Assembly: GCF_036365525.1 (NCBI RefSeq)
Contig: NW_027142279.1
Coordinates: 186,152 to 250,000, forward strand
Reading direction: 5' to 3'
DNA length: 63,849 nt
From: Heterodontus francisci
Taxonomy: Eukaryota
Below the pieces are notes generated by a model. It did no database searches. It was given only the letters and a program-made list of their open reading frames with translations, and had not been told where the DNA came from. Below, piece by piece: positions 1 through 63,849 of this stretch (positions are counted from its first letter, which is position 1; each line of letters starts with the position of its first letter). The position numbers and the translations under genes are program-made.

Positions 1-2880
1 AGGCAGAGAGACAGTGGGAAAGACAGAGACAGGGAGAGAGAGAAGCAGAGACAGAGACAGAGAGACACACAGAGAAATAGAAAAACAGAGACAGAGACAG
101 ACAGAAAAGGAGAGAAATAAAGTGAGATAGACAGAGACAGAGACGGAGACAGAGAGAAAGAGAGACACGGACAGAGAGATAGAGAGAAAGACAGAGACAG
201 AGGGAGAGACACATACACAGAGAAATAGAGATAGAGAGAGAGACTGAAAGAGAGACAGGAAGAGAAATAGAGACAGAGAGATTGACAGAGGCAGAGAGAG
301 ACACACAGATAGACATGGAAACAGAGACAGAGAGAAAAGGAGAAAGAGAGACAGACAGACAGACAGAGTAAGACAGACAGAGAAAGACAGGCAGAGACAG
401 TGAGAGAGACACAGAACGAGAGAAAGAGAGAAAGACAGAGACAGAGAGAGGCAGAGAGACAGCGCGAAAGACAGAGAGAAAGAGAGAAAGCGATTGAGAG
501 AGACAGAGAGAGACGAGATAGAGAGACAGAGATAGACAGTGACAGAGAGACAGAAACAGAGAGAAAGAGAGGCAGAGACAGGGAAAGCCAGAGACAGAAA
601 GACAGAGAGACAGAGCGAAAGAGAGACTAAGAGAGAGAGAAACAAAGAGAGAGACAGAGAGACAAGGGGAGAGAGAGAGACAGAGACAGGAAGAGAGATA
701 GAGACAAATGTGTGACAGATCGAGAGAGGCAGAGACAACGGGAAAGACAGAGACAGTGAATGAGAGAGAGTGAGGCAGAGAGAGACAGAAACAGAGAGAC
801 AGAAACAGAGACAGAGAGAAAAGGAGAGAAAGAGAGAGACACATGCAGAGAGNNNNNNNNNNNNNNNNNNNNNNNNNNNNNNNNNNNNNNNNNNNNNNNN
901 NNNNNNNNNNNNNNNNNNNNNNNNNNNNNNNNNNNNNNNNNNNNNNNNNNNNNNNNNNNNNNNNNNNNNNNNNNNNNNNNNNNNNNNNNNNNNNNNNNNN
1001 NNNNNNNNNNNNNNNNNNNNNNNNNNNNAGAACAGGAGAGATAGAGAGAGACACATAAAGAGAGAGACTCATGGTCAAAGAGAGAGCGACTGAGAGAGAG
1101 ACACTGAGTGAGAGAGAGACAGGATAGGCAGGAGAGAGAAAGAGAGAGAGGCAGAAAGACAGTGCGAAAGACAGAGACAGTGAGAGAGAGAAGCAGAGAC
1201 AGAGACAGAGAGACACACATAGAGACAGGGAAACAGAGACAGAGNNNNNNNNNNNNNNNNNNNNNNNNNNNNNNNNNNNNNNNNNNNNNNNNNNNNNNNN
1301 NNNNNNNNNNNNNNNNNNNNNNNNNNNNNNNNNNNNNNNNNNNNNNNNNNNNNNNNNNNNNNNNNNNNNNNNNNNNNNNNNNNNNNNNNNNNNNNNNNNN
1401 NNNNNNNNNNNNNNNNNNNNNNNNNNNNNNNNNNNNNNNNNNNNNNNNNNNNNNNNNNNNNNNNNNNNNNNNNNNNNNNNNNNNNNNNNNNNATGCAAAC
1501 TGAGACAGAGAGAAAAGGAGAAAGAGAGACAGACAGACAGACAGACAGAGAAAGACAGACAGAGAAAGACATGCAGAGACAGTGAGAGAGACACAGACCG
1601 AGAGAAAGAGAGACAGAGAGTGGCAGGGAGACAGTGGGAAAGACAGAGAGAAAGAAAGAGATTGAGAGATTCAGAGAGAAACGAGATAGAGAGACAGAGA
1701 GAGACAGTGACAGAGAGACGGAAACANNNNNNNNNNNNNNNNNNNNNNNNNNNNNNNNNNNNNNNNNNNNNNNNNNNNNNNNNNNNNNNNNNNNNNNNNN
1801 NNNNNNNNNNNNNNNNNNNNNNNNNNNNNNNNNNNNNNNNNNNNNNNNNNNNNNNNNNNNNNNNNNNNNNNNNACGGAGAGAGAGACACACACACACATA
1901 CACACAGAGACAGAACGAGAGAGAGGCAGAAAGACAGCGGGAAAGTGAGTGAGTGAGAGAGACAGAGACAGTGAGTCAGAGACAGAGAGACACACTGAGA
2001 GGCAGAGAAACGGAGACAGTGAGAAAAGGAGAGAAAGGAAGAGAGAGAGAGATAGAGAACGAGAGACAGAGACACAGAGAGAGTTAGACACAAACAGAGA
2101 GAAAGACAGAGACACAGAGTGGCAGAGAGACAGAGGGAAAGACAGCGACAGAGAGAGAGAGACAGAGATTGAGAGAGACAGACAGAAAGAGAGACAGNNN
2201 NNNNNNNNNNNNNNNNNNNNNNNNNNNNNNNNNNNNNNNNNNNNNNNNNNNNNNNNNNNNNNNNNNNNNNNNNNNNNNNNNNNNNNNNNNNNNNNNNNNN
2301 NNNNNNNNNNNNNNNNNNNNNNNNNNNNNNNNNNNNNNNNNNNNNNNNNNNNNNNNNNNNNNNNNNGGGAAAGACAGAGACAGTGAGAAAGAGAGACAGA
2401 AAGAAACAGAGATAGAGACAGGCAGAGAAAGAGGGACAGAGACAGAGAGACAGAGATAAAAGGGGTAAGACAGAGATGGAGATAAGAAGAGAATGAGAGA
2501 CAGAGAGAGACACACAGAGACAGAGAGAGAGAGAGGTAGAAAGAAAGAAATCGAGAAAGGGACAGCCAGAAATAGAGACAGACAGAGACAGAGACAAGGC
2601 GAGAAAGAGAGACAGAGCTAGAGTGTGCCATAGTGAGAGAGGCAGAGAGAGAGACAGAGAGAAAGAGAAAAACAGAGATACAGCGAGAGACAGGAAGAGA
2701 AAGAGAGACCGAAAGAGAGAGAGAGACAGTCAGAGAGAAAGAGTCAGATAGATAGAGATAGAGAGAGACTAGGAGAGAGAGAAAGAGAGACAGAGACAGA
2801 CAGAGAGAAACACAGGGACAGAGAGAGAGACGGGGTGGGGGTGAGAGAGGAGAGAGAGACAGGGAGAGAAAGAGAGACAG
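1..2880. repeat. GA/GACA-rich low-complexity repeat with N gaps
   Basis: Degenerate (GA)n/(GACA)n; the ER/LS-rich ORFs here are repeat artefacts. Confidence 0.95.
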
Positions 2881-3009
2881 AAGCCTGGATGCAATGCACA
2901 AATCTCAGAGTGAAGAAGTTTCTCCCACTTTATGTTCTTGGTGTGATATGAAAACTGTGTTTTATGCACAAATAATTGAAGTTATTTTTCTCTTTTAAAT
3001 TTCTTGCCG

Positions 3010-3027
3010 GCCTATGTGAAGGGAAAG
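3010..3027 (+). CDS. Candidate connecting-peptide exon (xLCEGK) of a second TCR-beta-like C gene; acceptor reads CG instead of AG
   Basis: Pyrimidine tract ttctcttttaaatttcttgccg|GC CTA TGT GAA GGG AAA G|gtgagg; 18 nt, phase 1-1, contains Cys, like TRBC exon 2. Confidence 0.6.
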
Positions 3028-3060
3028 GTGAGGACTTCCAATATTTTATCTGTTTGCTAT

Positions 3061-3062
<2 letters not shown>

Positions 3063-3135
<73 letters not shown>

Positions 3136-3136
3136 C
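3063..3136. repeat. (CT)n(CA)n microsatellite
   Basis: Direct reading. Confidence 0.95.
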
Positions 3137-3206
3137 TCACGGAATGTACATAATGATTAAGTTGGATTTTAGGGCGTGACTATGGTCTTTCTTGTCTGTC
3201 TTTCAG

Positions 3207-3316
3207 TGGAGCGGACACAGAGGCAACAGATTGTGGCAAGAGCTACTTACACTTCACTCATCTCCAAGAGCTTCCTGCATATGGCAGTGATCACCATCGT
3301 GCTGATCAAGGGGAAG
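3207..3316 (+). CDS. Transmembrane exon of a divergent TCR-beta-like constant gene: (V)ERTQRQQIVARATYTSLISKSFLHMAVITIVLIKGK
   Basis: ttgtctgtctttcag| acceptor and AAG|gtatga donor; phase 1 in, phase 0 out like TRBC exon 3; ungapped 11/36 identity to the TRBC TM exon, including TY..LI.KS with the intramembrane Lys. Confidence 0.8.
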
Positions 3317-3569
3317 GTATGAGAATTACCAGGAAACTTTGCTGAAGTGTAAAACGGACCCACTTCTCTATTCTGTAAACTTCAATCCTCTCCAGGTTTT
3401 AGGCCTCAGTGAGGCACATTCCCCAGACATAGGGTGAATCACTGAACCCAGTCCATGTCACTGTGCATGTGAATCGACAGTGAAACCACACTATTAGCAC
3501 CACTGTCTCGACTGCAATCCATCTAGATCCTGCACCAAGGGGTCCTGAATCGCCCCTACCCTCTCACAT

Positions 3570-4296
3570 GAGGACAGAATGAGCGATAGAGAAGGATAAT
3601 GAGAGAGATGTACCTATAGAGTAATAGAGAGAGTGTGAGGGGTGGAGGGACAGAGAGCGAGAAAGAAAAAGACAGAGAGAGATATACAGAAAGAGAGACA
3701 AAGAGCAAGAGTGACAAAACCAGTGAGGGAAATGCTGAGACAGTTGGAGACAGTGAGAGAAAGGGATAGCTAAGGATAAGTTGTGTGTGTGAGAGAGAGT
3801 GAGAGATAAAAAGAGAGAGAGATGGATAAACATAGAGTGACAGATACAGAGAGATAGAGAGAGAGTCTGGGGAGATAAAATGAGAGAGAAAGGCAATTCG
3901 ACAGAAATAAAGTGAAATTGAGATACGAGGGATAAACAGAGAGAGAGTGTGTCTGTATTACATACATTAAAAAGAAACAGTTTTGGGCAATGAAAGAGAG
4001 ACAGGGTGAGAAAGGAAGATTGAGGCAGACAGAGAGAGGAAGAGAAAGAGAGAGAGAGAGAAGCATTTAAGGGAAAGACAGACAGACACAGAGACACAGA
4101 GAGAGGGAGACAGGAACAGACAGAGAGAGAACCTAAGAGAGAGAAATAGACAGAGAGAACATGCGGGAGAGACAGTGATAGTGGGAGAGACAGGAAGAGA
4201 GAGGGAGAGAGAGGAGAGTACAAAGGAGAGGCAGAGTGACACAGAGACACAGACAGAGAAAGGAACACATAGACAAAAAGAAAGAAAGCGAGAGAC

Positions 4297-4343
<47 letters not shown>

Positions 4344-4370
4344 AGCGTTTAAGGGAGACAGAGAGAGAGC
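3570..4370. repeat. GA-rich low-complexity repeat
   Basis: Degenerate (GA)n. Confidence 0.9.
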
Positions 4371-4625
4371 CCTACTCCCCCACCCTTTCCTCATCACCTT
4401 GCAAAATTTACTCTTTCAAGTCTTAATCCAATTGTCTACTTTTTCAGGCATTGCTTTCCAGATGACAGCAACGCTCTGAGTTTAAGAAAAACTCACCCTT
4501 TCCTCTGGATCTTTTTAAATGCCATGAAATGTGTTTCCACTGACTCGAAATCCTTCCCAGGGCATTGTGTAAGAAATATTCCATGACTGACTCAATCTTT
4601 TTCCTTCCTTTTTTTCCCCTTCCAG

Positions 4626-4658
4626 ATTTCGGGAAAGTTGACGAAAAGTTTCGATTAA
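4626..4658 (+). CDS. Cytoplasmic-tail exon of the TCR-beta-like gene: ISGKLTKSFD*
   Basis: Long pyrimidine tract ending ccttccag|; phase-0 reading ends KSFD-stop versus KRFD-stop in TRBC exon 4; ATTAAA at 4848-4853. Confidence 0.75.
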   Translation: MSGKLTKSFD

Positions 4659-5519
4659 CTAAGCCGGGGCCAAAAACTCTGCAACAGGGCACTCGTCACA
4701 ACATATCCTGAAAAAATATAGGAAAGGAGGAGGAGGCTATTGGGTCATATCCCTATCATTGATATGTTGTCATTTTCTATTGGTTAATAACAGTTTGGCA
4801 ACTGGCAAAACCCATTAGGTCTTTTAGAGGATTTGGATTATAACATAATTAAAATTTATGTCTCAATTTCTATTCAATTCATTTAACCACTTGTCAGCTG
4901 GTTAGCTGAGCTGGTTAAGCTACTTTAACTAGTTGAGATGTCTCCTGTCCATCTTTGACCCGTTTGCACACTGAGCTTTATTTCTTTAAGTTGAGCTTCT
5001 TCATGATGCACCCTTCTCTCTCTTGTGACATCAAGCAGGCTAATAGAAAGATCTGTGGAAATGATACGCTGTGGTTTTAACTCTGCTTTTCGCACCTTTA
5101 CACAACATTTCACCAGGCATTGCAGTTCGCCAGCTCGCAGGAGAAAATACAAAACAGATACTGAGCTGAAAACAACATGAGAAACACACAGCAGGAACAG
5201 AGTCGAAAGGGGCTCCTGAGGATGGGAGGAAATAACACGGCGGGCACATCAGCATTTTGGAGGAGTTTAGGATGGAGGGTCAATAGGGAATGTTAACAAG
5301 GGATGCTGGGTGGGTGCCCAGCACAGCTTTTTGTTTGACCGACTGGCTTGCCCAGTCATTTCAGAGTCAGCCACATTGTTGCAGGAATGGAGTCACCTTT
5401 TAGGCCAGGCCGGTTAAAGATGACAGATTTCCTACTCTCAGTGAGAGATGGGTTTTTCAGGCAATCCAGTAGTTTCATGCTCACCATGACTGAGACCAGC
5501 TTTTTATCATTTTTTAAAT

Positions 5520-5912
5520 TCGTTCATAGGATGTGGGCGTCGCTGGCCAGGCCAGCATTTATTGCCCATCTCTAATTGCCCTTGAGAAGGTGGTGGTGAG
5601 CTGCCTTCTTGAACCACTGCAGTCCATGTGTGGTAGTTACATCCACAGTGCTGTTAGGAAGGGAGTTCCAGGATTTTGACCCAGCGACAGTGAAGGAACG
5701 GCGATATAGTTCCAAGTCAGGATGGTGTGTGACTTGGAGGGGAGCTTGCAGGTGGTGGTGTCCCGATGCATCTGCTGCCCTTGTCATTCTAGTTGGTAGA
5801 GGTCGCGAGTTTGGAAGGTGCTGTCTAAGGAGACTTTGTGCATTGCTACAGTGCATCTTGTAGATGGTACACACTGCTGCCACTGTGTGTCGGTGGTGGA
5901 GGGAGTGAATGT
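5520..5912 (-). mobile_element. CR1-like LINE 3' fragment
   Basis: ORF2 C-terminal-like SWNSLP..FKKAAHHHLLKG; related copy at 60815-61350. Confidence 0.75.
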
Positions 5913-7136
5913 TTATCTAACTAAGTGAACTTACATTATCCACCTTGCTGGGATTCAAATTCACGTCACCAAGTTATTAGCCCAGGCCTTTAGATTACTA
6001 GCCCAGTAACGTAACACTTTGCGACCTTACACTTCAACCTTCTTTTGAGCCTCAGTCCTAGGAGTGGAAAATACAAATGTGGGCGTGTTTCTACGTGTGA
6101 TTCACTCACTGTTAAACCCACACACCAGCCTGTTTTTCTTTCTTAAGCTGTTTAAACGTTTGCAGCTGCACTCTGATAACCGCACATCCTGACTGCGTGT
6201 TTCCTGTCTCTGTGTCTCTCTGTATAATTCGATTCTGCTGCTGTGTTGTTCTGACAAAGTCTTTCCACAAAAACACATGGAAAGAAAGCAGGACAGAGAA
6301 ATTTGCAGGTAGTTAGGGCGACGAATTGAATTAACAGGGGAGATAGGAGGAGTTGCACGAGCTGGGTTGATCTTGCAGAGAGCTGGAATTGACTCGATGG
6401 GCCAAATGGCCTCCTTCTGTACTGTAACCAGTCTCTGATTCTATGATAGATTCCCTGTGGTCGGAGAATCTGAAAATATATTTGATCAGTCAATCAAGTG
6501 TGAAGGAAATGCAACACCCAACATGTTTACATTGCTGACTCTTTATTCCCTCAGGTATAGAAGATTAAACGGTGATCTGACTGAGGTGTTTAAAATGACT
6601 GAATGTGTTGATAGAATAGATAGAGATAAACTATATCCTGTTGTTGGGGGCGGGGCACGGGGGCAGAACAAGTTGGTTTAAACCCAAACATCGAGCCAGG
6701 CTATTCAGGAGTGATGTCAGGAAGCATTTCTTCACACAAAGGGGCGTGGAAATCTGTTTCCTGTGTGCAGATTAGTGTTTGTAAGGTCAATAAAATTTTG
6801 CACGAATGGTGTGGTAGTGATTCCTTTAGAAGAACAACACTTCATCTTTAAGACAAGCAGTTAAACTATAAATGCATGTGCCAGAGCAGCATTTACCCCC
6901 ACATCACGGTATTGTTTTTCATTACACCTCTGTTCATTNNNNNNNNNNNNNNNNNNNNNNNNNNNNNNNNNNNNNNNNNNNNNNNNNNNNNNNNNNNNNN
7001 NNNNNNNNNNNNNNNNNNNNNNNNNNNNNNNNNNNNNNNNNNNNNNNNNNNNNNNNNNNNNNNNNNNNNNNNNNNNNNNNNNNNNNNNNNNNNNNNNNNN
7101 NNNNNNNNNNNNNNNNNNNNNNNNNNNNNNNNNNNN

Positions 7137-8010
7137 CTGTCTATGGCTATCTAATTATCTGTCTGTCTACCTATTTCACTCTCTATATAGAATCTTTATC
7201 CATCAATATTTATCTACAAATCTATCTGTTGATCCCTCTGTCTATCTATTCTCTAAACCACCTGTAGAACTCCCAATTCATTTCTTTCACTCTCTCTATC
7301 CAGTTATTTATCTATCTGTCTAGCCATCTCTCTATCAATCTGTCTATCTATTTCTCTATCTATTGATCCCTTTATCCAACTGTATCTCTATCTATCTTAT
7401 ATGCCTATATATATATCTGTACCTGCATTGCTCGATCTTTCTATTTAGTTCTCTATCATTATCTACCCACATATCACTCTATCTATCTATTGCTCTCTCC
7501 ATCCATCACTTTCTTCCTTTATATCCAACTATCTACCTATCCATTTATTCCAACAGTTCATCTATCCATTTATTCATAACTTTCTTTAACTAACTATTTA
7601 CCCATCACTCTGTCTATCTATTGATACCTCTATCCATCTATTTCGTTATATCCATCTATCTCTTCATCTCGATTTCTCTCCCTGTATCTCCCTCTCTATC
7701 TATTGATATCTCTATCTATTGACTTTTCTGTCCATCTATATCTCCTATATGTCTATATAGGTCTATATGATCTGATCTGATATGCCTATATATGTCTCTA
7801 GAGATCGATCTTTCTATCTAACGCCCTATCTCTCTATTTGTATCTATCTATCTACCACTTTATCAATTGATGTCTCCATACAACTCTCTTTATATCTATC
7901 AATAGCTTTCTATATTTATATCTATCTATCAATCCCTTTCTACCTATCAGTCAATCCTTGTCTATCTATCCATCTAACTCTCTATCCGTCTATCCATCTA
8001 TCTATCTATT
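7137..8010. repeat. Degenerate (TCTA)n repeat
   Basis: Direct reading. Confidence 0.9.
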
Positions 8011-8639
8011 TTTCTGTGCACCAGATTGACATTGGACTCTCATTGACAGGACCTGCATATAAGATCACAGACAGCAGGTGGCAGCAGAGATCAACATTTC
8101 ATCCAATTCCATCATCCTGAGCTCCAGTGAGAAAGACAGGATGGAGGAAGGACAGGGGGCAGGAAAAAAGAAAGTTTGTTTGGGTGAAAAAGGGGGAAAA
8201 AAGAGATTGAAAGAACGTGACGAGAAAAGAGAGAAGAACTGCAAGAGAAATCCAAGGAAGGAGAAGAGTTTAGGAAAAAGGGGGCGGGAAGGAATGAGAA
8301 AGTAGAGAAAGAAAAAGAGAAGGGAAAGAAAATGGAGAGAAGAAATCAGAACAAGAAAGAAAGACAGAGAGGAAGAGAGATAGAGAGAAAGAAAGATAAA
8401 CAATGAAGGAGAGGAGTAGATTGAAAGGAATGACAAAAGATAGAAAATTGGTCGATACAATAACAGAAAGTTTGATTGGATGAAATAAAAAAATTGATGG
8501 AAGAGAAGAATTAAAGAAAGGATAAAAGAATGATGGGGAGGAAGAAAGATAATTAAAATAAGGAACTGAATACTGAAAGCATAACTAAATGAATGATATA
8601 AAAATGCTGAAGAAGGAAATTCAGCTGCAATAGGCATCA

Positions 8640-9010
8640 CAGACTTTGCTGCACTGACCCAGCAGCCACATTTCCTCTGCATGGAGGGGGCAGGTGCACG
8701 GGGCCCAGAGACAGCGTCTCACCCAGTAGGAAATGAGACAAACATGGGCTCAATCTGCCAGCCTCTGAGCGGAGAGCACAGCAACAATAACAGGTGGCAC
8801 TTTCCGTTAAACCACAGGGTGAAACTCGGGCGCAATGACCTACTTTACAAACCGTGCAGCGCGCCTGCATGCAGAAAGCTGAGCTGCACCATTTGAAAGT
8901 TCACATCCCACGGCCTCCGTTTGATATCTTTCCGTGCAGCTGCACAATGTTATATTCCAGCTCCAGTCTTGTTTTGAGTTAATATTTTCCGGAGGAAATG
9001 ACACTGTAAC
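8640..9010. promoter_or_regulatory. Candidate TCR-beta enhancer (E-beta-like)
   Basis: Unique sequence between repeats with ETS-RUNX-like composite GAGGAAATGTGGC (minus, ~8665-8677), E-boxes CAGGTG (8691, 8791) and CAGCTG (8937), RUNX AACCACA (8810), ETS GAGGAA (~8992); lies 3' of TRBC as mammalian E-beta does. Confidence 0.45.
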
Positions 9011-10149
9011 CGAATTTTAAAGTCACAGCTCATTATCGCTCCGGTTCACTCAAGCAGACAATCACTTTAACAAGCCAAATCTTTACCCACATACAGTATG
9101 TAAGATTTCAGTGAACGTTTGGCCGACTCTGCTCTGTCTCATTGATATTTTCCAGTGTTACTGCTGAAATTTTGCATTTAGGGTTGTTTTTTTTTATATA
9201 TGGAGAATTGGAACGGGGAGTGAGCAAGTACTGGGAAAAAAGGGGAAGGGATGTGATTCGAGACCAGATTGTGTGTGTGAGAGAAAGAGCTAGGGAGAGC
9301 TGGGGAGAGAGACAAAGAGAGAGAGAGGGTGAGGGGAAGAGGGGGCAAGGGAGCGAGAGAGAGAGATAAACAAACAGAGGGGGCAAGATATGGAGAGAGA
9401 GAAAGACAGAGGGAAAGAGAGGGGAAGGGATGGAGAGAGAGAAAGACAGAGGGAAAGAGAAGGGAAGCGATGGAGAGAGAGAAAGACAGAGGGAAAGAGA
9501 GGGGAAGGGATGGAGAGAGACAAATAGACAGACAGGATAGAATATGGAGAGAAAGACAGGCAGCGAGAGAGAGAGAGAGGGTTACAGAGAGACAGAAAGG
9601 CAGACAATGAAAAATACTGAGGAGACAGCAACTTGGAAAACGGTAAGCGAGGTGATAGAGAGGGAGGGGGAGGGGAGAGAGAGAGACAAACGTGGTGAGT
9701 GATGGGGAATTAAGCAGGCAGCGCACAGGAAGAGGGAGAAATGAGATAGAAAGGAAAAGATGTAGGGGAATGGCTGTATAAGAGATACAGAGAGAAAGAA
9801 GGGATAAATGAAAGATACAGGGAGAGAAAAATAGAAAGAGAGAGGGAGAATGATAGTGGGGAATAGAAAAGGAGAGAAAGATGCAGGGCATAGAGAAAGG
9901 CAGGGGACGTATAGAGACAGAGAACTGGTGAGATAGAGAGACCAGGAGCTAGAATAGTGGGTAGATAGAGCTGACAAAAAAGAGTTTCCGATTACCAAAA
10001 ATGCAACGCTTGTAGCCTTCTAAAGCTGGTTTAAAGATTGACTCGATATCTACGTACATCAATCAGCCTGATAATGAAGGTATCTTTCAATGTCTGTAGC
10101 CAGTGAGAATGTGTTCATATTCCTGAGATGCAGGTCAGTGTGCACTGTT

Positions 10150-10530
10150 AGCCATCAGGAAAGAATGAACAGGCTGGGACACTTTTCTGTTGAATGAAGA
10201 AAGCTGAGGGGTGACCTGATAGACGTCTTTAGGCTTACGAAGGGGTTTGATAGGGGAGATGGGGCCATAAATATAAGACACATCACTATTGAATCCAATC
10301 AGGAGAGACTTCTTTACCCAGAGAGTGGTGGGAATGTGGAACTCGCTACCAATGTAAGAAGAATAGCATCGATGCCTTTAAGGGGAAGTTGGGAAAGCAC
10401 TTGAAAGAGAACGGAATGGAAGGAGATGTGCTGAGGTGAGATGAAGCGTGGGTGGGAGGAGGCTCATGTGGAGCTGAAACACTGGCATGGACCAGACGGG
10501 CTGAATGGCCTGTTTCTGTGCTGAAATCTC
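10150..10530 (+). mobile_element. CR1/HER LINE 3' fragment
   Basis: Degenerate RLRGDLI..WNSL sequence and gggctgaatggcct 3' tail. Confidence 0.7.
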
Positions 10531-11693
10531 TATGGAGCTGGGGTGCAGTTCAGACAAGGTCTCACTGAATGGCAGAACAGATGCGAGGATCAAAATGGCT
10601 CCCCTCTTGTTCCTCGGTTTCTATGAACACAGCCTGGGTCTGGTGCAGTTAAACACAGAGGTGACTGGCTCGATCCCTCCCCAACAGCATTCCTCAGTAA
10701 CCCCATAGGGCAGAAGGGAGACAGCAGCCACCTGTCATTACCCATCTCCCACGTGGACAATCCCTTGGCGACTGTGAGCGCCATTGCCCGCTCAGAGCAA
10801 ACCATTTACAAAGGAGGGGTGCAGCGTCCTGGGTGCCAAAGCCGGGGATGAAATTGCCCAAATCTAGAACAGTCTGGTAAAGCACTCATCGGTGAAATTG
10901 CTTGGAAGGACAGCATTGTGGTAGGAATGGGCTGGGCTCATAATCCCAAGATATGAGTTCAAATCCCATCATGGTCGCTGGGGAATTTCAAATCAGCTAA
11001 TTAGCTCAAAATGTGCAATAAATAGCTAACATCAGCAATGGCGACCTTGAAACTGCGAGAGATTTGTATCAAACTCCATCTGGTTAACTCATGTTCTTTT
11101 GGGGTGGAAATCTGCAGCCGTTACCCGGCCTGGCCTACATGCAACTCCAGACCCACAGCAATGTGGTTGACTCATAACCGCTCTCTGAAATGGCCTAGAA
11201 AGACATTCATTTGTATTCAGGAAAGTAGTTCATCGACACCTTCTCAGTGGCTGTCAGGGATGGGTTACACATAGCAACAGGGAAACAGGAGACTATTTAG
11301 CCCACTCGAAGCTGCCACGTAGAGCGAGGAAGCGATTCTGCCCTCTCATGCTGTTGCATAGAATTGGGTGGAGGAGGTCATTCAAACCAGGAGAGCCTGT
11401 TGCATTGCAACAGGAGGAGTCCAATTCAGCCCCTCGAGCCTATTACATAGGCATAGTGTGAGGAGTCCATTAAACCCCGGCACATGTTCCGCCATTCAAT
11501 TAGATCATGGAAGATCTGCACACCAACCCCATTTCCCCATCTTTGCTCAATATCCCTTGATCCCGTTACCCAATAAAATTAATCTAATGTCTACCTGCAT
11601 ATTTTAATGTTGTTTGGAAATGTTGTGCCAAGCGCGTGGGGTAAAAATGAAATAATAGTGGAGAGAAACGGTTTTCTTTGTCGAAATATTCTA

Positions 11694-11699
11694 TTTATT
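11694..11699 (-). terminator. Candidate polyadenylation signal AATAAA for TRBC
   Basis: AATAAA on the minus strand about 780 nt after the stop codon. Confidence 0.4.
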
Positions 11700-12473
11700 T
11701 CTTAACCAGTGAACAAGAAAAGAAAAAAAATGTAGAAGATCACAAGCGAGCTGTCGATACTGGATCCACTGAGAACCCCACGACAAATAATGGACAATTA
11801 TGAGCGCATTTTCCATCTGCAATCGATGAGGTGTCTGATACAAATAGTAATAACATTTCTGCATTAACAGAAAAGGGAAAAAAGACATTAATAGTTGCAC
11901 TAAACAGAACTTGAAGTTACAATTTGTTTACTACTGCTTAATATTATACACAGCTTTACGAGAATTGCACGGAATGAGGGACTTAAGTTTCATGGAGAGA
12001 TCAGCAAAGCTGGAATTGATCGCCTTGGCATTAACAACTGGCTTTTTCAAAGAGCTAGCACTTGCACGATGGGCCAAGTGGCCTCCTTTCGTCCTGTAAG
12101 GTTGTATGTTTCTTTATAACATTTCAAACAACACAGACTAACAATTAATAAACAGACAAAATAAACTGGAAAAAAAGTTTGCACGTTTCTCAAAGCTTCA
12201 CCTACTGAGACAACAGGAATTTAATACATTGACGAGAATATGAAAGGACTTATTCTAGTGGAAAAGACAGAGTGGGTCTTAAAATTTCCTCTGTTCGTTT
12301 CCCGCAGTGGTGATGGGTATTTAGGGTTGTCCGCCAAAGTTACGCGAGTACAGCGGGAGTGGTTTAGACGAAATTCACCCCCGAGATATTCACAATAATC
12401 GTATTTTCTCTCCCCTTGCTCCCTCGTGTGTTCTGCTGCTTATCCATCTTTTGAGTTCATTAATTTGCGACGA

Positions 12474-12500
12474 TCAGTCAAACCTTTTGCTGTAAGACGT
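12474..12500 (-). CDS. TRBC: TCR beta constant exon 4 (cytoplasmic tail) TSYSKRFD*
   Basis: tatcatataccag|ACG TCT TAC AGC AAA AGG TTT GAC TGA; phase 0 matches exon 3. Confidence 0.9.
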   Translation of the reverse strand, partial: TSYSKRFD

Positions 12501-12539
12501 CTGGTATATGATAAAAAAAAGAGGGCGTTATTATCGTCA

Positions 12540-13080
12540 TGGAATTATGGACTGATACAGAACAGAAGGAGGCCATTCGTCCCGCGTGCCTATACTGGCA
12601 TTTTGAAAGAGCTGTCCATTTAGTCCCATTTCACAGTTCTTTCCCCTATAGCCCTGAGACTATTCCCTCCCCCACTACCTCAACCCCCTCAAACAAGTAT
12701 TCATCCAATTCCCTCTTGAAAGTTACTACTGAATCAGCTTCCACCGCCCTTTCAGCCAGTGCATTCTCAACCACAACAACTCGCTGGCTCAAAATATATT
12801 TCTCACCTGCCCCTCTGCTCCCTTGGCTAATCACCTTACAGCTGTGTCCTTGGTTGGGCAATCCTGCTGCCTCTTTGAAGCTGTTACCCCATTCGTTGTC
12901 CTATCCAAACCCTTCATCATTGTGCACACCTCTATTAAATCTCTCCTTAACCTTCCCTGATCCAAGGAGAACAATCCCAACGTCCGTATTCTCCTCACAT
13001 CACTGAGGTCCCTCAACCCTGATACCGTTCAAGTAAATCGCCCCTTCACCCTCTCCAATGACTCGACATCAGTGTCCTGA
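12540..13080 (-). mobile_element. CR1/HER LINE 3' fragment
   Basis: LGLFSLDQGRLRRDLIEV and FKRELDEYL motifs. Confidence 0.8.
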
Positions 13081-13445
13081 CCAGATCATCATGTGCATGA
13101 ATAATCGAGACGAACCATGCACATGCTCTTTCCTGCTCATGCATTCCTAACCTTGCATATAAAGTCTTGTAAAATCACAATAAGTTCAATTATTTTCCAA
13201 GGGAAATTCCAGAACATTGACAATTGTATTCAACTGGATTAAATTGGTTGGTTAGTGTTGTGGGCGCAGGAATGAATGGAAAGTGAATTGGTGTATTCCA
13301 TCTGCGTGCAACAGGAATGCAAAACGTGGGCTCGTGAATATCGGATAGTCACTCGTAATTTCAGTCTGGAATTCAGGAGAAACTTCTTTACCCAGTTTCA
13401 CCATTACAATACCTATGTTAAGAACTTCAGTAACTTTAATCTTAC

Positions 13446-13552
13446 CTTAGTTTTCCAAGCAATTGTTGAGATGAAAATTGCATAAAAGATGCTTTTGCAG
13501 ATGAGGATCAGGTATGTCAGTTTTGCTGTTGCCATGCTTTGGATTTTCGCCT
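13446..13552 (-). CDS. TRBC: TCR beta constant exon 3 (transmembrane) EAKIQSMATAKLTYLILICKSIFYAIFISTIAWKTK
   Basis: ttttacag| and AAG|gtaag splice sites; conserved Y..L..K...Y TCR-beta TM motif. Confidence 0.95.
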
Positions 13553-14354
13553 CTGTAAAATAAATGTAACAGAAAATGTTGCAATCTCTGTTCTCTCAAG
13601 GCAAGAAATGCTACTGCGTGAAAATGTAATGTGTGTCAGTGAAGGAGCCCAATGTAAGGGTCGAGCTGCGAAAGCAGAACTGATCTCCCTTTGACGCAAG
13701 GAGCCCTGGGGTATTCCTTACTACAAATGGAGTTCAGCAATATGGCCGATCTGAATTGGGGCCGCTGTAACTTATGTGTCAGCTATGGCTCACGTATGTA
13801 TCAGCTCGAGCTGAGTGGGTAACGCTCTCCTGTCTGAGTCGTACGATTGTGGGTTCAAGACCCAGTCCAAAGACATGAACCCCATAATCCAGACTGACTC
13901 TCCCAGTGCCAGTAGACAGCGTGTGTGCTGCACTGCAACTTTGGAGGAACCTTCTTTGAGATGATGTGTTAAACTAATTTAACCTCTGGGAAGTGGAACT
14001 GTCCCTTTTATCTCCACGCCAGATTCACACTATGAACTCCCAAGGAATTGTACGTTTTAAGACAAGTGTACACAGCTCCCTCCCCTCCCATCCCCAGGCG
14101 TCCCCTCTCCCTCATCACAGGGCAACATATTTCCCTGAGGTCGTGAACCCAAGAGGACCGTGAGGTTATATCATTCGACTCGGCTGGTCTCGAAATTCCA
14201 ACGGCCTTTCCCTCCCAGAGGAGTTTTCTCATAAACTCGTTGTGCATGATAGTATGTATAACTGTAAAACTACAGCTTGGAAATGTTGAAATGAGAATAT
14301 ACATGAAGTGTCTGACACAGTAATAATTCCAGAATTATTGGTGAATATTTTTTG

Positions 14355-14900
14355 AGTCATGGAGTCATTACAGCACAGAAAGAGGTCATTCGGCCCATCG
14401 AGTCCATGCAGGATCTCTACAGAGCAATCCAATCAGTCCAGCTCTCCAATTCCATCTCCATTGCCCTGCAAGTTAATTACCCTCAACAGTACGTCCAGTT
14501 TCCTTATGAAATCATTCATTATCTCCATTTCCACCACCCTCGTAGACAGTGACTTCCAGGTCATTACCACTCGCTGCATAAAACACTTCTGCCTTACATC
14601 CCCCCCCGCCCCCCCCCCCAGTGCATCTTTTTCCCAAAGCCTGAAAACTGTGACCCCCCCCCAATCCTTATGCCAGCAACTCATGGGGACAACTTTTCTT
14701 TGTCTACCTATTGTCAACCTGTCATAATCTTGTACAACTCTGTCAAATAGCCCCTCAATCTCCTGTTCTCCAAGGAGAACAACCCAGGTTCTCCAATGTA
14801 ACTTTGTAGCTAAAATTCCTCATCTCTGGAACCATTGTGGTAAATCTCCTCTGCACCCTCTCAAGGACCTTCACCTCCTTTACAAAGTGTGGAGACCAGA
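14355..14900 (-). mobile_element. CR1/HER LINE 3' fragment
   Basis: WSPHF..LERVQRRFT and QRVVMTWKSL motifs. Confidence 0.8.
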
Positions 14901-14927
14901 TACAGATAGAAGCAGATAGATATTCAC

Positions 14928-14948
14928 CTTTACTTATACCGCACATTT
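14928..14948 (-). CDS. TRBC: TCR beta constant exon 2 (connecting peptide) EMCGISK
   Basis: ttcttttcccag|AA ATG TGC GGT ATA AGT AAA G|gtgaat; 21 nt with the interchain Cys. Confidence 0.9.
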
Positions 14949-15267
14949 CTGGGAAAAGAAAGAGAAATCAATAAACATTCAGCATCAGAATATTTTATGA
15001 AATCACTGTGTAAATGTAGATTATCACAATTGAGTCCCGCACTGTAGTCTAATATATTGAGAGTCATTTTAATTGAGTGTTTAACCATATCTTCCCCTTT
15101 ACACGACAATATTGTTCTATTTCATGAATTATTTATTTATTTATTGACTTACTGATACATCTACTTGCTTATTCGTACTTTCATAAGAGCACAGGTGCTA
15201 TATAAATGCAACTTTTGATTTCTTTGAAGCTGAAATAAAATGGTATTGGTCTCACTAGTGTGCCTAC

Positions 15268-15618
15268 CTGCTTTGACAGCTAATGTTGAACTGCTTGTTG
15301 TCGGCACTGATTCGTTAGTGTAGAGATCTACTCTGCACTCAACGTTCTTGGACCGAGCCCAATCTAGGGCGTCGAATCTCAGCCGGCTGCTAATGCTGTA
15401 AGATGTATTTTCTTTTGATAGGATGGCATTGAGATCAGTGTGAATGTTCGTGTCATTGGCATCTTTCTCCTTGCCATCGACAAGCCAGTGGATCTTGATG
15501 TTGTCGGGGTAGAAGTCGCTGACGAGGCAGACCACAGTGGCTTTTTTCTTTTCTCTAATCTCTTCGGGAGAGGGCTCAAAGACAGTAACTTTGGCAGGCC
15601 TAATCGTATCGTTTTCGC
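15268..15618 (-). CDS. TRBC: TCR beta constant exon 1 (Ig C1 domain) GENDTIRPAKVTVFEPSPEEIREKKKATVVCLVSDFYPD...VECRV...AVKA
   Basis: TCR-beta signature VFEPS.EEI..K.KATxVCL..FYPD; canonical C/W/C; cctgcag| and G|gtagg, phase 1-1. Confidence 0.97.
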
Positions 15619-15999
15619 CTGCAGGAAAAGTAAATGAAGACAATATGGATGAGTATGAAACCCGTCTTGAGAATTTTAAACCACCAAACAATATCAACCT
15701 TTCAATTCTAGCCAGAGCAGTTAATTTTGTGCCAACTCCAGAATAAACCTCTCTGTTTCCCAAACACCGATCAGTCATAAAACGTAGAATCAGTTTGCAA
15801 CCTCGACCTGCTTTTGTACATTTTAACCCAAAGTGGCAGAAACTGATCATCTGAACCTCTTCGTCATTGAGTGAAGTACAAGTCTGTCTCATTATGAAAG
15901 AGTTTCTCCTGTCTATCTGAAAAGTGTTACCCTGAACTCTGGGCCAGCCTGTTCTCAATAACCAGGCTATCACTCACCATGTCCCATTATCTAGAGCCC

Positions 16000-16590
16000 T
16001 TTCCTATCAGGGAAGTTATGGGGAACATTTCTAAAGCTCTGGTTCGGAAACAACTAGAGTTTTGCAGCCACTTCTGATTACCACATTTGAGGAAGGTTGT
16101 GAGTGTCCTTGAGAGGGTACAGAGGATATTTAACAGAATGGTTCCAGGGATGAAGGATTTTAGCTACAAGGTTAGGTTGGAGAAGCTGGGATTGTTCTGC
16201 TTGGAGCAAAGGAGATTGAGGGGAGATTTGATAGAAGTGTCCAAGATTATGACGGATTTGGATAAGGTAGACAAAGAAATGCGTCACCTATTAGTTGTTG
16301 GTACAAGGACCAGAAGAGACGGATTTCTGGTGCTGTGCAAAAGATGCAGGGGGATGTGAGGAGGGACACTTTTATGCCACGTGTGGTAATGACCTGGAAC
16401 TCGCTGCCTACAAGGGTGGTGGAAGCGGAGACAATGAATGATTTCAGAAGGAAATTGGATGGACACTTGAGGCAAATTAACTTGCAGGGCCACAGGGATA
16501 GAGCGAGGGAGTGGGACTGATTGGATTGCCAGACAGAGAGCTGGCATGGACTCGATGGGCTGAATGGCCCCCCTCTGTGCTGTATTATGA
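16000..16590 (+). mobile_element. CR1/HER LINE 3' fragment
   Basis: LERVQR..RLEKLGLF.LEQRRLRGDLIEV. Confidence 0.85.
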
Positions 16591-17978
16591 TTCTAATCCT
16601 ACTCTTGTCTCTTCCCCCAAATGTAATATTTAATAATTAGTGCTACCGTAAACTCACACATGAAAGGAGGGGACCATTCGGCCTGTTGTGTGAATTCCAG
16701 CTCTTTGGTAGAACTAGCCAATTAATCCTACTCCCCACCCTGTTCTTCTCACATAACCCAGTAAACTATGTACCTTCAAACTCTCTCTATTTCCCTTTTG
16801 AAAGCTACTTTTGAAGTGAAGCTACTATTGAATCTGCTTTCAGCACCATGTCAGGCATTACATTCCAAATCACAACAAATCGCTGTTTAAACAAAATATT
16901 TCCTCATCCCCCCTTTTTTTTTGCCAACGACCTTAAATCTGTGTCCTTCTGGTTACCGAACCTCCTACCACTGGAAAAAAAGGTTTCTCCCTTTTAACTC
17001 TATCGAAAGCCTTCCTGAGTTTCAGCACCTCGATTAAAATTTTCCCTGTACCTTCTCTGCTCTAAGGAGAACAATCCCAGCTTCTACAATCCCTTCACGA
17101 TTTCTGAATTTCCTTAACTCTGGAACCATTCCAGTCAATCTACTCTGCATTCTCTCTGGGGACTTAACCTGTTTTCCAAAGGGTGGCACCAAAATGGAAC
17201 ACAATGCTGCTACTGAGGCCTAAACAGTGTTTTATAAATGTTCATGATAACAGCTTTGCTTTTGCCCTCTGTGCCTCTGTTTACAGAGCCAAAAGGATTC
17301 AGTGTGCCTTTTGATAGCCTTTTGAACCTGCCCTGCCAACTTCATAGATTTATGAACATACATCCCCCTGGTTTCTCTGTTCCTGCACCCAATTTAAAAT
17401 TGTACCGTTTGAGAAACAATGTATTGGCTCAAAGAAAATAAGGGGAGTGTGTCCGAGCCAATATTTATCCCTCATTCAACACTTCACATCCACCATTTCC
17501 GGTTATCTGGTCATTTAGTGCAATGATGCTTGTGGGATCTTGCTGTGCGCATTTTGGCTGAAATCTTTCCCTACATTACAACAGTGACTACACTCCACAG
17601 TCAGTTCTTCAACTCTCAAGCTCTATGAGCGTAATATTGCGAAAGAAATACCTGAACAGGTTTGGGTTTACAGTCAAGACTCTGTGAGAATTCCATGAAT
17701 ATTAAAATGATAAAATCATTAACACAATGACTGATGCCTAATCTTGTTATATTTCTGTTCTGAATATTGAACCATTGGAGATTTCAGGAGACGTCTCTTC
17801 ACCCAGAGAATAGTGACAATGTGGAATTCGCTTTTTCTTTTGACTCGGAGGTAAGAGTGTTACCATTGTGTAACTTCACTGAAATACTTAAACCCAAGCA
17901 GCATTTTGAGAACTGGTCTCTTTCTCAACCAGTTGAGCTGCAATTGACAGATGCAGTTTGACAATGGTGCGTCTTTAC

Positions 17979-18030
17979 CTAGAACTAGTTAGTTTGGTAC
18001 CTTTGCTGCAATACAAGAAAATGCCTTGCG
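17979..18030 (-). pseudogene. TRBJ: Relic TRBJ (..LYCSKGTKLT/VL; frameshift, broken RSS)
   Basis: GGTACCAAACTAACT-A-GTTCTAG|gt; FG lost; heptamer-like cacgttg at 18031. Confidence 0.55.
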
Positions 18031-18971
18031 CACGTTGCTGTCCAAAATCTACCTGTTTCCAAAGGGGCTGAACACAAGTTTAATTTTGGTCTTAACAATT
18101 GTACTTTTATTGGGACTTCCTCCCTCTGGGATTCGCCACGCTGTTGTTTGTCTTCAATTAATTTTCCCTTTATATTTTGTCTGCTTTTCCTGGTTACTTG
18201 CGAATGTGTCTTTATTTTAAGAATAAGTTTACTGAAACAACATTGATCTCCCCTTCGCCTTCTCTGCTCTAAGGAGAACAATCCCAGCTTCTCCCATTTC
18301 TAAACACAAGTGAAACCTCCCCATGTCTGGTACCATTCTAGTAAACATCTTCTGCACCCTCTCTATGGCCTTGACATCCTTCCTAAAGTGTGTTAGCCAC
18401 GAATTGGTCACAATACTCAAGGCGAGGCCTACCTGGTGATTAATAACAACAACAAAATTGCATTTAACTAGCACCGTTGATGCAGTGAAAAATCACGCCA
18501 TCAGAGCAACTCAGACAGCAACTTGATACCGAGTTATCGAAGTAGATATTAGGGACAGGTGACCTGTCAAAGAAGTAGGTTCTAAGATGCTTCTTAAAGA
18601 AGGAGAGAGGGAGAGAAGCAGAGGTGTTTAAGGAGGGAATTCCAGGGTTTAGGGCTCAGGCAGCTGAAGGCACAGCCGCCAATGGTGGGTTCGAGGGAGG
18701 GGAGGATGCACAAGAGGCCAGAATTGGAGGAGCACAGAGAAATCATCATGGTTTCTTTTAGGTCCAGAGGAAGTTACAGAAATAAGGAGCCACCGCCTCA
18801 CTGACAGAACTATGCACGAATCCCGCGTAAATGTCCCCTACACGTGAAATGAATCCTCGTGTTCATCTGCTAAAATCCCTCCCCACAATTAGAGAACTGC
18901 ATCCGTATAACAACAGCAGACCTTGGTCCATCCATCATTAACTGAGACCTCTTGTACTGTCAGCTACTCAC

Positions 18972-19022
18972 CCGAAACGCTTAGCTTCGTGCCCCCTCCA
19001 GAATACTGTTCATATCCTGAAG
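18972..19022 (-). CDS. TRBJ: TRBJ SGYEQYSGGGTKLSVS (non-canonical SGGG)
   Basis: 12-RSS caccatg-12-acgaaaact; donor gtgagt. Confidence 0.8.
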
Positions 19023-20039
19023 CACCATGCTGCAACCCTACACGAAAACTAACAAGAGTGTCTCTCCCCTCCAGATGGATGGAGTTGGTGCTGGGGATTT
19101 TACATCGAAATTCATTGTAATTGCAACAATCTAACCAAAGTTCTATATAAGTTTCATGTAACTTCTCTGCTTTGGAATGCTAGCTGATCCCCTGCAAAGG
19201 AAGCCCTGTGCTTTGTTTGCTGTTATTATTGGATATTAGTCAATATTAAAGATGCAGCCAAGTACGATGTCGTACTGCATCAGGGGATACCAATTAGAAT
19301 TAAGCCTTCAGGTTGCTCAATCTTCTGCGAACACCCAGAGCTTCTTGCTGTTTCACCATAACCCTACATTTGTTAGCCTTCAAGTATGCATCAAATGCAT
19401 TGTTTGAGCTATTTTCAGGCAGTGCATTCCACATCACAACAATTGGCTGTGTAAAAGCAAATACTCATCTCCCTCTTTGTTTCTTTTGCCAATCACAAAT
19501 CTGTTCTCTTTGCTTACCGACCCTTCTCCCAGCAGAAATGAGTTATTCTTATTTACTCTATTACAAAACATATGATTTTGGACATTTTGAATATGATATT
19601 AATTCCCACCTTAACCTTCTCTTCTCTGAGGAGAACAACCCCAGTTTCTCCAGTATCTCCACACAATTGAAGTCATTCATCCCTGGTACCACACTGGCAA
19701 ATCTTCTTTAACCTTCTCTGCTCCAAGGAGAACAATATTCAGCTTTTCCAGTCTCTCTACAAAGCTGAAATCCTTTCTCCCTGGTATCAATCCTCCCACC
19801 ACCACTTAATCTTCTCTGCTTTATCCTACTTGTTTTCAGAATACATCTTGCTGAAATATTGCGAAATAAATATAATAATTATTACGATAATTTGGTAATA
19901 AGTGGGGCAACGAGGGAAATCTGGGTAGCAGGGTCAGACATACAGCACTGTGCAGTTATGTACTGGAGTGCAATGCCATGGGTAAATATACAACTAACTT
20001 AATTGACGCACTCAAAACGTTACATTTTTTAAAACTTAC

Positions 20040-20091
20040 CCAACACTGTTAATTTGGAACCGGGGCCAAAATGAAAGTTAGTAGTTACATC
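20040..20091 (-). CDS. TRBJ: TRBJ DVTTNFHFGPGSKLTVL
   Basis: cacaatg-12-cagaaaact; FGxG; gtaagt. Confidence 0.92.
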
Positions 20092-20697
20092 CACAATGCT
20101 ACATTCCTATCAGAAAACTAGGATTGCCTAACAGTTCCCGTAGACTGACAATGCAGTAGCTTGTTCCCTATATTTATTTAGTATGCCAAGAAAGCAAGTA
20201 GTGAAATTGTTAAACTGTTTGGACATTGCCACGTACCTCTCACTTTGAATTCTGATTTGAAATAGTGTTTCATCATAAATGTAAGTCAATTCCTTATGCA
20301 CTCAATTTAGTTATTTTCTTGAAGGAAGACTAGGTGAGTTTGCCATTTAGTATCTAATCTTCTACAACCTTGACTAGATCTAGTCTTTGTTTATTACATT
20401 CAATCATTTTTGTTGGGTAAGTGTGTTAAAGGTTATGGGACCAAAGACGGTAGCTGGAGCTAAGATAAAACTCAGCCATGATTTAAGTGAATGGTGTAAG
20501 AGGCTCAAGGGATGAATGGTCCTTTGTGGCTTCTTGTGTTTGATTGGAGTCCTTTCAAAATCGTTGACTCGGGTTTGCATCTGTTATGAACTCGACAGTG
20601 GCCCTTCCTGAGTTCAGCCTTTAAGATAATCACTACTAGTTGAGCCTTGCCTCTCTGCTTTTACATTGGTGAAGATTAATCGCTCGGTTTTACATAC

Positions 20698-20753
20698 CCA
20701 GAACTGTTAATCTTGTCCCATCGCCAAAGCGGAGAGGTGTGCTGTTTCCAGAA
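20698..20753 (-). CDS. TRBJ: TRBJ SGNSTPLRFGDGTRLTVL
   Basis: cacagtg-12-attaaaact; gtatgt. Confidence 0.93.
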
Positions 20754-21310
20754 CACAGTGTTACAAAGCAGTATTAAAACTGCTGGGGACCAATGATTAC
20801 ACGATACTTCATCGAATGCTCTGACACCTTTGAACAATTATAATTCAACCAATAGCAATGTGTAGATTTGTCTGTCCTTTTCTCCACCATTCCATTTTAA
20901 AGCAGAGAAATTATGGTAAAATTTGCTTAGACGTTCTTGGAGCTCTGTGCACAGTTCTGGTCTCCATATCCCTCGGTTAGACCACACTTGGATCACTGTG
21001 CACAGTTCTCGTCTTCATACATATTTACCTATCAGGAAAGATTGAATAGCCATTATGATAGATAAGAGAAGGCTTAGAGGTGACCTGAAAGAGGCGTCTA
21101 AGATTATGAAAGGGTTGGGGGGTTCCAGAGGGTAGACACAGAGAAGTCTGGTAACGTTGTCTTTGCAAAATTGTGCATCTTGGGATACAAATTTACTCAA
21201 GTTTTCCAGTATGTGGCCAGGTTTGTGAGTTTTGGCAGAATTACGAAGCAATGAATGAACACTTAGAGCGAATAAAATTTGAATATTGAGATCTATTCTT
21301 GTTTACCTAC

Positions 21311-21359
21311 CTAGAACGTAATCCCAGAGCCAAAGTAAGAGATCGAGGTCCCAGCTGAA
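21311..21359 (-). pseudogene. TRBJ: TRBJ pseudogene SAGTSISYFGSG + frameshift
   Basis: cacaatg-12-tgtaaaact; about 7 nt missing after FGSG, giving ITF*. Confidence 0.85.
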
Positions 21360-22559
21360 CACAATGTCACAGGCCAGTTGTAAAACTACCAGGGCCCTCA
21401 GTTAGGCCTGAGCTGGAGTCTCGTGCCCAATTCAGGGCACCACACTTTTGGAAGGATGTCAAGGTCTTGGAGAGCGTGCAGAGAGAGATTTACTGGAATG
21501 GTCCTAGAAATGAGGGACTCAGTTATGTGGACAGACTGGAGAAGGTGGGATTGTTCTCCCAGAGAAGGTGAAGGAGAGATTTAATAGTTGATTTCAAAGC
21601 CATGAAGGGCTTTGTTAGAGTCAGTAGGGGGAGACTGATTCCACTGGCCGGAGATTTCACAACCAGAGAACATAGATTTAAGGCAATTGGCAAAAGATCC
21701 AGATGTTTATTGAGGGGGCCATTTCTTTACACAACGACTTGTTGTGATATGGAATGCATTACCTGAAAGTGTGATAGATACTGATTGCATATTGAACTTC
21801 AAAAAAGAATTGGATCATAGTTCAAAAAGGCGAAAATTGCAGGGCTGTATAGAAAGAAAAGGGGTGAGGGAGGCGAATTGGAGAACATTTCCCAACAGCC
21901 GACTCTAGTAAGATGGGCAGAGTGGTATTCTTGTGTCCAACATGCATATTTGTCTAATTATTTCCATCAACTGTTTTTTTTAGAAGTCTGTCCCATTATC
22001 AACAGTGAGCATTCATTCCAGAAGATCACTGCTTCAGGACGTTAATCATAACAAGCTGAACAAACTCTGTTTAAGAATGGGATTGAATTTTATACGGATG
22101 AAGGCAAAGCACAATCTTCTAAAACAAAATCGAAGTGGTCATTTTTATTAATTAGTGTGAGGTTAACAATTTTATGCGGCAACAGCTCAGAATTGTTGAC
22201 TTAATTTTGGCTGCAAGCCCATAAAGTATGGATTGACAAAAGTATTAGGGTCATGTCTTTACAGCCATGTCTATCCTGGATTCTACTCCACCCAATAACC
22301 CTCCTGAGAAAAGAGCCTGAGGAATGTCTCCCAATTCCAAAACAATTCAGCCAATCACAAGAAGGCATTTCCACCATAACATTCTACGTTAGACAACCCA
22401 ATGCACTTCTCTGTCGGTTTAATGTCACACAGCATTTTCTATATTTTTGAAAGGATAATAAGATTGTCGATGTGCTGGTTGATAATTCGAAAATTGGACA
22501 GTAATGGGAAACTGCAGAATATGATGATAGACTATCCCTTCTTCTTTCTTTTCTTTCTT

Positions 22560-23060
22560 TTGGGCCTACTTATCTCGAGAGACAATGGATACGCGCCTGG
22601 AGGTGGTCAGTGGTTTGTGAAGCAGCACCTGGAGTGGCTATAAAGGCCAATTCTGGAGTGACAGGCTCTTCCACAGGTGCTGCAGAGAAATTTGTTTGTC
22701 GGGGCTGTTGCACAGTTGGCTCTCCCCTTGCGCCTCTGTCTTTTTTCCTGCCAACTACTAAGTCTCTTCGACTCGCCACAATTTAGCCCTGTCTTTATGG
22801 CTGCCCGCCAGCTCTGGCGAACGCTGGCAACTGACTCCCACGACTTGTGATCAATGTCACACGATTTCATGTCGCGTTTGCAGACGTCATTATAGCGGAG
22901 ACATGGACAGCCAGTGGGTCTGATACCAGTGGCGAGCTCGCTGTACAATGTGTCTTTGGGGATCCTGCAATCTTCCATGCGGCTCACATGGCCAAGCCAT
23001 CTCAAGCGCCGCTGACTCAGTAGTGTGTATAAGCTGGGAGTGTTGGCCGCTTCAAGGACT
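22560..23060 (-). mobile_element. RTE-clade LINE 3' end
   Basis: RWLGHVSRMED.RIPK..LYSEL..G.RPTG and C-terminal C2H2-like CSTCGRACHSRIGLYSH. Confidence 0.85.
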
Positions 23061-23094
23061 AGTTAGACAAACAAAGTCTTTAACATTTACATAC

Positions 23095-23150
23095 CCAAAA
23101 CTGTGAGCTTGGTCCCTTGGCCAAAATATAATGGTTCGGTCTTTCCATAA
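23095..23150 (-). CDS. TRBJ: TRBJ YGKTEPLYFGQGTKLTVL
   Basis: cacagtg-12-tacaaaact; gtatgt. Confidence 0.93.
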
Positions 23151-23820
23151 CACAGTGTTACACTCCCATTACAAAACTATTACCCTCCAGACAACCTATT
23201 GCACCAGGAGGCGGCCATTCAGCCCCTCTATCCTGCTCCTCTATTCAAAGGCTGATCTGTACCTCACTTCATTTACCATTCTGATCTCGATATCCCTCGA
23301 TAACCTCCCCAAACAAAGTTATTTCCATCTCAATTTTGTCAGGTCTAATCGCCCTCCAGGATTCACAGCTTTTTGTTGAAGAGGGAGTTCCAGAGATCTT
23401 TTACAATCAATTATTATCATGTACTTTTACTACGGATTCCTCTGCGAGAGGTGAAATCAGAGGGTTTTCCATCAAAATATCTGATGTTCGACATCCCAGT
23501 ACGGCTTTAGTTTCACATAAAAAGCTACAATGAGATTCTTAATATTCCCATTGATAACTAGAATAATGGAGAGTTGTGGGCAATCACAGAATATAACAAT
23601 AGACCAACAAATGGCTTTATCAAGTTTGACTATCCCAGTGGATAGTATATGGAACAATTTAACAATAGTGTTACTCTAAAAGAGAAGCAAATTAATCTCT
23701 TTTAAAGGCAGGCTGGAGATTGGGTCAAATCATTAACTAAACCCTCGCCACTCCCCATTGGAGGCAACCGAATAGCAATTAAACTGTAAAATGAATACAA
23801 TGCTGAAACCGTTCACCTAC

Positions 23821-23873
23821 CGAAAACTACTATCTTGGTCCCATCGCCAAAAGTATAATGGTAGTTATTTGAG
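23821..23873 (-). CDS. TRBJ: TRBJ SNNYHYTFGDGTKIVVF
   Basis: cacagtg-12-tttaaaact; gtaggt. Confidence 0.92.
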
Positions 23874-24344
23874 CACAGTGATGCCTGTCAGTTTTAAAAC
23901 TCCCATCTAGTTAGAAATGCTAAAATGCACCGTCTTCGAAATGATGTACTCAAATTGTAGATTTACATACTATTAATGTGTGATGTAAAGACAGCGGCAA
24001 TGCACCCTAGATATTGGACAGGAGAACAAAAGGTTAGTTATAGGGCCTGGTGGAGGTTACAGAGACAGCGAGATTTGTCGGGATTGGAGGATGTTACAGG
24101 GATAAGGAGAGTTATAGAGGCTGGAGGCGGTTACAGGGATAGGGAGACAGCGAGGCCTTGGGGTGAGCTGAAAACAAAGGTGAAAGATGTTTAAACCAAG
24201 ATATTGCAGGTTCTGCTGCCAATATAAATCGGCGAGGTGATCCTGTGACCGAGAACATGATGTATTTTAGAGCATCTAATTTCGTCTGAGAATCTCAAGG
24301 ATCCTCATTGACGAAAACAACAAAAGCTTCAGTTCTGTGCTCAC

Positions 24345-24397
24345 CTAAAACAATCAATTTTGTCCCGTCACCGAAGTAATACAGAGTATTTCCTGTA
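24345..24397 (-). CDS. TRBJ: TRBJ TGNTLYYFGDGTKLIVL
   Basis: cacaatg-12-agtataact; gtgagc. Confidence 0.92.
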
Positions 24398-25443
24398 CAC
24401 AATGTTACATGACAATAGTATAACTACAGGTCGAAGAGCAATGAAGCTGGTGCACTGATGCAAAACTTCACACACAATGCACTGGCGATTTGACTCTTTA
24501 TGTCAAGGACATTATAATGTTAATTAGAAAATCATTGTGAGGAATAGAAAGGGAAGTTCGTTACTCAGATAGTGGTAATAATGTGGAATGCACTACCACA
24601 GGGAATGGGTTGAGGTGAATTGTGGAGATGCTTTCAAGGTGTAAGTTGGAAAAAGACATGGGAGAGAAAGGAATAGAAGATTAGATGAAGTAAGGGTGAG
24701 AGGAGGCTCGTGTGCAGTTTCACCACTGGCTTGCTTACGCACATTCTATATAATTAAATGTAATTATGATGTTTTATTTCACTCATTCTGGGGGAAGAAC
24801 GATGACAGCATTTTTTGGAAACAAATAATCTGCCCTCTGAGAAAACGGTTCACAAATCTGCAACTCCCTCCCTGACAGGACTGCAGAAAGACCTACACCC
24901 CATTGAGTGCAGGGGCAATGGTTGCAAAGTGATAATGTTACTGTGCTAGTAATGTTCTAGTTCAAATCCCGAGGGTAGCTAGAGGAATTCAACTTCAACT
25001 GATAAATGAAAGTTTGGTTTAACTGCATGAAACTATCGTCAATTGTCAGAAAACCCCGCCTGTTGTCATATAAGTGACTTCAGACTTCAGTTGACTCTCA
25101 ACTGCCTTCTGAAACAGCAAACCACCCAGTCCAAGAGCAATTAGGGTTGGCCAACAAATCTTGGCCTTGCCAGCGACGCCCATATCTGATGAAAAAAAAT
25201 GAGCTAGCAAACCACTCAGAGGGCAATTCGGGATGGGCAATAAATTCTGGTCCACATTCCACGTATTAAAAAAAATCTTTCCCTGTGCATCTTAGTATTT
25301 TCCATGTATTCTGGCTTTTATGCACATTGGAAATGTTGCCTGAAATTTTTTTGTTACTTGTCAATGCAACATTTCAGTTGCAAACTGAAACTCAGAAACA
25401 GCGTGAGTGACAATCATTTTTTTTCAAAGAACGTCCAACTCAC

Positions 25444-25496
25444 CCAACACAGTCAGTTTAGTCCCGTCGCCAAAGAAATACTCGTAGCTTCCAGAA
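25444..25496 (-). CDS. TRBJ: TRBJ SGSYEYFFGDGTKLTVL
   Basis: cacagtg-12-tactaaact; gtgagt. Confidence 0.93.
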
Positions 25497-25808
25497 CACA
25501 GTGTTTCAGCCCTGTTACTAAACTATACTGGTCCCTGAAAGGTTGCCGAATATTTGAGTGAATAATACAGCTCTTGTTTGTTTGTCCAAAGTAAGCTAAA
25601 TGGGAGAAATTTTCCCTTCTTTAAACACGAAGACAGTTCAAGAATCAGTCTTTCTCCCCCTCTCACTCTCTGTCCCTGTTTGGGCGCGACCATATTTTAA
25701 ATGCATTGGAAAAATGTCTTTCACCAATGAACCCGGAGCCTTAAACCTCTTTCCGACCATTTCAGACAACGTGCATTCTCAGAGTTGGTCTAACATTCCT
25801 GGACTCAC

Positions 25809-25858
25809 CTGTCACAAGTAACTTGGTACCGCCTCCGAAGTAATATTGATAGCCAGAA
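25809..25858 (-). CDS. TRBJ: TRBJ SGYQYYFGGGTKLLVT
   Basis: cacagtg-12-aacaaaacc; gtgagt. Confidence 0.93.
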
Positions 25859-26933
25859 CACAGTGAGAGACCCTTGTAACAAAACCTCAGAAGGCAAGGT
25901 GCAGGTCTTGCCGATATCATACTTGGACCCTGTCCTCGAAAGCGTTTGTAGATCACATCTCCTTAATTTATATATCTCCCAATTTACATTTGTGGCTCAA
26001 TGAACAAGCTCATAGAATCATAGAAATATGCAGCACAGAAGGGGAGACCATTCGGCCCGAAGGTCCTGTGCTGACTTTATGAAAGAGTTTTCCCATAGTC
26101 CAGTATATTTCCCTTCGAGTATCTATCCAATTCCCATTTTGAAAGTCACGACTGAACCAACTTCCACCACCATTTCAGATATGCCTTCCCGATCACAGTA
26201 ACTACCTCTGTGGGAGAATGTCTCTTCATCCCGCCTCTGGTCCTTTTTGTCAATTGCCTCAAAACCTGTGTCCTCTGGTTACCGACCCTTCTACCAATGG
26301 AGACAGTTTCTGATTATTAACTCGATCCAAAACCTTCATTAATTTGAACACCTCTTTTCAATCTCCCTTTAACCTTCTCTGTTTAAAGGAGAACAAGCCC
26401 AGGTTCTCCAGTCTCTACAACTATCTGAGGTCCCTCATCTCTGGTACAATTCTGGTGAATCATTTCTGCTCCCAATCTAAGGCCTCGACATCCTTCATAA
26501 AGTGTGGTACCGAGAACCGAACACAATACTCCAGCTGGGACCTTACCAGTGATTTGTAAATGTTAATCCTCACTTCCTTACTCAACTCCTCGTGAATCTT
26601 TAATCAATGATGGTGCGTTCCAGAATCATCAACTGGTCATTCCAAACATCTAGTCTCTTTTTTTAACCTAGCTCTCTCTCTATCTCACTCCTCACATTAA
26701 ACCGATAGAGTAACATTAGGGGCAGTGGTAGGCCATTCAGAGTCTGCTTTTCCAGACAGCTATCACTTGTTGATTTCCACACACACAATCGGTCATTGTT
26801 AAGAAACGGATGGCACCTGAATAGGCAATATGATTAGCGTTATCGTCAGATATTAATCTTGTAAATTTCAATCAGACTATACCATATCAGACCGTGCGGA
26901 ATGATTCTCACTGACGCCACGTTAATCAGTTAC

Positions 26934-26985
26934 CTAAAACCACGAGGTTTGTGCCATCGCCAAATGTATAGTCATTGTTTCCTGA
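26934..26985 (-). CDS. TRBJ: TRBJ SGNNDYTFGDGTNLVVL
   Basis: cacaatg-12-aacaaagct; gtaact. Confidence 0.9.
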
Positions 26986-27418
26986 CACAATGTTACACAG
27001 TTGCAACAAAGCTGGGGAATCTTTAACTCTCTACACGCCGGTTAATTAAGCGCAGTTGCATCGTTTTGTATTGGGTTGCATTTGTTACCCCGCCCTTTCC
27101 CTCTTTACCTCTTTTTGTTATTTCTTTTGTCTTTGTCTCGACCTCTCCCATCTTTGTCTCTCTAATTTTCCGTCCCCTTTTCCCTGCATTTTGCTCCCAA
27201 TCTGTCTCTCTGTAGATAAGGTTTGCCTCCCTAACCTTCCTCCATTTCCACCTCGCCATTCCCCTATGTTTAGTTGTTTTAACTGTTGCTTCGTTACTCT
27301 TTGTTTTTTTCTAAAGTTTATGGTCTCTCCCCTTTCTTCAAACTGACGGGGACAAACTGGCCGACAGTTTTAATAATTACTGAGACCACTGATATGTTTC
27401 AACAAATATCTCACTCAC

Positions 27419-27476
27419 CCAGGACTGTTAACTAAGTGCCGTCTCCAAAATATGATAGCTGGGTATTTCCTGCACC
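27419..27476 (-). pseudogene. TRBJ: TRBJ pseudogene GAGNTQLSYFGDGT*LTVL
   Basis: In-frame TAG where paralogues have Lys; cacatca-12-acgaaaaca. Confidence 0.88.
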
Positions 27477-28026
27477 CACATCATCATGTGACAACACGAA
27501 AACATTCCTCAATAGCGCCCTGCCAGTTTTCAGTGTCCATCTCATTAATATTTGATATTGCCCTTTGACTAACATGAGCTGACCATACAACAAAGTACAC
27601 GCATAAAATAACCGGGTGGGGAGGTGGGGGAGAGGGGGCCTGACCATTAAAGCCAGCAACATTCACAGTACCGTCTATCCATCCATCTGTGAATATGTTA
27701 GATGTCCACAGATACAGTGCTTATAATACTGGAAGATTTTACATGGAGTTGTTCATAATTATTAATTAACTTGTACACACAAGTTGGGGACCAGATAGCT
27801 CAGTTGGCGAACGTGCCAGTTAGAACAATGCTTACAGAACGGGTTCATTTCTCACCGTGTCTGGGGAAGGCAAGGGGAAGCCTCCTCATAGACACTGCTC
27901 CACATTCATGCTCCTCTCTCCTGCTGGAGAAAAGGAGCAGAGAGCCAGTACATCAGATGACCACCAGCCTGCACAGACAAGATGAACCCAGCATCCCTGG
28001 CTTCATTGAATGAAGGTCTAACTCAC

Positions 28027-28083
28027 CCAATACTGTTAGAGCCGAACCTTCTCCAAAATGTAAAGGCTGGTCGCTCCCGCCTG
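28027..28083 (-). CDS. TRBJ: TRBJ GGSDQPLHFGEGSALTVL
   Basis: cactatg-12-accaaaaca; gtgagt. Confidence 0.9.
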
Positions 28084-28238
28084 CACTATGCTGAACAACA
28101 TTACCAAAACACACCTTTGGATAGACCGATACACCGACAGAAAAGTAGCTACGTAGATCGATAAACATAAAGATGGATACACAGACCGATACATTGTGGA
28201 TGATGGAATAATAGATGTTTATATCGACGGTAACGTAC

Positions 28239-28288
28239 CTAAAACAGTTAACTTGGTACCAGCTCCGAAGTAGTAAATATCAGAAGAG
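28239..28288 (-). CDS. TRBJ: TRBJ SSDIYYFGAGTKLTVL
   Basis: cacaaag-12-gtcaaaacc; gtacgt. Confidence 0.9.
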
Positions 28289-29824
28289 CACAAAGCTAAA
28301 TCCCTGCGTCAAAACCTCTCACCTCTCTCTGATTCTTGTCCTGAAGGAGCCTTTCACAACTAGAAAGAACCTACAGGAGTATTGGCACAAAGGAACATAG
28401 AAATACTGTAGCTGGAGTAGGCCATTCAGCCCGTCGAGCTTGTTCTGACATTCAGTGAGGTCATGAATCATCTGTATTGTAACCCCATTAGCCTGTTTGT
28501 GTTCCAGACCCTTTTCCTAACAAGGCTCTATCATTCTCAGATTGGGAAGTGACAATTGACCCTGTGGCCTCAGCAGTTTCATAGGGGATAGAGGCCCAGA
28601 TTTCCACCACCGTTTGTTCAGTTATGTCCTTTCTGGCATCACCCCTGAACGGCCAAGCTTTGATGTTAAGCTAATGCTCCCCTCCACCCTCACCCTTGTT
28701 CTGGGCTCTGACACCCGTGTAAATTGCAGCTCTATCTACCCTATCGAATCCTCTCATTATCTTAAACACATCAGTTGGATCAATCCTCAATCTCCAATGC
28801 TCAACATCTCCAAGCAACCTGCCCCCATAATTTAATCCCGGCATCATTCTGGTAAATGAGGAAAGATCATTTGCAATCTGCCCTGGACTTTCCGCTCACG
28901 TTCCCCAGGCCGTTCAATGTGCATTCAACACCCAGTGTCCATTCACAATCAAAAAAATCCCCTTTGATACTTCTCATCCATTCAAACGCTTTAGGATAAT
29001 GGGGAATACATCAAATCATATCGAGGATTCAGCAGCGAACCAGACCATTCAGCCCACTACGTCCTAGCCGATTAAATGCTCCACATGATCCTTCTCACAC
29101 CCTCTTCATCTCACCCCATCCTTTTAAAAGGTCCTTTTATTCCTTTCTCCCCCATATGTTTATCCAGCTTCCCTCTTAAATACATCTCTGCTATTCGCCT
29201 CAGCCCACTCCCTGTGGTAGTGAGTTCCACATTCTCGCCACTCTCTGGTTGAAAAGGCTTCTCCTGAATTCCATATTTGATTTATTAGTGACTGTCTTAT
29301 ATTGATGGTCCCCTGGTTCTGGTCTCCTCAACAAGTGGAATCATCTTGCCTCTGTCATAATCATAAAGACCTCGATCAGGTTATCCCCTCTGCCTTCTCT
29401 TTTCTGGAGAAAACAGCACCAGCCTCTTCATTCTTGACCTGTAGTTATATCCTCTCAATTTTGGGAGCACACTTGTAAATATGTTTTGTTTTGCTCTATC
29501 CAGAGCCTCTGCTTTTTTAATCATATGCAGTTCATAACGGCATACTGAAGAATTGAATCTGACAGTTTTCGTTCTGTGTCTGTGTCCTCTTGTTTTGTTC
29601 TCATTTACAGCTACATTGCTGTTTGTACTGTTTATTTTAGAGACCCTCCCTTATGTCCCCACTCAAACCCCTTTCCAAATGAATTCAGCAGTTGTAGGTC
29701 TCCCTTTGTAAGCCCAAGAGTCGAAATTAATTCACCGAATTCCTAAATATTCACTCCCACAACCACCCCACGTGAATTCCCGAATTGAATCAACTTTTCC
29801 AGTGTTTGGAAGGCATTCACTCAC

Positions 29825-29874
29825 CTAAAACCACCAGTTTGGTCCCATCACCGAAATATGCTTCTCCAACGTTA
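29825..29874 (-). CDS. TRBJ: TRBJ NVGEAYFGDGTKLVVL
   Basis: cacaatg-12-cgcaaaatc; gtgagt. Confidence 0.92.
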
Positions 29875-30463
29875 CACAATGGTATGGGGCTGTCGCAAAA
29901 TCCCCCTCAAGTCTAGATTGTTCAGTCTGTTCCATTGAAGTTCGGACTGTGTCAATGGCCCGTAAAGGGTGTTGGAACAGGGGGACAGGAGGTGGCCGTT
30001 CAGCCCTTCTAGCCTGTTCCACCATTCAATTAGATCAGGGTTGATCTGAATCTTAACTCCATCATCCCACCTTGGTTCTGTAACCCTCAATACCTCTGTT
30101 TAACAAAACTCTAACAATCTTGGATTTGAACTTATCAATTGACCACCAGTCTCAACAGTATTTTATTTTGTTGTGGGGGTGCGGGGAGAGTTCCTGATAT
30201 CACCCCTGAACGGCTGGAATTTAAATTGTTCTGGACTCCCCCCAAACTGAAGAAGCAGTTTCTCTCTCTCTATCCAACACATCAAGCACCTCGATTATAT
30301 CAGCCCTTTAATGATCTAGATTCAAGGGACTGTCACCAGTCTGAGTTACCAGTCCTCAAGATTTAACCCCTTTCTGCATCTAATATCTGAACGTACTCCC
30401 CGTGATTTTTTAACCGCATATAAACCTAGATGTTAATCTGATCGGAAGAACAGAGTCCCTTAC

Positions 30464-30511
30464 CTAAAACTGTTAACTTGGTCCCGTCGCCGAAGTAAGC
30501 TATGCTTCCTG
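30464..30511 (-). CDS. TRBJ: TRBJ GSIAYFGDGTKLTVL
   Basis: cacaatg-12-tcatgaaca; gtaagg. Confidence 0.9.
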
Positions 30512-30884
30512 CACAATGGTCGAAACCAAGTCATGAACAGGCCCGGGAACTGTTCCTCTTGTAACTAAACGGGTCTGTGCCGGGCGGTTTACCGTGGAAC
30601 ACATCACCAAGCGGGTGTCCCGTTGGACTGGTCTTTGCGAACCAGAAGGAAGGGCCAGTGTCGTCCAGGGGAGAGAAACACCCCGCCAAAGTGACAAACA
30701 GACGCTTGTGGCAGGAGGAAAATTAGGCGCAATTCTCGGCGGTCATGAGACAGATCTAACCGGCTGCCTAACTCGTTAAACTGTCCGGGGAGGAGGGGGG
30801 GGGGGGGGGGTGGCGGCGCAGTAAGCTTGGAATGCACACAGCTAGACATGAAGGTAGAGAGAACAAAATACCCCTTTATCTTAC

Positions 30885-30935
30885 CTAACACCGTCAGTTT
30901 GGTGCCGGTCCCGAAATTGAGTGGTGTGCTGGTAG
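30885..30935 (-). CDS. TRBJ: TRBJ TSTPLNFGTGTKLTVL
   Basis: Weak RSS cacatca-12-gcacgaacc; gtaaga. Confidence 0.85.
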
Positions 30936-31419
30936 CACATCAGCAAATCATGTTGCACGAACCCAGTCGAAAACAGTTTGCTAAAAGTGACCTGCTCAGC
31001 GTTTAGGAAGCACTGGTCAAGACAATCAGGACGCACAAAGCAGCTTACAGCCAATGAAGCAGTTTGTTTAGGAAGTGGTCACCACAGGGAGACAGAGCAA
31101 CTGATATTGGACCAAGGAAGTCCCATCAAGCAGCAGTGAGATGAATGAGTAGATCATTGTGATGTTGGTTGAGGGATCAATATTGGTCCCCGGACACCGG
31201 GGTGGTGTTTCAGGGGTTGAAGAGTAACAAGTTTTCACACAAATAACACACAGTTATTCTCTTTTCCAGAGGAATGCTCGACGTTATAAAGCTGGACCAT
31301 TCTGAGGCATCTACAAGATTGAAAGTGCCCAGCTCCCGCCATAATCCAGAGGAGATGTTTATTCGTTTACTCTGTTGCCACTGCTCTTCTGCTGATCTTC
31401 CTCGAGGTGTGCAGAGCGA

Positions 31420-31499
31420 GGTTTTTGTACGGAGGCTGCATTGGATTCTATCACAGTGTCCCCCCTGTCCCCACGGTGATCGACACTCATACAAAAAAG
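31420..31499 (-). other. TRBD: TRBD2 segment GGGACAGGGGGGA (31459-31471) with 5' 12-RSS and 3' 23-RSS
   Basis: 5': cacggtg-12-acaaaaaag; 3': cactgtg-23-acaaaaacc; core nearly identical to mammalian TRBD1 GGGACAGGGGGC. Confidence 0.96.
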
Positions 31500-33110
31500 A
31501 ACGCGAATTTTGCAAGGCCCTGCCTCTCAAAAGACTCCCGAGGGCTTCACTTGGTGAAGTCAGTTTAGATTGAGCTGCTGAAAGTTTTTTAGTCCTTTGG
31601 ACCATAATTAAAGGCCGTTCATTCCGTCTCAAAACTGTTAGCAGGAACAGGAGGTGGCCAGTCCGCCCCTTGTCAGCCTGCTACACAGGTGCAGCAGGAG
31701 GCCATTCAGCCCCTCTAGACCTTGTTACACAGGAAGAAGAGGAGGCCCATTCAGCCCCTCTTGAGCTGCTTACACAGTAACAGGCCCATTCATCCACTCA
31801 AGCCTCCTTCCTTTCCTCTACTTCCTTCCTTCCTTCCTTCCCTTCCGTCCTTCCGTCCTTCCTCCCTTCCTTCCTTTCATGGTTTTTTTTCTTGCTTGCT
31901 TTCTCTCTTGCTTTCTCTCTCTCCATTCCATCTCCCTGTTGCACCCCTTCTCCCCTTCCCCCTCCCCCATCCCTTACCCGCTTCATGATCCGCATTCTCT
32001 CTTCTACAACGTGCAGGACCTCAGGACATACCGGCCACGGGACCTCAAACAGAAGCCACTTACTCTAGACAGTAAATCGTTCACACTGCTATCTCTTATC
32101 TTATCACTCAGAGAGACCCATGTCTGCCAAACTAGTGCAAGATTCCCAGGTGTCGTGTTGATGTGCGCGGTGCTGTTATCATTCCTGCAGATCTCATTGC
32201 ACACCAACCCCCATCGCCATGCACCTGACATGAGGGAGAAAGGAATAGAAGTTTAGATGGTCTAGTGGCGGGGGGGGGGGGGGGGGGGAGAGGAGGCTCG
32301 TGTTCAGTATCACCACTGGCTTGATGACACATTTCTGGGGGGATTTGAGCAATGTTTGAAAATGAATAATCCGCCCTCTGAGAAAATGGGTCAAAAAATG
32401 AACTCCTTCCTTAACAACACTGTGGAAATACCTAAACCACATTGAACGCAGGCGTGACGCTAGCAAAGTGATAATGTTGCTGGGCTAGTAATCCTGCAGC
32501 CCGGGTTAGTGTTCTGGTTGTGTGAATTCAAATGGCCGCAGATGGGATTTAAATTCAGCTGATTCATAAAAATCTGTCAGGGTGCCATGAAACTGTCGTC
32601 GATTGTCATAAAAACCCATCTACCATCTTATATGGGACTCCAAACCTGCAGCATGCAGTTGACTGTTAACTGCCCTCTGAAATTGCAAAGCACTCAGTTC
32701 AAGGGCAATTAGGGATGGGCAACAAATGTTGGCCTTGCCATCGGTGCCCACATCCCATGACAAGAATAAAAACATGGCCTAACAAACCACTCAGAAGGCA
32801 ATTATGGGTGGCCAATAAATGCATCCCAGCACGAATTAACAATGACGTTTCCTGTTCATTTTTGTCTGTATTTTGCTCCCCATCTGTGTCTCTCTGTATA
32901 TGGTTGCCTCCCTAGCCTTCCTCCATTCTCCACCTCGCCTTTCCTCTATGTTTAATTGTTTTAACCTTTGCTTCTTTACTGTAATGCTTACGGTTTATTT
33001 TTACAAATTTCATGTTCTCTCCCCTTTCTTCAAACGGAAGGGAGCAAACTGCCCAACAGTTTCAGTGCTGATTGAGCCCACTGATATATTTCGACCAATA
33101 TTCTACTCAC

Positions 33111-33168
33111 CCAGGACCGTTAACTTCGTGGCATCTCCAAAATATGATGGATGGTTACTTCCTGCTCC
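33111..33168 (-). pseudogene. TRBJ: TRBJ GAGSNHPSYFGDATKLTVL, probably non-functional
   Basis: FGDA instead of FGxG; nonamer deleted relative to paralogues at 27419 and 36954. Confidence 0.75.
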
Positions 33169-33689
33169 CACATCACCATGTCACAACATTCCTCAATAGC
33201 GTCCTGCTTATTTGCATTGTCCCTATCATTAATATTTGATATGGGCCTTTGAGTGACATAGGCCAAAGTAAACTCATAAACTAACCAGGGTGTTTGGCAA
33301 TTAAAACTAGCAACATTCCCAATACTGGCTCTCCATCAATGTATGGACCAGTTAGTCAGATGTCCACAGATACAGCTCTGACAATACTGGAAAATTTTAC
33401 TTGGAGTTCGTCATAATTATTAAGTAAGTTGTGCATGCAGGATGGGGACCGAATAGTTCAGTTAGCTGGATGGCTCACGTGTGATTCAGAGCAATGTCAA
33501 CAGCAGGGGTTCCGTTATCGTCTTGGTCAAACTAAAGTAATGGGAAACCGCCTTACCTACCTTTTTCCCTTGTCATTCTCATCTCTCCTGCTGGAGAAAA
33601 GGAGCAGAGAGCCATGGACGGAACATTTGCATGGCACAGGCAATATGAACCCAGCCATCCTGGCTTAATCGAATAAACATCTAACTCAC

Positions 33690-33740
33690 CCAAAACTGTT
33701 AGAGTCCAGCCTTCCCCAAAATGCTCGGCGTTCCCGCCTA
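33690..33740 (-). CDS. TRBJ: TRBJ GGNAEHFGEGWTLTVL
   Basis: cactata-12-accaaaaca; gtgagt. Confidence 0.82.
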
Positions 33741-33899
33741 CACTATACTAAACAACAGTACCAAAACACAGCGTTGGGTAGACAGGTACAGCCTCAAGCA
33801 AGTAATGTATCGATATCTAAACACATAGATGGATGCACAGATACATTGTGGATCGATCGAACAATGGATATTTGCACATTTATGTCGATGGGATATTAC

Positions 33900-33941
33900 C
33901 TAAAACTTAGATCCAGTTCCGAAGTATTAATATCAGCAGAG
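33900..33941 (-). pseudogene. TRBJ: TRBJ pseudogene (paralogue of the 28239 J with deletions)
   Basis: ..YFGTGSKF*; heptamer degraded. Confidence 0.8.
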
Positions 33942-34224
33942 CAAAAGCTAAATCCCTGAATAAAACCTCTCACCTCTCTGTGGTTCTATCCCAAGAGAGC
34001 CTTTCACAACAATGGAGAACCTACAAGTACAGGAATATTGGCTGACAGCAGCACGAGAGCATAAATTGACCGTTCAGCCCTTCGAGTGGGATCCGACATG
34101 CAAAAAGATCATGTATATCAATATCATCAAGGTGGATGGAAAGAAAGGTGCAGAGCTGAGTGGTTAAGTGCACAGCTGTCAATGGTGGATTGATGGAAAT
34201 CGGACAGTCCAGAATTTCAGGATC

Positions 34225-34410
34225 ACAAAGATCTCGGAGAGTTGTAGAGGCTGGAGGAGGTTACAGAGATAGGAGGGGTTGCAGGGGCTGGAGGAGGTTA
34301 CTGAGATAGGAAGGGATGTAGGGGCATGGAGGAGGTTATAGACATAGGGAGGGTTGTCAGGACTGGAGGTGGTTACAGACATAGAGAGGGTTGTAGGGGG
34401 CTGGAGGATG
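34225..34410. repeat. Short tandem repeat, about 40-bp unit (ggctggaggaggttacagagatagg..)
   Basis: About 4-5 imperfect copies. Confidence 0.7.
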
Positions 34411-36161
34411 TTGAGGCGCTTTTTAAAAACTCCTTCATGGGATGTGGGCGTCGCTGACAAGGCCAGCATTTGTTACCCATCCTTAGTTGCCCTTGTCAAC
34501 TGAGTGGCTATTTCAGAAAGCAGTTAAGAGTAAAGCAAAATAGTTGATAGGTAGAATGAGGTAGAAGTCGTGTTTCAGCTATACAGAGCCCTGGTTACAG
34601 CACATCTGGAGTTACTCCGAGCATTTATGGGCACCAGACATTAGGAAGGATATGTTGGTCTTGGGGGAAGTGTAGTGTAGATTAAACAGACTGATACCTG
34701 GACGCCAAGGGTTAAATTGCAAGGAAAGATTACACATTTCCTATTCTTTAAAAAAGAGAAGGTTAAAGGGTGGTTTGAGCAAAGTTTTCAAGATATTAAG
34801 GGGAATGCATGATGTAGATAGAGAGAAACGATCTCCATTGGTTGGGCAGTCTAGATCGACGGGGCAGAGTTTAAGAATTAAAGCCAGAACTTTTCAGGCG
34901 TGAAATTAGAAAACATCTTTTCACATAAAGGATGGTAGAAGTTTGGAAGTCTCTTCTGCTGGAAAAAATTGTCAATTTTAAATCTCACATTGATAGATTT
35001 TTGTTAACCACAGCTATTAAGGGATTATGGGGCAATGGGGGTATATGGAGTTAGATCACAGATCAGTCATGATCGCATTGATTGGCAGAGCAGACTCGAG
35101 GGGCCGAATGGCCTACTCCTGCTCCTGTGTACCGATGATCCTATGTTCCTGTAACTTCTATTTAAACATAGAGTCAGCATTCTGCTTCAGTTAGAGTGTC
35201 CCAAATTCTGACAACTCTGAGTGAAAAGGAATCTAGTAATTGTCCTTGTAGATCTTTTGTCAATGATTTTAAATATCTGACCTTTGTTTATTAACCCACC
35301 CACCAGAGGAAATAATTTCCCCTTCAAGTATTTGTCCAGTCGCCCTTTGAAAGTTACTATTGAGTCTGTTTCCACCACCCTTTCAGGCAGCGCATTCCAG
35401 ATAACAACAAACCCCATAATTGTTTTATTCTTCATCTCAGCCCTGTTTATTTTGTCAATTACCTCAACTCTGTGTCCTTTGTTTACCAACGCTTCGAGCA
35501 TTGGAAATTGTTTCTGAGCATGTACTGTGTCCAAAGCCTTCATTGCTTTGGACACCTCTGTCAAATCCCCCCTTAACTTTCTCTGCTCGAGTCTCTAGAC
35601 GCAACTGAAGCCCCTCATCGCTGGAACCAGTCGAATAAATCATTCGTGCAACCGCTCGTAGGCCTTGACATCCATCCGAACATGTGACACCCACAATTCT
35701 CCAGCTGGGACCAAACCAGCGATTCATCGAGGTTCAGCTTAACTCCCTTGCTCAACTCCTCGTCAATCCTTCATCAACGAAGGTGATTTCCAGCTTCCTC
35801 AACTCTTCATTCTAAATCTCTTGATCGGCACGTATTTGTCCCTGTCCCTCACTCCTATCATCAACTCGCATTACGCCGATTTAGCTACATTAGGGACTGG
35901 ATTAGGCCGTTCAACCTCTGATATCCAAGGTACTTATCACATGTCGATTTCCACATGCACAATGCGTCTCTAGTTTGTTTCAGGAAATATTCCATATGGG
36001 GCTCGGAAGTAATGCATGAAGTCTGAACACGAATACAAGGTGTATGTTTATATATAAGGTTCTCAGTTCCGCAACTAGGTTTGAATAATTTTAAACTTCA
36101 ACCAGGCAGCCCTCTGATCCCACTTTACTTTAAAGAGCTAATTCGACTCTATATCACTTAG

Positions 36162-36213
36162 CTAAAACCATGAGTTTTGAATTACCCCCAAAAGTATAAC
36201 CATCGTTGCCTGA
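36162..36213 (-). pseudogene. TRBJ: TRBJ pseudogene SGNDGYTFGGNSKLMVL
   Basis: Heptamer cgcaatg (CAC lost); donor CTAAGT; FGGN. Confidence 0.85.
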
Positions 36214-36953
36214 CGCAATGTTACACTTTTGTATCAGAACTCGCGTTTCTTTAACTCGATACACAATAGTTAATGAACATAGTTGGAACATTTTGTATTG
36301 TGTTATATTCATTATTCCACCCTATTGCTCTTTATCTTATATTCTGTTACAATTGATCTCCTCGTCTTTGTCTCTTTTTTATTGTTTTAAATCTAATTTC
36401 CCATCTCCCTCCAGTTCTGTCTGCTGTTTGCTCTCCATCTGGAGTGAAGAAGAATGGGAGATGATCTTCTGGGAAATTCTAAGATTCTGAGTGCGCTTGA
36501 CAGGTTAAATGCTGAGAGGATGTTCCCATGTAGAATTAAAGGGCGCAGTTTCAGAATGAGGGGTCGCTCATTAAGGACGGAGTGGAGGAGGAATTTCTTC
36601 TATCAGGGAGTCGTGAATCTTTGGAATTCCCTCCTCCAGAGCGCTGTGGAGACTGAGTCCGTGAATGCATTCAAGACTGAGATAGAGAGCGGAGCCAAGG
36701 ATTATGGAGAGCAGGTAGGAAAGAGGGATCGAGGCCAACATCAGATCAGCCATGATCTCTGGTTGCAAATTCCTCTCTCACCAGCCCTCCTCCAATCTCC
36801 TCCATTTAGCTATTTAAATTCTTGCTTCTTCAATGCAATGCTTACTCTTTTGCCTGTTTTCACATTCTCTCTCCTTTCTCTAAATTGAAGAGAGTAAACT
36901 AGTCGACGGTTTCAATGCTACTAAGAGACATATTTGACTAACATCTCACTTAC

Positions 36954-37011
36954 CCAGGACAGTTAATTTAGTGCCATCTCCAAAATACACAGGTTGAATA
37001 TCCCCTGCTCC
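36954..37011 (-). CDS. TRBJ: TRBJ GAGDIQPVYFGDGTKLTVL
   Basis: cacatca-12-acaaaaaca; gtaagt. Confidence 0.9.
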
Positions 37012-37355
37012 CACATCATCACCTCACATCACAAAAACATTCCCCAACTCTCTTCTGGAAGAAAGGAAACTCACTGCCCCATTCCTTAATATTTGATAGT
37101 GGCCTCTGGTTAACGCAAGCTAACCGTAAGTTAATGTAAACTGGTGGACGAACCAGGCAGTTTGCAGTTATAACTCTCAGAATTCCCAAGACTGTCTGCC
37201 CCGTCTATATGTGGACCTGTTCGTCAGTTATCCACCATGGCAATCCTGACAATAGGAGATTTTCTGCAAGTCCCTCACAATTATTCATTCAATCCTTCTT
37301 GCAAGATGTTTACAGGTGACCTTTGCTTCATTGAAAACAAAGAAACTGAACTCAC

Positions 37356-37412
37356 CCAAAATCGTCAACGTGGACCCTTCCCCAAAATGTAGCAGGTTGG
37401 TATACCCGCCCG
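37356..37412 (-). CDS. TRBJ: TRBJ GGYTNLLHFGEGSTLTIL
   Basis: cactgca-12-accaaaata; gtgagt. Confidence 0.87.
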
Positions 37413-37623
37413 CACTGCACTGAACAACAATACCAAAATACAACGATGGGTAGACTGATATATAGACAAACAAATAGATAGATAGATGGACAAACAGACA
37501 GACAGATGGATGCACAGACCAACAAATAGATAGGTGCATTTCTAGATAAAGAAATAGAAAGACTTACTGATGAAAAGAGATATTTACATATATAAATATA
37601 TACCTGTGAAAACATAATCTTAC

Positions 37624-37673
37624 CTAAAACAGTGAGTTTAGTCCCAGCTCCGAAATAATAAATCTCACCAGAG
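37624..37673 (-). CDS. TRBJ: TRBJ SGEIYYFGAGTKLTVL
   Basis: cacaatg-12-attaaaaca; gtaaga. Confidence 0.93.
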
Positions 37674-39180
37674 CACAATGATAAACTCATGTATTAAAAC
37701 ATCACCTGCCTTTGAGTCCTATCCCGAAGTAACCCCTCATTATATGGGAGAACCGACAAGTATAAGGAAAATTTGTCCATAGGAACATCGCAACTGGGGA
37801 ACAGGAGTTGACCATTCAGCCCTTCGTGCTTATTCCGACATTTAATTAGATTATTAATCATTTGTACCTTAACGCCTTCGACCTGCCTTCTTGGTTCCAT
37901 AACCTTTAGCATCTTTGCCGATCAAAAAATAATCAACCACACATTTGAAATTTTCAATTGACCCCTCAGCTTTCTGTGGGAGAGATTTCTGGATTCCACG
38001 GGGCATTTTGTAAACAAGTCCTTCTTGACATCATTCCTGAATGGTCTAGCTATCAGTTTAAGGTTTTGCTCTCTTGTTCTGGACCCATCACACCAGAGGA
38101 AATATCAGATCCTATCATTATCTTAAACACATCAATTGGATCACCCCTGAATCTCCAATTCTCAATTTACTGCAACCCTACTTTAAACAACACATCGTCA
38201 TAAATTAAATTCTTTTAATACCGGTATTATCCTGGTGAATGAGGAAAGGTCATGAGGCCCTTGACACCTCATTGTCCACTGGATATGGACAGCTCACCAG
38301 TTCGATTAGTAACTTGAAAATAGTGTGTCTCAAAATGGTTTCATCCATTGCTGCTCGAGGCCAAGAGGGAATATATAGAATTACCTAGAATTTACAACAC
38401 ACAAACAGGCCATTCAGCCCATCTGCTCCATTCCAGTGTTTGCACTCCATTGAGACTCCTCTCATCCCCTTCATTTAATCCATTTTTTTTAATCCAATCT
38501 ACTTTTTTAAACCCACTCCTTGTGGTTGTGAGTTCCACATTCGCACCACTGTCTGGGTAAAGAAATTTCTCCTGAATTCCCCATTGAATTTATTACTGAC
38601 TATCTGACATTTATGATCCCCCCGTTCTGGTCTCCCCACAAGTGGAAAAAACTTCCGTGTGTCTACCCTATCGAACCCGCTTTCAAAATCGTGCAGACCT
38701 CGACCAGGTCACCCCTCAAACTTCACTGCTCTCGAGAAAGGAGTCCCAGTCTGTCCGACATTCCCCAATAGTTACAACTTCCCAGTTTGGGCAGCACAGT
38801 TGTTAATCTGTTCTGATTTACCTTATCCAGAGCCTCTACATCATTTCTTTTATAATATGCAGACCAGAACTGCATACTGAACGATGCAATCTGACATTTT
38901 TCGTTCTATGCCTGTGTCCTCTTGTTCTTCTCTCACAAGCGCAATCATTCTATTTGTATCTACATTGCTGTTCGTTCTGTTTCTTTTAGAGACCCTCCCT
39001 TATGTATCCACTCAAACCCCTTCCCTACAGTGAAACGAATTCGACAGTTGCAGGTCTCCCTTCGTAACCTGAAGAGACGATACAAATTCACCAAATTCTT
39101 ATGGTTTCACTCCCTCGACCACCTCACGTGAATTCCCAAATTGAATCAACTTTTCCAGTATTAGGAATGCATTCACTCAC

Positions 39181-39230
39181 CTAAAACCACCAGTTTGGTC
39201 CCATCTCCGAAATATGCTTCGCTATAGGAG
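39181..39230 (-). CDS. TRBJ: TRBJ SYSEAYFGDGTKLVVL
   Basis: cacactg-12-cacaaaatc; gtgagt. Confidence 0.92.
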
Positions 39231-39897
39231 CACACTGGTATGGGGCTGTCACAAAATCCCCCTCAATGCCTCTAGATTGTTAAGTCTGTTCCATTGAAAT
39301 TTATATCATGTCAATGACCGGTGAAGGCCGTAGAAACATGGGGACAGAAGGTGGCCGTTCAGCCCCTGGAGCCTGTTCCACCATTCAGTTAGATCAGGGT
39401 TGATCTGAATCTTCACTCCATCATCCTGTCTTTGTTCTGTAACCCTCAATACTTCTGTTTTACACAGCTCTATCAATCTTGGATATGAATTTAACAATTG
39501 ACCCCCAGTCTCAACAGATTGTTTTGGGAAGATGAAGAGGGGGAGAGAGTTCCTGATTTCCACTACCCTTTGTGTGAAGAAGTGCTTCCTGATATCATCC
39601 CCGAAAGGTGATAATTTAAACTGTTCTGGGAACCTTCCCCCCCCCCCCCCACCCCCACCCTCACCAACCTGAGGAAGCAGTTTCTCTCTCTATCTATCCA
39701 ACACCTCAAACCCCTCCATTATATCAGCCCTTAATGTTCGATATTCGAGGGACTGTCAGCTTAGTCTGAGTAACCAGTCCTCATGATATAACCCCTTTAT
39801 GTATCTAATATCTGAACATTATTCCTGGTGATTTTTTAACCGCATGTAAACATAGATTCTGATGGATAGGAGGAACAGAAATACATAGTCGCCTTAC

Positions 39898-39945
39898 CCA
39901 ACACTGTCAACTTGGTCCCATCGCCGAAGTAAGCTATGTCTGTTG
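39898..39945 (-). CDS. TRBJ: TRBJ TDIAYFGDGTKLTVL
   Basis: cacgatg-12-tcatgaaca; gtaagg. Confidence 0.9.
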
Positions 39946-40187
39946 CACGATGCTCTAAACTCAGTCATGAACAGACCCGGGAGATGTTCCCCTTGTAACT
40001 GAACGAGACAGGATGGGGTGGTTTAGAGGCCAGGGTCATATTGGACTGGTCTTTGCAAACCAGAAAGAAGGGCGAGTGCCATCAGCCCGACTTTTTAAAC
40101 CGCCCGCGGAGGGTTGGGGGGAAAAAGCTTGGAATGCAAACAGCTGGACATGAAGGGAGTGGGGGAAAAAACGCCCCATTATCTTAC

Positions 40188-40238
40188 CTAACACCGTCAG
40201 TTTGGTACCGGTCCCGAAGTTGAGTGGTGTGTTGGTAG
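40188..40238 (-). CDS. TRBJ: TRBJ TNTPLNFGTGTKLTVL
   Basis: Weak RSS cacgtca-12-acatcaacc; gtaaga. Confidence 0.85.
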
Positions 40239-40724
40239 CACGTCAGCAGATCTCGTTACATCAACCCGGTCAGAAACAGATTGCTAAAAGTGACCTGCTC
40301 AGCATTTAGGAAGCACTGGTCAAGACAATCAGGACACACAAAGCAGCTTACAGCCAATGAAGCAGTTTGTTTAGGAAGTGGTCACCACAGGGAGACGCAG
40401 CAACTGATATTGTACCAAGGAAGTCCCATCAAACAGCAGTGAGATTAATGAGCAGATCATTGTTTGTGATGTTGGTTGAGGGATCAATATTGGTCCCAGG
40501 ACACCAGGGTGGGGTTTAAGGGTTAAAGAGTAACCAGTTTCCACACAAATGACACACAGTTATTCTCTTTTCCAGAGGAACATTCTAGGTTATAAAGCTG
40601 GACCATTCTGAGACAACTTTATGATGAAAAGGGCCCAGTTCCCGTTATAATCCAGGGTCATGTTGACTCGTTTACTCTGTTGTCACTGCTCTTCTGCTCA
40701 TCCTCCACCAGGTGTGCAGAGTGA

Positions 40725-40804
40725 GGTTTTTGTACGGAGGTTGCATTGGATTTTATCACCGTGTCCCTGCTGTCCCCACAGTGATAGACACTCATTCAAA
40801 AAAG
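40725..40804 (-). other. TRBD: TRBD1 segment GGGACAGCAGGGA (40764-40776) with 5' 12-RSS and 3' 23-RSS
   Basis: 5': cacagtg-12-tcaaaaaag; 3': cacggtg-23-acaaaaacc. Confidence 0.96.
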
Positions 40805-40919
40805 AGGAAAGCAAAACGTACAAGTCCCCGCCGCTTAAACGGCTCCCGAGGGTTTCACCTGGTGACGGCAGTTGAGACTCAGGTGCTGAACTTTCGTTAG
40901 ACATTTGGAGCACAATTAA

Positions 40920-41278
40920 AGGCCATTCAGCCCCTCTCAAATCTGTTTCACAGGATCAGGAGGAGGACATACAGCCCCAATGCAGTCTGTTACACATGAA
41001 CAGGAGGAGGACATTCAGCCCCTCTCCAGCCTGCTACGCAGGAACAGGAGGAGTACGTTCAGCCCCTCTCGAGCCTGTTACACAGGAACAGGAGGAGGAC
41101 ATTCAGCCCCTCTCTAGTCTTTTACACAGAAGCAGGAGGAGGACATTCATCCCACTCTCAAATCTGTTACACAAGAACAGGAGGAGGACATTCAGCCCCT
41201 CTTGAGCATGTTACACGGAAACAGGAGGAGGCCCTTCAGCCCCTCTTGAACCTGTTACACCGGAACAGGAGGAGGGCA
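40920..41278. repeat. About 43-bp tandem repeat (caggaggaggacattcagcccctctcgagcctgttaca)
   Basis: About 8 copies running into an N gap; shorter paralogous array at ~31640-31800; unit resembles a reverse-complemented LINE 3' tail. Confidence 0.85.
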
Positions 41279-42690
41279 NNNNNNNNNNNNNNNNNNNNNN
41301 NNNNNNNNNNNNNNNNNNNNNNNNNNNNNNNNNNNNNNNNNNNNNNNNNNNNNNNNNNNNNNNNNNNNNNNNNNNNNNNNNNNNNNNNNNNNNNNNNNNN
41401 NNNNNNNNNNNNNNNNNNNNNNNNNNNNNNNNNNNNNNNNNNNNNNNNNNNNNTTCTTTCTTTCTCAATTTCTTTCTGTCCCTCTCAATTCCGTCCCTCT
41501 GTTGCACCCCTTTTCCCAATCCCTGACTCCGTCCTTACCCTTTTCTTTACCTGCATTGTCCCTCTACAACCTTCAGGATCTCAGGAGGCACCAGCTACGG
41601 GTCCTCAAACAGAACGCACTTAATGTATACACAAAATCGTGCACACTGCAATCTCTTAACCTATCACTCAGAGGCCCAGGTCTGCCAAACCAGGGATGTG
41701 CAAGTTCCCAGGTGTTCTGTTGATGTGCGCAGTGCTGTTATCATTTCAGCTGATCTGTCTGCACACCAACACCCATCACCCATGCACCTGGTCCTCAACT
41801 ATAACATTGAGGGTTTTACTCTTTTGTTCTGTTCTTCTGCTGCTTGCTCTTCAGATGAAGGTAACGCGAGGTTCTGGGTTGAAGAGGTTCCAAAAATGTC
41901 TAACAATAAAGCTGGACGTTGAATTGGGATATAGACACAAAACATTTTCAAAGGAAGGCGATTATGGAGACATCAAAGTAAGTACATTTCCCTTTGTCCT
42001 GTTGCAAACATGGCACAAAGCAGGAATCCATTGCTTCTTCTAAAAGTTCCCCCAACATAACGGAGCTATGAGAAGTCATGTTAAACTTGTATAGAATCTT
42101 GCTTAGACACAGTTGGAGCACTTTTCACATTTTAAGAGATATAGAGATACAGGAGAAAGGGCAAAAAAGTAATGACAAGGATGATATCAGAACTGAGAGG
42201 TTATAATGATCAGGAAGGGCTGTAAAGAGAAGGCTGAGGGGGTGATCTGATGGAAGGATTTAAGATTATGAAAGGGTTTTTGATAGGATAGACGTGCAAA
42301 AGATGTTTTCACTTGTGGGGGAGTCAGGAACTAGGAACCACCAATAGAAGATAGTCACTAATAAATAAAATCGGAATTCAAGAGAAACTTCTTAACCCAG
42401 AGAGTGAGAGGATGTAGGGAGTGGGATAAGACGAATAGTGGAGATGTAATCAAGAGGGAATCTGGATAAACAAATGGGAGGAGGAAGATTTTGAAGGATC
42501 TACTGATGGGGTGAGATGAAGACGAGAGCGAGGAAGCTCGTGTGCAGGACAAACACCAGCATGAATGTGTTGGGCCGAATGGCCAGTTTCTTTGCTATTT
42601 GCCTCAGGACACAGTCCAAGGGATATAGTGCGTCTCACCTGAGAAGGCAGACAAGCCGCTGGTTTAACATCTCAGGCGAAAATGCAGCAA

Positions 42691-43198
42691 ACCCTCAGTA
42701 CTGACCAGTTGACAGTGCAGCACTCCCTCAGTACTGACCCTCTGACAGTGCAGCACTCCCTCAGTACTGACCCTCTGACAGTGCAGCACTCCCTCAGTAC
42801 TGACACTCTGACAGTGCAGCACACCCTCAGTACTGACACTCTGACAGTGCAGCACTCCCTCAGTACTGACACTCTGACAGTGCAGCACTCCCTCAGTACT
42901 GACACTCTGACAGTGCAGCATTCCCTCAGTACTGACCCTCTGATAGTGCAGTGCTTCATCAGTAATGGCCCCCTGACAGTGCAGCACTCCCTCAGTTCCG
43001 ACCCTCTGACAGTGCAGCACTTCCTCAGTACTGATCCTCCGAAAGTGCAGTGGTCCCTCAGTACTGACCCTCCGACAGTGCAGCACTCCCTCAGTACTGA
43101 CCCTCCGACATTGCAGCACTCCCTCAGTACTGGCCGTCTGCCAGTGCAGCACTCCCTCAGCACTGATCCTCCAACAGTGCAGCACTCCCTCAGTACTG
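42691..43198. repeat. 33-bp minisatellite (cagtgcagcactccctcagtactgaccctctga), about 15 copies
   Basis: Direct tandem periodicity; the three overlapping repetitive ORFs are artefacts. Confidence 0.95.
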
Positions 43199-43234
43199 AA
43201 TTAACCAAGTGTTGGCTGCATTGGCGATTGATGG

Positions 43235-43251
43235 GCGGTAGGTGGCGCTAT
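43235..43251 (+). promoter_or_regulatory. CTCF-like motif
   Basis: GCGGTAGGTGGCGCTAT resembles the CTCF core CCASYAGRKGGCRS. Confidence 0.5.
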
Positions 43252-43959
43252 TGCTCCACTAATCCTGATCGATTCTTCATTTCTTGGCCGTTCCTTCCTC
43301 TGACAGCGACCTCAGCTCTGCAATTCCCTCCCTAACCCTCTCCACCTCTCTCTCCTCCAAACCGGACCGTTTTCCGGCCGTTTTCTCGACTGACGGTGAA
43401 GTCACTATCTAAATGAAAGTCGCTGCTGTCTAATTACACGATCGTGCTGACCTGTGAACAGGAGGTCCGGGACTTGGAGCATGTCCTCCAGAAACTGACT
43501 CTGCCGGCAGTTTCGCTTTACATTTCTTCCACGGGTAGACACAGAACTAAACTCGTCACAGAAAAATTACTGGAATTTGTCACGACCGGGATTTCGTGTT
43601 TTGTTGCTCCAATTTTGAGCACTTGCCTGTCGTCGCTTGATGCAACTGAGTGGCATTGGGAGAACAGTTAAGTGATAACTACATTGGTGTGGACCAGGAG
43701 TCAGGTTGTAAGGGGGTAAGTAGGTCAAATGTTCTCCTGTGGGACATTAGAGAACCAGAGGGGATTTAAACAACAATCAGGTCGTTTCATGGTCATAATT
43801 CATGTCACTGGTACTTTACCTCAATCAATTGAACTTAAACCCTTCTGCCGGCTGTGGTGGGGTTTGAACTCACGATTACCAAAGCGCTAGCCCGGGCTGT
43901 TGGATTACTGGTCCAGTAACATCACCACCAGGTTAACAGCTCAGCTTGTCCAATTCCCT

Positions 43960-45065
43960 GGCCTTTTCCCCGTAGCCCTGTAAATTTTTGTTTCTCTTCA
44001 GATAGTTATCCAGGACCTCGATTGACACTACCAGCATCGCACTGTCAGGCAGTGCGTCGCAGATCCTAACCCTCTCTGTGTAGAAGAGGAATTCCCCCTG
44101 TCACCTTTGTTTGTTTGTTTGTTTTTTTAGCCATTTACTTTAAACTGGTGTCCCCTGGTTCTCCACCCTTCTGCCACTGAGAACAGATCTACTCTGTCTG
44201 GGTCCCTCATGATTTTGCACAACTCTGTCAAATCTCCTCTCAAGTTTCTCTTCTCTATGGCGAACAACCCCAGCTTCTCCAATCTATCCACGTAACAGAA
44301 GCCCCTCATCCCTGGAACCAATCTCTTAAATCTTTTCTGCACCCTTGACATCTTTCTTAAAGTGTGGTATCCAGAATTGGGTGTAATATTCCAGTTGAGG
44401 TGGAACCCGTGTTATGTCGAGGTTCCCTGTAACCTCTTTGTTTTTTTTTAAATTTGATGCCTCCATTGATAAAGCCCAGGATTCAGTCTGCCTGATTAAC
44501 CACTTCCTCAACTTGCCCTGTCATCTTGAGTAATTTACACTGATATACACCCAGGTCCCTCTGTTCCTGCACCACCTTTAGAATTGTATCCTTTATTTGA
44601 GATTGTCTCTCCTCGTTTTCACTACCAAAATGAAAGACTTCACACCTTTATGTAATAAACTGCATCTGCAATTTGCCCGCCCATTCCACCAGTCATTCTA
44701 CATCCTCTTAAAATCTATCACCATCCTCCTCACGGTTCACAATACTTCCACGTTTTGTGTCATCTGCAAAGTTTGAAATTGTGCCCTGCCCACCCAAGTC
44801 TAGGTCATTAATATCGATCAAGAAAAACAGTGGTCCCTGGAGAACCGCACTATATACCTTCCTCTAGTCTGAACAACAACCGTTTACCACTACTATGTTC
44901 CCTGTAACTTTGTATCCATGTTGATAATGCCCCTTTTATTGCATAAGCTTTATCTTTGCTGACAAGCCTGTTATGTAGTACTTTATCAAACGCTTTTTTT
45001 GAAGTTCATGTACACCACATCAACCGCAATACCCTCATTAACCCTCTCTGTTACCTCATCAAAAA
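43960..45065 (-). mobile_element. CR1/HER LINE fragment
   Basis: RVQKRF..DRLEKLGLF..LRGDL; PQLEYYTQFWIPHFKKDV. Confidence 0.85.
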
Positions 45066-45212
45066 GTGTGTATCCGACTCTTGGTTTTCTGATTAGTCCA
45101 CAGAGTGCTGGTTGTTTCAAAAGGCGGTGTAGCATTCGTCATCGCTACAGATGGGAGAACCTCAAAGCACCCTGTATGACTGACCACTTCCTCTGATGTG
45201 TCTTTATATATC

Positions 45213-45530
45213 AGCCGTGGTTTAGTGGGGAGTACCTCGGCACTGAGTCAGAGGTTTGTGGGTTTAAGTCCCCGCACCATGATTTAAGCATAAAATCTAG
45301 GCTGACACTCCCAGTGCAGGACAGAGAAAGTGCTGCACCGTGTGGAGGTGTAGCACCGAGGTACTCTCTTTATTTTGGCTGAGATGTTAAAACGAGGTCC
45401 TGACTGCAGACGGGAATGATCCCATAGCCACTATTTCGGAGAATAACAGGAGCATTCTGGAGGATTATCTGGGGCAATAGACATCCCTAAACCAACTTAA
45501 CTAAAACAGATTGTTTGGTCATTCTCAGTT
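45213..45530 (+). mobile_element. Old tRNA-derived SINE (DeuSINE-like)
   Basis: A/B-box-like head followed by aatctaggctgacactcccagtgcag..gtgctgcac..gagatgttaaaacgagg; related copy at ~13780-13980; family name is from recollection. Confidence 0.55.
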
Positions 45531-45534
45531 TCCA

Positions 45535-45640
45535 CCAGGAGATGGCGCAGTTCTCCGCAGAACTTGTGGCTGCAAATGGGATTCGATCAGATGGAGAGAC
45601 AATGAATTTCCATTCAGCGAGTGATCGCGCCCTCTGGCGG
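45535..45640. promoter_or_regulatory. Pair of CTCF-like motifs
   Basis: CCAGGAGATGGCGC (+, 45535-45548) and CCGCCAGAGGGCGC (-, 45627-45640). Confidence 0.55.
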
Positions 45641-46339
45641 CCGCAGAGGGAATTTTCATCACCATTCATCATTTGGATCATCCATCTGACGTAAAGGAGT
45701 CGCAGTCCGAGTATGATCAATGCTACCTACTTCCAGTGAGATGTCGGATTATTTATTGCCATGTGCAAAGATGACCAGATCGTGACAAATGGAGCGAAAC
45801 TCCCCACCCCCGCAACCCCTCCACTAACACTATTGGATCTAAGATGCATCAGTTGGAATTCATTCCTGGTTATGTGCATTCACCTCACATTGGAATTTCG
45901 AGACAGGGTGCCGACCGGCAGTTTTATCACGCTGCTCGATCTTGGACCCTGCAAGTAAAGGGTTACTATCTTGTTGGCACGTGGAAAAGACTTCTGATCT
46001 GCGTCCCTGCAATTTTGCTTCAATCATCAGAGAACACATCAGCTAAGGAACTCACTTTCGACTCCACTGGCATAATGGAGGTTGGAAATGTGCACAGCAT
46101 CTCGAATCCGTAAAGGCTGGAGGACATCTTACCGTCAGGAGCCCATTAAAAGTCTTCCACTTCATAAAAGCTAAAGAAAAGAAATGATGGCCTGTTGTAG
46201 ATGTCGGGAACTCCAGTCCAATTTGAAAATATCTGGGGCTGCAGCAAAAGTGGTCGAGAAACAGGGTGAGTAATTTCAATGACAACATTCTTCTCATTAT
46301 TGATACTGAAAGAGGGACCCGTGTATATGAATCAGAGCA

Positions 46340-47000
46340 ATTTTACATCAAGGTACAGCAAGGAATTAGGAAGGCGAGTAACATGTTAGCTTTGAAACAT
46401 AAGAGTAAGGAAATCTTTCTGCAGCTAGTTAGGACTTTGGTAACAACACACCTTTAGTGTTGTGTAGAGTGTTGCTCTCCTTATCTACGGAAGCATGTAT
46501 TTGCCTTAGAGGAGGTTGCAACGAAGGTTCACTCAATTGGTTCCTCGGAGGAGAAGGCTGCCCTATGAGGAGAAATTGAGTCGAATGGGCTGTTATTCTC
46601 TGGAAGAATCAGAGGTGATCCATTTGAAACGTACAAGATGATGAGAGGGTTTGACAGGGGACACACTGAGAGGCTGTTTCCCCCCTGGCTGGAGAGCCTA
46701 GAAATAAGGGGTCGAATCTTCAGGATAAGGGGCCGTCTATCGTACTTAGATGAGGACGAATGTCTTCACTCAGAGGGTTATGACTCTTTGGAATTCAGAG
46801 AGCTGTGGAATTCTCAGTCATTGAGAAAATTGAAGACATGAGATCCATAGATTTTAGGCACCAAGGGAATCCAGGGATGTAGGAATATGGCGGGAAAGTG
46901 GAGTGAAGGTAGCAGATCCTCAAGATCTTCATTATGTGGAGGAGCAGACACGGCGGGCCGAATGGCTTACTCCTGCTCCTATTTTCTAATGTTCTGATGT
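46340..47000 (+). mobile_element. CR1/HER LINE fragment
   Basis: Degenerate RT C-terminus and gggccgaatggcttactcctgctcc tail. Confidence 0.75.
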
Positions 47001-47793
47001 AAGTGGTTCCTGCGTGTTTGCAGTGTCAGACCATTGTGTCATCACAGCACATACCGTCTAAAATATTATCTTTCTCTTCCGGTCTAATCCGTGTTTCACT
47101 TGACCATGAAGTCTCGTCATGGCAAACCCTGAAGCCAGTTACGGGCCAACAGATCTTGATAAGGGAAGTTTGTCGATTTCAGTGCAATTTCCAGGCGATC
47201 GGAATGAATTATAATCAGAGCAGAGAAAGTTAAGGGACCCAGAGGAAGGTGGTGTTGGAAATCAGGAAGGGTTTTGATAAATTGAACAGGGAGAAGCTGT
47301 TTTCTGTGGCAGGAAGGTCGCTAACCAGGGAGGCGCTGATTTAGGGTCAGTGGCAAAAGAAGCAGAAGCGGGATGAGGAGAATGATTCTGACTGGGACGG
47401 GTATTAATGATCTGGAACACATCGCCTGAAAGGGCAGTGGAATGGGATTCAGCTTTCAAACGGGAATTGGATAGATCCTTGGAGCAGAAGATTTCCAGGA
47501 CGAGGGCAGAAGGGCAGGAAAGTGGGACTAACTGGATAGATTTTTCACAAAAGCAAGCAGAGGCGGGATGATCTCCTCTGTGTTGAATCTTTCTGTGATG
47601 CTACAATGTGGACAGATCAGAAAGGAACAACTTGACATCATTGCCTTTATTTAAGAAAAGTAAAACTATTCTCCACTCTTTGGCATATGAAGCGTGACAA
47701 CAAAGCTATTGGGAGTCGGTGAACCTTATCTGTTATCTCTATGGGTGCATTCTCACTGCAGATCGGGTTCCAGTCAAGCAAACCCTACTGATA

Positions 47794-48130
47794 GGGCGGC
47801 ACAGTGGCGCAGTGGTTAGCACCGCAGCCTCACAGCTCCAGCGACCCGGGTTCAATCTGGGTACTGCCTGTGTGGAGTTTGCAAGTTTTCCCTGTGTGGG
47901 TTTCCTCCGGGTGCTCCGGTTTCCTCCCACATGCCAAAGACTTGCAGGTTGGTAGGTAAATTGGCCATTACAAATTGCCCCTAGTATAGGTAGGTGTAGG
48001 GAAATATAGAGACAGGTGGGGATGTGGTAGGGATATGGGATTAGTAGTGGATTAGTATTCGTGGGTGGTTGATGGTCGGCACAGACTCGGTGGGCCGAAG
48101 GGCCTGCTTCAGTGCTGCATCTCTAAACTC
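47794..48130 (+). mobile_element. HE1-type (V-SINE) tRNA-derived SINE of elasmobranchs
   Basis: gggcggcacagtggcgcagtggttagcac A box, gggttcaatc B box, V-domain gggtttcctccgggtgctccggtttcctcccaca, LINE-like tail gggccgaagggcctg. Confidence 0.85.
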
Positions 48131-49334
48131 TTATATGGCTGCGTTGGAGTCGAAACTGCCCTGGGACAAATTCCTCCCAGCACGCCAGGGAATTCTGTCA
48201 AGAGCAGGCTGGTTATCATCTGAACAGGTCAGTGTTGAAGAGATTTACCATGACATGTGGAAGTATGTCAATGAGACACCGGTCATTCTTTTTTCAATAG
48301 GGGCCCTAAGACTGTGTTTGCCCCGTGGTATTGATCCATCCAAATCCAGATTTGATAGATTTCCTTCAGTGAGGAACTTTTTTGGGATGCAGTCGAGGAT
48401 TAATTTGAGACATGACATGTGACAAGAGCTGCCTGCTTGGGAGGAACAGGGACTTTGGGCCTGACATTTTGGTGCTTTCCACACCTCATGCATGGGCCCT
48501 GTTGTAGATCAAGTCACCGCAATTGGTTTATTTCTGTTCTGTTACGGGATGAGGGCTGGGGAGGGCCACCTTTATTCCCAAGTCTAACCGCTCTTGAGCA
48601 TACTTCTTCTTGAATGCAACTGCGTGGCTGACCAGGCCCATTCCTCAGGGCAGTTAAGGGTGAACAGCACTGCTGCCGGGGTCTGGAGTCACTGTGAGTC
48701 CAGACTGGGTGAGGGAGGCAAAATTCCTTCCCTAAAGGATATCACTGAACCAGGTGGCTCTTTCCGCCAATCCAGCAGCTTTATGCTGAGCATCATTGCT
48801 GGAATACAACTACTGTTACAAAGGCTACCATCATCAACAACGACATTATTGGTCGACAAGGATGTCAGAAGATGAACGAGGTGTCTTGGTTTTTTTTGGC
48901 ATCTAGCAAATCCTGCATTCCTAAGCCTACCTCTTCAGAATGCAGCCTTCCATACCAGTGCCCTGTTTAGCTTAGTGCTAGAACCCAACACAGTTTAATT
49001 CAGAGAGTACAGATCTGAGAGATGCCGGATAAACCTTATTCTTGAGATTCACTGTGACACCAGTGACGGTCTCAGTCAGCTCGATGGACCCTCCACCAGT
49101 TGGACCAAGTTTCAGCTGAAAGCCCGGCCCCAGCGCCTGGGAATTCCTGCTGCGCCTTTGTTAGACCAAAGTACGTGAATTGAATGCAGTTATGAGACAG
49201 TGCATTCCAGGAAGGTGGGGATTGCTCTACCTAGGTATATTGGAATATAATTTCTGAAAATGAGATGGATAAATTAGCGGTTTGTCAATAAAAATATACT
49301 GATACGCAGATTAACCACAAGCATTATTCATGGT

Positions 49335-50000
49335 TGGCGCTGGACAGGTTGAGAGAGCAGTTAATAAAGCATACAGTATCCTGGGCTTTATTAAAAGGGG
49401 CAGAGAGTACAAGAGCATGGAAGTAAGTTGCACTTGGACAAGACACTAGTTCGACCTCAGCTGGAGCATTGTGTCCAGTTCTGGGAGCCGCACTTGAGGA
49501 AAGAAATGAAAGAATTGGACAGAGTGAGGGAAAGATTCAGGAGAATGGTTCCACGGGTGAAGGACCTCAGTTATGATGATAGATTGGAGAAGTTGGGATT
49601 GTTTTCCTTGGAGGAGAGAAGGCTGAGAGGTGATTTGATAGAGGGATTCAAAATCATGAGGTGTCGGGACAGAACAGATAGAGAGAAACTGCTCCCACTC
49701 GTGAAAGGATGGAGAATGAGAGGGCACAGATTTAAACTAATTGGAAAAAGAAGTAAAAGTGACATGAGGAAAAAATTGTTTCACACAGCGAGTGGTTAAT
49801 GTCTGGAGTGCAGGCCCAGAGAGTATGATGAGGGCACGTTCAATCGGGGCATTCAAAAGGGACTTATGAAAAAGGAAGAATGTGCAGAGTTACGGGAAGA
49901 AGGCGGGGGAATGGGACTAAGTGAATTGCTCATTCGGAGGGCCAGTTCTGACACGATGGGCCGAATGGCCTCCTGTACTGTACCAATTCTCTGATTCTGT
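49335..50000 (+). mobile_element. CR1/HER LINE 3' fragment
   Basis: LVRPQLEHCVQFWEPHL..RRLRGDLIE. Confidence 0.9.
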
Positions 50001-50715
50001 GATGAGGAATGTCGATGATAAGTGGCAGTAACTTGATTGCTAACCAGATGATCAAAATTGGGTAAAATTTGTGATAAACACAACAATGGTCAGTTTAAAC
50101 GGTACAGGGTGATATTCTAAGACAATAAGATGTATCTATCCATCGGAACTTTGATAGTTCTGTCTTTCAGCAGAACCAAGCCATCTATTTATCACTTTAA
50201 GAGCTGCTTGCAAGCTGAAAGATAGAGATGCAGACTCACACAGACAATACCAGCACAGCTGAAGAGATTTTTCTTTTAACTTGTTGAGTTATTTTGATCA
50301 GGAATGCGATGCCTGAAAGGATGGAGGAAGCAGATTCAGCAGTAACTTGGAAAGGAGATTGGGAAATATATTTGAACAGGAAATATCTGCCTCCCATTGA
50401 GGAAAGAGCAGGAGAGTGGGATGAAATAAGTAGATCTTCCGAAGTGATGGCACAGGAACGATGGGCCGAATTGCCTCCTCTGTCCTGTATGATTGTCCAA
50501 TTCTTTGCAGATTATTTCATCTGCTTTGGAAAGTACTGAAGTGTGGAACTGGATTTTGAGCTGTCTCTCTGGGAGCACTGAGAAACTATTGGATTATTTC
50601 AACACTCTGAAAGTTGATGGAAAACTCTGCAAAGTTTCATCAATGAACAGCTGTCTTTATGAGCTCTGCTTCCTTGAGTTTTCCTCTCTAACACTCACAG
50701 TATAAGAGGGTGGTA

Positions 50716-51416
50716 TGTTTTTGACGCAGCCCTGCTCCTGTTTGAATCACTGTGATCACTAGCAGCACAGTAATACACCGCCCTGTCAGTCTGATCCACC
50801 CTCAGTATTTTCAGGCTGCAGGTTTTAAGATCAGGTCTGATGGCTTTAAATCTCTCCTTGAAACCCTCTTCAGGCGTTGAATCAGAGGTACCAACCGAGG
50901 TCACTATGAGCTGCAACCCTGCTCCGCTGTGCTGGCGATACCAGTACATGTAACTGTCGTCGGTGTCATTCTGGAAACAGTGCATTTCCGCCGTTTTCCC
51001 CTCTGCGACCGTCAGCCGGTTCCCCCACTGGGTAATGAGAGCGCTCCTGGACCGGGCTGTGGAGGAACAAGAGAAACAGATTGGGTCAAAGAGAACAGAC
51101 ACAATGAGGAGAGAGAGAGAGATTTAATGGTGAACCTCCCGATGCACACCACAGTCGATCAGCTCGCTGACGCCCCAGCACAGGGGTCATGTGCTGATTC
51201 CCAGAATCGCTGGGCACAACTGCAGTGGCGCTAAATAGCGACACTTGTCCTCAACAGTAAAACCAAACCAGTAAATCTCTAACTGATTGGAGCCCTTTGA
51301 TATCAACAGGAATTGTGTCTCAAAGCTGATTAACTGGGGCCTGAATTTCCCTCCAAGTAGGAGCAGTAACCTGGGAGCAGCAGAAACAGTAGATGGAGGT
51401 AAACAGTACACAGCAT
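50716..51416 (-). CDS. TRBV: TRBV gene (D-proximal): leader 51371-51416 MLCTVYLHLLFLLLP; V exon 50755-51056 ..ITQWG..MHC..MYWYRQ..AVYYCAASD; 23-RSS 50716-50754
   Basis: Canonical C/W/YYC; cacagtg-23-tcaaaaaca; phase-1 leader intron. Confidence 0.93.
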
Positions 51417-51699
51417 GATGCAGGAATGTGAACCCTTCTTTCAACCTTCCAGCTTGGTCCAGCTCTCACACACACTGCAGTCCTATTGGTGCACAGCCTG
51501 CTTTTGTGATGCAGTGTGGAAGTGACTCCATTGCAATGTCAACCAATAGAACTTCCCTTGTGTATCCAACAAAGAAGGTGGTTCTTTCACCTGTGTGGGT
51601 GCAGGAATTAGAATTACACAGGATTGACTTGCAAAGTCCCATCTATTGCAGGGTTTGGGGATGTTCATAAAGATTGAAATGATTGACATATATACCAAC

Positions 51700-52670
51700 T
51701 TGATTGTATTTTTCGAGGAGGTGACTTGATGTGTAGATGAGGGGGAAGTAGTTGATGTCGTCTACATGGAATTCAGTAAGGCTTTTGATAAAGCCCCACA
51801 AGAGAGATTGGTTAAGAAGCTAAGAGCACATGGGATCCAGGGCAATTTGGTAAATTGGATTCAAAATTGGCTTATTGGCAGGAGGCAGAGGGTAAAGGTC
51901 GAGGGTTGTTTTTGCGAGTGGGACCCTGGGTGGTTGATGGTCGGCGCAGACTCGGTGGGCCGAAGGGCCTGTTTCGGTGCTGTAACTCTAATCTAATCTA
52001 ATCTAATCTAATAATCTGTGACCAATGGTGTACCACAGGGATCTGTGCTGGGCCCTTGCTGTTTCTGGTGCAAATTAATGATTTTGATGTGAATATAGCA
52101 GGTATTAAATATAAGTTCGCAGACAACATGAAAATTGTTGACGTTGTAAATAGTGAAGAGGGAAGCCTTAGATTTCAGGACGATATGGATGTACAGTTCT
52201 GGGCACCACACTATAGGAAAGATGTGATTGCACTGGAGAGGGTCTAGAGGAGATTCACCAGGATGTTGCATGGGATGGAACATTTCAGCTATGATGAGAG
52301 ACTGAAAAGGCTAGGGTTGTTTTATACCCAGCAGAGGAGGCTGAGGGGGGACCTGATTGAGGTATACAAAATTGTGAGGTGCACTGATAGGTCAGATAGG
52401 AAGATTTTTTTCCCTTTATAGGAGGGGCAATAACCAGGGCATAGATTTAAGGTAAGAGGCAGGAGGTTTAGAGGGAATTTGAGGAAAAAAAATTTCAACC
52501 AGAGGGTGGTTGGAATCTGGAACGCTCTGCTAAAAGAGGTGGTAGAGGCAGGAAGCATCACAACATTTAAGAAATATTTAGATGAGCACTTGAAACGCCA
52601 TAGCATACAAGACTACGGGCCAAATGCTGGAAAATGGGGCGAGAATATTTAGGTGCTTGATGGCCGGCAC
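51700..52670 (+). mobile_element. CR1 LINE RT fragments, interrupted at ~51930-52012 by a LINE/SINE 3' tail with (TCTAA)n
   Basis: EFSKAFDK..LVNWIQNWL..; KFADNMK; QFWAPHYRKDV. Confidence 0.85.
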
Positions 52671-53769
52671 TATTCGGTGGATGGGTCAATTCACTGCTGC
52701 ATTGCTTGCTCAGTCTTTTCAGAAGCAAGTGGGACTCAGGCTGCGGTGGAGCTCCATCCCCACCTCCTGGCTGTAACGTGTAACTACAGGCACCTGCGAT
52801 TTGCACATTGCAATTGATAAAATAGGCATTATGAAGACATGCTTTGCAATTGCTCCATCTTCCTCATTTTTATCCATTGCTTCAGCTGGTGACGCTGGTG
52901 ACATCGTATTAGATAGAATTTACAGCACATATTCAGGCTCGTCGGCCCGATGGGCCCATGTTTCAGACTAGTCTGGGGCAGATGGCGGTGTAGTTGTCAT
53001 GTCACTGAGCTGGTAATCCAGAGGCCGGGGGGTGGTGGTGGGGGTGGGGGGAGGCGGATTCTCCAGGGGACATGCGTTCGAATCCCACCAGGTCAGATGG
53101 CAGCATTTAAATTCTGAATCTAAGGAATTCTGGAAAATCATAGCCAGCGCCTCCACTATCTATGCAGCTATCTCTTTTAGAAATCAAGTATGTAATCCAT
53201 CTGTTCCAGGGGACTTGTCAGATTTTAAGCCCTGAAGTTTCTCCAAGACTTTTTCTCAATTGATATGAATATCCTTAATTTCCTCACTCTTCTTAGCCCC
53301 CACATTACTGTCTATTTCTGGTATGGAACTTGTGTCTTCTACTGTGAAGACAGGCACAAAATATTAGTTCAATGCCCCTGCCATTTCCCCATTCCCCATG
53401 ATAATTATTCCTGTCTTTACCTCTAAGGGACCAACGTCAACTTTAGCTACTCTCTTGCTTTTTATGTAAAAGCTCCTACCATCTGTTTTTATATTGCTGG
53501 TTAGTTTATTCTCATATTTTATTCCAACATCCGATGAAAGAACAGAAACAATGTCTTCATCCAGCCCTATCAGTATGACGTGCTATTTCCTGCTGCCGAA
53601 TGTTTTTATCCAGCATCCATTTACATAAATCTTGTTGTGGGGAGTTAGAACATGGGAGTTCTGCGATTCGAACGGTCACTGAACAGATGCAGATCCGCAT
53701 CCGATCACCCAGGGCTGCTCTTCACCGAATGCTGGGTTAAATGCATCTGTTTGAAGGGAGACATGTGAG

Positions 53770-54117
53770 GGTTTTTGTCAAGGCAGCCAATGACTCTGAA
53801 CCGCTGTGTCCCATCAGCAGCTGCACAGAAATACACCGCCTCGTCTTTGGCGTTCACACTCTCGATCGTCAGAGTGGATTTCTTATTTTCCAGAGTCCTC
53901 GTGATTGCAAATCCGCTCTTAAATCCATCTTCATATTGAGGTTCACCTGCTGCTAATGTAAACCCGATTAACAGGAATCCTCTGCCGGGGGACTGACGAT
54001 ACCAGTACATGTAGTTGCGAACTGCTCCTTCCTGCAGACAGTTCATTTCCACGGGTCCAGGTTGTTTAACAGCCAGTGACTGAGGCCATTGATGTATCAC
54101 ATCACCCCGGCAAACAC
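53770..54117 (-). CDS. TRBV: TRBV exon 53809-54117 (..VIHQWPQ..MNC..MYWYRQ..AVYFCAAADG) with 23-RSS
   Basis: ctttctag| acceptor; cacagcg-23-acaaaaacc; candidate leader 54967-55024 appears to contain a stop. Confidence 0.9.
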
Positions 54118-55329
54118 CTAGAAAGAGAAATTAGAGGGAATGAACTGGTATCGATGGAGTTACAATTGCGACGATGGACGTCGGTGTTGCACCGAATTAA
54201 CGATGGAAATTCGGTCTGTGTCCTAATTTCCTGCAAGCATCTGGATCTGTAACAACTGTAAAATAGAATTGTGGAATCCACAAGCTTGCAAGTGGGTGCA
54301 AACATTAAAGAGTTAACATCATATTAATGGCACTTGTCTTCCCGAACTGGGGGACAGATGAATGAGTTCACTTTCTGATATGAAATAATCGATTACTGAT
54401 TTAACAAGTCACCGCCGCTCAGTTTTATTAAGATCATTAATCATCCCTTTCAATTATCAAATGTAGAAGAGTGATTGGGACAGAATGTTAACCTATTCAG
54501 CGCCAGAAGGGAAATAGCAAAGAGGATGAAACTGAAAGGCATGTTTGCGGTGGATCTGAGAGACTTTCTGCAGGTTACTCTGGGTTTTAAGGGAGGGAGA
54601 GAGATGAGGTGTTGGCAGAGCGGATCGTCATAAGAGGAAGTTATCTCAAGGCAATGATCCCCGCCCCTACCTTGAAGTTGTCCCCCATTCTTTTGCTTGC
54701 TTCTTTATGCCACCGTTTCCCTCTTTATTCTCTCCCCTTGCCTCCCCCCTCGTCACTTTCTGCTCCGCTGTAAATATCCTCATTCCTATCTCTTTGTGAG
54801 CTTGCTTTCACACCGAAGCCAGGTGATCTCTGAAGGTATCGAGGTGTTGGAGAAGGGGATTTGTCCCAATCCTTTCCCTCAGACAGCATAACGGCTCCCC
54901 ACACTCCTCCTTCCACCATTTCAGCTCTGCCCTTTAAACCCCCTTTTCACCCCTCTTCTCATGTACTTGTTAATATATGGAGGCAGCAGTGAAGAGAGAG
55001 GCGAGACAATCATTGACATGGCATTATTGATAACTCAAAATGAGTTGAACTCTTCTACATTTGCAGAGAGTAGGTCGACTAATCGATGTGAATGGTATGT
55101 CATTTATTTAACGTCATGAAGTAAAGAATAGAGGCAGGTAGGTTAGTGGATGATAGATCGATAGACAGGTTGCAGACAGGTGGATGAGTGAAATGTATGT
55201 ACAGATGCAGACAGACAGTTGTGTGTTTAGATAGACAGATTGATAAAGAGACATGCAAGGAGACAGACAGACTCACAGGCAGACAGAGAGACAGATCACT
55301 CTGCCACAGTTAATTCCTGTCTCCTTTGG

Positions 55330-56257
55330 GTTTTTTGTTGAACTGCTGTATTTCTCTGAGTCACTGTGTAAACTCCAGGCACAGTAATACACGGCTGAGT
55401 GATTCTCCCACAGGCCGGAGGACTCCAGGTAAAAGTGAGTGCTGTCAGGTCTCCTGGCGGTGAAACCGTCCACCTCACCGGAGGGGGTGACCATGTCGAT
55501 GTAGTTAGAATAGAAAAGGTCCTGAGGCTCACTGTCAGGGTGCCATCGGTACCAGTAGAAATACGAGTCAGCTGCTGCTTCAGTGCAAATGCACTCGTTG
55601 CTGACTGGAGATCCTGGGGAATGGGATATAGAAGGGGGAATCTGTTGGATCAGCACGGCTCCAACATCTGTAAAACACAAAGTGAGCAGAGAGGTGTTAA
55701 GAATGATACCCCATGAAGGGGCAAAGGAATGGAGAGGTGGGAGTATGTGTGAGAGAGAGACAGAGAGAGAGAGATTCGTGTTATAAAGACAGAAAAATAG
55801 AGAGGGAGAAAGAGTGAGTGAGAGAAAATGAGACATGCAGAAAGAGAGAGAGAGAGCATGACAGAAAGTTAAAGGTAAAACCAAGGGTAATCGATAGGAC
55901 AAAGAAAGGTAAAGAGTGAGAGAAAGAGAGAGAGAGAGAGAGAAGAAAGCAGACAAGGACAGAGAGAGTGAGAAACGGACAAAAGGAGAGTCAGACTAGA
56001 AAAAGAAAGAAAAAAGAGGATAGGGAGAGAGAAAGTGTGACAAAGAGAGGAAGAAAAAGAGAGAGATAGACCGAATGATATATAAACCGATGCAGAGAGA
56101 ATCTACACAGCCAAACGGTGTTAATAAACCTCGGAGGGGGTTAAACCCCAAAGGGGACATTCGGGGAAGGATCAGTGAGGATCACTGACATCTCCCAGTT
56201 CAGTTCCACCTTACCCCTTAACACCAGCAACACAACCCAGAGGTGAGACACAGTCAT
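55330..56257 (-). CDS. TRBV: TRBV gene: leader 56215-56257 MTVSHLWVVLLVLR; V exon 55369-55667 ..IQQIP..ECIC..FYWYRW..AVYYCAWSL; 23-RSS 55330-55368
   Basis: cacagtg-23-acaaaaaac; canonical splice sites. Confidence 0.92.
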
Positions 56258-58316
56258 CTCTGGAGGGAGACAGATCCATGTGTTCATTGTGTGAAATCAC
56301 TGAGCTGTTTTATTGCGGAATCTCTCAATGTTCTGAGTGGGATTTACTGTCCCCTCCTCCCCACTGTTAAATGGTCGGATGGGAGGAGCAAATCTCTTTG
56401 TACTTGTTCATTGTCTCCCACAAGGGGACTGAACTTATCTGGGGCGGGGTTAAACCAGGACCTGAGTAATCGGCCGGGCTGTGTCCTCCCATTGATGGCG
56501 GGGTCTGGAGTTACTTTAACACTGCTGCAACTCAGAGGATCCCTCTGAGATAGCAGTGATGTGAGGGGAGGAAAGGGGAGTTACACTGTTTGTCTGTCAT
56601 CCTGATCTAACCAGTGAATGGGAGATTTTACTCTGCACCTTATTGCTCGGTGATGGGTTTGCCTCTGTACCTAATCAATGCGTGATAGGCTTAATGCTGT
56701 ATCGAATCGGTATGTGATGGGATTGACTTTGTGGAAACTTCCTCTGTAAATCTACCCTATCAATCAGTTCCACCATCTTATAGTATTCTCAGTGTGTCTC
56801 TCTGCTTCCCCCTGTCACATTAGCCCAGTCTGAGCCCAGCCTGTTGTGAGGGTTTTTGTTTTAGGAAATTTAGGAAATTGGGTCTTTGACCGAATTTCCT
56901 ACGAGAACCTGGATCTATAAAACTGTAAAATAAACTAATGGAATCTACATGCTTGCAAGTGGGTGGAATAATTAAAGTGTTAACATCTTATTAGTAACAC
57001 TTGGGCACCCAAACTAGGGAACAGGTTAAAGACTTCACTATCTGATATTAAATGATTGATTGCTGATTTCACAGTTTTATTGAGATCATTAATCAGTTGA
57101 TCAAATGTAGAAGAGTGATTGGGACAGAATTTTAACCTACTCAGCGCCAGAAGGAAAATAGCAAAGGTGATGAAGTTGAAAGGGATGTTTGGTGCGGATC
57201 TGAGACACTTTCTGCTGGTTACTCTGGTTTAAGGGTAAGAGGCAGTTGTAGTACCCCTAGTGCAGAACGTCATTGAGATGGTCCCCGCCCCTACTTTTTA
57301 AGTTGTCCCCCATTCTTTTGTTTGCTTCCTTCCGCCCCTTTCCACTTGTTTCTTCTCTCCATTCCCCCCCCCCCCCTTGCACCCCACTTTCTACTCTGCT
57401 GCAAATATCTTCACAAGCCTTTGTGAGCTTGCTTTCATGCCGAGGCGAGGGGAATTCTGAAGGTAGCGAGGTGTTGGAGAGGGTAGGTGAAAAAAACAAG
57501 GGGCGGTGCAACGATAGCTGCTTTGGGTGACTCCAGAGGTTATGGTGCAGAACAGGCGATTATTCACATCCTTTTGCAAATTAAAATCAGTAGTGGAGGA
57601 AAAGAAGGTGGATAGTTCGATGGCCTCGGAGGCGGCTCATATAACATCACTGTAAAGTGGAAATCGAACTGCGTTTAGCCTTTAAAGTGAAAAGATTGCA
57701 GAAGCAGAGGAATTGACTCATTGATCAGCGGCGCCAAAGCCTGTGGTGGCGCGAAATATAGTGGAGCCACTGCGCCGACCAGTGGCAGCATGGCGCAACT
57801 GCAACAAGCTGTGTTTGTTACTTTCCCAGTGAAACCCATGCTGTGGGCTTCTTCAAGTCACTTCCCGAAATTCATCCTCCTTCTCAGTGTTTCATCCTCT
57901 CCTGCAGAGGATTATTACCCGCAGAATTAACGATACAAATTCAGTCTTTGTCCTAATTTCCTTCCAGTATCTGAACAGATGTAAAGCAGAATAGTGAAAT
58001 CTACATGAGTAGAAGTGGGTGTAGATATTATATGGTTAACAGTATATTCTTCACAATTTTGTTGCCAAAAAAGGTTGAACAGATTAATGAGTTCACTATC
58101 TTATATTCAATAATTGATTGCTGATTTCACAAGTCACCGCCGCACAGTCTTGTTGAGCTCATTAAGCAGTTGATCAAATGTAAAACAGTAATTGTGCCAG
58201 AATTTAAACATACTCAGCGACAGAAGGAAAATAGTAAACGTCGATGAAATTGAATGGCATGTTTGCGGCGGATCTAAGACACTTTCTGCTGGTTGCTCTG
58301 GATTTAAGGGAGCGAA

Positions 58317-59930
58317 GCTGAGGGAGGAATCATTAATGGGATTAGCATCCATGAAAGTTGATAAATCACCAGGGCAGGATGAAATGAATCCTAGGCTGCA
58401 AAAAGAAGCAAGAGAAGATATAGCAGAGGATCTGACCATCTTTTTGCAGTCCTCACTGATTACAGGTGTGGTGCCGGAGGATTGGAGAATTGTTAACGTT
58501 GTGTCTCCGTCTAAAAAGGGAGAGAAGGATAGACTGACTAATTACAGGCCAGTCAGTCTGACCTCAGCAGTGAGCAAATTATTGCAATCTATTCTGGGAG
58601 ACAGGATAAACTGTCACTTAGAAAGGCACAGATTAATCCAGGATAGTCAGCATAGATTTGTTAAGGGATGAACTTGTTTGATCAATTCGATCGAATTTTT
58701 TGAAGAAGTAACAAGGAAGATAGATGAGGGTAGTGCAGTTGACGTGGTCTACCTGGATTTTAGCAAGGCTTTTGAAAAGGCTGCACATGGCAGACTGGTT
58801 AAAAAAAACAAAATCCCATGGGATCCAGGGAAATGCAGCAAGGTGGATACAAAATTGGCTCAGTGGCAGGAAACAAAGGGTAATTGTTGATGGTTGTTTT
58901 AGCGACTGGAGGGCTGTTTGCAGTGGCGTTGCACAGGGCTCAGTATTGGGTTCCCTGCTTTTTGTGGTATTTATTAACGATTTGGATGTAAATGTAGGGG
59001 GGCATAATCCAAATGTATGTAGACAACACAAGGATTAGCCGTGTGGTAGATCGCATGGAGGATTGGTGTAGGCTGCAGGAAGATATTGATGGTCTTGTCA
59101 GATGGGCAGAAGAGTGGCAAATGGAATCCAACTTGGAGAGGTGTGAGGTGATGCATTTGGGGTGGTCAAACAAGGCAAAGGAATACACGATTAATGGGAA
59201 AATACTGAGAAGTGCAGAGGAAGTGAGGGACCTTGGAGTGAATGTCTACAGATCACTGAAGGTAGCAGGACAGGTCGATAAGGTGGTTAAGAAGGCATAT
59301 GGAATCCGTTCCTTTATTAGCTGAGGTACAGAATACAAGAGCAGGGAGGTTATGCTGGAACTGTATCACTCATTGGTTGGGCCACAACTTGAGTACTGTG
59401 TGCAGTTCTGGTCACCTCATTGCAGAAAGAATGTAATTGCACTAGAGAGGGTACAGAGGGGATTTACGAGGATGTTGCCAGAACTGGAAAATGGAGCTAT
59501 GCGGAAAGATTGGATAGGCTGGGGTTGTTCTCCTTGGAACAGAGAAAGCTGAGGGGAGGTCTGTTTGAAATGTGCAAAATATTGAAGGGGCCTGGATAGA
59601 GTGGAGGTGAAGGGTCTATTCATCTTGGCAGAGAGATCAGTGACGAGGGGGAAGAGATATAATGTGATTGGTAGAAGAATTAGAGGGGAGATAAGGAAAG
59701 CCTTAGAGGGTAGTGGGTGTCAGGTACTCACTGCCTGAAAGGGTAGTTGAGGCAGACACTCTCAACTCATTCAAAGGAGTCTGGATATGCACCTCAAGTG
59801 CTGTAATCTGCAGGGCTATGGACCAAATGCTGGAAGGTGTGATATGAATAGGTGGATTGTTTTTCGGCCGCCACCGACACGATGGGCCAAGTGGCCTCTT
59901 GCTGTTCCTTAAACTTTCTATGATTCTATT
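58317..59930 (+). mobile_element. CR1/HER LINE, about 1.6 kb decayed ORF2 (RT)
   Basis: KSPGQD..PEDWRIVNV..NYRPVSLTS; YLDFSKAF; QGSVLG; QFWSPH; frameshifts and stops. Confidence 0.93.
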
Positions 59931-60069
59931 GGAGTGATAGAGTGTGTGTGAAAGTGCCAAGGAATGAGCGAGAGACATAGTGCGAGATAGAATCAGAGAG
60001 GATGATATGGTGAAAAACAGATAGAGTAAAAGAGAGGCAGTGATAGAGATAGATGGAGAAAGGGAGAAA

Positions 60070-60394
60070 AAGATCTCTGTCTGTTTATCTATATAGCTAT
60101 CTATCTATCTCTGTAGCTATCTGTCTATCTTTATCTCTATCTATCCAGCTGCATGGCTGTGTGTCTGTCTGTCTATCTGTGTCAATTTGTCTTTCTATCT
60201 GTATGAATCCATCTGTCTGTCTTCATATCTACCTATCTTTTGTCTGTCTGTCTTCATATCGACCTATCTGCATATCTGTCTGTCTAACAATCTATTTGAC
60301 TATTTGTCCATCTATCTGTCTACCTATCTGTCTGTCTATCTATCAATCTGTCTACACATCTGTATTTCTATCTATCTATCTGCCTGACTGTCTG

Positions 60395-60466
<72 letters not shown>

Positions 60467-60510
60467 ATGTCTGCCTGTCTGCCTTCCTAGCTATCTATCT
60501 GCCTGTCTAT
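60070..60510. repeat. (TCTA/TCTG)n repeat
   Basis: Direct reading. Confidence 0.9.
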
Positions 60511-60814
60511 GCTGCCTATGGCATGGTACTGTACACCAGTTGGCTTCCGTGTTTTAAGTACACTGCTATCTGAAATTACCTAGCAAACCCTTCAGTTATC
60601 TACAAGGCAACACACACCTTCTCCAGGGCAATGAGTGATGTTGAATAACTACTGGCCTTCTCAGAGGGACCCAGCTCCCCAGAATGAATTTTAAAAAATC
60701 AAAGCAAGAGAAGAAGTTGCAGAGGATCTGACTATCATTTTCCAGTTCTTAATTGGCTGTTAACTGTTTTGGGGCGTCTTGAAGTCCTGGAAGACCTGAT
60801 ATAATTGTTTTTTC

Positions 60815-61350
60815 TTATTCGTTCATGGGACGTGAATTTCTTTCGCAAGACCAGCAATTGTTTGCCCTTGAGAAGGTGGTGATGAGCTGCTTTCTTGAAA
60901 CACTGCAGTCCATGTAGGGTAGGTACACCCACAGTGCTGTTAGGAAGGGAGTTCCATGATTTTTACCCAGTGACAGTGAAGAAACGGCGATATAGTTCCA
61001 AGTCAGGATGGTGTGTTGCTTGGAGGGGAACTTGCAGGTGGTGGTGTTCCCATGAGTCTACTGCCCTTGTCCATCTGGTGGTAGAGTTGGTGGGCTTGGA
61101 AGGTGCTGTCTAAGGACACTCGATGCGTTGCTGTAGTGCATCTTGGAGATGGAACACACTGCTGCCACTGTGGTGAAGGGAGTGAGTGTTGAAGGTGGTA
61201 GATGGGGTACTGAACAACCGGGCTGCTTTGTCCTGGATGGTGTTGAGCTTCCTGAGTGTTGTTGGAGCTGCATCCATCCAGGTAGGTGGAGAGTATTCCA
61301 TCACATTCCTGACTTGTGCCTTGTAGATGATTGATACTCTATCCATCACT
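60815..61350 (-). mobile_element. CR1-like LINE 3' fragment
   Basis: IYKAQVRNVMEYSPPTWMDAAPTTLRKL..; FKKAAHHHLLKG. Confidence 0.8.
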
Positions 61351-61691
61351 TCACAATGGTGATGTAAACTATCTGTCTTATTTACATCATTAATTAACCT
61401 TTTAATTAATCAAGTATAGGACAGAGACTGTGACTCAGTTTTAACATACTCAGTGCCAGAAATTAAACAGTGTAGACGAGGACTTTGAAATTTTGCAGGG
61501 GATCTGAGACACATCTCTCTCTTTCCTTCTCTCTCTTCCTCATACCTTCTGTCATTCCCTGTCATTCAGCCCTTGATGAAGGTTCTGGAATCCGGGAATC
61601 ACCAGCTTGGAAAACGGCCGGTGAGGCAGGGAGAGACATTAACCATTGTCACTGCTCCTGTATGTCAGTCAGTTGTTTTGTTCACCCTGTT

Positions 61692-62543
61692 GGTTTTTGT
61701 ACTGGCACGAAGGCAGTCTGCAGTGCTGTGCTCCCTGGCTGCACAGTAATACACCGCCGCATCCGCAGCCTTAACCTTGAGGACCCTCAGGCTGCATCGT
61801 TTGTCCTCGGGCCTTAAAATCTTCACCTCCTCTTCAAATTTTCCTTCGTACGTGGGTGAGCTTCCAGTGTAAGAATAGCCCATTAGGGTGAGCTCCTGCC
61901 CGGCATACTGCCGATACCACAGCATAACGCTCTTACTACTGTCATTCTGGTAACAGTTTAATTCTGCTGGTTCGCCTCCCTTCACTGCCACCAGAGTTGG
62001 CCAATGGTGTATCACCTCTGCTAGAGTTCTGCCTTGAGAAATAAGGAGAATAGTTTAAAAAGTTTAGAACATATTGTGACATATGATAACCAACTATTAC
62101 TATACAAATAGATAATTAGATAATACTAGATAACTATATAGGCAGACAATATATAGTTAAATGATATATTTGTAGATATATAGATAATAAACAGATAGAT
62201 ATAGAGATTGAAAAATAATGTAGCAAGTGATACGAGACAGACAAATTAACCCAGAATTTGGGCAAACTTATCGGTTAAAGATAGCTGTAGTAGCTTCACG
62301 ATATATAAGTAAATTTTATTGTCAAAAAATTCATGAAGCCAATATTATTTACAGGTAAAGTAAAGTATGTAGTTTAAGAAATGACAGAAAATCGACTGCA
62401 ATGATGTTTTATCAATCTAGTTTGATAGAAGTTAGCAGTGAATGAAAACACAGCATGTATTTTAGCACAGGTATCTTTATGAAGGATGAATACCTACATG
62501 GAAGAAGAGAGCAGACGATTAGGAAGAGTTTGACTAACTGCAT
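61692..62543 (-). CDS. TRBV: TRBV gene: leader 62498-62543 MQLVKLFLIVCSLLP; V exon 61731-62032 ..VIHHWP..LNC..MLWYRQ..AVYYCAARE; 23-RSS 61692-61730
   Basis: cacagca-23-acaaaaacc; canonical splice sites. Confidence 0.93.
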
Positions 62544-63749
62544 CCTGCAGACTGGGGGCTGAATCTGTTCATTAACTAATATCAGGCGGCTGAAGATAAA
62601 GCAGAGAGTGGAAATGACAGCACTGGAAGCAGGGTTTCCTTCTGACCCCTCACTTCTGGGTATGACAGAATAATAACACCCCCTGGTCGGAAGGAGCTTG
62701 AATAAGGAACTGCTTCCCGCCTGTATCTGGCTCTCGTTGCTTGTGTCTGATTGGTGTTGTATAGGGTAGCTCTTTCGAACAGCTGGGCCAGGCTCGATGG
62801 GCTGAATGGCCTCGGCTCTGCTGTATGATTTTATAAATATATAAGACACATCAAGTTGCTTCTTTGTATTAGGCAGATAAAGATTTATTTCCCCTGGGCT
62901 AAACGACAATTCAAGGGTTATGTTTTACATTGGGGTGAAATGTTAGATACTTTGAAAAGCGACAATGTCATGAAGAAGTGGGTTAACTGTTTTAACCAGA
63001 TGCTCAAACCGCCGTCAGGAGGCAGGTGTTCTAGTGAGAGACCTATCTGGGGAGGTGTCTCACTTTTGCATTGCATGAATCATTGGGGACATGTACAACA
63101 GGGAGCTATGTGTAACTCTTGTCACATACCACAGACAGCTCATTCAACAGGACCATGAACCCATTTACCCCACCTCGGAATCTGTTCTTTACAGGTAGAG
63201 GCTGCCTTAACGAGAAGGATCTGAGCACATTGCTGCAGCATTGTTAATAATTCATAATGTATTGATGTACTCTGTGTCGAAGGAGAGCAAGAAGATGAAA
63301 CTGTGAGAGACAGAGATGACAAATATATATATATGATCGAGATAAATAGATAGATAAATGGTGCAAATAACCATAAATGGACAGCTAGATCGNNNNNNNN
63401 NNNNNNNNNNNNNNNNNNNNNNNNNNNNNNNNNNNNNNNNNNNNNNNNNNNNNNNNNNNNNNNNNNNNNNNNNNNNNNNNNNNNNNNNNNNNNNNNNNNN
63501 NNNNNNNNNNNNNNNNNNNNNNNNNNNNNNNNNTAGACACAGATAGATTTATAGATAGATTGATAGACACATAGATAGATAGAAAGATAGATAGACATAG
63601 ATAGATACAGATCGATAGACAGATAGACAGATAGATAGATGCAGAGACGCACAAAGAGACACAGAAACTCGCAGATAGTCCGAGAGACAGAAAGACACTG
63701 AGATAGACAGACAGGTTTATCTCCCACAAGTGCTTTCCTCCTCCTTTAG

Positions 63750-63849
63750 AGTTTTTGCTGAACTCCGGCGCCTTTCTGAGTCACTGTGCTGACTCCAGGC
63801 ACAGTAATACACGGCTGATTGATTCGCCCACAGGCTGGAGGACTCCAGG
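63750..63849 (-). CDS. TRBV: TRBV 3' end (LESSSLWANQSAVYYCAWSQ, 63789-63849) with 23-RSS; cut off by the window end
   Basis: cacagtg-23-gcaaaaact; same family as the V at 55369. Confidence 0.9.

What the first reader, a model, noticed from the sequence alone, without database searches (positions are those of the whole stretch)
3010..4853. Second, highly divergent TCR-beta-like constant gene lying tail-to-tail with TRBC
Seen in sequence: three plus-strand exons splice to xLCEGK-VERTQRQQIVARATYTSLISKSFLHMAVITIVLIKGK-ISGKLTKSFD*, followed by ATTAAA. They mirror TRBC exons 2-4 of this same window (EMCGISK-EAKIQSMATAKLTYLILICKSIFYAIFISTIAWKTK-TSYSKRFD*). Intron phases are identical (1,1,0). The TM exon aligns ungapped at 11/36 identity (E..A.+TY..LI.KS......I.....K.K). 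The Cys-to-Tyr distance is exactly 18 residues in both, because the CP exon is one codon shorter and the TM exon one codon longer. Both tails end K.FD-stop. Established knowledge: a single intramembrane Lys with Y..L..K and a separate cytoplasmic exon typify TCR-beta; the Lys mediates CD3 assembly. Inference: about 30% identity implies an old duplication, so this may be a distinct TCR chain or isotype rather than an allele. Its Ig-C exon and any own (V)DJ segments should lie left of the window or in the N gaps. If it has plus-strand D/J segments, the minus-strand TRBV genes could reach it by inversional recombination. I cannot confirm it is undescribed.
Basis: partly seen in the sequence, partly recalled or inferred. 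Interest (0 to 1): 0.92.

Follow-up and report, generated by a model that had tools for sequence, protein, structure and literature searches.

The report
Transcribed second TCR-beta-like constant gene tail
Next to the horn shark's working T-cell receptor beta constant gene, on the opposite strand, lie the last exons of a second, very old and very different copy of that gene; it is still transcribed and spliced, but one of its splice sites is broken, so this copy may no longer make a proper receptor chain.

Summary
On the plus strand there is a hinge-Cys exon (3010-3027), a transmembrane exon (3207-3316) and a tail exon (4626-4658). They mirror exons 2-4 of the minus-strand TRBC in phases, lengths, Cys-to-Tyr spacing, the single membrane Lys and the K-x-F-D stop.

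- **Similarity beats chance.** Shuffle p is about 2e-4. A profile of TRBC transmembrane exons ranks this stretch second of 2,597 six-frame peptides in the window (E = 0.002).
- **Species.** The window is Heterodontus francisci (horn shark). Its TRBC Ig exon is 100% identical to the 1994 cDNA protein.
- **New here: the gene is expressed.** Contigs of two public runs carry the exact 3316/4626 GT..AG junction. They cover the transmembrane exon and about 430 nt of 3' UTR, but not the unique intron parts.
- **Against full function.** The Cys exon has CG where an AG acceptor is needed. An aromatic residue that is near-invariant in TRBC is His. No Ig-C exon lies in the window.

The scan has already noted the same inverted second-type cassette at other places in this genome. 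One copy was followed up and called a dead relic.

Verdict: these are real 3' exons of an anciently diverged TRBC paralogue, transcribed, and probably non-productive in this copy.

The parts
3010..3027 (+). Hinge / interchain-Cys exon of the second-type constant gene (x-L-C-E-G-K, phase 1 to phase 1). It has a strong donor (AAAG|gtgagg) and a polypyrimidine tract, but CG instead of an AG acceptor at 3008-3009.
   Evidence: Its use in RNA is untested, because 18 nt is too short.
3028..3206 (+). Intron of 179 nt with a (CT)n microsatellite at 3063-3128. It ends in ...tttcag.
   Evidence: No contig depth on 2870-3139.
3207..3316 (+). Transmembrane exon (110 nt, 37 codons with the split first codon). 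It carries T-Y-x5-K with a single Lys. Best 19-residue Kyte-Doolittle mean is 1.76. His stands where TRBC has Tyr/Phe four residues after the Lys.
   Evidence: Covered by RNA-type contigs. One 140-nt contig lies on 3205-3316 with 28 further letters 5' that do not lie on the stretch.
3317..4625 (+). Intron of 1,309 nt (GT..AG), largely GA-rich repeat. It is removed in transcripts.
   Evidence: joint 3314->4624 with cut +2 (= 3316/4626), in 3 contigs of X1 and 1 of X2. No depth on 3410-3544. One low-depth unspliced contig lies on 4458-4648.
4626..4658 (+). Cytoplasmic-tail exon coding part (10 residues ending K-S-F-D) plus the TAA stop.
4659..5057 (+). 3' untranslated region as far as contigs reach. 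ATTAAA lies at 4848-4853, but contigs run on to about 5057.
   Evidence: (X2 contig 4624-5057 with 2 other letters; X1 contig 4840-4965)
12474..15618 (-). Comparator: the canonical (first-type) TRBC. Ig exon 15618-15268, Cys exon 14948-14928, TM exon 13552-13446, tail plus stop 12500-12474.

Best explanation
These are the last three exons (hinge-Cys, transmembrane, and cytoplasmic tail with 3' UTR) of a second, anciently diverged paralogue of the TCR beta constant gene. It belongs to a plus-strand cassette that converges tail-to-tail on the canonical minus-strand V-D-J-C cassette of the horn shark TRB region.

Shown: the exons are homologous to TRBC exons 2-4. The locus is transcribed on the plus strand. 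The TM-to-tail intron is removed exactly as predicted. The TM exon is also spliced at its 5' side to something outside 2870-3206, or to an exon too short to be laid.

Inferred: this copy is probably non-productive or at least aberrant. The Cys exon has lost its AG acceptor. If it is skipped, the message stays in frame (phase 1 to phase 1), but the chain would lack the interchain cysteine. The upstream Ig-C and J elements are reported damaged, which I could not check. The RNA would then be a spliced transcript of a decaying constant gene, as is common for germline J-C transcripts in antigen-receptor loci.
For: - Homology: shuffle p about 2e-4. Profile E = 0.002, rank 2 of 2,597. Same phases and near-equal exon lengths, the same Cys-Tyr and Tyr-Lys spacing, and the K-x-F-D stop.
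- Position: 7.8 kb from the TRBC stop, on the opposite strand.
- Expression: GT..AG joint 3316/4626 in 4 contigs of 2 runs. Exons are covered and the unique intron parts are not. A contig with 0 other letters spans the 4625/4626 boundary unspliced at low depth, so this copy or an identical one is the template.
- Decay signs: CG acceptor. His at a position that is Tyr in 21 and Phe in 1 of 22 vertebrate TRBC sequences. No Ig-C exon within the 3 kb upstream that the window holds, which is GA-repeat with gaps.
- Leads, not support: scan notes s1-871925 and s1-872034.
Against: - All three exons keep open frames. The TM and tail exons keep canonical splice sites.
- The Cys, Tyr and Lys keep their exact spacing although nucleotide identity is only 43.5%. 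That points to long purifying selection and is compatible with a still-working gene.
- The CG acceptor could be an allele or an assembly error. No DNA run covered it.
- The runs are only guessed to be RNA.
- The lesions of the upstream J and C elements were not seen by me.
Confidence: 0.6

Rival explanations
1. This copy is a working gene for a distinct TCR-beta-like chain (a second isotype or fifth chain type). It would have its own plus-strand V, D and J segments left of the window. It is either spliced through a non-canonical or polymorphic acceptor, or made without the Cys exon.
For: Open frames, a conserved Lys/Tyr/Cys register, hydrophobic core 1.76 vs 1.99, and correct splicing with expression at contig depths of 28-516. 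More than one 3' UTR variant is expressed in X1 (other letters at 4687-4787). Scan notes place V, D, J and C elements to the left.
Against: CG acceptor. His for the near-invariant aromatic residue. No protein with this TM exon was found in three large searches, although these were weak tests. Unchecked notes call the upstream J and C elements lesioned, and call another copy dead.
Confidence: 0.27
2. The exons are real but unrelated to TRBC. They would belong to a non-coding RNA or another membrane-protein gene, and the resemblance is chance.
For: BLASTP gives no pairwise alignment. Only 11/36 identities. The Ig-C exon is unseen. No hit in the PDB or in the representative library.
Against: The profile scan and the shuffles both reject chance. 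The phases, exon sizes, Cys-Tyr-Lys register and tail motif all match independently. The site is directly beside TRBC. The PDB test also failed for the true TRBC exon, so it is uninformative.
Confidence: 0.05
3. Assembly artefact: a misjoined or collapsed piece in a repeat-rich, gap-rich stretch gives a false tail-to-tail arrangement.
For: Four N gaps and GA-rich arrays lie directly upstream. The TRB region is multi-copy: near-identical TRBC proteins sit on different contigs.
Against: Sequence is continuous, without N, from 2367 to 6938, so it spans all three exons and 2.3 kb beyond. Contigs from independent runs match at 99-100%. The same arrangement is noted at other places of the genome.
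Confidence: 0.03

Closest known systems
Canonical TCR beta constant gene (TRBC) of cartilaginous fishes, e.g. Heterodontus francisci 'T-cell receptor homolog' (P0001) and the TRBC of this window
   Same: Exons 2-4 share the layout and phases (1,1,0). Both have a short Cys exon, T-Y-x5-K with a single membrane Lys, an 8-10 residue tail ending K-x-F-D, and the same locus.
   Different: Only 9-13/36 identities in the TM exon, where first-type genes share 21-29/36 across elasmobranchs. His replaces the aromatic residue after the Lys, and the membrane-end Trp is absent. Orientation is opposite. The Cys exon has a CG acceptor. The Ig-C exon was not seen.
Squamate TRE (TCR epsilon), a diverged duplicate of the TRB locus (PMC11754216)
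   Same: A TRB-derived, strongly diverged constant gene with a single-Lys TM and, by that paper, its own V, D and J segments. It is the precedent for calling such a duplicate a new chain.
   Different: TRE lies on another chromosome, is shown there to be transcribed with V regions, and is present across squamates. Here the gene sits tail-to-tail within the TRB region, and neither rearranged transcripts nor orthologues were shown.
Inverted duplicated TRB V-D-J-C loci of pike and salmonids (PMC10464911)
   Same: Two TRB cassettes in opposite orientation on one chromosome, each with its own constant gene.
   Different: In those fish the arrangement is head-to-head with the V genes in the middle. 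Here the arrangement is tail-to-tail, and the second constant gene is far more divergent than the first.
Inverted TRBV downstream of TRBC in amniotes (TRBV30 type; PMC11754216, PMC10464911)
   Same: An opposite-strand antigen-receptor element lies just 3' of TRBC, so inversional joining is an established mechanism at this locus.
   Different: That element is a V segment. Here it is the 3' end of a constant gene.

Membership tests
TCR beta constant gene (TRBC) | Four-exon layout with intron phases 1,1,0 between Ig-C, Cys, TM and tail exons | tested here: met
   Phases 1/1/0 were read for exons 2-4 in both genes. The phase at the end of exon 1 could not be read, because that exon is outside the window.
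TCR beta constant gene (TRBC) | Ig C1-set domain exon upstream | not testable with these tools
   The profile scan finds only the minus-strand TRBC Ig exon in the window.
TCR beta constant gene (TRBC) | Interchain Cys in a short, spliceable connecting-peptide exon | tested here: inconclusive
   The Cys is present 18 residues before the TM Tyr, as in TRBC, with a strong donor. The acceptor reads CG, not AG. RNA could not show whether the exon is used.
TCR beta constant gene (TRBC) | Single Lys in the membrane span, with Tyr six residues before it | tested here: met
   T-Y-T-S-L-I-S-K vs T-Y-L-I-L-I-C-K. Hydrophobic core 1.76 vs 1.99.
TCR beta constant gene (TRBC) | Aromatic residue (Tyr) four residues after the membrane Lys | tested here: not met
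   His in this gene. Tyr in 21 and Phe in 1 of 22 TRBC sequences from sharks to mammals.
TCR beta constant gene (TRBC) | Significant sequence similarity to TRBC TM exons | tested here: met
   Profile E = 0.002, rank 2 of 2,597. Shuffle p = 2e-4. BLASTP alone is negative.
TCR beta constant gene (TRBC) | Cartilaginous-fish tail motif K-R-F-D at the C-terminus | tested here: met
   The tail ends K-S-F-D-stop. 19 of the 22 cartilaginous-fish proteins with intact ends finish in K-R-F-D; the other three have one-residue variants (K-I-F-D, K-R-F-V).
TCR beta constant gene (TRBC) | Own D and J segments with recombination signals upstream, and rearranged V(D)J-C transcripts | not testable with these tools
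   No plus-strand J in the window. Only unchecked notes place D, J and V elements to the left. Only one read-laying run was available.
Expressed gene | Spliced transcripts with the predicted junctions | tested here: met
   The 3316/4626 junction is in 4 contigs of 2 runs. The TM exon contig leaves the genome at 3205/3207. The 3027/3207 junction was not resolvable.
Pseudogene | Disabling lesion (stop, frameshift or lost splice site) | tested here: inconclusive
   There is one candidate lesion, the CG acceptor. There is no stop or frameshift in the three exons.

The most novel reading that the evidence does not exclude
Elasmobranchs carry a fifth, TRB-derived T-cell receptor chain type, encoded by plus-strand V-D-J-C cassettes that converge on each canonical TRB cassette. 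In the horn shark at least one copy is still expressed. Loss of the Cys-exon acceptor would then give, by in-frame exon skipping, a chain without the interchain disulfide rather than a dead gene.
Probability: 0.15. Interest if true: 0.8.

Novelty: new variant of a known kind. Interest (0 to 1): 0.5.

Why it matters
Jawed vertebrates are usually credited with four TCR chains. Extra chains, such as marsupial TCR mu and squamate TCR epsilon, changed views of how T-cell recognition diversifies.

A beta-like constant gene as far from shark TRBC as shark TRBC is from bony-fish TRBC, kept beside each TRB cassette and still transcribed, raises two possibilities. The TRB locus may have been a convergent pair of cassettes early in shark history. 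Alternatively, sharks may have, or recently had, a second beta-type chain.

For this particular copy the practical value is smaller. It supplies exact exon coordinates and a confirmed splice junction. These make RACE, in situ hybridisation and cross-species searches straightforward.

Tried and rejected
- **Representative-library search with the TM exon.** No hit. 37 residues against 1.8 billion proteins has little power.
- **The search for homologous proteins with the TM exon.** With the 41-aa stop-free stretch it found no candidate, and only proteins of 23-72 aa were in reach.
- **Alignment A2, a Mustelus TRBC plus the TM exon.** 29 hits, all first-type TRBC. No second-type protein was recovered.
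- **TRBC Ig exon search.** Gave the species and 15 first-type proteins only.
- **PDB phmmer.** No hit, even for the genuine TRBC TM exon, so it is uninformative.
- **BLASTP of the two TM exons.** No alignment.
- **ESM Atlas.** No usable hit.
- **Ten paper searches.** No open paper describes a second or inverted TRBC in sharks. Pettinello et al. 2017 is not held.
- N stretches were left as they are.
- **Alternative acceptor for the Cys exon, rejected.** The AG at 2980-2981 would make the polypyrimidine tract coding and change the phase to 0 (read).

Full report
**What is there.** I read 1-6000 on the plus strand and 12200-15100 on the minus strand and located every peptide of the finding by six-frame search.

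The plus strand carries three exon-like pieces.
- 3010-3027 reads x-L-C-E-G-K, followed by a strong donor (AAAG|gtgagg).
- 3207-3316 has a ...tttcag acceptor and a GT donor, and codes 37 residues including the split first codon.
- 4626-4655 has a ...ccttccag acceptor and codes 10 residues. TAA follows at 4656-4658, and the only ATTAAA or AATAAA within 650 nt lies at 4848.

The canonical TRBC lies on the minus strand.
- Ig exon 15618-15268
- Cys exon 14948-14928
- TM exon 13552-13446
- tail 12500-12474

Both genes have intron phases 1,1,0. The Cys exon is one codon shorter and the TM exon one codon longer in the plus-strand gene. The Cys-to-Tyr distance is therefore 18 residues in both. Tyr-x5-Lys is kept, and both tails end K-x-F-D-stop. 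The stop codons are 7.8 kb apart, tail to tail.

**Is it more than chance?** BLASTP of the two TM exons alone finds nothing. The best ungapped alignment (score 40, 11 identities) was reached by 1 of 5,000 shuffles of the same residues.

For an unbiased test I built a profile from the TM exons of 16 cartilaginous-fish TRBC proteins. I scored all 2,597 stop-free peptides of the six frames of the window with it.
- The true TRBC exon scored 1.5e-24.
- The stretch 3173-3319(+) came second at E = 0.002.
- Everything else was at 0.03 or worse.

MAFFT places the exon in the same register on a Mustelus TRBC. Together with the independent matches of phase, exon size, residue register, tail motif and position, I take homology to TRBC exons 2-4 as established (about 0.9).

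**Species and comparators.** The Ig exon of the minus-strand TRBC is 100% identical to the 'T-cell receptor homolog' of Heterodontus francisci, and 99% identical to two NCBI proteins of that species on other contigs. The window is therefore horn shark, and TRBC is multi-copy.

All 34 proteins fetched are first-type. Their C-termini are almost invariant from sharks to a sawfish.

| TM exon comparison | Identities of 36 |
|---|---|
| Window's first-type TRBC vs other elasmobranchs | 21-29 |
| Second-type vs elasmobranch first-type | 9-13 |
| Second-type vs salamander | 8 |
| Second-type vs teleosts | 4-9 |
| First-type vs salamander or teleosts (three of four; the fourth is off register at 1) | 10-14 |

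Nucleotide identity of the two TM exons is 43.5%, with no excess at any codon position. The split is therefore old or the gene evolved fast. With 36 residues I cannot date it.

**Expression.** One search for runs returned four small contig sets of one organism. I laid them on 2870-6900. They behave like RNA.
- There is depth on 3140-3409 and on 4625-5029.
- There is none on the unique intron parts 2870-3139 and 3410-3544.
- A joint 3314->4624, GT..AG with cut +2, is exactly 3316/4626. It is in three contigs of X1 and one of X2.

A 140-nt X2 contig lies with letters 29-140 on 3205-3316, and its first 28 letters lie nowhere on the stretch. So the TM exon is also spliced at its 5' side.

A 434-nt contig covers 4624-5057 with 2 other letters. 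A low-depth contig with no other letters crosses 4625/4626 unspliced, so this copy or an identical one is a template. Variant letters at 4687-4787 in X1 show that more than one allele or paralogue is expressed.

Limits:
- The runs are only guessed to be RNA.
- All three holders of the joint come from one sample.
- Contigs give no level or strand other than the GT..AG sense.
- The 18-nt Cys exon is too short to be laid, so the 3027/3207 junction is untested. The 2-nt overlap at 3205-3206 fits an upstream exon ending in AG. Both the Cys exon and a TRBC-type Ig exon end that way, so it does not discriminate.

**Signs of decay.** Positions 3008-3009 read CG where the acceptor AG should be, behind a good polypyrimidine tract. 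The only upstream AG (2980-2981) would turn the tract into coding sequence and change the phase.

The residue four positions after the membrane Lys is His. It is Tyr in 21 and Phe in 1 of 22 TRBC sequences from sharks to mammals.

The window has no plus-strand Ig-C exon or J segment. Upstream of 2870 there are only GA-rich arrays with four N gaps, which I left untouched.

Against decay:
- The three exons are open.
- The TM core is hydrophobic enough (1.76 vs 1.99).
- The functional register of Cys, Tyr and Lys has survived near-saturating divergence.
- Skipping the 18-nt exon keeps the frame.

**Earlier notes of this scan** (leads only).
- The same inverted second-type cassette is noted about 176 kb before and 188 kb after this window, and on another piece.
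- A follow-up on that other piece called it a dead relic that is still intact in catsharks and the whale shark.
- Notes on the window to the left place V genes, a D segment and 'lesioned' J and C elements 2-30 kb before position 1.
- One note on this window flags the CG acceptor and the Tyr-to-His change, which I confirmed.
- I could not confirm the catshark and whale shark claim.

**Reading.** These are the 3' exons of an anciently diverged TRBC paralogue in a convergent cassette. It is transcribed and correctly spliced at TM-to-tail. This copy is probably non-productive (0.6). The main rival is that it still works (0.27).

Within the papers held I found no description of such a gene in sharks. 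The nearest precedents are squamate TRE (PMC11754216) and the inverted TRB loci of pike and salmonids (PMC10464911).

Noticed in passing
window 20044-40218, minus strand: Nineteen J-beta segments (F-G-x-G plus GT donor), all on the minus strand. Near-identical pairs lie about 9.3 kb apart (for example 30915/40218, 29855/39211, 30494/39928, 28269/37654), which suggests an internal duplication of the J cluster. One J (27449-27423) has an in-frame stop.
   Followed up: partly
window 15745-15713, minus strand: A J-like remnant (Y-S-G-V-G-T-K-L-T-A-L) lies only 95 nt 5' of the TRBC Ig exon. It has Ser for the Phe of F-G-x-G and no GT donor.
   Followed up: no
window 5435-5974 and 6380-6784: Contig depths of 1e4 to 8e5 in all four runs, with many internal joints and variants. 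These are very high-copy, expressed repeat elements (SINE-like) between the two constant genes.
   Followed up: no
window 1-2870, 3560-4340, about 8000-9900: Long GA-rich arrays of imperfect GAGAGACAGA-type units, purine-rich on the plus strand. Four N gaps sit in the first array. They fill the presumed Ig-C-to-Cys intron and most of the TM-to-tail intron of the second-type gene.
   Followed up: no
window 13446-13552 (minus) vs proteins P0001-P0003: The window's TRBC has Ala where the 1994 cDNA and one NCBI protein have Thr in the TM (F-Y-A-I-F vs F-Y-T-I-F). It has Thr where two NCBI proteins have Ala in the Ig exon. So there are several near-identical TRBC copies or alleles in the horn shark.
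   Followed up: partly
window 50698-63848, minus strand: At least five TRBV-like exons, all on the minus strand: 51123-50698, 54130-53708, 55995-55276, 62054-61668, and a cut one at 63848-63720.
   Followed up: no
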